A stretch of 64,000 nt of DNA from Takakia lepidozioides (lineage: Eukaryota; Plantae; Bryophyta): contig CM060732.1 of the NCBI GenBank assembly GCA_030704615.1, positions 59,396,001 through 59,460,000 on the forward strand. The letters run 5' to 3'. Below are positions 1 through 64,000 of this stretch, piece after piece (the stretch's first letter is position 1; each line of letters begins with the position of its first letter). The notes beneath the pieces were generated by a model. It saw only the letters and a program-made list of their open reading frames with translations. It was not told the origin of the DNA and searched no databases. A program made the translations under genes and the position numbers.

Positions 1-1019
1 TTACACCAATTTAAACAAATTAGTGAATTGTTTGTCTGATTGAGGAGAACTCAATGAAATTGCTTGCATATCTACAAGGTAAGTACACAATTGAATGCAT
101 CTCTTGATGTGCATAGATTTCAATGATAGTCAAGAGATATTTCTACATGCCATGGAGGATATCACTGTACCTATCAGGAATATCTGAGGGCTGACAGCCC
201 AGCTGAAGTGTTTCCACCCCTGCTTTTGCCACATAAAACATAATTATCACTTTCTTGTCAACCCTCTGCAAAGATTACGTTCAATCTAAGTTCATGCTGG
301 GTCTTCCTTGCATTGCTGTCATACGCAAGTCTTCCTTACAAATAGCTCAAGAGTAAAACAAAATTTATAACGTTCATCGGGGCGGGGGGGGGCCAAGGTC
401 CATATACAAAGTCGAACAACAAGAAAACCACATCCAAAGAGGAAACTAATAAGATACCACCCCACAGAACATGTAAGATATGCAGTCAGACAAGGTTATA
501 TCCAGTGAGAGTTGGCAGGAGCAACCTGGCAGTTGATCAATGCCAAATTGATCCAAATCTTGAATGGTGCACTCCATCTACACCCAAACAGCTCTAATTA
601 GTTATGACTGCACGCACATTGCAGGTTGATTCCAGCCAGGTCAGGTCATCTCTTCGAGACTCCCAAGATACGGCTTAGTTAAAGTACATATCGCTACCAT
701 AAGACAAGGTCATTAAAGAAAGAGGTCACAACAAAGTGACGAACCCAAGGTTACACACAGCTGAACAAACATCAGGATTACCTCAGCCTCAAAAAACTCC
801 ACTTCCATGTCACTGGTTTCACTGTCGTCAGTACCTCTGGAAGAATACTCTCCATTCTCTATTACAAGCTCTCGGCCATTATTGGGTTCAATTAGAGGCA
901 GATGCTTGACTGTCGCCCTCAGCTTTTGGCGCCCCTCCATTTCCCGGGTGCATATCTGGCTTCCCGATGTCAAAGCACACGACAAACATCACTTACAAGT
1001 AGGGATGCATACCGTTCTC

Positions 1020-1851
1020 ATATAACAGACAAGTGCAAGGAGAGAGGAAATGTACTCAGAAGACGTTTGTCACAGCCTTGTGGCCATAGACCGTAAGGAG
1101 ACAGAATGTACTCATAAGACATTGTTTGCCGTAGCCTTGTGGCCATAGACCCTGCGCCCAGTTTGGGCGAAACAGAAGGGACCAGAAAGTACCTTTGTGA
1201 GGGGCTCACTCCGGTAGTGTGACTTACCTTGGTATAAATAATTAGTTCGGGCTTTCCAGATATCCTCTAGAATGCCCTTCACACAAGCATCAATATCCTG
1301 TTGTGAGCGGCCCAAAAGTTAGACCCCAACAGGGCTTCGGGTTTTAAGGCTCAGCCTGGTGCTGGGACAGTGTCTTGATTGTCCTGAAGAGGGTCACTCT
1401 CTGGTGAGAATATCCCGGACAATGTATCAGAAAATGGACATTATCTTCAGGTTGCCCACACATCGGGCAATTACAATTTCCTCTTCCTCTCTGCATCTGT
1501 TTGTTGTTCAGAGGTAGGTTTCCCACCTACCTGCCCTTGGCACTATACTGAAATTGAAACCTTGAGATCATCCTTAAGGTCCTCGCCCATGTCATAGACT
1601 GGAGACAAGTTTTTTATGCCTAACTCCATTTTCATTGGACAGTCTTTGGGCATCAGACATGGCTTTGGACACAACCCCCTCCAGGACACTTTTTCCAGTA
1701 GGGGGTCAATTCTTCTGGACTGATAGTCAGATACTTGAAAAACTCTTCTACCCTTTTCCCACCAAGACTTAGCCTGTTTAACAGGATGGTCTTGCTTCCA
1801 AGAAATAGTGTCAATTATCTTAGAGTATCTGGTATTAGGCATGCAATTCAA
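1020..1851 (-). mobile_element. LINE 3' end fragment (late ORF2, C-terminal CCHC finger, 3' region), degraded
   Basis: Minus-strand ORF pieces read KVSWRGLCPKP..ELGIKNL (like the L1 post-RT 'VSW..LC.PK..GGLGI' motif), CPMCGQPEDNVHFLIHCPGY (CCHC finger) and IWKARTN. Sequence 1100-1350 recurs at 22875-23165 and partly at 23330-23405. Confidence 0.65.
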
Positions 1852-1980
1852 CTCACCCCACCATCTGACCTTGAATTCATCACGTCAAGAGGGATATGCC
1901 AAACTCGCCCCGAACAGTCACATTAGCTGTTCTAGAACAAGCTGACATGCTTTCATTGTGCACCGTGACCTGAATGGATT

Positions 1981-2600
1981 CTAGAGCTTTAGCACGACTG
2001 AAATTGTCGACCCACACAGCAGACGTAAGGTTCTATCATCACGGAGAACCAACAATGTCTCTCGATAGAAATGGAGTTTTGTTGTGAGATTGGGGCTTCC
2101 AAGTTCTCCTGACATGTAGTTCCATAAGCTCCCTTCTAATGAGTCTGTTGTGATCCTGTTTGGATGTGATTTCCACCTCTTCTGGATTTTGTGGCAATAG
2201 CGAAGCAACAGAGAGTCCATTGCGCTCAAAAAAACTGCACACTCGAGCATACCAGGAGTGCTTGAAACCTGCTGTTTTGAGCCTAATAGATGTTGCGAGG
2301 GCTCTTGCCACGAGCCCCTTGGGTGGGATGGCTTCTAACCTTTTAAGAAAGATTGAAATAGAAAGAGAGACATAAAGAAACTTGCTAACGTCTATGGGTG
2401 GCCCAAGGGTCCTTGAGACCACGAGAGAAACAGTGTTCTCAAATATAAAAGCGGCAAAGGGGAGGGAAAATTGCCAGGAGCAAGACAGATAGATGGTACA
2501 GTGGAGAGACAAACAGATGTAACGTAAACACAGCTGCAAAGGCACCGATATCCATCAGATCTCAAGGAGGTTAACAGTCTTACTGACCTCATCAAAAGTC
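1981..2600 (-). mobile_element. RTEX/L2-like LINE ORF2 fragment, frameshifted
   Basis: Reads LGPPIDV..FLKRLEAIPPKGLVARALATSIRL..HSWYARVCSFF, then W..KLHFY in another frame. This resembles the post-RT region of RTEX/L2/CR1-type ORF2. Confidence 0.45.
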
Positions 2601-4484
2601 AGGTCAAACCATTCATCCAGCAAGCAAAATGCATTCCGATGAGTGAGCAGGATAACCTGCAACTCCATCCCAAGCAGACAACATAATGGAAACTTCAATG
2701 GGAGAATCACATGACCAATATGTGCATTTAGCAAGCTCGACCTGAGACAACAACCTGCTCTTCTTCTCTACATTGCAGATATACCTGGCGGATGCCATTC
2801 ACCATGAGCTTCTCTGCACGATTTTGTATTCCCCAATAGCTGCACCAGAGAAACACAGACAGCCACATTAGTGAGCCAGGCACAAAGAGGGGCAGGCTCA
2901 GGTTGATAGCAAGTTTGCTTTCTCTTGTAAGAAAAGCCAGATTGGAAAAGATATTGAAACCTCCTTCAAACTGAGGATCTGAAAAATTGTGTGGGCAACT
3001 TAACACTTCAAATTCTCTCCTGACAAGCAAATCCTTCTCCTTGCAATTCATGTTCTGCTAGAAAACCTATTTCTTACAACCCTAATTGTGCCCCTTCTAA
3101 GATTTGACTACGAAAGCAATTGCCACACTGGGATGCAGAACTACTCTAGAAAACGTTATTTGTGCTGGCCGCTCATGTTAAGTCTTCCCAGACAAAAAAA
3201 ATCTGAACTGACTCCAGTGAGGCATATGAACTGCTTGGAGCATTGCAAAATTTACTATGATCAACCTCATATTTACTGCAAGCTGACAAAAGGATGAAAT
3301 GTATGACAGGACCCTGTTACCTACTTGGCTTCCACCTTGACCAACTTGTATGCGCACATCACTGGCTCTACATTACCACGCCAATTCTTCGCTAGAGGTC
3401 CCCGCCTGTTCCACCAATCAGACACCCACAATCATGATCTAGCTACTCTCTCATGCTGTCTCTACAGAGTTTCTGCACTAAACCCCTGTCAAGCCATGGT
3501 CTGAAACTTCACTAGTGAATGCTTAGATCTTCTGTTGAAATTAATAGCAAGGCTCCTGAACAAATGTTAAGTACCTCGCTCAACAACAACACTTACCCAG
3601 TCTTCTTTGATTTGTACAGCTTGGGGTCAAGTTCTGCTCGGTAGTCTCGTTTTGGAATCTGAGCACGGCATATACACTGACTTCAGACTAGATTTCAATG
3701 TGGGTCCTAAAACAGGTATCACCAGTGCACACGTACTATCTATTGAAGCCATGACAACTGTCGAGACTGGTACTGGCTTTTACTAACCTCCATGTATTAC
3801 GTCTATTTACGGTCTGCCCTTTGCATCCCTTTACTTCTGCCCTAATATTACAAGTAATACCAACCTGGTCGTACGCAATGTCGACAATGTCGACTTTGCG
3901 GATGGTAAGGTCAGATCCACTGAGGCCAAAAATGTTATCCTTAGACCCATTGTCCTCCATATGCATGCTCCACATCTCTATCTTCAACTGCTCCCAAAAT
4001 CCCATGAAACAATAAGCAGAAGAAATGTAGTGTCAGATGAGGTACTTCACAATCTGGTCTCCCAAGAAAACCCCTTTCCAACCCCTTATATGGACACTCA
4101 AGAGAGAACCCCTACAAATTCTACTCTTCCAACATGGCACGGGAGATTGAACAAAGCAAATGTTAAGGCAATGCGTCAGACCTTGTGGAAGAAGGGGATT
4201 GAAATGACAGTGCGGCTGAAGGGGTATGTCATCCAGGTCCTTTCATCAATAATTAACGCATTGGATGGCACCAGGCACGTAACCTGTCACCATCCTCCCT
4301 TGTCAGGACATTTCAACTCTGTACATTGTTTCTGGCATTGACCTCTACAGACCGACGTATGCTGACTGAGGCCTTATCCCCCGTCAGAACATCGGAGAGT
4401 CTTTCTTACTTGCTTGTTCATCCACCTCTCTCTATCTGACTCACTCACTCTCTTGGTTTGTTCTGTGCTTCAATTTGAGTTGAT

Positions 4485-5006
4485 TTGGCAATCTCATTTT
4501 TACAGTTCTTTGATGACTCAACCCTTGAGGCCATCTCTCTACCTCTCTTCCCTGTAGACATAATTACAAATTACCTTTCAGCACCCTTATCTCCTTCCCT
4601 CTTGAGGGCATTGGGGCGGTTCAGGGTGGGTTCCCACAACCTACGGATAGAGACTGGCAGATGGGAAAACCTGCAACGGGAGGACCGCCTATGTCCAGCT
4701 TGCATAGGGCGCAGCAAGGAAATTGAAACTGAAGAACACTTCTTCTACTGCCCTCTATACTACGAGATCCGTGGGAGATTTCACTGTTTATTCAGTGGAA
4801 CCCAAACTCTCACTGATGTCTTTCACTATGAGGATCAAAAATGCGTGGCAGCCTACCTACACAAGGCCTTCACCCTTAGACAATCGCTAGAACATTAATT
4901 GTGGTTTCTGGATTTGTTCCTCTCTCATGTTTTCTTCCATTTTGTCCCATAAGCTCTACGAGCTTTCCGCGGACGTTATAAAGCACCATTTCATTTCATT
5001 TCATTT
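4485..5006 (+). mobile_element. RTEX/L2-type LINE 3' end with (CATTT)n tail
   Basis: ORF contains FRVGSHNLRIETGRW..REDRLCPAC..ETEEHFFYCPLYYEIR, stop at 4898, a short 3' UTR, then (CATTT)4 at 4987-5006. Confidence 0.75.
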
Positions 5007-5800
5007 CTCTGTCCCTGCTTGATGTATTTCTGGACATTTGATGTCAGTCATGTACCCAATCAGGTAACCGGTCTCCAAGGCGATAAAGGCTGTGAGTGTA
5101 CATGCCCTCTCCCCAGACCTCATCTTTGTAAGGCACACTTGAAAGCAGCTGTTCCCTCCATCCACACATCAAGAACATTTGAAGTTAAAAACCTAAAGCT
5201 AGAGTACTGATGAAGGAAATAGCATGATTGAAAACATACTACTAAAGGGTGGGCTTCTTTCTCTTTGTAGCTTTAGATCAATGCCTCCAGATACCTTAAG
5301 AGGCTTCAGAAATGTGAAGAATGAAACTCTGGTCAAGAGCAAACCTGGCCTCCCTGGCCCTCTGAGGTGTTGTATTCATTTGTCTTCCAGTTTGCAAATC
5401 TCTGTGCCCTCCTAAATTCTTCCACTGCCAGGCCACCACAACTTTGAATCAAAGAATCGGTAGTACACCACCACCATAGCCTTTTGAGTGAGAATAAAAC
5501 CCAACCACAGCCAAGAAGAGAAGAAAGAAGAAATCTCCACCTAATGCCACCAAGGCCCATGAGACAGGTGGAACAAACCAAGAACCACCCAGAGAGGAAG
5601 CACTTCTCATAGCTTAAGGCCTGCAAGGCCCAAGGACTCTCTGAAAAGACACCAGTATCTGTTTCGGATGCACTACCGAGACATGGTATTCTCTTTTGAC
5701 TTGGCTTTATAGAATGGGAAAATCATATGCTAGAGAGAGAGAGAAAGTACTCATGCCATTCCCTTGCACAGGTTGGCTTTCCTATAGACGTTGATAGACT

Positions 5801-5824
5801 AGAGAGAGAGAGAGAGAGAGAGAG
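5801..5824. repeat. (AG)n microsatellite
   Basis: Pure AG run; a shorter one lies at about 5732-5744. Confidence 0.9.
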
Positions 5825-8800
5825 GTTTTGGGAAATACCTTTCATGGGGAGAACTATCTGCATCTCTGTGATGTGCACCATTTTCGCACCTTGTGCCCCC
5901 TTGGTCTAAATTCAAGCCAAGAGATTCTTATTCTTCCTACCCCCAACCCTTTGCTCCTATTGAACTGTCAAGGTGTGGTGCACACCCATAAGTAATGGTC
6001 ATCTGTCAGCCTCCAGAAACTCCTGGAATTTCGTAGCATTTGAATGATTTGTTGTGAGGTATGATTGGTCGAGCAATCAGCCAGACAATCTGAAAAAACT
6101 AAATGGCAGAAATGTGAATGGAAAACTTATGCAATGGGCGCAGTTAAACTACCTCACCAATGTGAGGGGGAGTCAATTGGAGGCGGTACAATGAGCAGAT
6201 TAATGAGCTTCACCAAAGGACAAGTCAGATCGATGTTGATTGGACTCAATGGATGCAGATGGCAAACGTCTAAGAACGCAAGAATATGCCAGCACGAGAA
6301 ATGTGGAAGATCAGTATTCAAGCAGTGAGAGAGGGAATAGAGGTAAGGACGACTTGGAGCTGAATTTCGAAAATTTGTCCATGACAGCTTTCCAAAGACA
6401 CAAGGAAAACCCATTTGAAGTAGCTCTTTTGACGTCACTTCCGTCTACATTGCTTAAATGCTAGATGAGAATAAACGCTCCTGGGATTCCTTTCTATTTA
6501 AACAGCCCAAAACAGTAGCGTGCAATTGTAACTAAAGTTTGAAATCGGACACAAGCAAGAAAGGAAGGAAATTGAGTCAACTACAGGTCTGACGAATGCC
6601 AGTTGGAAATACTACACCCCTGCAAGAGAAGGGTTGAAGAGACAGTGTCTAGCTAAAGGAGAATGTTTAAACGGAAGGAGAGAAGATACATAGAATACTT
6701 CAGCTCCCAAGACGGGGTGGCCAGGAAAACGGCGGTCACGCAACAGCAGAGGACGCAAGCATTAACCCAACTTCCAGAAATAACCTTCATAACAACAGTA
6801 ATTAATCTCCACCCACAAAACACGCGTACAAAATGTGAGATGTGGACAGAAAAGAAAACTTCAACTTCCGAGTAAGGTGGAGACTGTGACAAAGCCTCCA
6901 ACTCTACCCAAAGAGAGAACCAGCAAGACCGAGAGAGAACAACTAGAATTTATACCCTCTGGTACTTTAGTCAGCAACAGACAGCTAAAATCTGTTGCTA
7001 CAGAAACCCCCTCTCTCCAGCATCTGAGGAATCTGCGCGGCATCACATGCATTCCAAGAAACCGCATGCGGAGGAAAAGAAAAAAGCAAAGATCGACAGG
7101 TCGACCCGCTCGACACGCTACGTCCCCGCCAAGGCAGGGCGGGCCCATACTTTGTTTTGTTTCTGTGTTGTTTCTTTCTGTTCTTTCAAGTTCTTTCGCT
7201 CTGATACCCAAGAGACTCATTTTGCCCCACACTTGTGCTCACAGCGAAGAATGTGTGAATTCAACTTCCTGCCCGATCGACGCTTCCCCACTAATACTTC
7301 CTTGTCAGCAATTCACACAAATCTTGCACTGGAATTGGAACATATCGAAATCTCCAGCCCTCAAATCATTTCTGTACTTGGCATCTGCCGTAGTATGGAC
7401 GATGATTGTGCTGACAAAAGAAGCAAGGCATTCCGGGTCCCGGAAGATAGGAACTGGATCCCTGGTATTCATGAGGAGCCCCACAAGAGCATGCATTCAA
7501 TGGTAGCACCAACATTCTGACACCACTTTTGAATCTGCCCAACACAAAAGGGCAATCATTTATTTTCTTTTTGCTGATCTTTTGGGCGATTACCAAGATT
7601 GGCCCTTTAGCCTACTAGCCAAACAAAATGACTACGGCCATTTTGGGTGGCCGCTGAAGGGGAAGTTTGGTTTATGAGCAGCTGACTCGGCCCTTGCGCC
7701 GTTTTGTGAAGGCGTGGAGGAGGGCGGCAGGGCTCCATCAGCTGCCCTTCCCCTACACAACACCCACAAGGAACAAGAGTTTTGTTAGGATTAAGTTGAG
7801 GGGTCGTGGTGGGTGACGATGACGCAGGTGCCGATGTATGTGCAGGATTTTCGGTTAAAGACGGCCCGCAGGGTTTCCGTGTGGGAAGCAGCTTGGACTG
7901 AAAGGACATTGAACTGGTGTATTTGACTAGGTCATGGAGTCAGAAGGATGTCGTTCTAAGTTAGAATCGGTTGACCAGTTAGCATTGTCCATTTTGGATT
8001 CCTAACCCTAACCCTGATGTAATATAGCAATTTCGACACTACCGATTCATGACCTTGTTTGAGATCTACAAGAATGAACAATGAACGGTTGAACTATGTT
8101 GCTAACTATCTCCACAAAAGCACTTTCAGTGGTTTCACCCTATGGACTGCAAGATCCTAACTTTTTGGAGGGCTGCAACTTGGAATGCGACCAAAATATG
8201 TACCCCAATCATTCCAAAAGAAAATCAAGCAAAGGGGCCAAGACATCTAGCACGTTGTCTGAATTAGGGTGGCTATTTGCATGGGGCCACATGGCTATTG
8301 CATCATGCCCCTAATAACTTCAAAAAGTTACAACTTTTTGGAAAAATGGGGAAGGCCAAAGGTTTAAGAAATTATTTATTCTAAAAAAATTAAAAAATTA
8401 AAGATTCTTGCATTCAAACGGAATGAGCATAATTTGTATAGCCGGCATTTGTATATTATACTAGGGTTTCATTTGAACTTATAATGATAGAAGCATTCAA
8501 TAGATGAACCAATCATATGGCACAACAAGTGGTCGCGGGTTAATCCCTAAGCGCTCATGCGGCCCGAAACGGGCCTTTAGCCATTTTGTGGAAAGCATAA
8601 CTTGGCAAGATCTGAGTCATTTTTTTTTTTAAATAGACAATGAGAAGGTGCTCCATATCCACAAGACGTGCGCAAAAGCGATTGACAGAATTTTAGGTTT
8701 AGGGCGAGAAATGGTGATTCGAGCAGCAAGGGTAGGTGGCTACTGCTTCTCGCGCTTTCATTTGCTTCTAGTACTTCTAGCCTCAATGAGGCTAAAGGCG

Positions 8801-9477
8801 ATGGCATGAAGGATGGGTAAAGCACCTAACACACTGATTTCAATTTGGTGGATGACATTCTTTCCCATATTCTTAATTCCTACTCTTTGTAATCTTTCCA
8901 AATGGATGATCGTGATACAGCTGGTCGAGACCAATCACTGGAGGATTTGGGTATCTTGGGCCAAACTGTTAAAGTCCTACAATGCTTGAAGCTGCCTCTT
9001 CATCAACCCCCTGTGTGGATGTATGGGACTATGATTGAACGTACTTGGAACATTGTGTTGTGTTCTTCCTCATATATCCATTGGTTACGTGCAATATATC
9101 TGTTCGAATTTATGCGAGTTCATAGTTATAGATGCAGATGACTTGTCATGCTCTATGAAAGATATGCTTGGCATTCCTATTGTACTGTAAGAGGATTCGG
9201 ACTCGGATGGGGAATTCGAAATTGATGACACTGACACTGACTTCGATCTTGCTGAAGAGGTTCGAACCAACCCTGCAACAATAGATGAACGTGATTTAGA
9301 AGATTTTTGTGTTGACGCCGGCTACCCATCCGTGAATTGGGTTTGTATGATTTGCCTGATGACTAGCAAACTGACCAGCAACAGACTTGTTCGAGAACGA
9401 CATGTGGAATTGTGAGCAAATTCCAGAGGTGACATGGATTAAAAGAGAGGATATTGTAGGGAGGCAGGGGCCGGGAG

Positions 9478-9503
9478 AGATAGATAGATAGATAGATAGA
9501 TAG
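9478..9503. repeat. (GATA)n microsatellite
   Basis: Six or more GATA units. Confidence 0.9.
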
Positions 9504-9559
9504 ACTTTATTTGGGTGAAAATGTTAGGCCAATTGATTTCTCCAATTTGTTTTAGCCCA

Positions 9560-10210
9560 TATTCATCATGCATAAATAGGGAAGGAAATCGCTCTATCAT
9601 CCTTGAGGCGGTAGATGCGATCAAAAACTGAGCATTTGGCATGCTTTTTTGGATTACCAGGTTCGAACAACGATATTAACGTCCTTGATAGATCACTTGT
9701 AATTCAACACCTTCTCCATTCTGATGCAGGGACAATTCCATTTTCGTCAATGGTAATGAGTATCCTTGCTGCTACCTTCTTACGGATGGGATCTATCCCA
9801 ACTGGTCTTGCTTTGTCCAAAGTATACAACAACCTCATTTAATGAGAAACACAAGTACTATGCAAAAATGCAAGAAGGAGTGAGGAAAGATATTGAAAGG
9901 TACTTTAGAGTTTTGCAATCCCGGTTCGCCATTGTGAGCAATCCTTGTAGACTTTGAGATAAGAAAACTATTGGGATGGTGATAACAGCTTGCATTACAC
10001 TTCATAATATGATTATAGAGGATGAGAATGGTGACGCCACATTGAACCATGATTATCTCTTTGAATGAGCACGGCTGCCAGAGCTTCATCGACAATTCAC
10101 TTTTGAGGAATGGCAAGCAAATACCAGCAACATGCGTAATGAGAACATGCACTTTAGGCTAAGGAGAGACCTTGTAGAGCACCATTGGATTCTAAGAGGC
10201 AATCATCATA
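9560..10210 (+). pseudogene. PIF/Harbinger DDE transposase (plant HARBI1-like) pseudogene
   Basis: Motifs IILEAV, FFGLPGSNNDINVLDRS, DGIYPNWSCFV, QEGVRKDIERYFRVLQSRFAIV and ACITLHNMIIEDE, spread over several frames with stops. Confidence 0.85.
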
Positions 10211-10239
10211 GAAGCTTAGCATAGTTTACAAACCCTTTT

Positions 10240-10695
10240 ATGCAAAGTGGGGTCAATCTGCTTGGCAGCTTGGCATGAGCTTGGTATGTCATGTAGACAT
10301 TCAAAATTCTTTGCTTACTATTTGGTTGATTTTTTCTCGTTGTGTTTTTGGGAATCAACAAGAACAGATCTGTGTGGTTCCAATGATATATAGTATGCAT
10401 GATTTGGACTCCTTTAGCCATTCCATTTAATTTTTTATGCAAGGTGAGGTCAAGCTGCTTGGCAGCTTAGCAGCTTGGTACATGTAGACATTCAAAATTC
10501 TCTTCTTACTAATTTGGTTGGTTGTATCTCATTTTTTTTTGTGGGATCAGCAAGAGCAAGTCTATCTGGTTCTAATGATATATAGCATGCATGATTTGGA
10601 CTCATTTAGCCCTCCCATTTAATTTCTTATGCAAGGTAGGGTCATTTTGCTTGGCAGCTTGGCACATATAGACATTCAAAATTCTCTTCTTACTC
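10240..10695. repeat. ~190-bp tandem repeat, about 2.4 copies
   Basis: ATGCAA(A/G)GT..GGTCA..GCTTGGCAGCTT..TAGACATTCAAAATTCT recurs at about 10240, 10437 and 10629. Confidence 0.8.
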
Positions 10696-13600
10696 GTAGT
10701 AGTGATCGATTAGACCTCTTGAACTAGCTTTGAAGATCATGGGCACATTGTGACTAAGGAGAACTATTTCTGTAACTCTGTTTTATCCCATGACTTGACT
10801 ACTAAGAGCCTCTATGGCATTGAGACTACCAAAACCAAACGTTGTGGGATATCCTAGTTGTTTGGAATTAAGGAGAGGTAGTGAGAGAGGAAGGTTGCAG
10901 TGGATCAGGATGCATATCTCTGGGAGAATGTGTACTTTGACATAGTATAATATTGATCAGAAACTTGTGAATTTGTTTTCTACTGCTGTGAGCCCTGTGA
11001 ATACAGACTGCTTTATGAGGCGTTGGTACGATGGTACTAGACGTCTTTGTGACCATCTCCATTGTCTTTAAACACTAGAAAAAACACATGAGAGTGTGGA
11101 TGTCTAAGGCTAATTGCAAGGTTATTACAGTATACAAACTCATGACCACAAGTGGTGGTACAAGCTACATACGTCCATTCTGTTGACACAAGTTTGGTGA
11201 ATGGATCATACATCATTTACATGGAACTCATGAGATGAAGAGGATGAACACCACGTTCACATCTATTTTCAATTTGGAGGTGACTAAATATAGGTTGGTT
11301 GAAGGGTGGGTTGGTCCATGAGAACAGTAATGCGTCCAATGGCTGCAGCTGTACCCAATCCAGTAGGCATACATTCCACTCTTAGAAGCCTTAGGAGGAA
11401 GAAGTGTGCCTCATGTGGTGCAAGACAGAGGTGCTTCTGCATGTTGTGTGGAGATGCGCCTGTCTGGTTGGGGACCTACTTTGTGAGGCATCACAATAGT
11501 ATGTGACTCCGAATTTCTAATTTTGGGGGATCTGTTTGCTACTGCTAAGAGATGGTTGCTAGTACAAATGAGGGGGAAACCTCTAATCATTATCCTCATA
11601 TGATTGTAATCGTATGTCTATGCTTCAATATTGTTATAATGTGCCTATGTGTCGGTGGTTATATGCTTGGTTTTGGTTATGAAGAGATTCTATTAGAGTT
11701 TGTTAAAGAGTCGTTATGATAGAGAATCAATTGTTAGGTTGTTGTTTAGGTAGCTTTCCATTTCACCTAATGCTTGTTTGCAAATTGAGAATGACGTAGA
11801 AGTCTTTATGGGGAAGTGTGTGACAGCTTATTTTAGTACCATGCGATTAGTTGAATTGCGTAGAAATCATTTTGTAACTGACATTGATTTTTGGTAATAT
11901 GACAACCTCTACCTCAACCCATTTTGACAAGAAGTGACATCAAGTGTAAGTGAATCTGGCTTGTATGCAGCTTTTGTTGTAGCCCATAATTTTCATGCAT
12001 ATATATATGGGCTGCAACTGCAGCAACACAATAGACGATTAAAGAGTGGGGTTGATGTAGCAAGACAATGAAAATATTTGTGCAAGTGTCTGTGTTGCAT
12101 CATGATCTCTATAATGTGTTTGTAAGGAATCAATACTAGGTATGAGTAATGTATTCCCCTTACCATGCGGGGGTGCACACAAGGGGGTTGGAGGGTTTAC
12201 ACCTCTTGTGTTCATAGATGGGCTGCCAAAATGGTAGTGGTATGGGTTCAAATCCTCTCCATATACAACTAGTTATAAGCACATATGGGCTGGTGGCCAA
12301 ATGATAGAGAAATTGAGAGTTCTGTGAGAAGATGGAGCTATAAAACTTATACATGCCAAAGTTCACATAATAATAAAAAATACCCATTTATTTTGACCAA
12401 CCATCAGGTTGTATTTTTGCCTAAATGGCCCAAGAAGTCATTTCCATTTTTTTCCAAATAACATGCAAAAGAATATAAGGTAACATATATTCTTTAAAGA
12501 TAAAATTTATAATATTTTTAGAATTAAAATTGAGTGTCATTATTTGTGGATTCCGTATTTAAATAAAAATAGTGTTATGAATATATGTTCCAATTATATA
12601 TTTTTCGAACTAATATAGGGGTGCCACAATGGTGAGGGACGTGTCGTTCGGTTTATTTGTATTGAGACTTCATAAATGACTAGTTGGACTTGGATGACAA
12701 GACTTAGACTCGGCTTGGATGAGATGACTTGATTTAGGGAGGATACGTTTTGGTTTAGTGTTGCTTTAGTTTCTTCTCACTTTGTCTTCTTCTCCTACTC
12801 AAGACGCTAGTTGTTGACCTCATTGTATTGCTGGAAGCTTCGGTTTATTCACTTGCTGTAAGGTTTCTCGCTCTCTTACATGAGGAATATTTTTTCACTA
12901 CACTCAAAATATGCAAGAGTTTTTCTCATTCATTTGATAGATACATTAGAGCATTAAGCAATAAAATATTTTGCACTCTAAGAAATTTTTTGTTTTATTT
13001 TTATGTTACTATAGGGGGTCAAATATTTGATGATTACAGTCAAATATAAAAAAATAGCCTGCCAGAGAATTGTGTATATTAAAAAATTTAAATAAATAGT
13101 GGATTAGAAAAATAAAAAAATACCACCATAAAAAATACCTCTTTATCGCATGTGATTTTCTAAACTATATAGGGAGTGGCTTCCCCGAGCTAAATGGTCT
13201 AATTTTTTCACAGACAGGTGGCGCAACACCTCACTTAGATTAAAAGCTCGGTCCACCAGCCTCATCTGATTCCACTCCGTCACCCAAAAATTAAAAAATA
13301 AATAAAATTGACATCTGGCCAAAACCCAAGCCTCGCCTACATTGGCATTTTTTGTAGATGTGGTCTGATTGGCCCAAATTTTGGCATGTAGGTGCGGGGG
13401 TAGGCACAGATCGTATCAGCAAATATTTAAATTATAAAAAATTAAAAAATTACACCCAATTTTGCAGCAGAGAATATTTTTGATTAAAAGTCAAACTACT
13501 CCCCCCGGTGTTTAGAGGTTAAAGCCACGTAAGTATGTGTCAATGTCACCCATTATGGTCAAGCTAGCTATAAAAAAAAGGGGGATAAGTGGATCAACAT

Positions 13601-14535
13601 GTTATTTCATGTGTAGGTATTTTAGGCTTTTGAGGATTTGGGGGAGGGTTGGACAACCACATTGTCTTGGTTCCGGCCATTAGACCGGGAAGACAATAGT
13701 TCTTCGGGTGACACCATGAGTTACGTTTCTTTTCGACAAAAGTATTCTTCTCTTGATAGAGTTGATTTTTAAGTTTTTGATTTTTGTTTTTTGAAGAAGT
13801 GACATTATCAACCCACATTGCATACTATCAAGTTTCAAGTTTCAACCTTTCGATGCAAAAAGATATTCGAAATGATTATAGCACAATGGTTAGGGCGTTA
13901 GGGCACAAGGTCATCTCACAAATGGACTACTGCCTTCTAATTTGTCACTACTACTAGAGGTGTGGAACAATGTGAAGCCTGGTTCTAGTGACCAAACTGA
14001 AAAGTCAGAGACTAGTTTTAGCGTACAGCTGGAATATGGTCCCCAAGTGTCACGTCATCATCATTTTATGTCAAGGCTGCCCAAACTGCCCAACTTACAT
14101 CCATCTGTAAATATGGATGAAATATCCCAGCTACACCTTTCTTGAACTAATTGGAAAACTGCATCTAGAGGTGCTAAGCATCCAAACTCTTTGCCTTGGG
14201 CAGGCAGGGCCAACAAAATATTACCTTGTGAACAAGGTATCACACTTTGGTTTCTCTAAGTTCCTACAGATGTGTGGACCCAATCCATGATGGCAAAGTG
14301 TATTGACAATTTGCATAATGGATTGGCAGTTTTTTGAGTTCAGATGGAGGAAAAAAAGAGAGTCTTTTGCAACATTATACAACCACTCCTAACCAGTAAA
14401 CCCACTGGCAATTGTAATGGGGCTAATCACTATACATGCCGGTCTCTTTCTAGCATCCTAATCGATGCAACCTCGAGGAACTCAAAAGGAAATGCAAAGC
14501 CTTTTATTTTTGCATGGTGCATTGGGCATGCAGCT

Positions 14536-17500
14536 TCACTTCCAACTCTGCCGTTTCATAGCATCAAGCTGCTTCAGGAGATCCTGAAGCTCAGAACGTA
14601 GGGGTAGCTTGAGTGCATGAAACTCCAGCTGTGCCTGGTGTAGCACCTGCACTGTGTCACGGCGTTTGTGAAAGCGGTCCTCTGCCTCCTTTATGCGTAG
14701 CTTCAGAAGCTTGCATTGAAACTCCTGCTCAATCTTCTCAGCCTTAGCCAACACAATGCGCTGCAGTCCCTCTGCTTCGCGCCGTGCCTCATCAGCACGC
14801 ACTGCAAACATCTTTGCCTCAGCCTGCTTAATACGCACGATGCTCTCCAGCTCCTCTATCTGGGCTTTCTTGCGCTCTCGCTCCTGCTGCAGCTCTGCAG
14901 CCTCCTGTCGCTTCTCCTCCAACTCTGTATCATATGTATGTAATGCTGCCCGTGCACGGTCCAGTGTGTCTCGTGTGCTCTTCTGTTGACTACTGCCCGC
15001 AAGTGTTTGGGGAATAACGGCTTCCTTTGTTGCACGTGGTGTCCAACTTGAACCCCCATCTGCATCCCCATCTTTACTCCCCATCCCAGCTGCGGCGTCA
15101 GCTAAACCCTGCAAGCACAACTTAAAATGCCCTAACCTCATCTCCTACCCTCAAATGGAGAAGGCGACATCACCAGCGCAAAAAGGGGGTCTGTAATGAC
15201 GTGCAAATTCTAGACATTCAGGGAGCTCCTATGAATGCCACATTTCCTCACTTTTCAGATAATCACAGTTGAAGTGCGTCCAGGAATGCTAATATCAAGG
15301 AAATGGCCATCGCTGATAGCAAGGTGGGATTGCAAGACCACCCTGCAGGGTATGACAAGCACACATGTGCCTGAAAGCCCAACCAAGAGTTGTCCTGGCA
15401 CAAAAGCACACATGAGGATACGTGGTGCCTGGCCATCTAAATTACCTGACATGGAAAGCGAGACAAGGAATTACATATTTTCAAGGGGGCTTTTTGACAG
15501 ACACATACCCACTGACCCTAAAGGCCTAGGTCTGCCCAGTGCTGCTAGATGCTTGCCTGATAGGCCACTTGACCAAGATATCCAAGGGACATTGAAGTTT
15601 ATCTACCAATCGCAAAAATATGATGTGCACACAACATAGTTACACACGCTTTGTGACTCTACCAGAGTGACTCTACGCTTTGTCACTCTGGTAGAGTCAC
15701 TCTGATACCACAAAACTCATTCCAAGAAAAGCTGGCGACCTCCTTATGCATTCCTCAAAGCTCCTGAAGTTCGAGTCCTTACGGTGGACCATAAGGTGTC
15801 CTCGTGACAAAGGAAATAACCCTACTTTTGTCCCCAAATCACACGGCAAGCTACAAGAGTTCAGCCCATCAAGATCTTTTAAGGACGGGGAAGAAAGGAT
15901 TGCAAATTGCCCAAGTCACTAGTCCTCGAATAAGGATAGGTGTCACAAACAGCCACATACCAGCAAAGAAGCGCAACATGGTTTGGCAGACGAAGGCTGG
16001 ATCAACCTGCGCATCAAGCTGCTGCAACATCAACTCTGCCTTACTGCACAGCTGCTGCCCACGTGTATCCTTGCTGCCATGGAAGATGCGGCGAACACAG
16101 TCAAGCTCAATAGCTAGAACATCCCGGGCCCATTGTGGTGCACACGAGCAGAAGACATCCTTAACAAACCCATACAGTTCACTGGTATGGCCACATGCAT
16201 CACAGCGGAACTGCATCTCAGAGGTGCCAGCAGCACCGCGGATGCTGGGGCCAGGAGAAATGTAGGCCATGCGCATGCCGCAATCAGTGTGGCACCAGTG
16301 CAGGCAGAAATCACACCCAATCCAGCGGCATGTATTGGCATCAAAGTCAAACTTGGAGCAAACCACACACATACACGAATTACAGAATCCTGTCTTTTGA
16401 GTACAAACTTTGCAATCACAGTCATCAGCTGGCAGCTGACTTTGGCAGGAATAGTTGCGACATTTGGTGTTCAGAATGATTTCAATCAAAGCCGAGTGGG
16501 TTAATGGCATGTCAGGGTACAAAAAGACCGCCATTCCTGTCTTGACTGCCACCAAAAGCTCCAATTGATTGCGATGTGCCCGCAGCAGAGTTTCCGTGGT
16601 AAGATCAGAACGTGCTGCCAGCGTTTGCTGCAGCAACACAAACTGCTGCCGCTTCTCAATATTGCCCAGCATGTCACGTGCACTCTCCTTCAACCCCTCC
16701 AAAAAGCTGTCAGGCAGCTCCTGCAGCTTCCGTGCCATCGAAGCAATTGGCTCTGACACTATTTCCTCCATTCCTATACTTGTGAAATGTCGCTCTGAGC
16801 CTGCTGCCCCTCTCTCCAACAGTCCCCTCTCCCTGGAAGCAGCCCTCTCAGCCTCAAAGGGCCTGTCCCGAGGGTGGGTGTCCCGGGAGCTGGCGCTGTG
16901 GGATGGTGAGGACCAAACTTCCCCCAGCTCTGCATGCCGCCATTTATTCTGCAGCTCCTTTCTCAGAGTGCGTCTAGCATCGGATGACTGCGTAGCTTGC
17001 AGTCCACTACCTGCTGCTGGAGGCTGATGACTGCCTTGCGATATGCCAATACTTTCAGAACCTTCATCCCCAACTTGGCCTCTCAATCGCTCACTACCAA
17101 GAGTACCTTGCAGGATTTGGGGGTTGTTCCCCGTCTGGAGAACCCTCTGATACAAAGGCCTCGGCTTCCGCCTATCATGTGCCAATGCTGCCAAGAACCC
17201 ATCATTCCTTTGGTTACTTCCGTAAGACAACTGCCAACTTCCATAAGAGCCTTGCTCCTTCACTTGTGAAATTTGCTGGCTCCCACACGATAACTCCTGT
17301 CTATCCAAGGAATTCTCAGTAAGGGAGCAGCTTGGGTTGTGATGGAAGGGGTGCGAGTGAGACAGGGAGAGAGAATTCGTGAAGCCGTTGGAGGGTGTGT
17401 TTGTATGACCAAGAGAATGAAAACTTCGGTTGTTTTCTGAAGGAGCGGGTCGGCTCGGTCTAGGATCGCCAGAAGAGAGAGAAAGTGATGTGTCTAGAGG

Positions 17501-18319
17501 TGTGTGGGGCTGTGCTAGAGTCAAGAGTGCACCACTTTCCACCCTTTGCTTTTTCTGCTTCTGTCGCTCCTCATCCTTCTCTTCCTCTCTTTCTCGCTCA
17601 TTCACTTTTCCACTCTCCCTTCTCATTTTCTCCCCCCCCAGTAGCTGTATTTCTTTGTCTGCTGCCCTTGCAATGTCTCTACCCTTCTCCTTATCTATCT
17701 TATCCTGTACCATGTCACCTTCACCTGCGCTTGCCAAGGTAGGCGTCCTCTCTTTCCCTCTAGCTCTTTCATAATCCCTAGACTCTTTGGCCTCTTCGTG
17801 CATCTCAAATGTTGCTGCTTCCTTCTCCTTCCCGACTCCGGTCTTGGGAACCCGTTCTGTCTCTATCACCTGATGCTCTACTTTCACTGCAATTTTCTCG
17901 AGACCTTGACCGAGCAGCTTGTCTGCAACCGCTACCTCAATTGGCATTGAGACCTCCTTACCATTACTGCCTGCCTGATGCATTCCTCTCACCTCTTCAG
18001 TCATCCCCGCCTCTCTCACATCTCCAAACCTTTCCTTTCCAGTCTCCTTGCTCTGGCCCTCAAGCTCTTGGCCTTGTCCTCTCCCCATTGCATCCTCCCC
18101 ATCAGGTTCAAGCTCCCCTTCCTCCATCTCACTGCTGACATCTGACTCCAAGATCGTCGCTTTGGGCCGGCTACTCTCCTTTCTCTGTTCCCTCTCCACT
18201 GCCTTCCCTTCCAACCCTGTTGTGTCTGAGGACTTGCCCACCATTTCTTTCTCTGTTCTCTCCCTCTTACTTCTAAATGGGTGGGTATCTGCCACTTCGT
18301 CCCTCCCATCCATTCCCAT
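14536..18319 (-). CDS. OBE3: OBERON3/4 (TITANIA)-like PHD finger and coiled-coil protein, at least 2 coding exons
   Basis: Long exon 18319-15961 has HHNPSCSLTENS (OBE3/4-type motif) and the OBERON PHD KCRNYSCQSQLPADDCDCKVC..GFCNSCMCVVCSKFDFDANTCRWIGCDFCLHWCHTDC. Donor is GTATGT at 15960. The last exon (about 15101-14536) has ELESIVRIKQAEAKMF..RADEARREAEGLQRI. An in-frame join needs the AG at 15103-15102, so the acceptor is uncertain. OBE3 versus OBE4 is not resolved. Confidence 0.9.
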
Positions 18320-20205
18320 ATGATATCACTTTAGATATGGAGCCTTTGTCGAGACGCCTGCCTTAAAAGGTACATTGGCGGTGATCAAACTGCTTGACCC
18401 CCTTGTCTCTGTACGCACGACCATCCCTGCCAGATGGTCTGGAATCCTTTGAATGACCGTGATCTTGAATTGCTATGGTGAGTGTTGCGGAACGGGCAGT
18501 GCAGGCTACTTACTGGCCGCGAGTGTAATTCAAGAAGGTGGACCTTGTGGAGTTTGACTTGTGGCGGTGTCGGGTTTTGTAGTATAGGGTTTGACTTGTG
18601 GAATTAGTGTGTTCGTCGGGACTCGGGAGCAGAGCAATTGGTATGCGATCCTAGGGCATCATAGCGCTTATGTAGCTTCGAGGAATTGTATGCTGCTAGC
18701 GACCATAATTAGAGCCGGGTATTATGAATCCTGTGATACCGTTGCTGGCTTGATGGCGGCCTTGATGACTGCTGTTTGTGGCTTGTGAGTGTCAGAGTGG
18801 TTTTCTCCACCGCCAGAGGCATACTGCGGAATTGGGTGTTCCTCCACCTCTACCCCGTCTCTATCACCCTGGGTCTTGGCCACACTGGTCTTCACTTCAT
18901 CCCTTTTCTTCTGAGGAGACAAGGCGTGATTTTCTTGCTATGGAAATGGAGATGAAACATATAACGTAGACGACAACAATGGCTACCATTCCAAGCTTGT
19001 GGACTGTCTATCTTCTTCACGTATGTTGGTCTTTACATTTTGTTCTGGAAATACGAGCGAGGCAGATGCAAGATGAGCATGCCAGCTCAGTTCTTCTTTT
19101 CTGTTATAGCTCTGACTATGGCACACATGCACGAGACTATGTGGTGAAACAATGGGATGTGCCGGTAACAAGAGTTGATGAACTGGAGAGGAACTATCTC
19201 GTGAAATGACAGAGAACATTGCCTTCACGGATGCAACAAGAGGTCCGGAAACAGTGAAATGCCTTCTTGGATGCGAGCAAAAGTCTATGATAGAGAGATG
19301 TGAAGCTATAAAATCTGGCGGGCAGCATTGCGCGCTTGGAGTGGTCGGGAGTGTGTGCGATGCTTCCACATTCAGTGTCTACTTCTCTCCACCCCTCTGC
19401 TTTCCACTCTCCCAGGTAAGCTCCTCCGCAGCCTGCCCATGTTCTAGTTAGCTACTGCTGTCTAGATGAGCTGTTTTCTAAACTCAGCAAATGAGCTGCT
19501 AGAAATGTTCTCTTTCTTTGTATCTTGTTTCTATCTTTCGGCCTTTATCTCTATCAGTGTTACTCTGCTTGCAATCAGGGTCCTTTTGGCTTTTCAATTT
19601 TGCAAAAATTAGACTGCATCCGTGAGGAAGTTCGGCGGGAATTGAAGTGTAGGTGTTGTCTACAAGAACTGATAAATTTATGATACTCTCTCCTATTCTA
19701 TGCCACAGAAGCACCATGCATTTGCTTGAGACTTTTTGATACTTTGTGACTATGATAAAGACCAGTGTTGCATTGTCTCAACAAGAAGAAAACCAAAATG
19801 AAATACTAAAGCTACAAGGTGGTGATGTTCGCTCAAAGGACTGCTGAGACTGAGATCATGTGCCCATATAATGATACTGATTGTAGTACTAGAAGCTTTG
19901 TCTCTCTCTCTTAGGGGGCTAATGACGTCCCGTCCCTAGAACTCTTATCAGAATGTGAGACTAATTACTGAATGATGTCCAATTACACTAGTTCAATAGG
20001 ACTTGATGCCTGAACAAATCAACCACAAAAAAGAGGCGGTTGATAGCTCTGGTCTGTCAAAGATAATCACTGAGAATCTCCTGTCCAATGGTACTATCCT
20101 CTTATTAATTGCTGTTTTCTGCTGCAGCATACCCTGCACCAATGCAAGATGAATCTTGAGACACAACTCGTTAACATCATCTATCTGGCAATTTATTGCA
20201 GCTCT

Positions 20206-22678
20206 ATGGCTTTTGAGACGAGCTTGGCCATTTGCCAGAATTTCCAAACCCTGCAACGGAAATGTATGCCATTTCAACCTCCCATACGCTTTAAGCTATG
20301 TTCGATTGATAATGTGGTTACAACACAGATGAGAGGTGGATACAAGCTGAGGTCCTTTGTTATTGAAACGCTTGCAGCAACAGGCTTTTTTCTTGGAGAA
20401 GTTGGCCGAAAAGACTCGGGTTGTAGATCTTTGCGCAAATCAATACTTACTATAGCCAAAGCAAGTAGCTTAAGCTTGGAAGGTCATAGTTTGTGCGATG
20501 ATGGAGATCAACTGAAGTCTAGTGATGAAGCAATTAGTGGTGAAAATGCACTGGATCTGCAAGGAGTGTGTGCGGTTTGTGAAAGACTGGAGAAATCCCA
20601 GGGTTCTAATAACGAAGCAATTAGAGGCCATAGTTGCCAAGACATGGTATCACCCAGTAACACAAGACATTTACCAAATCTTTCTTGGCGAGAAGTTGTG
20701 GAGAACATGTGCCGGACATCAGACTCAGAGGGGCAGCGGAGTTCTTTGCAAAAATCAGGGCAGCAGGGATGGCTGAAAAGAGTTAAAGTTGGTCGACGGG
20801 CAATGTTGTTGAAAGCCGGGGCAACCTATGGGCTAGGTAGAAGTTGCCAGTGTTGTAGAGAGGCCATAGCCTCAGAGTGGGGCTATGGAGGTCCAAGTGG
20901 ACCAAAAGAATGGGGGGGGATGTGTGCGACTGGACCTCGGCAATCACCGGTTGATGTTCCAGTCAGTAATTTACAAGAAGGGGAGGCTCTTGGGGAGCTT
21001 CTGTTTGAGTATAAAGCTAGCTCTCCTTCTTTCCAAAACACTGGCCATGGCACCATGCAGGTAGGCATGCTTTTTGAACTCTTTGTCTGCTTCTGTGTTA
21101 GTGCCCTCAGGAAGCAGCTCCAAAGTCAGTATGCTCTCATTCTCTTCATAAACACAGGTGGAACAGAGACCAGTCCTCAAACTGTGCACTCTTTTTGATC
21201 TCTCATTCCTTACTTGCTGAGCATCTGTATTTTGGCAGGTTAACTATCCACTGGGACAGTATATGCTGCATGTTGGAGGAAGGGAGCTGCAACTGCTACA
21301 GTTCCATTTCCATACTCCTTCAGAGCATGCATTTGATGGGTTTCGCTACCCCATGGAGGCCCACTTGGTACACCGTATGCCCCTTCCCCATCCTGGTTTG
21401 ATTGATCTCATATTGTCTAGGAAATTTTACTTGGTAAATGTGTGGCAATATAATTCGGAAGTTTTGAGATATTCTCAAGTTAGAGAGACACCTCTACAGA
21501 TAGATGAGGTGGAAGGGGTAGTACGGGATGGGGAAGAGCAGGTTGGGGCCAATACACTGCCGTACCTGCCATTTAGTTGTGAACTCACTTTAAAACAAAG
21601 TTTTATTTTGGCCTCCCAAAAGCTCTTCACACAGCGTCAACATGATCCAAGAATGCACCCGAGAAAAAAAACCAAACCAAGGAAGAGCAGGAAGGTGTTG
21701 GGGTTCTATGACCTGAAGGACTGATAGAAGAATTTATGTGCATGCTGCAGGCGATGTGACCAAGAATACGCTCGCAGTTGTTGGGTAAGTGTCACCCACG
21801 TATCTCCGCTTTCCGCTCTTCTTTTCTCCCTATTGAGTCCCAAACGGGTGCCGCGACTATTTTCAAAGGATTTAATATACACAATCTCCTGCAACGTACA
21901 TTCAGTGGGTAGACATAATTATGACTTCTAAATGGAAAAGAGAGCATCCCTGTGGTTTATGTATTTGGGTTTGTTTAGATTACTTAAGTTATGATGATTT
22001 CAGATGAAAGTCGATACCAAGAAAACCCTCCGTTGACTGAAGAAGTCATCTGCAAGAAAGTCCCAAGTCCCTTATATCCTCTGGATTGAAACGAGACGAG
22101 GTTGGTGCACAATGCAGGGTAATGCTGGACACCAGTGGCGATGCGTTCCCAAATAAGTGCCTCGCAGCAGCTCTCCGATACTCACCCGTAGAACACAGCA
22201 AAGTTTTGTAAGTTCCATCTCTCTCTCTCATTTCCCAGCTGTACATGCCTTGTTGTGTATCTGCATTCATAGTCACCCTTGGCTAAAGGAGATAGGTAAT
22301 TAACAGCTACAAGTGGAGGACTTCATGCAAAGTGGGAAGTTGATTTTATTAATTCGAATTCATACTAATTCAGCCACTCTTGGACAGAATTCTCCCTTGC
22401 GGTTCCATTTGCTGTGCAAGATTCAACTCCTTGATCTTGACATTTAATGTGCACATCTGAAACAGGCAGTACACCTTGTAACATGTGTACTCAAATTGAT
22501 TGGAAGCAGATGAACAACAACAATTCCAAAGAAGTAATTGCATTAAATGGGCTAAGAAGGTATGGAAGGACAGTCCACTTGGAACAGCAGTTGAACTCAT
22601 GAAATGTCACTTATCTGCAGGACTGTGCCATATGTGCAATTGTCTGCTGCTTACCTTCTCCCTCCCGCAAATAAGAAG
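20206..22678 (+). CDS. Alpha carbonic anhydrase, CAH3-like thylakoid-lumen type; coding exons 1-5
   Basis: Exons 20206-21060, 21239-21374, 21751-21784, 22118-22207 and 22621-22678 join in frame across GT-AG introns. They give GRRAMLL..EAIA/SEWGYGGPSGPKEWGGMCATGPRQSPVD, NTGHGTMQVNYP, QFHFHTPSEH and MEAHLVH (three Zn histidines), LAVVGVML and LLPP. A likely 5' UTR intron spans 19416-20201. Confidence 0.9.
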
Positions 22679-22874
22679 GTAATTTGTCACGCGGTCTTGG
22701 TTAGAAGCTGAGGTGGCTTCCTCGGATGCATTAACTGTTAAAGCTATTCACAGCCGTACATCTTGTCACTGTTTGATCCACATCTTTAAGATTTTCTCTT
22801 CACAGGAGCAATCCTTATTCATAATTCCCCCTATTTCAATCAACCCAATCTTCACATTTTACTTTGAAAGTCTC

Positions 22875-23165
22875 AAGGCTGAGCCAAAAGTTCAGGCCCC
22901 TTTTGGGCCCTGTTGTTGGGCAAACAACACACAGCAGATTGATGCTTGTGTAAAGGGCTTTCTAGAGGATATCTGGAAAACTCAGATCAATTGTCTGTTC
23001 TGTCATGCTACCGGTGTCAGCCCTTGACAAAGGTAGTTTCTGTCCCTATGTGTTCCGCTCAAACTGAGCGCGGGGTCAATGGCCACAAGGCTACGGCAAA
23101 AACAAACGTCTTATGAGGGGTCAATGGCCACAAGGCTACGGCAAACAACGTCTTATGAGTACATC
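22875..23165 (+). mobile_element. LINE 3' end copy in intron 5 of the carbonic anhydrase
   Basis: Reverse complement of about 1100-1350 (QIDACVKGFLEDIWK; GGCCACAAGGCTACGGCAAA), with an internal ~40-bp tandem duplication. Confidence 0.75.
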
Positions 23166-23214
23166 TTCACATGTTCTTCAGGGCTGGCTTCATGACAGAC
23201 ATTGAATTAAAAAA

Positions 23215-23405
23215 TGCATAGCATTGTGGCCAGCAGAACAATGAGAGAAACATAGCATTGTGGCCAGCAGAACAATGAGAGAAAATGTACTCATGCACAT
23301 TCCCTGTGAACGTTGGTTTGCCATAGAGAGAATGTAGTCATAGGACGTTGTTTGCCGTTGCTTTGTGGCCATAGAACCCGCGCCCAGTTTGGACAGAAAT
23401 AGGTA
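23215..23405 (-). mobile_element. LINE 3' end copy in opposite orientation, fused to the truncated last carbonic anhydrase exon
   Basis: Matches about 1040-1190 in the same orientation and contains a ~30-bp tandem duplication (CATAGCATTGTGGCCAGCAGAACAATGAGAGAAA). Confidence 0.7.
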
Positions 23406-23435
23406 CTCATCGCCCACATACTTCATTGAATTCCA

Positions 23436-23859
23436 CTACTTGGGATGTTCATCGCCCACATACTTCATGAATTCCACTACTTGGGATGTTGGCACTTTCA
23501 GTGGCATTTCTGGAAAACAACACATTCCCTCCAAATAAGAAGAAAGCTTCAGATCTAGAAAACCCAATATGCCATGCAAAACCTCTCCCTCAAGACATAA
23601 TGGAGAACACGCGACAACATTATATCTCTTGCTCAAGGTAGATGTCTGCAATGTCCAATGGACCCCCATTGCGCTCCCCTTGAGTGGTCCCAAGAGAGTT
23701 GGAATCCTCTTGGACTCATACTTGCTGTTATTATTATGGTTCCATGAGGTACATCTTAAGTGGTGCATTCTGCTCACCGAGGAGAAACCAGTCAACTCCT
23801 TCAGAGCAAGGAGGCGTCGTGAGAGAGCCCACATAATGCATGTAGCCTCTACTGCCATT
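23436..23859 (-). pseudogene. Inverted 3' exons (6 and a truncated 7) of the CAH3-like carbonic anhydrase
   Basis: Exon 23859-23778 (TGCAG acceptor, GTGAGC donor) encodes NGSRGYMHYVGSLTTPPCSEGVDWFLL. The exon starting at 23509 (TTCCAG acceptor) encodes EMPLKVPTSQVVEFMKYVGDE, followed by a ~40-bp duplication and LINE sequence. Confidence 0.88.
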
Positions 23860-23947
23860 CTGCATGCAAAAAAATCTCCCGTCACATTAAGTGCCTGGAC
23901 GTTGGGCTTTGTGCTATTTCGTGCCTTTATTATGCTGAAACCCCACT

Positions 23948-24240
23948 GCGGGGTGACACCTGACAAGGTCACCTTCATCTGTTCCCAATGCATGCTCCAG
24001 CCTGGGAGTTGTGGATAAAGGACAAGAGGTTCATGTGGGTGCATCAACAAAACTGGAATAGTGCCAGATATTATGGTGGAGGCAGCCCCTGTTGACAGGT
24101 ATGCTAAATGTGATAGTGTCAAGGAGGCATGTCCAGTTTTCGACAGGTTTTCGACAACATGGCTCAACGAGATGTTGTGTCATGGAATGCGACGATTGCA
24201 GGATATACTCTGCATGGGTTTGCTATGGAGGCTTTCGAGA
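23948..24240 (+). pseudogene. PLS-class PPR gene fragment
   Basis: GVTPDKVTFIC, IVPDIMVEAAPVDRYAKCDSVKEACPVFDR and WNATIAGYTLHG, with frameshifts. Confidence 0.8.
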
Positions 24241-25179
24241 AATGTGCGTGCTAGAAATGTGTGACCTGACTATGGAGTCGGTTTAACAATCAAGGTCAGG
24301 CAAAAATGTGGACTCCCAAAGTAGGCCAGCCCTTTTGCTAGTTGCTTTCTCTGTAGGTCCTTCTATTCTTGCTAAAACCGGGTCACAACATTTGGAGGGT
24401 AGAACTCTACAGCAGCATTGAACTCTCCAATAACCTGACTAACAAGTTTTTTATTTGCCCGAAGGGAATTTCAAAGGATGTTGGATAATCGATAGTTGTT
24501 TTTTGAATGATTATGTCTGTTATCTTCTTGGCAGACCAGCATTTCTGAGGCGCCATTGCAGCTGTTGGCAAGTAGGAACTATGGAGGTGTGAGCGACTGC
24601 CTCCTATTGACGAAATGCTAAGAAGCAACTGCGAAGGGTTTTAAACCAGCTTTGGCCCCCAAAAGCACAAAACCCAAGTTGCCAGACAATTTTAGCAAGC
24701 TGCTAGTGCGACCGCGCTTGAGGGTGGTGAAGCAGGTTGGGTTCTTTTGCTTTTGAAGATTTTGAACCGCAAACATTAATTTACTTCTCCGTACACTCCA
24801 CCTTTTTTCTGAAGTCCTATTCTCCAATTGCAGACACAGGGGGAGCTGCAGATCAGCATTTAGAAACCTTATTGATGTGCTAAGGAATGTAGAAGCCTGC
24901 CACAAAGGCCTTGTGAACTTGTTCAGCCATGCCACGACAGCTAGCCTGCAAGCCATTGTTATGAAGGGCATTTAATCTTCTCATGACATCCACCAGGGAG
25001 AATCCCTGGTCAGGTAAGCTCTTTTTGTGAAGGTGTGAACGATACGTTTGATTATGCCGTGTTTCTGTTCTCTGCAATCTCTAGCACTGCCTATTGATTT
25101 CAGGGGGTTGTTACTTGGAAAGCCAGTCTCTAAGCCACTTGGAGCGCAAAACACTCCTATCAGATAAGCCATTAGGCAC

Positions 25180-25295
25180 ACAGGAGGGAAACATCACCAG
25201 CAGACCACCCCGTCACGAACAATCCACATACTGCACAGGGCAGCGGGTTCCACCAGGGCGACACATTGTGCACTTAACCAGCTGAGCTACCAGCC
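25180..25295 (-). mobile_element. tRNA-derived SINE-like head
   Basis: Minus strand reads GGCTGGTAGCTCAGCTGGTTAAG (A box) with a degenerate B box and no full cloverleaf. Confidence 0.4.
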
Positions 25296-25554
25296 GATGT
25301 GCGAGTCATTAATATAACTAGGGCTTCGCGTTGCTCCGCATAACTAGCGACGAATTCTGAGAACAACGTTCAATTTTCACAAATTTAGGTGGGTTTTCCC
25401 ATTTCATTGTTTGATGTAGCTACCTCTATCTATGCCCTAGAAGTGAGTCAAGGTGAACTCTTCTGTATTTTCCCCTTCGTTAAGCATTTGTTTCATCATG
25501 ACCGAAATCCGACTGTTTATCCGTTGCTCATCATTTTTTTTTTAATATTTTTAA

Positions 25555-25790
25555 AAAAGGAAACACCTTGGGAGCGACAGCTCACAAATCAGGCCCCTTT
25601 ATAGTGAGAGGAGAAAATAACCACTTTCACAGTAACCCTACCATGAGGCGTAGGAAGTAGAGAAATGGGGGCACCGCCCAATGGAAGGGGTAGAGGAGTA
25701 TACCACACCCTCAAAGTAGCATGGTTTGCCCCATAATCATCTGGGGTGGCACTGAGTTTACTAACCAACTTAGGTACTGATTGTTGGCCA
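25555..25790 (-). mobile_element. SINE family A copy
   Basis: Homologous to 44205-44440 (GCTCACAA.TCAGGCCCCTT..GTGAGAGGAGAAAATAACC.CTTTCA.AGTAACC). Confidence 0.65.
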
Positions 25791-25944
25791 TCCTTTAGTT
25801 TCTCAACATTTAGTTTATCTTGATAAAAATACCTCAATTCAACAGCGACATGGCTCCTTTCTAACCTATCTGACCATTTGTTTTTATGGGCAATTGGTGT
25901 AGATTTCAAATAGTTTGGATTCTTAATTTAATGGGCATGTAGCT

Positions 25945-26610
25945 CACTACAAGAGGTGAGCGTTTTTAGGACTACGGCTTTGGCGGAGTCATAAAAACTG
26001 CACTTGACTACAGAGCGCTGAAATGCATTGCAGTCATAGTTTTATGACTTTGTAGTAATGGATATCACTACATGACTCCGGAAAGTTAGGGAGCATTGGT
26101 CAAACATTGTTGACCATGATGACAGGGATGGTTTATATGGACTAGTGTGTGATATGTTTGGACTACACGTGGACGACGTTTCATGGAATCTTATGACTCC
26201 ATGACTGAAGATGGTTTCACAGCTCTATTTATATGACTACATCACTACACGTGTTATTTTGAAGGCATATATAATGCAAATAAGGTTGCCCATTAGGTTT
26301 AAAAAAATTAAAAAATTGCTAATAAGGTTGCCCATTAGGGATTAGGGTAATCGTGAACAGAAAGGAGGGCTGGGACTTGGCCTTTTTTTTGTCTCCTACG
26401 CCACATCACATAGCCGAGGGATGGAACGCGATGATAGTAGGATATGCAGGGGCGTGGGATGGAGGCGTTGAGCAAATGATGCACGAAGGAGAAGAAGAGG
26501 AGGAGGAGGAGACGAGGAGACGAGGAGAAGCGAGCTCGCTGTTCTTGGAAGAGTCAGCTTGGTCTTAGCAGGCGTGTTTCAATCTCTGACTACTCAGCTA
26601 CGCCGTAGTG
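25945..26610. mobile_element. Probable non-autonomous CACTA element
   Basis: Starts CACTACAAGA and has many ATGACT/GACTAC/AGTCAT subterminal motifs. Possible right end GTAGTG at 26605-26610. Flanks are GCT and GTT (one mismatch). Confidence 0.45.
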
Positions 26611-27655
26611 GTTCGTCATTTGCTCATACATCTTGAAAGTCTCACCGCCACAACCATGTTGACCATATCATGTGATCATTGTACTCCAAGAGACCACATC
26701 ATGTGCATCCTTTGTACTCCCCCATTTGGCATACATGTCAGTAAGGCCAGTCTCCATATCTGCTACAATTCCAGTTTTGATGATGAGCATGAACCTCTTT
26801 GCCCTGTTCCAGGACCCCTAGGCTAGCACACACATTGAGCATGCAAATGAAAGTGACCTTGTCGGGTGTCACCCGCTCCTCTATCATTTGTTCGTATTTC
26901 TTGAAAGCATCCCTATCAAACCCATGCTGAGCATATCCTGCAATCAATGCGCACCATGAGAAAACAACCGTTGAGCCATATTGTTGAACACTAGTCATGC
27001 ATATTTCATGCTTCTGCATTTGGCATACATGTCAACAAGGGATGTCTCGAGTATGATATGTCTCGAGTATGATATCTTGCGAGTATGATATCTCGCACGA
27101 TTCCAGATTTGACAAATGTCAAACACTGCCTCTTTGCCCTTTAGGTAAAACAAAGATACACCCCAAGTTGGGATTGTTGGGAACACTGCTGATTTTAGTA
27201 AGACCAAATATGAGGTAATTATATGCAGTTAACTTGAGACTGCAAGCCCATGAGAAGTAAACATGTCGGACCTCACAACCTCAAGGGAAGCCTTCCCAAG
27301 TCTAAGTTTGTTTAAGCTAGGAGTGATGCCGTATCAGCAGAACTGATAGCATTACCAACAAGGGAAAAAGTTGAACTGAACAGAACAACCAGCACACATT
27401 AACTTACCAGGGTGCATGAAATACCTGCCAGTCAAATTGGCACCCACATTCCAGTAGATGGCCAATACGTGTTCCTTGGCCAAGATGCCCCCAGTCTTGC
27501 CAATTCCAGCCCAACTCGTACGCTAGCACACAGATTGAGAATGCAAGTAAATGTCCCCCTGTTAGGCATCACCCCTTCATGTCTCATTTGCTCATAAATT
27601 GTGAAACCCTCCTCAGCATCTCCATGCTTGGCATATGCTGCCATCATCATAGTTC
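26611..27655 (-). pseudogene. PLS-class PPR pseudogene, fragmented
   Basis: MMAAYAKHGDAEEGFTIYEQMRHEGVMPNRGTFTCILNLCAS; ETSLVDMYAKCRS; SWCALIAGYAQHGFDRDAFKKYEQMIEERVTPDKVTFICMLNVCASLGVLEQGKEVHAH. Broken by frameshifts and insertions. Confidence 0.85.
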
Positions 27656-27797
27656 ATGTAAACATATCTCGTTCAGACATCTTAAATTGGAGAACAAACC
27701 CTTACAATCAAAAAATTACCTGCTATATTCTTGGCTTGAAGCTTGGTGGTGTAAATGTGAATTAGAACCATCAACAGACTGTGCTTGATCCTGTATC

Positions 27798-30080
27798 ATG
27801 GCCACTGGTACTAGTTTCATCCAACTAGGGTTTGACCAGCCCTCAAACATGGCCTTAACAACGATGATTGAAGCACAAGTCGACCTCATGGTTGACGGTC
27901 ACGCACAACAAGCCAATGCCAACATGAGTCATGGCAGCCCACCAGCAATTTCTGCCTATGATGCTTCTCAAATGCATGAAAATGCACGGGTGGTCTTGGT
28001 GAATGCGACCATTGGATGGGTGGAAGGGGTGAGTTCTCCACCACAGTTTTGTGTGCCGAATTTGGGTTTGAATAATGAGTTCCAAAAGTCTGTAGAACAT
28101 GTTGCAGCATTATCATGTGGTCCAGCCCTAACTCAATGGAGGGGTGCAGGTGTTCGGAGGGATCAACAACAAGGAGAGGATAATAAAATGCAAGATGAAG
28201 CAGGGGAGGACAGAGTGTATGGAGTACTTCACTAAATCTGAGTACGACAGACTTGTTGTGGAAGCTCATATTGAATGTCGACAAGATGAGTACTTGGGTT
28301 TTGAGAGGCGTCCATTCTTCTACAAGTACTGTGATGCTAATTTCAAGAACAAGAATAGTCTGAGCTACCATCAATTAAGACAATCATGCCCCATGCACAA
28401 AGGGCCTCCCTTGAAGATGTACCCAACATTTTCCCAAGGAGAAAAGGAGGAGTTGAAAATGATTTGCGAGAAGTTAGGTATGAAGCTTCCAAATCAGGAA
28501 AAAATGAAGAGAGAGCCTACAAAAGCGGTGGAGCCATTTCACAGTACCATCAAGAAGCCCTCTGTGGGTAATCAAACACCAGGAGGAAAGAAATCCAATG
28601 CACCTCAGTCCAAGGTATCATTGGCACACGGGACGCTCAAGCTCCCATTTCCTCCTTTATTGCAGGACATACCGAAAAATGGTGGGCAGAACACATGCAC
28701 AATTCAGAACAGTGCACTCTGCGAAATCCCAATGGGGATGAATGTGCAGATAGACCAATCACAGCCAATGATGCTTGAGCGTCCACCTCCCCCTAATTCT
28801 TACAAACAGAAGCCAGTGACTCGGGAAGACATACACTCAAGAGCTCTAGAAACAGCAAATACGTTCACTTTGGGGGGAGAGCTCGATGCTCTTGGTGACC
28901 CACCAAACATGGTTGCCCCTACAAGCTTGTACATTTTATTGTCACAAACCGCAGATATCATGGACCCAAGTATCATCAAGGATCCTGTTGAATGCCTCAA
29001 ACTCTTTGAGGGACATGGAGCGCAATGACAAGCTGGATCCTGGCATACGGAATGCATATGGGACATGATACATGGATCCTGCTGATGTAAGAACCGGACC
29101 TCTTATCTAAGTCCATTAGTCTATTTTGTTGCAAGTGCTTAGAACCATGTTCATTTGTTGGGAGCTTTGTTGACGTAGAAGCAAGGATAGAATGCTAATG
29201 CAACTTTGCCGTTTTTGCAGGGTCCGAGAGGAGAACCAGACCTTGGACTTGTTTAGGCCACTTTGGACAACTTCAAATGCCTATAAAATGGGGAACCTAA
29301 GGTAGAGGCACGAACAATTGAGTTTTACAGGCTTCAGGAGTACCTTATGTTCCTGCAAAACAATGAGTTGTACCAAATTCGAAAAGAGGCTGTAGAACAT
29401 AAACTAAATAGAAGGAGATAAGAGTTTGTTGCAGCGGAGCTTGAGAAATTTGACAATTGTCCGATGTTGGGAGGAGTTGAAGAAGTGGGGTTGGTCCTCT
29501 TTGCATGCAATGCTGAAGGCAAATCCATCGCCTACTGGGCCACAACAGCCTTGGAACCACACAAAGGAAGAGCTTGACATGATTGTCACTACAGCTATGG
29601 AGCAGGTTATCTAGAGGAACTATTGATGTGGAGAAGACATGCCCCCAAATAATGCGAGCCTTGAAATTATTTGTGAAGTTTTCTATGGGGAAGAACCATC
29701 CTCTTGCATGTCCTTTTAGGGGTCTTAGTCGATCTCGCATATTGTCTTACGCTCGAGATGAGAGATTAATTGTGCGCCTATCCATTGCTATTGAAGATTT
29801 GTTGGAGGAGGGCTTTATCTAGTTTCCTCATATGTATACCTCTTGCTCAAGAAAATGGAGAAGAAGCAAGATCTGACCTCGTCGACTTGTTGGGTTACAA
29901 TTTGGCTCAGCCCAACAAGTGGTTGTTGAGAAAGTAATGTCCTTCACTGCTGCCATGGGTCACCGTGCGCTTGGGGACATGGGCCTCCTTGGGTTTCGTG
30001 AAGAGCTCAATGTTTTGTGGTGTGATGTGGGGGATTTGGATGCACAACGTCAAGCATTAACGAACAAGCCTTGGCGGTAA
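27798..30080 (+). pseudogene. Degraded multi-exon gene of unknown function, probably transposon cargo, with a C2H2-like motif
   Basis: Overlapping ORFs 27798-28235 and 28144-29028 suggest a frameshift. YCDANFKNKNSLSYH resembles a zinc finger. There is an acceptor at 29220 and further ORF pieces at 29340-30080. Confidence 0.4.
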
Positions 30081-30292
30081 GGTGGCGTGTGTGCAGGTGT
30101 TGGGGATTAAGGTGTCGTCAATGACCTTATCCGTTTTTTGCAGCAGCAAACCAGATACAGGTAATTCTTGAGGGGTGGCCTTAGAGGAAAAGGCCCGGAC
30201 AGGAGCGAGTTGATGTTGCGGCAGCAAGAAGATCGGGGGATCCCAGCAAAATAACGCGGGCAGCGAGCATATGTGCAGATGGCACCCCTCTC

Positions 30293-31381
30293 GTGGGAAG
30301 AGTTCCCCATCTGGAAGGCGAAGAGAGATTCGGGTCTTGCAGACGGAAATTGGATACCCCTCCCGGATCGGATGCAGACTCCCATAGGGCGGACAGGGTC
30401 AACTTCTCGACGCCACGTGTTCCCTTGGATCAGAGATGGAATTGCGGAACATCCACAGGTGAGGGCCATTCTGCCCCAGACCGGACCCCTACATCAAGCA
30501 TTGTCACTGCAATGGTTAAAGACCAGAACATGGTGCGGCATGTCATAGAGTCCATGTGCTTGGACGAGGTTTGGCATATAGAACGCACAAGTGCTGGATC
30601 GCGTGTGAAATGCGCGGCGATCAGGGCCACCAATCATGAAAAATGTACATCATTAATATCCAGAGGGAAAGAACGCACTGCAGCTCCTACATTCACTAGT
30701 TTGTTTCTTCCTTACGGCCAAGGAGAGGCAAAGAACCACAAGTTTTGGTTTTGCGCTGACGATTGCGGGAGATGTTTGCGTGGGACAGTGAGGCCCTCCG
30801 TGGTGAGGAAGCCTACTCCACCAACCGTGTGGCCTGTGAAGATGGGCACAAGTCTCACTCACCAAGAGATCGCAATGCTCGAAGAGGCGGGTTTCTCCCT
30901 AGCCAGACATTCCATTACACGTGAAGGTGCTTCAAGTACAAGCGGTTCACGGGTACCTCCGCCTGACGCTCTCTTGTGGTCAACCAGACGGAATGGGAAG
31001 CTGGTTCGACGATTCCCTCCAACCGCAGAACACTATGGCAAAATCGAGTCCGCGAGAATGCTTCACGCTCGTGTTGCGGGAACAATGGAAGTGCCTGATC
31101 CAGGGTATGGTCGGGTCTTCACCATGATCTCATCCGCATCTGCGCTACAGGACAAGACGTACGACATCACTGTTTCTAATTTTCCAAATTGTACCTGTCC
31201 TGATTTTGTTGGTATGCTTTCAAGTAGTTTGGGAAAGAGAGGGAAGTTCATACCGTGCAAACACCTTTACTTCATCTTCTTGAGAAGGATGGTTTGTGAT
31301 CCAAAGCGGGACTTTTTCATTCACCAAGCCACTATAAACAAAGAAGTAAATACTGTACTAAACTATGTTGCAGAGCAATAA
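30293..31381 (+). CDS. SWIM zinc-finger protein (ZSWIM2/MEKK1-like SWIM), likely transposon-associated
   Basis: 362-aa ORF with YDITVSNFPNCTCPDF..PCKHLYFIFLR (CxCx(n)CxH) and an upstream Cys cluster (KCAAIR..EKCT..FWFCADDCGRC). Confidence 0.7.
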   Translation: MGRVPHLEGEERFGSCRRKLDTPPGSDADSHRADRVNFSTPRVPLDQRWNCGTSTGEGHSAPDRTPTSSIVTAMVKDQNMVRHVIESMCLDEVWHIERTSAGSRVKCAAIRATNHEKCTSLISRGKERTAAPTFTSLFLPYGQGEAKNHKFWFCADDCGRCLRGTVRPSVVRKPTPPTVWPVKMGTSLTHQEIAMLEEAGFSLARHSITREGASSTSGSRVPPPDALLWSTRRNGKLVRRFPPTAEHYGKIESARMLHARVAGTMEVPDPGYGRVFTMISSASALQDKTYDITVSNFPNCTCPDFVGMLSSSLGKRGKFIPCKHLYFIFLRRMVCDPKRDFFIHQATINKEVNTVLNYVAEQ

Positions 31382-31935
31382 TAAGGTGAGGAAGTATTGC
31401 ACTAAAGTCTATTGTAGAGCAATAGGAGAACCCTCGAGCCCGTGACAAAATCAATATGTGTACATAGTAGTACTTATTAAAAGCTTGACTCTTTGAGTTC
31501 CCAGAACTATGAATGTGTATATATGTTCTGCCCCCAAGTAAACTTATTATGTCATGCCAGTAGATGTGATTATCATGGGCTTTGTTATCTATATACTTAG
31601 CAGGAAGAAGAAGCATGACTCTATTGCATTGCAACAAATAATGTTGTAGAGCATCAGCAAAGAAGTAAGTACTGCACAAACTATGTTGCAGAGCAATAAC
31701 AAATAAGCAAAATACTGCATTACAGTCTATTGTAGAGCAATAGGATAGCCCCCAGAGACCGTGACAAAATCAATATGTGTACATAATAGTACTTATTAAA
31801 AGCCTGACTCTTTGAATTCCCAACACTATGTATTTATAATCTGCCCCCAAGTAAACCTATTATCCAATGCCTGTACATGTGATTATCATGGGCTTTGTTA
31901 TCAATATACTTAACATGAAGAAGAAGCATGACTAT
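31340..31935. repeat. ~320-bp diverged tandem duplication
   Basis: AGAAGTAA.TACTG..AAACTATGTTGCAGAGCAATAA..CGTGACAAAATCAATATGTGTACATA..GAAGAAGAAGCATGACT occurs at about 31340 and about 31660. Confidence 0.85.
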
Positions 31936-32234
31936 ATTGGCAACACCATCACAATATAGCAACACATATAAAATATTCCACATAATCGCACACACAACAT
32001 GAGTACTGTAGCTATATACAATATGAACACACACCAATAATACAATAACATGTAAGAAGTAAACTTGTACTTGACAATACTTTGAGCTTGATATTGTAGC
32101 ATGTGAAGGAAAATACAAATTTCAAAGCAGAACGAAAAACACATGTTCTGGTGTGAATATAACTCCAACAATATGGAGCAACGTCCATGTGCATGCAATA
32201 CAAAAGCTGGCATTGCTAAGGACATATGTTTAGC

Positions 32235-35200
32235 CTATATGAGTATGCGCTTACGAACCCATTCCTGCCGATTGGTGGTCTTGGGTGCAATCCCCTCAAG
32301 AATGCCTCTATGACGTTTCAGTCGCTTGTCACCATCCTCTGCCACTGGGAAAAGTGCTGGTGCTATTGGGTGTTCTACATTTATAATGCCTCTAGCTATC
32401 ATGTCTTGTTGTTTGCCTCTAAGAGCTTTCAAGTCTAACAAGACATGGTCATGCAGTACATCATTTCCATATGCCACTTGCAGTATTTGCTCGAAAACTT
32501 TATGTATGGCCTTCATCTTGTCACACGGTTTTGGGAAATTATCAGGACCTGGAGGACTTTGTTCTATGCTCCGAGGTGTTGCCTGCGAGCCTGCAGTCGG
32601 ATAAACAACATTGTCTCCAACAATTCCCTCATTTTTCATTGGCGTGAGCATGCCTTGATTTGCCATGAGATTCAAACCTCCATAGTCTGTACCTCTTAGT
32701 GCTTGCCAAACGAATTAGTCCTCCACATCTGGGTGCAAGAGCTTGAATACCTTCACAATGTGTTTGCAGATGTATTCCTGTGAGGCAGCAGGACAGTCAC
32801 ATTGGGCCCATTCACTTCTAGGTACGTGCACAGTCCAGACCGGAGGTGGGTTATTTACGGAAGCCACATACATAACATCCTGGTCATCTGCATGAAGCAC
32901 AACATGGCCATCTGGTATGCTTCTTGCACGCAGAACTGCACTACAAACAATACCCTCTTGGCGTTTGTTGCGCACAAAACCAAATGCTTTGCATTGTACC
33001 TGATACCAATAATGTGTGACTACATCACCTACCAACTGATAAATCAACCAATCAACTCGTCGTCCTTCGAACCTTTCTTTGGAAGAGTTGAGAATGGACT
33101 TCAAGTTCCCATGATAAGATTCAATCGCCGCATTTGTGTCTTGACCAGCGTGGGGAATGTTCCTGTTTCCAATGATCCACATGTGACATTTATGGACCCA
33201 ATGTTTATTCATGTACTTCATGAATCGAGCAGCGTCAGGGTACTTGGTAGTCATCTTGGCTAGACGACTCTTGCCCCACTGCACCGCCTTATCGCCAATA
33301 GGTCCAGACTTATCATACATGATATCTCCAAGGTCATGCAAAATTTGTGCTCAAAGTTCTGGAATTACTATTTCTTGATAGCATTTTCTGCCCATGCTTT
33401 ACGCACGTGCCACAGACAAAGGAAAATAGCTGAATTCCCCCAAACCTTGCTACAAAAATTGCAATATAAGTTGTCAATAATTATGGGGTTCAGATTGTGG
33501 TATTGCCTAACACATTTTACACAGCCTTCAAACCATACATGAATGAAAAATGTAGTACAAGACTTTTGCTCTATATATGTGCGCACATATGTTCTGACCT
33601 TATTGTGTTGATTTTAGCTTGAGCATTGTTAACTATAAATGCATTTGGATGCCATGCTGGATCATGCTGGAGCAACCTTGCATTCAATGCTTACATCCAG
33701 GGCTCAAGATCATCCTGGTGACTCCTTCCAGTGATTACATACGCAATTGGAATGTGATTCTGCCACTCATCAGAAACCATAAGGCTGTACAACGGATACT
33801 GCAAAACAAAGGACAATATATGTCAATAACTCAATGATTGCCTATATGTTGCTCATCGCAAATCTGCTTCCACTCAATAAAAAAAATAAAATTGTAAAAC
33901 ATAACCGGATATACACGAACCTTATTCTCATTTTTACCAAATGTAGCATCACAGGACACTGCCCTCAAATGTCCAAACTTGAGCATCATTTCCCTCTGCC
34001 AATTAGTTTGGATACCTATAGTGAAAGGAAGTTCTATAGGAGATGGGACATTCAAATCAAAAGAGAATGTTCTTAATAGAAGAAGACGGACTCTTGATTT
34101 TCCTGCATCCACATACGCACACTCATAGGGTCCTTTGGATGTTTTTGCCACAGCTCTTCAGCTCGTTTGTTGGCACTACAGGAAAAAAAAAAAGGGGGGG
34201 GGGGGGGTTTCGACGTCGCGGCCACGCCGCAGCATCGTAAAACAGCCCTTTTCGGGGAGGGGGGAAGAACCAAATTTGCGACGCCCGTGCGTCGCAAGCC
34301 CGTCGCAAGCCCGTCGCAAGGGCGTCACCAAAAAAACGTCGCAAATTTGCGACCAATATGGGTCGCAAATATGCGAAACCGCGATTAGCGACGTTCGGAC
34401 GTCGGAAAAAGAAAAAGAAAAAAGAAAAAACTACTCTGCAATGCAGAATTAGCACCGACCGGGGGTCGCAAAGTGCGACGCCCGGACGTCACAATTTAAG
34501 GGGTTACATTTGAATTTAGGTGGGAAAATTTGAAATTGAAATTTGAATTTCAAAAACTTGTTGACCATTGATTCCGGCGTTGACCATTGACTCCGGTTCT
34601 GTCTAATGGCGATATGTTCATTGTTCTACATATATCATGCAATGCATACTTGAACCTAAGACCTCCATGTTATAACATTTCTAAAACACTACAAACTAAC
34701 CAACACACCTACGCTACATCTATGTATCACAAAAGCAATCTATATATATATATATATATATATAAATAAAATTTTATTTTTCTTCAAGTTCCTTCCAGTT
34801 CCTTCTAAGGGGGTCTCTCTTGTGACGCCGGGGAGTTGCAACCTCCACAACCTTAGTGCCCAGCCCCAGCCCCAGTATTGTCGCCGTTGTTGCACCCCCC
34901 CCCCCCCCCACCGCCAGGCGCCCCTAACGACGTTCTTGTGATGACCTAAGCTGACCACAACACCATTGCGACCCCCTGTGGCGACGCCATTGCAACCCCC
35001 TGGCATCGCAACGTTGGGCGTCCCAGCGCGGGGCGCCCCCAGCAATGCTTTTGTAAAATTGAGGGCCACAAAGCCCAGAAAAAAACAAAAAAAACAAACT
35101 CCCGCTGTAGTGATGCTGTTGCGACGCCCTAGCATTGCAGAGGCACTGGGGTGCCCTTAATGACGCTTTTGCGACGCCTAGGCGTCGCAACGTCCAAAAT

Positions 35201-36460
35201 AAAAAATAAAAATAAAAATAAAAATTGGATTTCCGACGCTGGGGCGTCGCAAGAAAAAAAATCCGTCGCAGCGAGGGCCTTTTTCCCTCCTTCATGCCAC
35301 CTTACGACGGCTGGCCGTTGTAATGGTGTCACAGCGGGGGATTGCGATGCCGGGGCATCGCAAAAAAGCGCCGCGGGCTCAGTGCCGTGCGGGGCGTGGG
35401 GGCGCGGCTGGCGTCGCAAAATCCCCCCATTTGTTGTAGTGTGGGAGGTTGCGAACGTCACTAGGGAGTACAAAGGTATCCCTATCCACTGGAGCATTCA
35501 ACAAGGCCATCTCCTTAATGCGGGCTTTGTGCTGCGCCAGGACTTGGCTGGTGATAATCCCATTTGAAGTAGAGACATGATGTATTGATTCATGTCATCA
35601 GACAAGTGGACCCCGAGAGAAACACGGAATTGAGCAAATTATGAACCCCCATGACATACTTCTCCATCAATGTTTGCATGCTCCATGTTGTGATATAAGA
35701 TTTCATACAAAATGTTGTCAAGATACAATTGTTTTATACGAAATTGACTTTGACAGCATCATTTAACAGACATGGCTGACATTTTTTTGGTGATCCTCTT
35801 TTTTTTCTCTTGAATCTTTCCATGGTATACTGTACTGGACTGCTCCTGCAGTAGTGCAAGCAGCTGAACTGAATCATATGACAGAATGAACACATAGCCA
35901 TAATATACCAACCTCATTTCTAAAAGTTGAACAGATTGTGTGTGGCAAAATGACCAAAATATGATTATTTGTACAACAGTAAAATATAAATTTGTGTTCA
36001 ACCACAATCTGAGTACATGTGTCTTGGTTTGCAGGACGACCTCTTTCTGCTCTGCTTTTACTTATTTTTTTGATTTTTTCTTCCCTTTAAGTTGAACTTT
36101 CTGTTTTCGCTTCTTTTGTGTAGATATGAGTAGTGTTCTCACATCCTGAACCACCATTTAACTATAGTCTTCAGGGCCATAACAACAACGATATATGTTC
36201 ACAAATTCCAGATTTATAGCATATGCAATATATGTTTGAAAAACAAAGTTTGAGTTCCAAAAATAGTTTTGATAGTGCACTTGATAGCTCACCTCACAAG
36301 CAAAGTGCTACTGTTTGTCGTGGGTGGGTGATAGATCCAGGAGAATTTCTCTTCATGACCTCTTTAATGAAACTAGAAGGAAATTGATGATTGTTCTGCT
36401 CCCCTTCAATAAAATCAGACACACGATCTCATGGTATAATGGCGGTACAAGTGTCTTTGT
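32235..36460 (-). pseudogene. MULE-type DDE transposase with SWIM finger (AT4G13970/AT1G60560-like), intron-containing, disrupted
   Basis: Ordered minus-strand motifs: AIIP*DRVSDFIEGE, YRCCYGPEDY, EHANIDGEVCHG, LLQMGLSP, DRDTFVLPSDVRNL, KDPMSVRMWMQENQESVFFY, PFTIGIQTNWQREMMLKFGHLRAVSCDATFG, FLCLWHVRKAW, GQDTNAAIESYHGNLK, RRVDWLIYQL and CDCPAASQEYICKH. Confidence 0.8.
34174..35441. mobile_element. Non-autonomous CACTA element (1268 bp) inserted in the transposase
   Basis: CACTACA..TGTAGTG termini, perfect 3-bp TSD TGG (34171-34173 and 35442-35444), numerous GCGACGC/GCGTCGC subterminal repeats, internal (TA)n. Confidence 0.95.
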
Positions 36461-36561
36461 ATTGTCCATGTCATACAGTCACATGTGGAGTTCATTGTCG
36501 GTCCACCTTGCTGAAGATACCATCTGGAGGGCTCTGCATCTTAGCCCACATGGAAGCAATA

Positions 36562-36900
36562 CACTACAGGAAAAGGGGGGCATTTGCGACGCCCGAGCCA
36601 CGCCGCAGTGTCGGGAAAACGCCCTTTTCAGGCAGGCGCAGAATTTGCGACGCCTGGCCGTCGTATAGGCGTTGCCAAAATGACGTCGCAAAAATGCAAC
36701 GTATGGGGGTCGCGAGCCCCCGCCCCAACTCCCGCGACTGCCGGACGTCACTTTTCAGGCCGTCCACGCCGATGGCAGGGGCCTCCGTCGAGCGACATCT
36801 CGCCGTCGCGGCCCTCCAGCCGACGGCGTTGGTGGGGGCGCCGGCACGGCGTCGCATCCCTTTTTTTTTCTAACCTGCCCGGGAGTCCCATCATAAAACC
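36562..36900. mobile_element. Truncated CACTA end of the same family
   Basis: CACTACAGGAAAAGGGGGGCATTTGCGACGCC followed by GCGACG repeats; no matching right end seen. Confidence 0.8.
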
Positions 36901-39761
36901 CAAAAACACGTGGCGTAAGGGCTACCAGTTGGCGGATTGTATGTCTTCGAGAGTATTTCTGACCAATGCTAACAGGGAATGAGGCCCTCTGTCTCTCTTC
37001 TTCTCCTGCTTGTAGTCAGCATCAATCCTCTACCTAGTGGTCAGCTATCCTATTGTCATGGAAAGCGGAGGATATACGTATGGTGGAAAGTTAGTGAATT
37101 CTGTAATTTTGTCACATGGGGTTTGCAACAGAGACCAGTGCAGCCATTGGGATCGCATGAGATTTTCAAAGGGCCATAATAGATTCTTCATTTTGGTACT
37201 GCATTCCCCACATCATCCTCTGTAGCTTGCTCTCCTTTGGTTTGGGTAAAGCATCTTGGCATGCTAGTAAATGCAAAAGACGGGGAAAAAATTGGTTAAT
37301 AATAGTCACTTGCAAAGTTAGGCAACCGTTGTTTCTCTGCAAAGGGTTTTTTGGTTGCTTTCCCAATGCCCCACTTTGAATCTGTGACAAAATCTGTGAT
37401 TGTACCTGTTCACTTGGTCTCTCAAATTGACCTATGAGATATAATCATCGTGGACAGTCTTCAAGTCTATTCTGTAAGAAATGTAATGAAGGATCTTTTA
37501 TTCGACACTGATTCAGCAGTTGCAACGTGCTAACAGCCTTGTTACTTGGTTTATTGTATAGTTGAGTGAGTACATATCTCACAAGCGATAGGAGCTCCGC
37601 TTCTTTTCAGAATCAGGGTAAGATGGCTCCAAAGTTTTTGTAATAAATAAATCAATGATTTCTCAAAGAGGGACAGGAGGGCTTACAACTTAACAACATA
37701 ACCAACTAGAACAACCAAATTGTGTACTATGTTGTTCATTTTTGTTTTTGTTTTTTTAAAAAAAAAATTGTCTTGCAAGGGTTTTTTATATCTTATTTTT
37801 TATAGAACAAGAGCAATGGAATATGCAACTGCAATCCGTGCACAGTGGAAGGTTTCAATGTTTTTATCTTGTGAAGAGCTTCTACGGTAGCCTCCTTTTT
37901 CTGGGTTGCTGTTCACGCAAGTCTATTGTTTTATCTGCACTTCACATGTATGTACGCAGTGTTGGGTGAGATTGACATGCCACCATAACTTCTTGAAATG
38001 GAATTAGTGCTTGGTAGACAAATGAGTCAAAAGGCTTGAATCGAGTACTTGTCTCTCACACTACACCATTTATTGAGAGAATTACTGTCTTTCGTGTGCC
38101 CGGTTGGTGTATAATTTGTTATCTCTTTCAGAAAAAATCCATGTCAGTATATTTCATAGCAGGTTTGTTTTTTTGGATATGCATACTTTCGTGTATTTTT
38201 ATGTTAATTTGTAAGGTCAATGTATCAATTTGCTATATGTTTTAGGTGTTTTGGAATATGTATTCATATTATCTTGATGTTTCTGTACTTTTCATGGTGT
38301 TGGTATGCTCAACACTTTTAAGGACTATCTTGTAACTCTAGGGGCATATTATCGCTAGTATTTTTAGGCGATTATATGTCACCGAACCGTCAATTTTATG
38401 TTCATTTGCTAAAGCAAAATTTGTTTACTTGAGGAAGAGGACCAAGCCGGAAGATAATAGGAATAATGTAAGAACTTAATGCACACGTGCAACCTTTCAT
38501 GGGATGGAACGCCGGTTTTTGGCATGTCAAATTTTCCCCACCCTCTCTTGAGAGTGACATGGAACTGAAGAGTGTAACCCACTGGGTTAAACGACGAAAC
38601 ATCATTTGGTGTAACCCACACTTGTCTCAAAATTTGACTAAGTCTTAATTTGGCTAAGTATAAAATGGACTAACCAGAGTTACATGAGCTAACCAGAGCT
38701 ACCCCCACAGCATGAAATTGAGGTAAGAGGGGGATGGGAGGATTTTACAGGGGCCCCGTTGGAGGAGCCCAGGTTGCCGAAATCCGGCGAAAGTACCGTC
38801 AGATTCGCACAGTGTCCATTAAGTTCGTACATTATTCCTATTGTCTTCTATATATGTATATATGTATAGCAAAATATTTAGTTTAATATTTTACAAACAA
38901 ATAGATGAATAAATATAATTATTATAGTCTTCAAGTAACGTACTTTCTATTTCAGTGGATGCTTTCTAGTGGATTTTAAAAAAAGTATTTTTATTCCATT
39001 ACAATTATGGATCTTGTAGTTGTTGGGGATTACAAGTAGATGACAAGTTATGGAATTTTTTAAGAAATAAATCAGCTATCTATTGGAAAATGACAATTGA
39101 TTGTCAGAGCTGCTAAAGAATGTTTAAAGGTGACTTATGATACCTTTTATGAGCAAGATGCACCTTGCATTACATCTACCATGGCCTATATTAGCTACAT
39201 TTTTACAACTAGCCAAAAAATCTTTCATCAATTGTATCTTGCTGAAAATAACAAATACTTTGTGTTACAAAAGCTTTGCAATCGCATGGAGTGGTGAAGC
39301 TTATTGGTTATCTATCCCATGTTGCATTGGTTTAGAGCCTAAATGCATATATTTTGCCAACTTTGAGTGAAAACTTAAATTGATTGCATACAATAACATT
39401 AGAAAGAGTTGCTAGCATCATGATTCAAGACAAGATTATAAGGAAGCTAAGGGTATCCATGGACGAAGTTCAGTGATCTTCGTGTTAGGTCACGATTCCC
39501 AGATCCCAACAGACGCCACAGTTAGGCACTCATCTTGGCAAATTGACATAAGCATCTTTAATCTTACAACACCAATGTACATTTTCAATTCTTTTGTCTA
39601 TCATTTCTATATTTCTTGTATCTCCTATATTATCATTTATTTCATGATGTAAGTGTGATCTTACTAATTTCAATTCTTAAAATACTAACAAAATGACATG
39701 AATCTTTGAAAAAGACATAAGTGACGGATTGAAAAAGTGAATCACGAATTGGTCAAAAAAG

Positions 39762-42700
39762 ATGAGTGTGATTGATGTCCTCACACGGGTGAATTCATTG
39801 TGCAAAAAATATGAAAAATATGATATGGAGAAAAAAAACAGCATACAAGTGGCTAGCCATGACCATTTTCTAAAGCTCTATACTCTTCTTCAAGAAAACG
39901 TGGAAGTTGCCATTCAGGTTAATACTTTATCATTCTATATCCGACATCTATTGGTTGCATTAATTTAAAACACATTGTGGGTGAAAAATTCCGAGGAATC
40001 TCACGCAAATATTAGACACGACTCATGTGAAAATATATAAACACAAGTGAAACAAGGGAAAAGAAGGGTCAAACTGAGATGCGGAGTGCGGAGAGATTCA
40101 TAGCAAGAATATAACCTTGGCTATGTCAATTAAGGATTATCTCTGTTAAAACATGATGGTCAAAGTGATGTTGTTTTTGCAGAAGTCCAATGATGCTCAA
40201 ATTGAGAAGAATCGTGCAGTAGTTGCCACACTCAACGCCGAGGTTAGGCGTGCCAAAGCTACCATGCGCAATGACCTATCAAAGCTCAACAAGCTTGCCA
40301 CAAAAAAAGTCATAAACTTCCCTCCTCAAACATGTCTTATATTTTCTACATTATAACATCTTATACTAAATATCATTATGGTGCCTTCTGATATAGACGA
40401 TTGATAGAAACAAAGCCTTTAAAAGGATATTAGTAACAATGGGCTCATACACACAAATAGATAAAACAAACATTTTCTGGTCCATAATAAATCAGGCAAT
40501 TATTGACAGAGTTATAACAACTAACAGTTGATCTCAGTTAGTTTGATGCATGCATTTCCATTAAAAAAGAAACCTCACATCCTCTCACTCATATGGACAA
40601 GATATATGGGTGGTAGAGAAAACCATGACCCAATCTTTCGGCCGGAATTTTGTCTTGATGTGCGACTCGTCATCTAAGTCTTCTTTGGAGTTTGGACTAT
40701 TAGAGATGGATTTTGGAACGATAGAAGATATGTTATTTATGATACGTGTTGCAATGGATGTTTAGGTGAAAGGGGTATCCAAAGAAGACCTAAAGACGCG
40801 ACCTGACCTAGCTCTTACTCTAGCTCAGAGAATTGAGGAAATTCCAGATGGTGTACTTATAGGTCCCAAAAAGTCTATATTAACTAGCAAGAAAAATGAC
40901 ACTCTTTTGGAAATCAAAATCGACGGCATGAGCCCTGGTTATCTTCTTGCTCAAAATAATCCTTCATTAACTTATGCAATATACGTTATTCTAAGCCATG
41001 AATTATATGATACATTTCTCTTCAACTGCATGTAGTTGAAAGACTTAGATATATGGATGGCAGATGACATCATGCGGACTGGACAATATGAACACTCTGA
41101 GGAATCAAAAAAATTTCAAGATGAAATTGCAAGCCAAAAAACTAAGCAGGTAACAATAACTTATAAGTATCAATTGTGTCTAAGAAGGAGTCTCACTCAC
41201 ACACACAGTACAGTAGCAAGTAAAGTACATAAAAATTATAAAAATTTGCACATAATCCATAATATGCTAATGTTTCTAGTACTGTGGCTTGTAGGATGAA
41301 GGATTGGATGTCATATCAGAAGGTCTAACAACACTCAAGAATATGGCTGAAGACATTAGAGAGGTCACTCCTGATGCACATTTTTTGCTTGGCTATATTC
41401 AAATTATTTCATCTCATAACAACAATCTCTGAGAAATCATAGTTGTTGAACCAAATTTTCTAAGGGAATCAACCAACATTTAACCAATGGTAAGGGCATA
41501 AACCAGGTTCTTAGCTTTTTTTAATATCCGCCGGGTCCGGATACGTGACAAATTAGAGAATGATATATCCTGCGGATCCGGATATTAGAATAATCTGCAT
41601 TTCTAATATCCGCCAGTTATGCATAGTAGAAGCTTTTAAAAAATCTACCGGATATAAATGAGTCCGGATATTCAGATTATAATATCCGGCGGTTATAGAG
41701 TAATAAGGACATATGAATCATAGAAAATAACATCTTTTAAATTTTTCATTTAATCAATTTAAATCATTATAATTCTAATAAAATATTAATATTTTATTTT
41801 TTTATTAAATATTTTCTTTTCTTTTCTTATATTCGGGTTGAGATCTGGTATTCTTTATCCGGATACAATCCGGTTATTAATCCTTTTTATATTCGGCGGG
41901 TAGGATCCTATCCGGATCCTCTGTTTTTTGTATCCGCCGGATATCAAATAGCTGCCGGATCCGGATCCGGATACACTGGTATCCGGATTGATATCTGGAT
42001 TACTCTATATTTGCCCAACACTGGCATAAACCACTTAACTAGGGGGTGTGGGTTCAAACCACATGTTGGATGTCATGTGTCCAGCTTCCCATCGGAAGGC
42101 AATAGCCCGTGGGGGTCAAGCAACATAATTTAGGTGTCCCTATTTTTTTGGGTAATTAGGGGGTCAACCAACCAACACATGTATTTTCTTATGGTTACAT
42201 AATCATGGGTTGCTTTTCTGCCTCCAAAACATTACTCATACCATTTAAAGTCATCATGTGGTAGACTATGTGCAGGAATTGGATAAACAAGATCCTTTAA
42301 TTGATGAGGTCGACACAAAGGTTTTTATTTTTATTTTCTAATTTGAATTAAATAAACAAGATTTATGACGAGGTTGATATAATGGAGTCTCCCTATCAAT
42401 TCTTATATAATATGTCATTCAATAGTTTCGAGATTAATAAGTACATCTAACATGTGTGTATACGATATCTGAAAATTTTAGCAATACCCATTTCTAAGTT
42501 CTTCTTCCTCATATAAGCAAGAATTGATAGTTCGTTCTTCTAACTTAAACCAGGTTGACAAAGCTGCAATGGACCTCCGAAACACCAACGCAAGATTGAA
42601 AGATACCGTTGTCAAGGTATTTGATAAATAATCACCTCTATTCTTTTCATTCTTGAATTTTCCATAATTCATGTTGAAACTTTGAAATTAAAAATTGACA

Positions 42701-43858
42701 TCTCATGTTGAAGCAACTCTAAATCATGAAATCACTTCATCTTGAACGGCTATTGCCTAATTTTGTTTTGAATGTAGACACTATCTAATGGCCATAATGC
42801 GGCTGCCCAAACCTCCCCAGCCTAATGACTCAAAAGTTCCAAATAATTATACATTAAGTGGCCAGTAGAGCGACCAATTGACTTCTTTTTAATAAATAAA
42901 ATGTGCACAATGGGCGCCATCCAACATACATGTATGTGATTTTGAATCCATGACTGCTTCTAAGGTGACTTTGTGCCCTAACCACTAGGTCATTGGATAA
43001 TACATTGGAATTATATTTCATTTATAGAGCCCACCCGACATGGGCAATAGCCGCAATGTGAAGTGGCTCTTACTGGCTTTGGCCAATGTCATCTCTCTCT
43101 CAAAACACACAAGCACACTTACATCACTAAATGTGGGATTTTGATGTCAATTTGTGAGTTAATTGACTAACAAGTATGTTGTTGTTTTGCAGCTACGGTC
43201 AAATCGTAAATTTTGTATCGATGTAATTTTGCTTATGGTTATTTTGGGCATTGCTGCTTATCTTTACAAGTTGGTCTTACCATTTTGTCCATTTCAAGTT
43301 GTTCTAATTTTAGTGAGAAATAAAATTTGAATCTAAATCTCTCAAAGAAATCACTGAGGCATATTAGGTGTCTTTCGTGAGTTATATAAGAGAAGTTAAA
43401 ACAAAACATCAAGAGAGAATAATATGTATTAGGATGTAGTGTCATATTATCATGCAAATAGCAATTCATATATTATCATTTGTAAAATTTTAGCAGTCTC
43501 CTTGATCCATCATCTTAATAAAAATATAATACTCAATTTTAAGCAAATTTACGTGCACAATCACTAGGTTTAAAAATGTCTCATTGCCGTGAACCCATAC
43601 ATATATATTTGCATATCAAGTCTATAGAAGTTCATTGGATAGCGCCCACCCTCCAAAGGGGGCAGTAGCCAAAAGGTGAAATGACTCTTAATTACGTCAG
43701 CTTGGGCCGACATCTTCTTTTTCTTCTATGTATAATATTATATATTTGGATATGTCGAAAAATACTATATACCTAGATATTCTAATTAAAAATTGAGTTA
43801 TGGTCAAGAATAATAAATTGTCTCTATGTTTTTCTTTTGCAGGGTGATTAAAAAGTAA
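39762..43858 (+). CDS. SYP71: Syntaxin SYP7 family (Qc-SNARE), 9 exons
   Basis: Exons 39762-39917, 40183-40308, 40766-40937, 41064-41149, 41295-41363, 42276-42320, 42554-42616, 43193-43269 and 43843-43858 join in frame: MSVIDVLTRVNSLCKKYEKYD..QDEGLDVISEGLTTLKNMA..ELDKQDPLIDEVDTKVDKA..LRSNRKFCIDVILLMVILGIAAYLYKVIKK*. Confidence 0.93.
41504..42023. mobile_element. hAT-like MITE in syntaxin intron 5
   Basis: CAG..CTG termini, 8-bp TSD GCATAAAC (41496-41503 and 42024-42031), dense ATCCGG/CCGGAT subterminal repeats and an AT-rich centre. Confidence 0.85.
42745..42995 (-). mobile_element. SINE family B copy (syntaxin intron 7)
   Basis: Minus-strand head CCTAGTGGTTAGGG..GGATTCAAAATC; the body matches 57440-57635. 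Confidence 0.6.
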
Positions 43859-44204
43859 AAACATATGTTACCTTAGATGTAAGTCTCTGCCCCCAACTCC
43901 AAGTTTCTAAGGCCTTCTGGTGATTGACATATCTATAGTACTTGAATTGCAATTGCATAGCCCATAAGAATATGTTGAAATATACACATTGTACTCAAGA
44001 AATTCATTCGATTACGATACTAAATTGTTATCAATATACAATTAGAATCATAGGGCCTGCCCCTGAAAAGGAGAACATGCTCTAGCCAAAAGGTAAAGCG
44101 ATTGTACTGGCTACTGCAATTAAACAACTCATCCTATATGTCACATTTTATATAACTTTGATGGCATGATAATGCCACTAGTGATTTTTATTTTTTTATT
44201 TTTT

Positions 44205-44440
44205 AATAAGGGAAAATACTCAGGAGCAACCGCTCACAATTCAGGCCCCTTAATTATCGTGAGAGGAGAAAATAACCTCTTTCATAGTAACCTCGCCATG
44301 AGGCACTAAGCACAAGGCTCAAGGGACACCGCCCAAAGGAAGGGGGAGAAGATTATACCACACTCGACCCTGTAGCAAGATTTGAATCCAAATCGATCAC
44401 CCGGTAGCAATCAGTGCTTTATCCAACTGAGCGACTGGTG
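44205..44440 (-). mobile_element. SINE family A copy with tRNA-like A and B boxes
   Basis: Minus strand TCGCTCAGTTGG..GGATTCAAATC; body shared with 25555-25790; ends next to an A-rich tract on the minus strand. Confidence 0.7.
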
Positions 44441-44704
44441 GTAAATTTTCTATTATGGCATGAAGTGTACTAGGGGTACACATTATCCATACTACCATTG
44501 CCGACTCTCAATACAATTTTTCTTTTGATTAGAAATATATTTAATGCAAAAGATAGGAACAATGTAAGAATTTAATGCAAACGTATAACAATACTTTCGT
44601 CGTACTGAGGCAGAATCAGCTCTTTAAGCTTTTTGGACAAAAAGGGGTGTTGGAACAACTGGTTAATGGACCCTCCTACATTGTCTTGGTTAGTACAGCC
44701 GTTA

Positions 44705-45023
44705 GAGCATCCCCACCGGGTCCCTAAATGCCACGGCAAGCCTCCGGCCCTGGTATCCGCACCCCCGGGGCCCTTGGTGCAGGATACGGGCCCTCGTCAG
44801 CCCGGCCGGTACCTGCTGGAGAGACTAAAAAGCACGCATGTGTGCATTTATTGCCTGATGGTAAAGCAGCGTCTTCCAGGTGGTCCCTCCGCACCCAGGC
44901 ATGTCATCAAATTTGACACGTGTAGGGTAGTTTGATGGGGTTGCCGCTGGGGGAGAGGAGTGTTCGAACCCGCGGGAGGTTACCGTTGCAGTGGTGTTTA
45001 GCGTACCCCCGGTGAAGATGTTC
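44705..45023. mobile_element. Tourist-like (PIF/Harbinger) MITE
   Basis: TIRs GAGCATCCCCACCGGG and CCCGGTGAAGATGTTC, with TTA on both flanks (44702-44704 and 45024-45026). Confidence 0.88.
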
Positions 45024-48000
45024 TTACAAGGTATTTGTTTACCTTCCCAATAAAAGGCAACAGCCTTTCAAGGTGGAGTGACTTCGACAACATATTTTTT
45101 TTTTTCCCTTCGCTCCTTCTTATATGGTTCAATATCTCGTTATATTCTAGCTTGTAAATAAGAAATACAACATATCTTACAAAAACTACACTTCATATAA
45201 ATTTTTAACTTAATAATTTTATTAATCTTAAATTAAAATATATTGAATCAATTAATGATATCATGAAGATAAAAAACACTCAAGCTAAGAGCACAAGCTG
45301 ATGTAACTAAGAGCTATATTTTTGGTGTCTAAAATATAGACAAAAGAGAGAAATCCAATGTTAATAGTTTTGACATTTCATTAGTTATCACCATTATAAT
45401 ATTTGTAATATATATGTATTATTGTAATATATTAGTAATTTAAAACTTGATCACCATAAAACCAAAGGGTTAACATTCTCAAAAACTGGATAAACCAAGA
45501 GAGTAATATAAGAGCACATTTGATAAAATGTTTTTAAAATTCAGATTTTTTCCCCTTCTCGAGCAGCTTAAGAAATGATGGCGATGACGTGGCTGAAGAT
45601 GACATGATGATGTTAAAAAATCACCTTTTTTTTTCCCCTATCCAAGCAACCTAGAAAATGCTGATGGTAATGTGGCGAAAATCAGTTTTTTTCTTTTTGG
45701 GCAGCCAAAAAATGACGATGATGACATGGCTGATGATGACATCGCTGGCATGATGATGACGTGGTACTATGGCACCCTATTCTTTCTCTACACTAAAACT
45801 AGTCTCCGACCTTTAGTCGTCACATAGAATATAAGTTTTAATATACATAAAGACGATACGAATTGCATGGACTATGTAATTCATGGTTTTATAATTCAAG
45901 TTCTTGATTGAATGTAGATTGCTGGACATATATCAATTTTAATGAATTTTTCAATTGAATGTAGATTGCTGGACGGATATCAATTTTAATGAAAATTTCA
46001 ATTGAAAATAATGCCTTGAAACCAATGTTCCACGGAGGCTTCATTTTGCCTCAAAGCCCCGGCAGGTTCTAACCCAAATATATGTATGTATAGATGTGCG
46101 ATTCTGCTGGAGGTCAGAAAAAATAATATCCACCTTTGTTAGGATCCACTAGAGCTGAAATAATTGCCATCAATTGAGAACCGGTTCGGTCCTAATTTTC
46201 GTTTGTATTTGATTTAATCCGGATTGCGGAACTAGTGGCTCAAAGAGGCGGGTTATGAACCCTTTTGGAAGGTGCGGAGATTATAATCCGGATAATTTAA
46301 CATGTTCTTGGGTTTTACTCACAGATGATGAGGTAGGTAACGAGCTAGCCCTCATTTCATTTCATTTTAGAAGTGTTTTAGTATATTATATCTTTAAGAT
46401 TTTATAGTTTTATTTCTTCACATAAACTTGGCCAACCAGATTATGAACTGTCAAAGGCAATCCAGACATAAACTCCATTTGTTCATAGCTGTAATATAGG
46501 CTTAAAAATTACATTTGTTGTCAACCGGCAAGATGGTGGAAATAAAAATGCTCCAAAACCCTAGGAACCGGCGGGTCTCAATACAAAGTTGAAGTTAGAC
46601 ATCCGTAACCGGCTGATTAAAAAATCAAATATCCGCTCAACACTGCTTGGAACATGTGTAGGGCGAAAGCATGTGACACAGGGAAATGTGGGAGAAAGCC
46701 GGAGCATGGAGGGTTCTGGAGTTCAGGGATGAGATCGTGATTTTTTATTGGTGAAAAACAGGATGAAATTGACGATTTATCATTCAAGCATAGATTGAGC
46801 CCCAAGTGGATGACGGGCAAGGATGAAGGCGCGACTTTTCATCGAGCGGATGAATGACGGATTGACAAAGGGATGAAAGATCGATTTCTCGTTACGGGAT
46901 AAAAATCGTAGTAATAAAAAAACTGCAATGGTAATTTAGCAACAGGGTGGCCATATTAAATATTAGCAAGTGACATGCAGCTAAAGGGTGGTCGAGAAAC
47001 AAAACACGTAGTTATAGTGTATTTTTAGAAGTTGATGGGCTTGTGGCACAAAGGGAGATAAGACCCGTTGTCTGCCATTCTTGATGTCCAAAGGCTGTAG
47101 GATATTAAATAGTGCTGGCTTGCTAATAAATAATCAGGTGAAGGAGGCGGCAGGACAAGGTAATGTAGTAATCTGCTCACATGTAAAGGGTGGTACGAAC
47201 TACGTTCTCTCTCTCTTTTTTTGGCTCTAAATTGAGGCTCGGAAGTAAAAAATGTCGTTCACCATGATTGTGCATGTGAAGAGCGAATCATGTGAATGTG
47301 ACGTAAAATGGTAGCACTTAGTGTGGTAGTAACTGCAGGATGATGCTGAGCCAGTGGAAGAATGCAAGACAATGATGAGGTAGCATGCAGAATAGTGAGT
47401 GACTAATTTTACAAGTAGAACAAGTTCCAACCTAGATCATGAGATATATCGATCAGTAGAAATACAAGATGATCAGCAAACAATATAGGGAAGGAACTCC
47501 ACGAGATGTATTAGAAGTCCACATCAGCTCAAGTATATCTCTGTAGCAATGCATGACAGCCAGAACAATCCGAAGTAAGCATTGCTCGAAACCAGTGAAT
47601 GACGTGAAACAAAGGCAAGAAATAATCAAGGCCAAACCAAATTCACATGGCGGCCTATGATGATTAAGAAGGACAGTCAGTGCGTCTTATCATAAAAAAA
47701 AAAAAAACAACTCGTCTAGACTAGGTTTTCTCTTCCGCTGCAGCCTGGAATAGATGAAGTACTAATGGGTTGTATTGGCATGGGTGTTAGAACCTTTCTT
47801 TTTGGTATCGAGCAGGTCGATGATGAGCTAATTAAATAGTAAAGATGTCATTTCAGCAACAACTCTCGAGTTCAACAGATAGAGCGCAACATGGTCAAGC
47901 TTGCAAGCTTGATGGTATCGAAGGATTAATCTACTGTTCACCATAAGAACGAAAGAAGGACTGATGTGAACGTAATGAGTACACACATGGTTTGGAGCAT

Positions 48001-48943
48001 GAACGTCGACGATGAAATGAAGATAATGGAGGACTGAGAAATTAAGCCGATTTTTGAATTTTTTTGGTTGTACCATGACATTGAAGCACTCCATAAAACG
48101 ACAACATGCGTTGAATTAACAATCAGATCTGTGAATATGCGAAGATGTGATGAAGCTGCTCAAGAGCTTGAGTTTCGATGATGATGAACGAGGAGGCTGG
48201 AACTATGTTACACGAGCAGCACTTTGGAACAATAACGAGATGGGGAGAGTGCATGACCGACAACAAGAAAACCAGGAAGTTGAAACCCTGATATAGTTAA
48301 GGAGCTTCATGATGACAATACTCTCGGGAGTTAGCGACGCATCATTTCACGGATGAGAAAATGAAAATGTGAAGGATTGGATTGAAGAACTAGAAATGAT
48401 TGGAGGCATCGAAGACCTGAGCGATGACAAACTATTCAAGGTTGTCAGACTGAACCTACAAAGCTACGCAAATGACTGGTACCGAAGACAAAACGCAAGA
48501 TCTGCAAACTGGATTGAATTTCAAACTGCAATTATAAGAAAGTTTGATCGTATGAATTCGACCAACCTCAACATGACATTCCAAAAGTCACCTGAAATAA
48601 GAAGGTTCAAAACAATGGAGGATGATTTGATAATCACCACATAGGAGAAGAGAATCAATCGAAGCATTTTTGAGTCAATCATTGACTATCATACTGAAGC
48701 ATCAGACATCATCCAGAAGTACTTTACAAGAGAAGCTGAGACACCTAAAAATCCTGAAAACAACACGACATTGCTTGGAACCACAACGGACAATCTCTGC
48801 CAAGAACGACACATGCTTGCCGCCTATCCCACAACAAAAACCCTACCTAAGAGTGACAAACAACACCAGGTTGGACGAGGGGTAGAAATGTGTGGTATTA
48901 CATGTATTTTTTGCAAGATATTGGGACATTTTGAGTCTGAATG

Positions 48944-50875
48944 CAGTGTTGCTATTCCGTGAACCTTGAGGCACGAGCCTGTGAGCTTAAGAGTCCGTGA
49001 GCCCAGCAGAGGCTCAAGTCATGTTAGCATGGAATTCCGAATTTGTAGGCATACTTCTGCGGGCGACGTCTATTTTCGTTTTATTTTATTTTATTTTACG
49101 AAACGGGGGACTGTGGCCCTCATATTTCGTATGCACCGGCGCAAACCGGACAATACTGTTTTGTTTTTTAAATGTTTTTTTAATATTTGTTTTTAATTTA
49201 TTTTAATATTTGTTAAAAAAAAACAGGGGACAGTGGCCCTCATATGCGCCGGCGCATATCAGACAACAAGGTTTTCTTTGAAAAATGTGTTTTTTTATTA
49301 TTTTATTTTATTATTTTATTTTATTTTATAAAACAGGGACAGCGGCTCATATTTCGTATGTGCCGGCGCGTACCAAACAACAATGTTTTATTTTTCAAAA
49401 ATATTTTTAAAATATTTGTTTTTATTTTTTTAAATTTTTGTTCTTATAAAATAGGGGACAGTGGCCCTCGTATGCGCCGGCACATATCAGACAACAGTGT
49501 TTTTATAAAAATAAAATTTATTTTCTAATTTATTTTAATTTTTGTTTAACAAAACAGGGGACAATGGACCTCATATGCGCTGGCGCATATCAGACAACAA
49601 TGTTTTATTCAAAATGTTTTCTTATTTATTTTTAATTTTTAATTTTTTTTAAATTGTTTGAAATTTTGTTTCACAAAACAGGGACAATTGCCCTCATATT
49701 CGTATGCGCCAGCGCGTACCAGACAACAGTGTTTTGTTTTTCAAAAATATTTTTAAAATATTTGCTTAAAGTTTTTTAAATTTTTGTTCTTACAAAACAG
49801 GGACAATGGGGCCCTCGTATGCGCCGGCACATATTAGACAACAGTGTTTTTATTAAAAATAAATTAAAATAAAAAATATATGTTTTAATTTTTTTAACAT
49901 AACAGGGGACAGCGGACCTCATATGCGCAGGTGCATATTAGACAACAATGTTTTTATTTAAAAATCATTTTTTAATTTAATATATTTTTATTTTGTTTTA
50001 ATTTTTGTTCTTACAAAACAGGGGACATTGGCCCTCATATGCGTCGGCACACATCAGACAACAGTGTTTTTGTTATTTAAAAAAAAACAAATTGTTTTTT
50101 TTATTTCTTTTAATTTTTGTCTTACAAAATAGGGGACAGTGGCCCCGGCGCAAATCAAACAACAATGTTTTTTTAAATTTTGTTTTTAATTTTTAATTTT
50201 TAATTTTTTAACTGTTTGATTTAATTTTTGTTTTACTAAACCTGGGACAGTGGCCCTCATATTTCGTATGTGCCAGTGCATAACTGACAACGGTGTTTTT
50301 GTTATAAATAAAAAAAAAAAAACAAATTGTTTTTTTTATTTCTTTTAATTTTTGTCTTACAAAATAGGGGACAATGGCCCCGGCGCAAATCAAACAACAA
50401 TGTTTTTTTAAATTTTGTTTTTAATTTTTAATTTTTAATTTTTTAACTGTTTGATTTAATTTTTGTTTTACTAAACAGGGGACAGTGGCCCTCATATTTC
50501 GTATGTGCCAGTGCATAACTGACAACAATGTTTTGTTTTTTAAAAATATTTTTTTAATATTTGTTTTTAATTGTTTTAATTTTTGTTTTTACAAAACAGG
50601 GGATAGTGGCCCTCATATGCGCCGGCGCATATCAAACAACAATGTTTTTTTATTTAATTTATTTAATTTTTGTTTTACAAATCAGCTCCAATGGTCTTAT
50701 ATTGTCATTTTTTTGCTTCATCGAATATATAGTATGTAGTAATTGGCAGAAATACGTTCCATTTCTTAATGTTTCGACGACCCATCCATACTCATAATCA
50801 TATATAATTATATTTATGGGTTCACGATTTCCAGCTCAGCGCTCATCGCTCATCGCTCACGGTTTAGCGTCTCTG
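48944..50875. mobile_element. Non-autonomous TIR element (1932 bp) with 10-bp TSD
   Basis: Imperfect TIRs CAGTGTTGCTATTCCGTGAAC and (reverse complement) CAGAGACGCTAAACCGTGAGC. TSD AGTCTGAATG at 48934-48943 and 50876-50885. Subterminal GTGAGC/GCTCA motifs. Confidence 0.85.
49095..50680. repeat. 14-unit tandem array (~115-bp period) with a palindromic GC core and AT-rich linkers
   Basis: Core AAACAGGGGACAGTGGCCCTCATATGCGCCGGCGCATATCAGACAACAATGTTTT, counted 14 times with variants. Confidence 0.92.
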
Positions 50876-53179
50876 AGTCTGAATGCAAAATCAAACATGA
50901 GCAGCAACGTGATCTAGTGACTTCTGTGAACTTCTATGAGGTGGCGCATGACGATGAAGAGACAATTATAGCTGATTTTAAAGAGCTGAAGCTGAAGCTG
51001 AAGCTGAACCACCTGCGAACCCAACAACACCAGCAGTAAATGAGATCATGTCATTGCTGTTGTTTAGGAAAGGACAATGGGTAACGTATGAAGGAGTACA
51101 AGTAAAGAAAGCACAAAAACATCACTTGGAAAAGAATCACAATGAAGAACAACAGAAGACGCAGACTGAAGTGGAAGTTGTGTAGCCACCTACTACTAGC
51201 GCCAAAAGAAAATGGGTGAGGTACAACTGGCACCCTGACGTTTAGCAAGTTAAGTGCAAACTATCAAGAATGAGTGTACTAGAGTTTTTCTTTAAAGGTA
51301 GTAACAACAAAAGGGATGGACTGCCACACTGCATTTCAGAACCAAAATAACATAGAAACAATTGTCATCACAAACAGAAGAAGGTTAAGTGTGAGCTACT
51401 GTCTGGGATCAACACTGTGGAACAAACTATTGGAATTGATTACAGTTTTAAATATGGACTGCCACTGAGAGCTGTAAGGCAAGTACAACGAATTGATCCA
51501 ATTTCTGTTGAGGTGATGAGAAGTGTTGCGAGGACATGTGAAAGCACTGACAAGGAGAGAAAAGTAAGTAAATCAGTGAGGGCAGACTTATCTTCTCCGG
51601 TTTTGCAAGAAAAAGGGCTGCCACATAAAGATCTGCACATGAAGAAAGCTGAACAGAAGCCCAGACACGATCAGTAAGCGTGAGACAAATAGATAAGAAG
51701 GAGGCAAGTCATGGAGGTGCAGCTAGTGTGGGTGATGATCAAGTAGAACCAATAAAAGACCAGCATTACATGAAGTTTGCAAAGAAAATGAAGATGAGCA
51801 GCAACAATATTAAGAAAGCAGAGATGGGGAACTTATCATTTTTTGACTGGATGAGAACAACAAAAATGAGTGCACCAGAGCTTTGGGGCAAGTAAAGTAC
51901 ATGAACAATGATGCAAAAAGAGAATTGAATGGAGCAAAGAGTGAGCAGCAAACAGCCTTCCAATTCACAAGAAGATCCAGATATTAAAAAGCGGTGAGTA
52001 GATATGGATGGGAAATGCAAGCAATGGGGAACAGCCCGTGCTGGAATCCCTTTTGTAAAGCTGACCCTACCTTCATTGTATGTTGCGATGGTTTAAAGAC
52101 AGCCGTCAAGAGCAAAAATTTGCACACTAGAAAGAAAACTGGGAATAATCGCTAGTCCATCTAACCACTCGTGTCAGTTACCATTCTGTAAAGTTTAAAC
52201 CACTCATAATAATGGTAACAACTTACAATTGGTTAATCTAGCTAAACTATTGCAGTGGCATCAGATGGAGTGGTTGGAAATGGTTTTAACCACTTGATAC
52301 TCCACGTGGAATGTTATATTACATCTAGTAAATAATTTTTTTTGACGTGGACTTGAGTGATGACTTGTAGTGATAAATTATGAGACATATAATTAGTAAT
52401 TCATATCATTACTGTTGTTATATATATATTGTTTCTTAAATAGCCTAAGAATGAATGGTGGATGAAGGTATCAAACAAAATGCTGTAAGTAAGAATGGGT
52501 GGACCACACAAATTTATTTTTTCCACTAAATCATTTGCTGGTTATCCATAAGTAACGTCATCTTTGTTGTTGAGTTGAGTTGAGTTGAGACTTGAGTTTT
52601 GACCGGTGGTATTTCCAAATGACATCTCGATTATGCGGGGTTTGGAAAATATCCCTACATTCAAATATTTGTAATATTTCGACAGTTCATAGGGTGGATA
52701 TATGTTCAAGTTCAGTACTACATTGTTGATACATAGTAGTAGAATTACTTTATATATGACTTTGGTAGTCATTTAAATGCAATATAACTATCAATGATTT
52801 CTATTGTGGTCGTGATGATTATACTCTATAATAAACACAAATGATTGAATGAAATGACTATATACAAATAATATTTTTTTGTAGAAGAGTAGTGATATCT
52901 ATTACTTAACTAGTGATGTACTATTTGTGCACAATAGTATAAAATTTTGACAAATGACTTGAGTACTAAGTTGTCTTAATAAAAGATTTAACCGATAGTA
53001 AAGGAGTAGAATAAAAATGCAATAATGTCTTTTACGCATGCATTTACGACTACAAAACCAGTCGTAATGGATATTTGCGACTAGGGGGACACCAGTGCTA
53101 AGGGACTAGTTGGTTGGGTTAGTGGAGTGGAGTAGTGTCGGACAAGTTCCTAATGTCACTAGTTTAGGAATTTCGTGGA

Positions 53180-53670
53180 GGGGGCACGTGGCCCAATTGG
53201 GCAGAGCGCATAGGTATTTGACTTTGACTTTGACCTGTAGTATTATTGACTTTTGACCGGTGTTACCGACTTTACTAACTCATTAATGCTCCTACCGAGA
53301 GCGTATTCATGTACGCCGTGGCACGTGGCATCCATACATTGTGATGGATAGCCACGTGTCACTCTCGCATTGGAGCCACACAACAACAGAGTTATTCATG
53401 TATATGACATATAGCGAGGAATAGCAGAGAATGTACTAATAAGTCGGCCTTGCGACTTGTGACGTCCACTGGTTTTTTTGCCACGCACACACCCATCGAG
53501 CTACCACGTGTCATGACGATGACAACATTGTAGTTACACAATGCACTGGGAGTTTAGTTGTTTTCACGACTTACTAGTTGTGAGGTTAGTCGTCGCTATT
53601 GCGAGATGTAAGCATCATGGCATATCCTCAATGGAGCCACAAAGTACAAATGGATTGTCGCCACGTGCTG
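53180..53670. promoter_or_regulatory. Cluster of G-box/ABRE and W-box motifs
   Basis: CACGTG at 53185, 53322, 53353, 53505 and 53662; five TTGAC(C/T) within about 53218-53258. Function is not shown. Confidence 0.35.
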
Positions 53671-55909
53671 ACAAGAGGGTGGATATTAAAATTGCATTAT
53701 GTTTAATTGACTATATATTCACAACCTATTTTTGGTAAACTATCCTCATGGCTTCTATTTGTGTATCAAGGTTCATAAGCCTATACCTGTAATAGGGCCT
53801 ATGGGCACTCACATGAGCACTTGTTTGTACTCATGCCAACATTGCTCATACTTGCTTAAACAATACCAAGCCTAAACAATGGTAGGTCTACGTCCTCATT
53901 AATTGTGAACCAATTTACGACACTGCTACAAAAATAAAATATGTCATTTTATTTTTTTAAATGCAGGCGTAAATTATGGTGTCTCTACCCCGGAGAGCTA
54001 TTGCCTTCCAGTGGAAGGTGGGACACCTTTACGATCCAACGTGCAGTTTGAACCCACAACCAGTAGTGAAATAGACTATGCCTTTACTATTGGGCTTTAG
54101 AAATATTGGTTTATTTCTTTAATACTTAATGTGAGTCCGTGTGGTTAAGGGTTCGTCCCTCGCCTTCATGGTATCTCCCATCTTCTAGATTGTGGCCAGG
54201 GTTTTATTTTGGCCGTTGTCAGTAAAATTTGGTTTTCCAAAATAATGATATAGAAGTAAAAATAAGAATGAGATGCCCATTGGTTTGGCATCCTATTTTG
54301 GTTGGGATTGCTCTCATGGATGACATGGAATGTTTTGGTTTATTTGTCAATTTAATTTGCTAGGGAATCTCACTTATATGTTTTAAATAGGCAATGAACG
54401 TACTTTCAATATGGCGGGGCCGTTGGCCGGAATGCCAAGCGCTTCGCCAAGCTGCTAGTCAAACACTTTCCGCACTAGGAAAGTGGGGAGTGGGAGGTGG
54501 GATGCGCTCCCCTCCTCCTCTTCTATAGAGCTAGAGCTCTCTCCGAGATGAGATGCTCTCCATCTATAATTTTAACATATTATGGGGGAGCAGGAAGAGG
54601 CGTGGAGGAGGGAGCAAGAGGACTTCAAATGTTTTGGAAATTAATATGGAACCATTATTTTCTCAATCACAACCCAATGTATCGCCCGCAACACATCATT
54701 TTCAACTCGAGATCATGACGTTAACTATAAGTGTTTCCCAACCACCAAGCTGCATTGTCATACCATCCTCTTTTAATGTATATAATTTACATATAGGGCC
54801 GCGGATAATTTAAAAATTAAAAATTAAAATTAAAATTAACAGCAGGCCTCTTGCCAACGCCGGCGACCATACCTGTAAGTCTCCAACACGCGAACTCATT
54901 ACATAAGTTTAGTATGTAATATACTATAAAGTTTTGATATACCACTACTCGTTTGACTGGTTTTCTTTAGTAAGGAAATAACCATATTAGCAATGTTCTA
55001 TATCAACCGAGATTTTCAACACGCGGATGAAACTAGGTCAACTAAAAGCCGTAAATATCACTGGGGCTAATGATAGTGCATATTGCTGTCTTCCCAGAGT
55101 CTTGCTTATAATAGCCAACTTTCCCGGAACTTCCTACTTGATATGCCACTTCAAGAAGATAGATTGCATCGAGGTGCGACCTATCTGTTAATCCCTAAAT
55201 GACCGCAACCGTTTATCATATTTGTTTTTGAAACATTCGGATGATAAATTCTCCTTGAACTTAAAACTACGAAACTAAAACATAAACACTGACAATTAAG
55301 TTACTGACAACAATTGTAGCATTTTCATGGTAAGTCTTCTTGAATACATTTAAATGGGAGGAAATCATACAGATGCTCATAAATGACTGTTGAATATGGT
55401 CATAATAATAAAATACCTATTTGATTGAACTCGATAATTGTAATACAAATTTAACATGAGCCCCCTAGATTCGAGACAACAAATTGAAGAAAATACCCCA
55501 TTTTTGGTCACATGGAGTGATCACAAATGTGGTTTGTAGGATGAAATTTGTAGTAGTGTAGAGAAGCCACTAAGTTTCGGAGAACTTCTAGCACTTCAAG
55601 AAGTGAGACAAATTACAAGGATATATATACATGAGGCTGGCAATGACAAGAAGTGCAAAGTGAGACAAATAAAATGTTGGTAGGATCAATTTATGTGGGG
55701 TTGCACCGTAAGTTTTTCCCTTTCTTGGACTTCTCACTTGCCATTTGTTTCCCAGTAATTCAAGAGAGTCTAGAAGACTCCGGTCAAATCAGGCATGACT
55801 AAGATCCACTTTCTAGGATAAATACATGGTAAACTCTCCAAAATTTTCGAGTGAGAAATGGATGGTATGGATGTTAACTTGATCCTACGGTTGAAATGGA
55901 TTACACAGT

Positions 55910-56743
55910 CACTACAACAGATCGCGGTAATTATGACTGCCCAACCGTGGTAGTCATGGTTTTCTTGACTTTGACCATGACTGCACCATGTTTTTATATA
56001 AAATTGACATCGCGAAGTCGTTCATACGACTGTGGTTATATAAACGACTATCTAAGTAGTCGTCTGTATGACTATATAGCTCCAGAACGGGCGGAAGGCT
56101 GGTCATCGGCAATTGACCAGATTTAGCTCACCATTGATAGTCATTTCCTTGACTACAGTGTACATGGATGAGGTTACATAGTCATGATGACTACTGGGGA
56201 TTTTGTAATTTGGTGTGTATAATACAATTAAAACACTATATGTTCACATGAATGACTAATGGGTGTATTGGTTAGTAAATTATAACTCTTATAGTAAAGA
56301 GGTTGGAGGTTCAAACTCCTCTAAGTACAATCAAATGGATAAGATGGCCCTAGGGTTAGTAGGCGAGCTAGGGATAGCACGTGACACCTTAGATGGGCTG
56401 CCACGTGGTTTTTTTTCATTATTATAAAATGCATTATGCCACGTGGCACAACGCGGTACGATGCGATGTCTGACATATTTTTTTAATTTGTTTATTTTTT
56501 TGGAAAAAATATATTGTTTATTTTTATTTTTTTAATCAATTGCGCCTCGCCGTGGCCCGACAGCGGCGACTGCAGTGAGAGATATCACTTGGTTTATCTG
56601 ACTGTAGTCATCTGGACCGTACCATCCTGTATTCATTGTATTCACTTGGTTTGCACGATTTACATTCATAGAAGTCATATGTACCGTTTATGACTGCAGA
56701 ATAGTCATATATACAGTCATAAATACCGCGATCTGTTGTTGTC
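55910..56743. mobile_element. CACTA-derived MITE
   Basis: Left end CACTACAACAGATCGCGGTAATTATGACT; right end AGTCATAAATACCGCGATCTGTTGTTGTC (terminal bases mutated). Many ATGACT/AGTCAT repeats. No TSD is evident. Confidence 0.8.
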
Positions 56744-57439
56744 CTCAAATTTTACCTCAGCCGAGACTTGATGTAGGAATCCACATTATAAAAACCTTAA
56801 CAACAATCGTTAGTGGAGTATAGAGAATTATATGCTACCTAGGTGATCTTGGATTCAAATTCTGGATAGCACGTAAGATTTAAACAAAAAATTTCTCGAT
56901 GTCTCTCATTTGTATCCTTGCCATCTGGCACCACAAAATTAGGGTGCAAAAATGGGTCTCTTAACTTTTAAGAACATTTTGGACCATGGAAATTTGCAGC
57001 AAAAGAGAAAAAGAAGAATTTGCCAACTAAAAGATTGATGCATCGCTACGTCCCTTCCAAATGTTCTAGTACTTAAAAAGAAAATTCAACTAGAATAATA
57101 TACATATAATTAATGTAAATAAAGATAAAGTGGGCTAGAATTTGAACTCTAGGCTTCTTTTTCTCCCATTCATTCACTTTTGATAGAGCAAAACGACGAC
57201 GACTTTCATTACACGCTAGACCAATATGTATAGACATTGGTATGTTGATTTTTGGTACTTGTTTTGGTAGTGGGGCTCAATCAAAACTAATATCCACAAG
57301 TATGAGGATTGAGATCAATTAGGGTTTTGGTTGGTAGTGCTCTGCTTTTTTTGAACAAAAGAGGGCTATAGACAGTTTGGGGGGGGCATCTAGAGAAGGG
57401 CGATGAAAGCTCATGCCCAAGAGAGCGGTGTCACTTTCT

Positions 57440-57635
57440 GAAACGGCCATAATTGGGGCAACATGGTTGCCCAAACCTCCCCACAATGGCTCGAAAGTTC
57501 ACAGGGTATACACACATTAAGTGACCAGTAGACACACGCCCACCATTAAATAGTTGGGTTGGCTATAACGAGTGGTATCCAACATATATCTATGTGACTT
57601 TGAATTTAGTAAGATGGATTTGTCCCCTAACCACT
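57440..57635 (-). mobile_element. SINE family B copy
   Basis: Shares GCCATAAT..TGCCCAAACCTCCCCA..ACATTAAGTG.CCAGTAGA..ATCCAACATA..CCCTAACCACTA with 42745-42995. Confidence 0.6.
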
Positions 57636-58207
57636 ATTCCAGCTGTTGGATGCTGGGGGATCTATATTCTTTATGTGTTACACCTTATGTGTGGATAAAT
57701 GTGCAACTTCGTTGTTGATGCATGTGGGATGGCCTTCCTCTAGAGTTAGTTTAATGTTCATTTTAGCAAATACATTTTTTGACCTCCACCCAATGGAACA
57801 ATAAGCTCTACAATGGATTTTTAAAAAGACTACGCATCAATGTCAAAAATCACTAAGCCCCTATTGTGCCTTCACTCCTTTTCTTTCTATGATGTGCCTT
57901 CTCCAGGTAATCCCTCAGGTTACATCTATGTTATTAAACATCTTAACATGAGAAATAAATGGATGAATGTTCAAGTTTATTATGGATAAAAATAGATTCC
58001 AGTATTAACAAGGAGGAGCCATTCGCGACTAGGCACTTGTTAGAAAACATGGATGATTGATGCATGCTATTATTTGGATATTGTGATCTAGATGGATGAA
58101 TATAATAATAATTTAATTCGTTATCTTACTCCGAAAGCGATAGAAATGTAAGGTGAAGTGACTCCTAGTTACATTAGACCTAGGCCGGATTCTTCTTTCT
58201 CTTCCAC

Positions 58208-58350
58208 CTGAGGAGGTAGCCCAGTGGTTGGATGTTTGTGCCTTGCTTGTGCATAACCTAGGTGATCCCGGGTTCAATCCTTCAACATGTGCCTTCAGAC
58301 CGTCCATTGGGCCCTCGATGGCATGTGTGTTGAGTAGTAGGCTCAGTAAA
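58208..58350 (+). mobile_element. tRNA-derived SINE-like element
   Basis: A box TAGCCCAGTGG and B box GGTTCAATCC; no tRNA cloverleaf. Confidence 0.5.
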
Positions 58351-61300
58351 TTCACTCGACGTTAAAGAAACTTTATCTTTATCTTCCATAGGCTTGTCGT
58401 GACCACCAGTCATAAATGAAAAAACAAATGAGCTACCAAAAGTTTTTGAGCTTTTCATAATGGTGATATTCAACATTTAGAAAATCATAAAAATATATTA
58501 GGGTCTTCAATGCGCACACGCGGGTCCAATATGTTTACGTGGACTTAAAAAAGAATGAAGTTTTTTAATGATAATATACCCTTGAGAAAACCTTCAAATT
58601 TCTCAAAAATCCACGGCTTGGGTCTCTTGGTCCATTGGGTCTTAGATTGTTTTTTCACCAAAGTGAGCCCCTCTCAAGGGTAATGTATGTTCCATAAGTC
58701 CAAGTCCTGGGTTTATTGGGTGGTCTATTGCAAAAACACTTCATTGTTCTTCAACCTTGAGGCTTGAATACCTCTACAAGAAGCATATCTCCACCGCAAA
58801 CCTCGAGTACCACACTATAAGAAACTGGTTGCTATACACAACATTTTCTTGTCTAACGTAGGTCCAAAAGGGGGCAGGAGTTGCTAGAAAGTGGCTCTCA
58901 TTAAACTGTGATAATTTTTCACTCCATCACTACAGAGCCAAGCGGGAGGCATCACAGTTAGGGGATCGAAGGCTGGTTGGGATGTATTGTTTGTGTGTCA
59001 ATCAAGTGGAAATTGTAGTCAATAACTATGACTATGAGGTCGTAACCACTGACATTTTGGCGCTAGCAACAAGTCATAATGTGTGATGGGACTTGTGAAA
59101 CACCCAGATGTATCCCTTTCTCAATCTTTTAATGTTATACCACTCATCAAATATCATCCCATTCACATATCTTGCCCAATGTTCTATTCCCCACCAATCA
59201 ATGACTAGATATTTACCTCCAGTGAACAAAGACTAGAAAGAAGTCATAGCCTTCTCCAATATAATTTTCCATATGAACGTATTTCTAATTTAATTTTAAT
59301 TCTTGTGGTTCGGTTAAAAACTGGGGCCTGGGAACACTTTATTTGGGGTTGATTTTCATGTCGTTATGTCATTGCTTTTAGAAGTTCTTAGTTTATTTTG
59401 TTCTAAATTTAAAATTGAGTTATGACATGAAGTCACAAAGTCACAAATACATCCCCTTTAAAAAGAAAACAAAAAAAAATAGAAGCCCCCCCAAACTAAA
59501 AACTTTCCATTGGCCATCCATCTTTTCTGAAGAAGGTGACATGTGGCGTAGAGTGTTTAGTTACATCTGGGCAAGGATAACCGGCTACAGCAATTGCCGG
59601 CCCAAAGCGTGTGGACCGGAAGATACGTGTGGCCGAAGACGTCCTGGGTTCAAACCCTCACCAGATGCTGCGGACATGACTTGTCTACTCTTATACAGTT
59701 TGTTACCGATTTACCTCACCAGAATCGAGGGGCTTTTCCTTAACCAATACCAGAATGAACACGTTTTTAAATGAATGTGAAATAGACCTCAACATTATCA
59801 ATAGTCGGTAATTCCCTTCCAAAGGATGTGTGCGTGTTTTTTTTTTTTTTTTTTTAAAAATTTGAAAGGGGGTGAATACCGAGATATTTCTTAAGAACCA
59901 ATAACAATTTTAGAGATATGAATACTGTCTCAATATTTGTCTTTTTTAAGTGTAATAACTTATTATTTGGCTTGAAGGGCACTGTGTTTATTGGATGAAA
60001 TTAGGCAATATCTTAGAAACCCATTCCCCCCCCCCCCCTTTTTTTTTTAAAGGGAAACACCTTGGAGCCCATTTTCTAAAGTCGAAAAGCGGGATCTGAA
60101 CAGTCATTTGTTGTGGATTTGGCCATTCATGGGCAGTTCCGACTTTGCCACTCTTGTTCTAATCAATCTATCTGTTTAGACTCAAAGAAAGAAGGAAACA
60201 CCAAGCGGCGATTTGCGTAATGGCTCCTCTTTCGAAAATATTTAAAAAAAATGGAAACTCATAATATTATGATCTTATTTCCTCATCAGTGTTTATGTTC
60301 GATCGCAGGTTGGTTGGGGAAGATCAAACCTGGTTTGGCAAGCCAACAGAAAACCAATACATAAGCAAAATATGCACCCATTTGTTTTTCTTTGGTTCAA
60401 ACAGGGGACACCTACTTTTGCCGTCAGAGTTGCCAGCAGACCATATCCTACTAGCTTATAAACTCCAAAAACAAATTAATAAAGAAAGATAGCTAATGAG
60501 AATATGGTAAGGGACAAAGCAATAAATTGATTTACTAGTAATGTGCGTTGATTACGGGTGCAGTTGGAAGCAACACAGCAGTGTGGGCGATGGGATACAA
60601 AAGAACAGCGGGTGCGTGCGGTAGGGAAGTTCGCGGCAAGATCGCAAGTCAAAAGGCGAGCAAGCCGCGCTTTTGACTGCATCTTGGAGGAGGGGGGATG
60701 GCGTCTACAGTCACCTGAACAAGCTTACCGGCCTTGTCTTGCACGGTGGCGTATTGCTTGGCACTGGAGATCAGGTGTTGGGCTTTCCGAAGTATGCATC
60801 GACCGGTCCTGCCCGACAGATCTGTTTCTTAGATCTACAAAAGGAAAATGGAACAGTTGAGGTCTGTGTACCTACACTCAGCATCGCAGAACGAGTGTGG
60901 GTCTAGAACTTCTTGGTGGATAGGGAGAAGCCCTATGCCTACATCTCTAGCTGGGGTAATTCCAGATGGTGTATTGAGTGGGGGTCAGGGTTCATAGGTA
61001 ATTGCTGCAGTCGATTTTACTCTGAGCAAGTGCTCCCTGGAGAGAGACCAAGTTATCTCCAACCCGTACCGCAAATTGGAAGTGAGTCTGTCGTGACCTC
61101 CTCTCACTCTTTAATCTCTAGTTTCCAGGCTCCTTTCTTTAGACTTTTGAAGCTGTTGTGATCACAAGATTGACTTTTGAAGCTGTTGAGTTTGATCACA
61201 CTTTCACCAGTCCCACAGAGGTGGATAAAGATTCTCTGAGATCTAGGTGGAATGATCATGGCGGCTGCTGTGCTTGCAAGTGAGTGGACAGGTTTACCAA

Positions 61301-61649
61301 TAACCAAACGAATTATGATCAGCAAACTCTATACAAAAGAAAATCTTCTCGAGAGAGCCAATTTCTAGACCTGTCTCTTTCGATAAACGCCAGTGATCTA
61401 CATATGATGCACTGGGCTTTTTCTGCACTCTCCCTCTCATAGTAGAATCCTTCTAAGAAGCTGTTCACCTCTCTAGATCTCAATCCCTTCCAAGTGGATC
61501 TTCACACACGCGCACGCGTGCACACACTCTCTTTTCTCCTTTTTCTCTGGGGCCTCTCAAGTATAACGTGGATGTCACTGGGAGTTCAAACTTTCCAGAG
61601 TCCTGTACAATTTGCTGGAAACGTACTTAATACGTCTCTGCCTGTGGCT

Positions 61650-63758
61650 ATGGCGGGTCAGCCACCCCACCAGCAGGGAGGTGGGGAGCAGGAGAGTTAC
61701 TTGCAGCAATTTCTCAGAACATTTGATCCAGAGGCGGCTGGGTCACGATCTTCATCAGTTGGCTCAATGGCTGGATCATCTACTTCTTACATAAGAAGAG
61801 AAAACTCGACCCAGACTGGGGCCTCTAACCCAGCTTGGAGTTTGATTTCATCTTCTGACGCAACATCACTAGTTAACACAGTCTCCCAAGCTAGAGAGCA
61901 GCAATTTGCAGGTCTTCTATCGAGCCAGCTCCCTAAGACCACATTGACGTACCCAACCCAGCGAGATCTCCTCTCAGAATTCCCTTGGTTGAGCGACGAG
62001 TTTGAATTGCGCAGTGGCGCTCCTGTCTCACAATTAGCATCCAGCCAGGCAATACAAGATGTCGGTTCAAGCTATGCCAGGCTCGTTAATCCACACCATC
62101 AGACCCAACAACATCAGCAGCTGGTTGTGTCCAGTGGAGAAGGTTCTTCTCTGAGGGAATTCAAGGTGCAAGGGGACTATGGAATCCCGCATTTTGGGCA
62201 GGGCTCGACCTCAAGCGTTCGTCACCGCTCAGAAGCCCCAGCCCAATTCCAATCAAGTAGGTCTGACTCTGAAGTCCCTCTTCTTCCCGTCATAAATGAG
62301 GCACAGCTTGGATCATGGCCTCAGTCGGTTGCCATCAGTCCCACTTTTGAGGGCTCCGTCCCCCATACAGCAATGATACCGAGCTTTCCTAGTCTTGGTC
62401 TTGCATCTCCATTATTCACCGAAGCCCTAGCGGCGGTGTCCACCAATCCGTGCACGCCCAATTCGTCATTGTCTTCGTCAATCAGCGATGGAGAAGATGA
62501 GTCGGACTCAAAAGGTACTAGCCATAGTCAGCGTGCTGGGTTGGGCGTGGTAGGGTCTGCTGGCGAAGGTGCAGCTCCCTCTGTGAGCAGCGGGAAGCGG
62601 AAGACGCCGGAGCCATCTCTGGAGGAGGGTGACGACATAAAATATGAACCCGAGCTGCCCAAAAAGCAACAGACAGTGTAAGTGACTTGGATATTCTATC
62701 TCCTTGCGATTGTATTACAGAGCCACAGAGCCCACCCTCGAGAGCGTGGACAACCCCTAGCAATGGACTTAAGGGGGTGCCCGTAGGCGTGTGCACGGAG
62801 CTCTTTTCTCTCTCATTCATGTTGATCGTTGACCTACATACAGTTGTCAGTCTATTTCATTGTTTGCACGTTTGTGTAGGAAATAAGAAACTGCGTCCTC
62901 TCTCTTTCCGACCTTACAGCTCTTGCTTTCTTCCAATGGAGATTTGGGTTGGAATTCGAGTCCACCAGTTCTGAAATACAGGAAGGGTCGAACGCAATAA
63001 GAATGCCCCAGAGAAACCCTGGATTTTCCCTAATTGTTATGGATCTAGAAAAGTCTAGCGAGTATCAGTGAGCTCCTCGGCATGCATATAATATGGAGAT
63101 CCCGCCACAGAGTGAGCATCCGATCTCCGCACATGAATTCATGAAAATTTGGGTTTTACATTGTCCTTAGCCGGTGGTCCGAGCTGTATGCCTGGAACAT
63201 TTTCGACTCCTCGATTCATGGCAGGGTTTTAGCTACAGTGCATACCAAGCTTTTCCACAATGAATGAGACCCTTTAACAATAAAAATCTATCTATAAGCC
63301 TTCAGCTGTTTCATTTTCTAGTCTGACAAAAGCATCGAACTTTGGCTCTTGAAAGCTGTAGAAATCTAACAAGAAGATGTTTGGCGTCGAGTGAGTCTCA
63401 CTCTTTCAATGTTAATTTGCTGGGCAGGGTTTTCAAAGTATCATGCTTGAAACGTTAGTTGTTCACAATGTTGAGAAGTGAAGGAAATCTTGAAATACGT
63501 CAGTTATGATTAATCCCAGAATTCGAGGCACTCGCTGACCTCTTGAGTTAGATACGAGCAAGTGTTGTAATAGGGAAATCTGAATGTATTCCACGCGTGG
63601 ATTGTCTGCAGAAATAGGCAGAGAAAGAAAGGGGGCATGAAGAGAGTGCGGGAGCCGAGATATGCTATCAAAACAAGGACCGAAGTTGATATCATGGATG
63701 ATGGATTCAAGTGGCGGAAATACGGTCAAAAAGCTGTCAAGAATAGCCCTCATCCCAG
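61650..63758 (+). CDS. WRKY transcription factor, group IIc-like; 5' partial, continues beyond the window
   Basis: Exon 1 ends at 62677 (Q/S-rich, with PCTPNSSLSSS; ATG at 61650 or 61572). Exon 2, 63612-63758, reads KRVREPRYAIKTRTEVDIMDDGFKWRKYGQKAVKNSPHPR and ends at the conserved R-type intron. Confidence 0.93.
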
Positions 63759-64000
63759 GTACAGCTGGACTTTCTAGAGAAGTCGTGTGTGTATGGTTGT
63801 CAACATACATGACTGAGTTTGTGAACAAATCATCCTCTAGATTCAATGTCGTTTTAGTTGTTATTGAATATTAGCTTGGATTGTGCGCGAATGACACGGT
63901 ACAACCTGGAAATCGTCCTGTAGATAGAACACATCATCTGTGTCAAGGTAGGCGGAGGCTGGAGTAGCTGCAGCAACACGAAAGTACAGCAAAGAAACCT

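What the first reader, a model, noticed from the sequence alone, without database searches (positions are those of the whole stretch)
20206..23940. One gene on two strands: the last exons of the carbonic anhydrase are inverted
Seen: exon 5 (plus strand) ends in phase 0 at ..AYLLPPANKK (22678). The GSLTTPPC exon was not found downstream on the plus strand. It is on the minus strand at 23859-23778, starts in phase 0, has intact splice sites and continues the protein (NGSRGYMHYVGSLTTPPCSEGVDWFLL). It splices in frame to a minus-strand exon 7. Exons 1-6 have no stops or frameshifts. Known: this motif holds the conserved active-site threonine of alpha-CAs. Inference: either a recent inversion that killed the gene, a local assembly inversion caused by the LINE repeats, or (least likely) trans-splicing of convergent transcripts.
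Basis: partly seen in the sequence, partly recalled or inferred. Interest (0 to 1): 0.88.

Follow-up and report, generated by a model that had tools for sequence, protein, structure and literature searches.

The report
Inversion breaks a moss carbonic anhydrase
In a moss genome, two middle exons of the gene for a chloroplast carbonic anhydrase (the counterpart of the algal CO2-supply enzyme CAH3) are flipped and one is cut short, which looks like an ordinary recent gene death by inversion, or an assembly error, rather than a gene spliced from two strands.

Summary
The strand switch is real in this assembly, but the picture was incomplete. The gene is a CAH3-type alpha carbonic anhydrase of a moss sister to Sphagnum (probably Takakia). 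Exons 1-5 are on plus and 6-7 on minus. Five orthologous loci are collinear with the same introns, so this is an inversion inside the gene, not inverted 'last exons'. Exon 7 is damaged: 41-bp duplication with a stop, last 18-21 nt and donor missing from the window, stump fused to a LINE-like 3' fragment without target-site duplication. The neighbouring LINE-like copy has its own 10-bp duplication, so the two copies do not bracket the inversion. Exons keep 46/47 invariant residues and low dN/dS, so the break is recent. Best reading: real inversion with repair scars that killed the gene (0.70). Assembly error stays open (0.22) because no reads could be examined. Trans-splicing could not give a whole enzyme (0.02). 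The scan noted the CAH3 identity before and, unchecked, many other inversion-split genes in this genome.

The parts
20206..21060 (+). CA exon 1 as modelled: long N-terminal extension, twin-arginine motif (GRRAMLL), start of the alpha-CA domain; true start codon uncertain
21239..21374 (+). exon 2, with the three zinc-binding histidines (FHFH..., AHLVH)
21751..21784 (+). exon 3
22118..22207 (+). exon 4
22621..22678 (+). exon 5, ends phase 0, GT donor intact
22848..23172 (+). LINE-like 3' tail copy A in intron 5, flanked by a 10-bp target-site duplication (22848-22857 and 23163-23172): ordinary insertion, not the breakpoint
23216..23402 (-). LINE-like 3' tail fragment B with a perfect 34-bp repeat, no target-site duplication; joins intron 5 to the exon 7 stump, i.e. 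the left inversion junction
23403..23448 (-). second copy of a 41-bp piece of exon 7 (one extra base) plus 4 nt; frameshift, stop ends at 23436
23449..23509 (-). exon 7 stump (about 61 of 83 nt), AG acceptor intact, no donor
23778..23859 (-). exon 6 with GSLTTPPC, both splice sites intact
23948..24270 (+). decayed PPR fragment; the right junction most likely lies near its start (inferred, not fixed)
24271..37131 (.). about 13 kb of PPR fragments and transposon pieces between the flipped exons and exon 8; the right junction could lie anywhere in it
37132..37179 (+). exon 8 (RPVQPLG...FKGP stop), AG acceptor and stop intact, phase 0

Best explanation
A real, evolutionarily recent intragenic inversion inactivated a CAH3-type thylakoid carbonic anhydrase gene. 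Shown: exon order E1-5(+), E7 stump(-), E6(-), E8(+) against a collinear ancestral gene; the left junction lies between intron 5 (about 23215) and a break inside exon 7, filled by a 41-bp local duplication and a 190-bp LINE-like 3' fragment; the end of exon 7 is gone. Inferred: two DNA breaks (intron 5, exon 7) were rejoined in flipped orientation with loss of sequence; the filler came either from error-prone end joining with templated insertions or from a LINE reverse-transcription event primed in intron 5 whose other end was joined to the break in exon 7. Inferred consequence: a plus-strand transcript cannot include the catalytic-threonine exon, so no active enzyme is made.
For: Five orthologous loci (L001, L003, L005, L006, L008) are collinear with the same intron positions. 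All eight exons match the same clade best, Sphagnum or Ceratodon first for all but the 10-residue exon 3. Exon 7's 3' end and donor are absent from all 64 kb, so flipping the segment back would not restore the gene. Copy A has a 10-bp TSD (chance about 0.0002), fragment B none. Three of the four exact two-copy tandem repeats of 25-60 nt period in the window cluster in 23072-23490. No N gaps; no repeat pair brackets the flipped exons except 71%-identical PPR fragments. dN/dS 0.09-0.13 in exons 6-7 and about 0.19 overall, 46 of 47 invariant residues kept: recent loss, roughly under 2-3.5% neutral divergence. Templated fillers at break junctions: PMC10923293; retrotransposon-bridged inversion junctions: 10.1101/2024.08.27.596794 (human tumours).
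Against: The right junction was not located. Apart from the junction damage the coding exons show no decay, which an intact gene with a local mis-assembly would also give. Unchecked scan notes list many inversion-split genes in this assembly, which fits a systematic error as well as biology.
Confidence: 0.7

Rival explanations
1. Assembly or library artefact (or a collapsed intact allele): the organism has a collinear, working gene, and the flip, the small duplications and the missing exon 7 end come from chimeric reads or faulty consensus.
For: No decay in coding exons or splice sites away from the junction; short tandem duplications cluster at the junction; a 48-nt inverted repeat nearby; many other inversion notes in this assembly, unchecked.
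Against: No N gaps; repeats are too short and diverged to mislead a long-read assembly (inference); a mis-oriented contig would keep the end of exon 7 at the other junction, and it is absent; fragment B differs from copy A in sequence and tail, so it is not an assembly echo of A.
Confidence: 0.22
2. The inversion is real, but the plus transcript splices exon 5 straight to exon 8 (both phase 0) and the in-frame shortened protein, which keeps the lumen signal and zinc histidines, has some role.
For: Exon 5 donor, exon 8 acceptor and stop are intact and in phase.
Against: The product would lack 55 residues including GSLTTPPC (gatekeeper threonine, and a cysteine that in such enzymes forms the disulfide; own knowledge) and core strands. 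It needs a 14-kb transposon-filled intron; nearer cryptic acceptors at 22805 and 23181 lead to early stops.
Confidence: 0.04
3. Trans-splicing of convergent transcripts rebuilds the enzyme, as at Drosophila mod(mdg4).
For: Exon 5 donor and exon 6 acceptor are intact and phase-matched.
Against: A whole mRNA would need two strand switches (5 to 6, 7 to 8); exon 7 has no donor and runs into a stop, and 6-7 conserved codons are physically missing. Intact sites are what a recent break predicts. No promoter evidence for a minus transcript.
Confidence: 0.02
4. Remains of two paralogous copies in opposite orientation, each partly deleted.
For: Ceratodon and Calypogeia have two homologues each.
Against: Every exon occurs exactly once and the sets are exactly complementary; the two intron 5 remnants sum to about 310 nt, in line with orthologous introns of 168-302 nt.
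Confidence: 0.02

Closest known systems
Chlamydomonas CAH3 and its bryophyte orthologues (10.1101/2024.06.26.600872)
   Same: Twin-arginine motif before the domain, three zinc histidines, GSLTTPPC; best solved-structure match of exons 1 and 7 is PDB 4xiw, which I know as CAH3. The paper reports orthologues in hornworts and some other bryophytes and loss in vascular plants.
   Different: Here the gene is split by an internal inversion and cannot encode the whole domain in cis.
Retrotransposon-bridged inversion junctions (L1-mediated rearrangements, 10.1101/2024.08.27.596794)
   Same: A 5'-truncated LINE-like 3' piece sits at the junction between two distant gene positions, without a shared target-site duplication.
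   Different: Those cases are somatic and human, with poly(A) tails and endonuclease motifs; here only one junction is located, the tail ends in short repeats, and capture as repair filler fits equally well.
Polymerase theta end joining with templated insertions (PMC10923293)
   Same: Deletion plus an insertion copied from the immediate flank (41-bp duplication) and a foreign filler.
   Different: Mechanism inferred from one junction; no pre-break allele available.
Trans-spliced mod(mdg4) of Drosophila (PMC4387717)
   Same: Coding exons of one protein on both strands.
   Different: There the arrangement yields complete proteins; here all orthologues are collinear and one exon is truncated.

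Membership tests
alpha carbonic anhydrase (PF00194) | Pfam domain match | tested here: met
   exons 1, 2 and 6 each hit PF00194, searched separately
alpha carbonic anhydrase (PF00194) | three zinc histidines and GSLTTPP threonine in sequence | tested here: met
   exon 2 and exon 6; 46/47 invariant positions kept
alpha carbonic anhydrase (PF00194) | complete domain encodable from one strand | tested here: not met
   exons 6-7 on minus, exon 7 truncated
CAH3 clade | closest to CAH3-type proteins rather than seed-plant or bacterial alpha-CAs | tested here: met
   exon-by-exon identity, PDB hits; exon 1 tree separates it from those outgroups with 90/89 support only
CAH3 clade | bipartite transit peptide with twin arginine | tested here: inconclusive
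   RR motif aligns with Volvox homologue; no targeting predictor run, start codon uncertain
CAH3 clade | thylakoid lumen location and activity | not testable with these tools
   needs experiment
trans-spliced two-strand gene | all exons complete with usable splice sites | tested here: not met
   exon 7 lacks 18-21 nt and donor, has a stop
trans-spliced two-strand gene | junction reads in RNA | not tested
trans-spliced two-strand gene | arrangement conserved in relatives | tested here: not met
   five collinear loci, all distant relatives
inversion by recombination between inverted repeats | homologous inverted repeats at both ends of the flipped segment | tested here: not met
   both LINE-like pieces lie left of the exons; no partner in 23860-37200
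LINE-bridged rearrangement | LINE 3' piece at the junction without matching TSD | tested here: met
LINE-bridged rearrangement | the repeat is a LINE | tested here: inconclusive
   the longer copy at 1050-1357 follows a CCHC knuckle ending an ORF; Atlas zf-RVT lead 0.91; Pfam blank
LINE-bridged rearrangement | reciprocal junction with target-site heteroduplication | tested here: inconclusive
   right junction not located

The most novel reading that the evidence does not exclude
A germline, LINE-bridged inversion recently knocked out the ancestral CAH3 gene in a relict moss, as one instance of a real genome-wide burden of kilobase-scale inversions that break genes in this lineage.
Probability: 0.2. 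Interest if true: 0.6.

Novelty: new member of a known kind. Interest (0 to 1): 0.3.

Why it matters
CAH3 is part of the CO2-concentrating chassis kept by hornworts and some bryophytes and lost in vascular plants; if real, this is such a loss caught soon after it happened, and a natural null in a plant without pyrenoids for asking what the lumen enzyme does there. If it is an artefact, it flags an error class that would corrupt gene annotation across this assembly. Neither outcome is a new kind of gene.

Tried and rejected
The message did not call the place human-like and said to go on with other tools, so exons were later searched by reference as proteins. The spliced model was joined only inside local scripts to check the frame; every search was exon by exon and the joined search and fold were left out. 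Exact look-up of ten window ORFs found no same-species record; three homologue searches returned nothing near-identical, so absence of an intact same-species copy is uninformative. A PLQLLASR stretch near 24560 first looked like the last exon; rejected once exon 8 was found. Intron alignments to L001 gave no signal for the right junction. My first guess of a fern was overturned. L003 exon 6 looked damaged but is an N gap. The dN/dS had exon 3 mis-framed; one search replaces it. The Takakia genome paper and the CAH3 structure paper were not held. The bacterial promoter scan is not informative for a moss.

Full report
Observation. Five plus-strand exons (20206-21060, 21239-21374, 21751-21784, 22118-22207, 22621-22678) have canonical splice sites and one open frame, ending in phase 0. 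The exon with GSLTTPPC is on minus at 23859-23778 with intact sites, followed by a minus exon starting at 23509. Exons 1, 2 and 6 each match Pfam PF00194. The motif occurs once in the window. There are no N gaps.

Identity and organism. Exon by exon, the best matches are Sphagnum and Ceratodon proteins, then liverwort, charophyte and chlorophyte ones. Exons 1 and 7 hit PDB 4xiw first, which from my own knowledge is Chlamydomonas CAH3; the structure paper was not held. A twin-arginine motif aligns with the Volvox homologue. CAH3 orthologues in hornworts and some other bryophytes, lost in vascular plants, are already published (10.1101/2024.06.26.600872). The neighbouring OBERON-like gene places the organism as a moss sister to Sphagnum, 97/97. 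About 5,080 windows of 64 kb, a chromosome over 56 Mb (offsets) and PPR debris fit Takakia lepidozioides (325 Mb, N50 83 Mb, PacBio plus Illumina plus Hi-C; PMC13120521). This is an inference, not an identification.

Orthologous loci from five sources (L001, L003, L005, L006, L008) carry the gene collinearly with the same intron positions; four include an eighth exon, and L003 ends before it. In the window, exon 8 is intact on plus at 37132-37179. The order is therefore 1-5 plus, 7 minus, 6 minus, 8 plus: an inversion with both ends inside the gene. Each exon occurs once, which argues against two paralogues.

Left junction. Orthologous exon 7 is 83 nt. Here it stops after about 61 nt, repeats its last 41 nt with one extra base (stop at 23436), and runs into a repeat at 23402. 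The missing 18-21 nt and donor are not found on either strand of the 64 kb by nucleotide, peptide or codon-pattern scans. The repeat (B, 23402-23216, minus) and a longer copy in intron 5 (A, plus) both match a sequence at 1050-1357 that follows a CCHC knuckle, probably a LINE 3' tail (Pfam blank). A is flanked by a 10-bp target-site duplication (chance about 0.0002) and is thus a plain insertion; B has none and links exon 7 to intron 5. Both lie on the same side of the flipped exons, so recombination between them cannot have made the inversion. Exact short tandem duplications cluster here: three of four such sites in the window.

Right junction. Not located. Intron 5 remnants on the two strands sum to about 310 nt if it lies near 23945, where a decayed PPR fragment begins; orthologous intron 5 is 168-302 nt. 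That would make the flip about 0.7 kb, but any point up to about 37100 is possible. The 13 kb before exon 8 hold PPR fragments and transposon pieces, whereas orthologous intron 7 is under 0.7 kb.

Age. dN/dS against Sphagnum and L001 is 0.19-0.20 for exons 1-5 and 0.09-0.13 for exons 6-7, close to the 0.17 and 0.10 between the two intact genes; 46 of 47 invariant residues are kept. With no stop, frameshift or splice loss away from the junction, a rough bound is under 2-3.5% neutral divergence since loss (assumed indel rates). These figures mostly record the long history under selection and cannot tell a recent break from an assembly error.

Mechanism. Shown: flipped exons, lost exon end, local duplication, foreign filler without TSD. 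Inferred: two breaks rejoined in inverted orientation by error-prone repair. A deletion with flank-templated insertion and filler is the signature of polymerase theta end joining in plants (PMC10923293); a truncated LINE bridging an inversion junction is described for human L1 (10.1101/2024.08.27.596794). One junction cannot separate the two. A plus transcript would use cryptic acceptors with early stops or skip in frame to exon 8, losing 55 residues including the catalytic threonine motif. Trans-splicing would need two strand switches and a donor that no longer exists, and would still end at a premature stop.

Limits. No same-species sequence was found. The joined spliced model was not searched or folded; searches were exon by exon. 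Unchecked notes from this scan list many inversion-split genes and elements in the same assembly; I treat them as leads only, and they raised my odds for a systematic artefact from about 0.15 to 0.22. Whether an intact paralogue exists elsewhere in the genome is untested; the scan's notes mention no other carbonic anhydrase, which is weak evidence.

Verdict. Real recent inversion that inactivated the gene 0.70; artefact or hidden intact allele 0.22; functional exon-skipped product 0.04; trans-splicing 0.02; two paralogues 0.02. New member of a known kind; interest 0.3.

Noticed in passing
window 15869-18319 (-): OBERON-like PHD finger gene head to head with the CA gene; used to place the organism next to Sphagnum.
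   Followed up: partly
window 1050-3100 (-): Degraded LINE-like ORF end with CCHC knuckle and a 3' tail of short tandem units, same family as the pieces in the CA gene.
   Followed up: partly
window 23948-24270 (+), 26616-27059 (-), 27330-27700 (-): Three decayed PPR fragments; the first two are about 71% identical in inverted orientation. They look older than the gene break.
   Followed up: partly
window 27800-31940 (+) and 32235-34170 (-): Two SWIM-finger transposase-like elements facing each other, the first ending in a 313-bp two-copy repeat.
   Followed up: no
window 34174, 35107, 35851, 36562: CACTA-like ends with GC-rich subterminal repeats just before exon 8.
   Followed up: no
window 25226-25300 (-): tRNA-like stretch, possibly a SINE head; not called by ARAGORN.
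   Followed up: no
window 49078-50671: AT-rich tandem array with a 114-bp unit and 228-235-bp higher-order periods.
   Followed up: no
window 3739-4032 (-): Fragment matching phosphatidylinositol transfer protein (PF02121).
   Followed up: no
window 23403-23411 and 23156-23164: The exon 7 break point reads ATGAGTAC, the same as the end of the LINE-like tail unit; possible microhomology at the junction, or chance.
   Followed up: partly
window 20190-20205; L008 10001-11290: An AG acceptor lies just before the modelled start codon, and the Sphagnum gene is annotated with two more 5' exons, so the CA gene may start further upstream.
   Followed up: no
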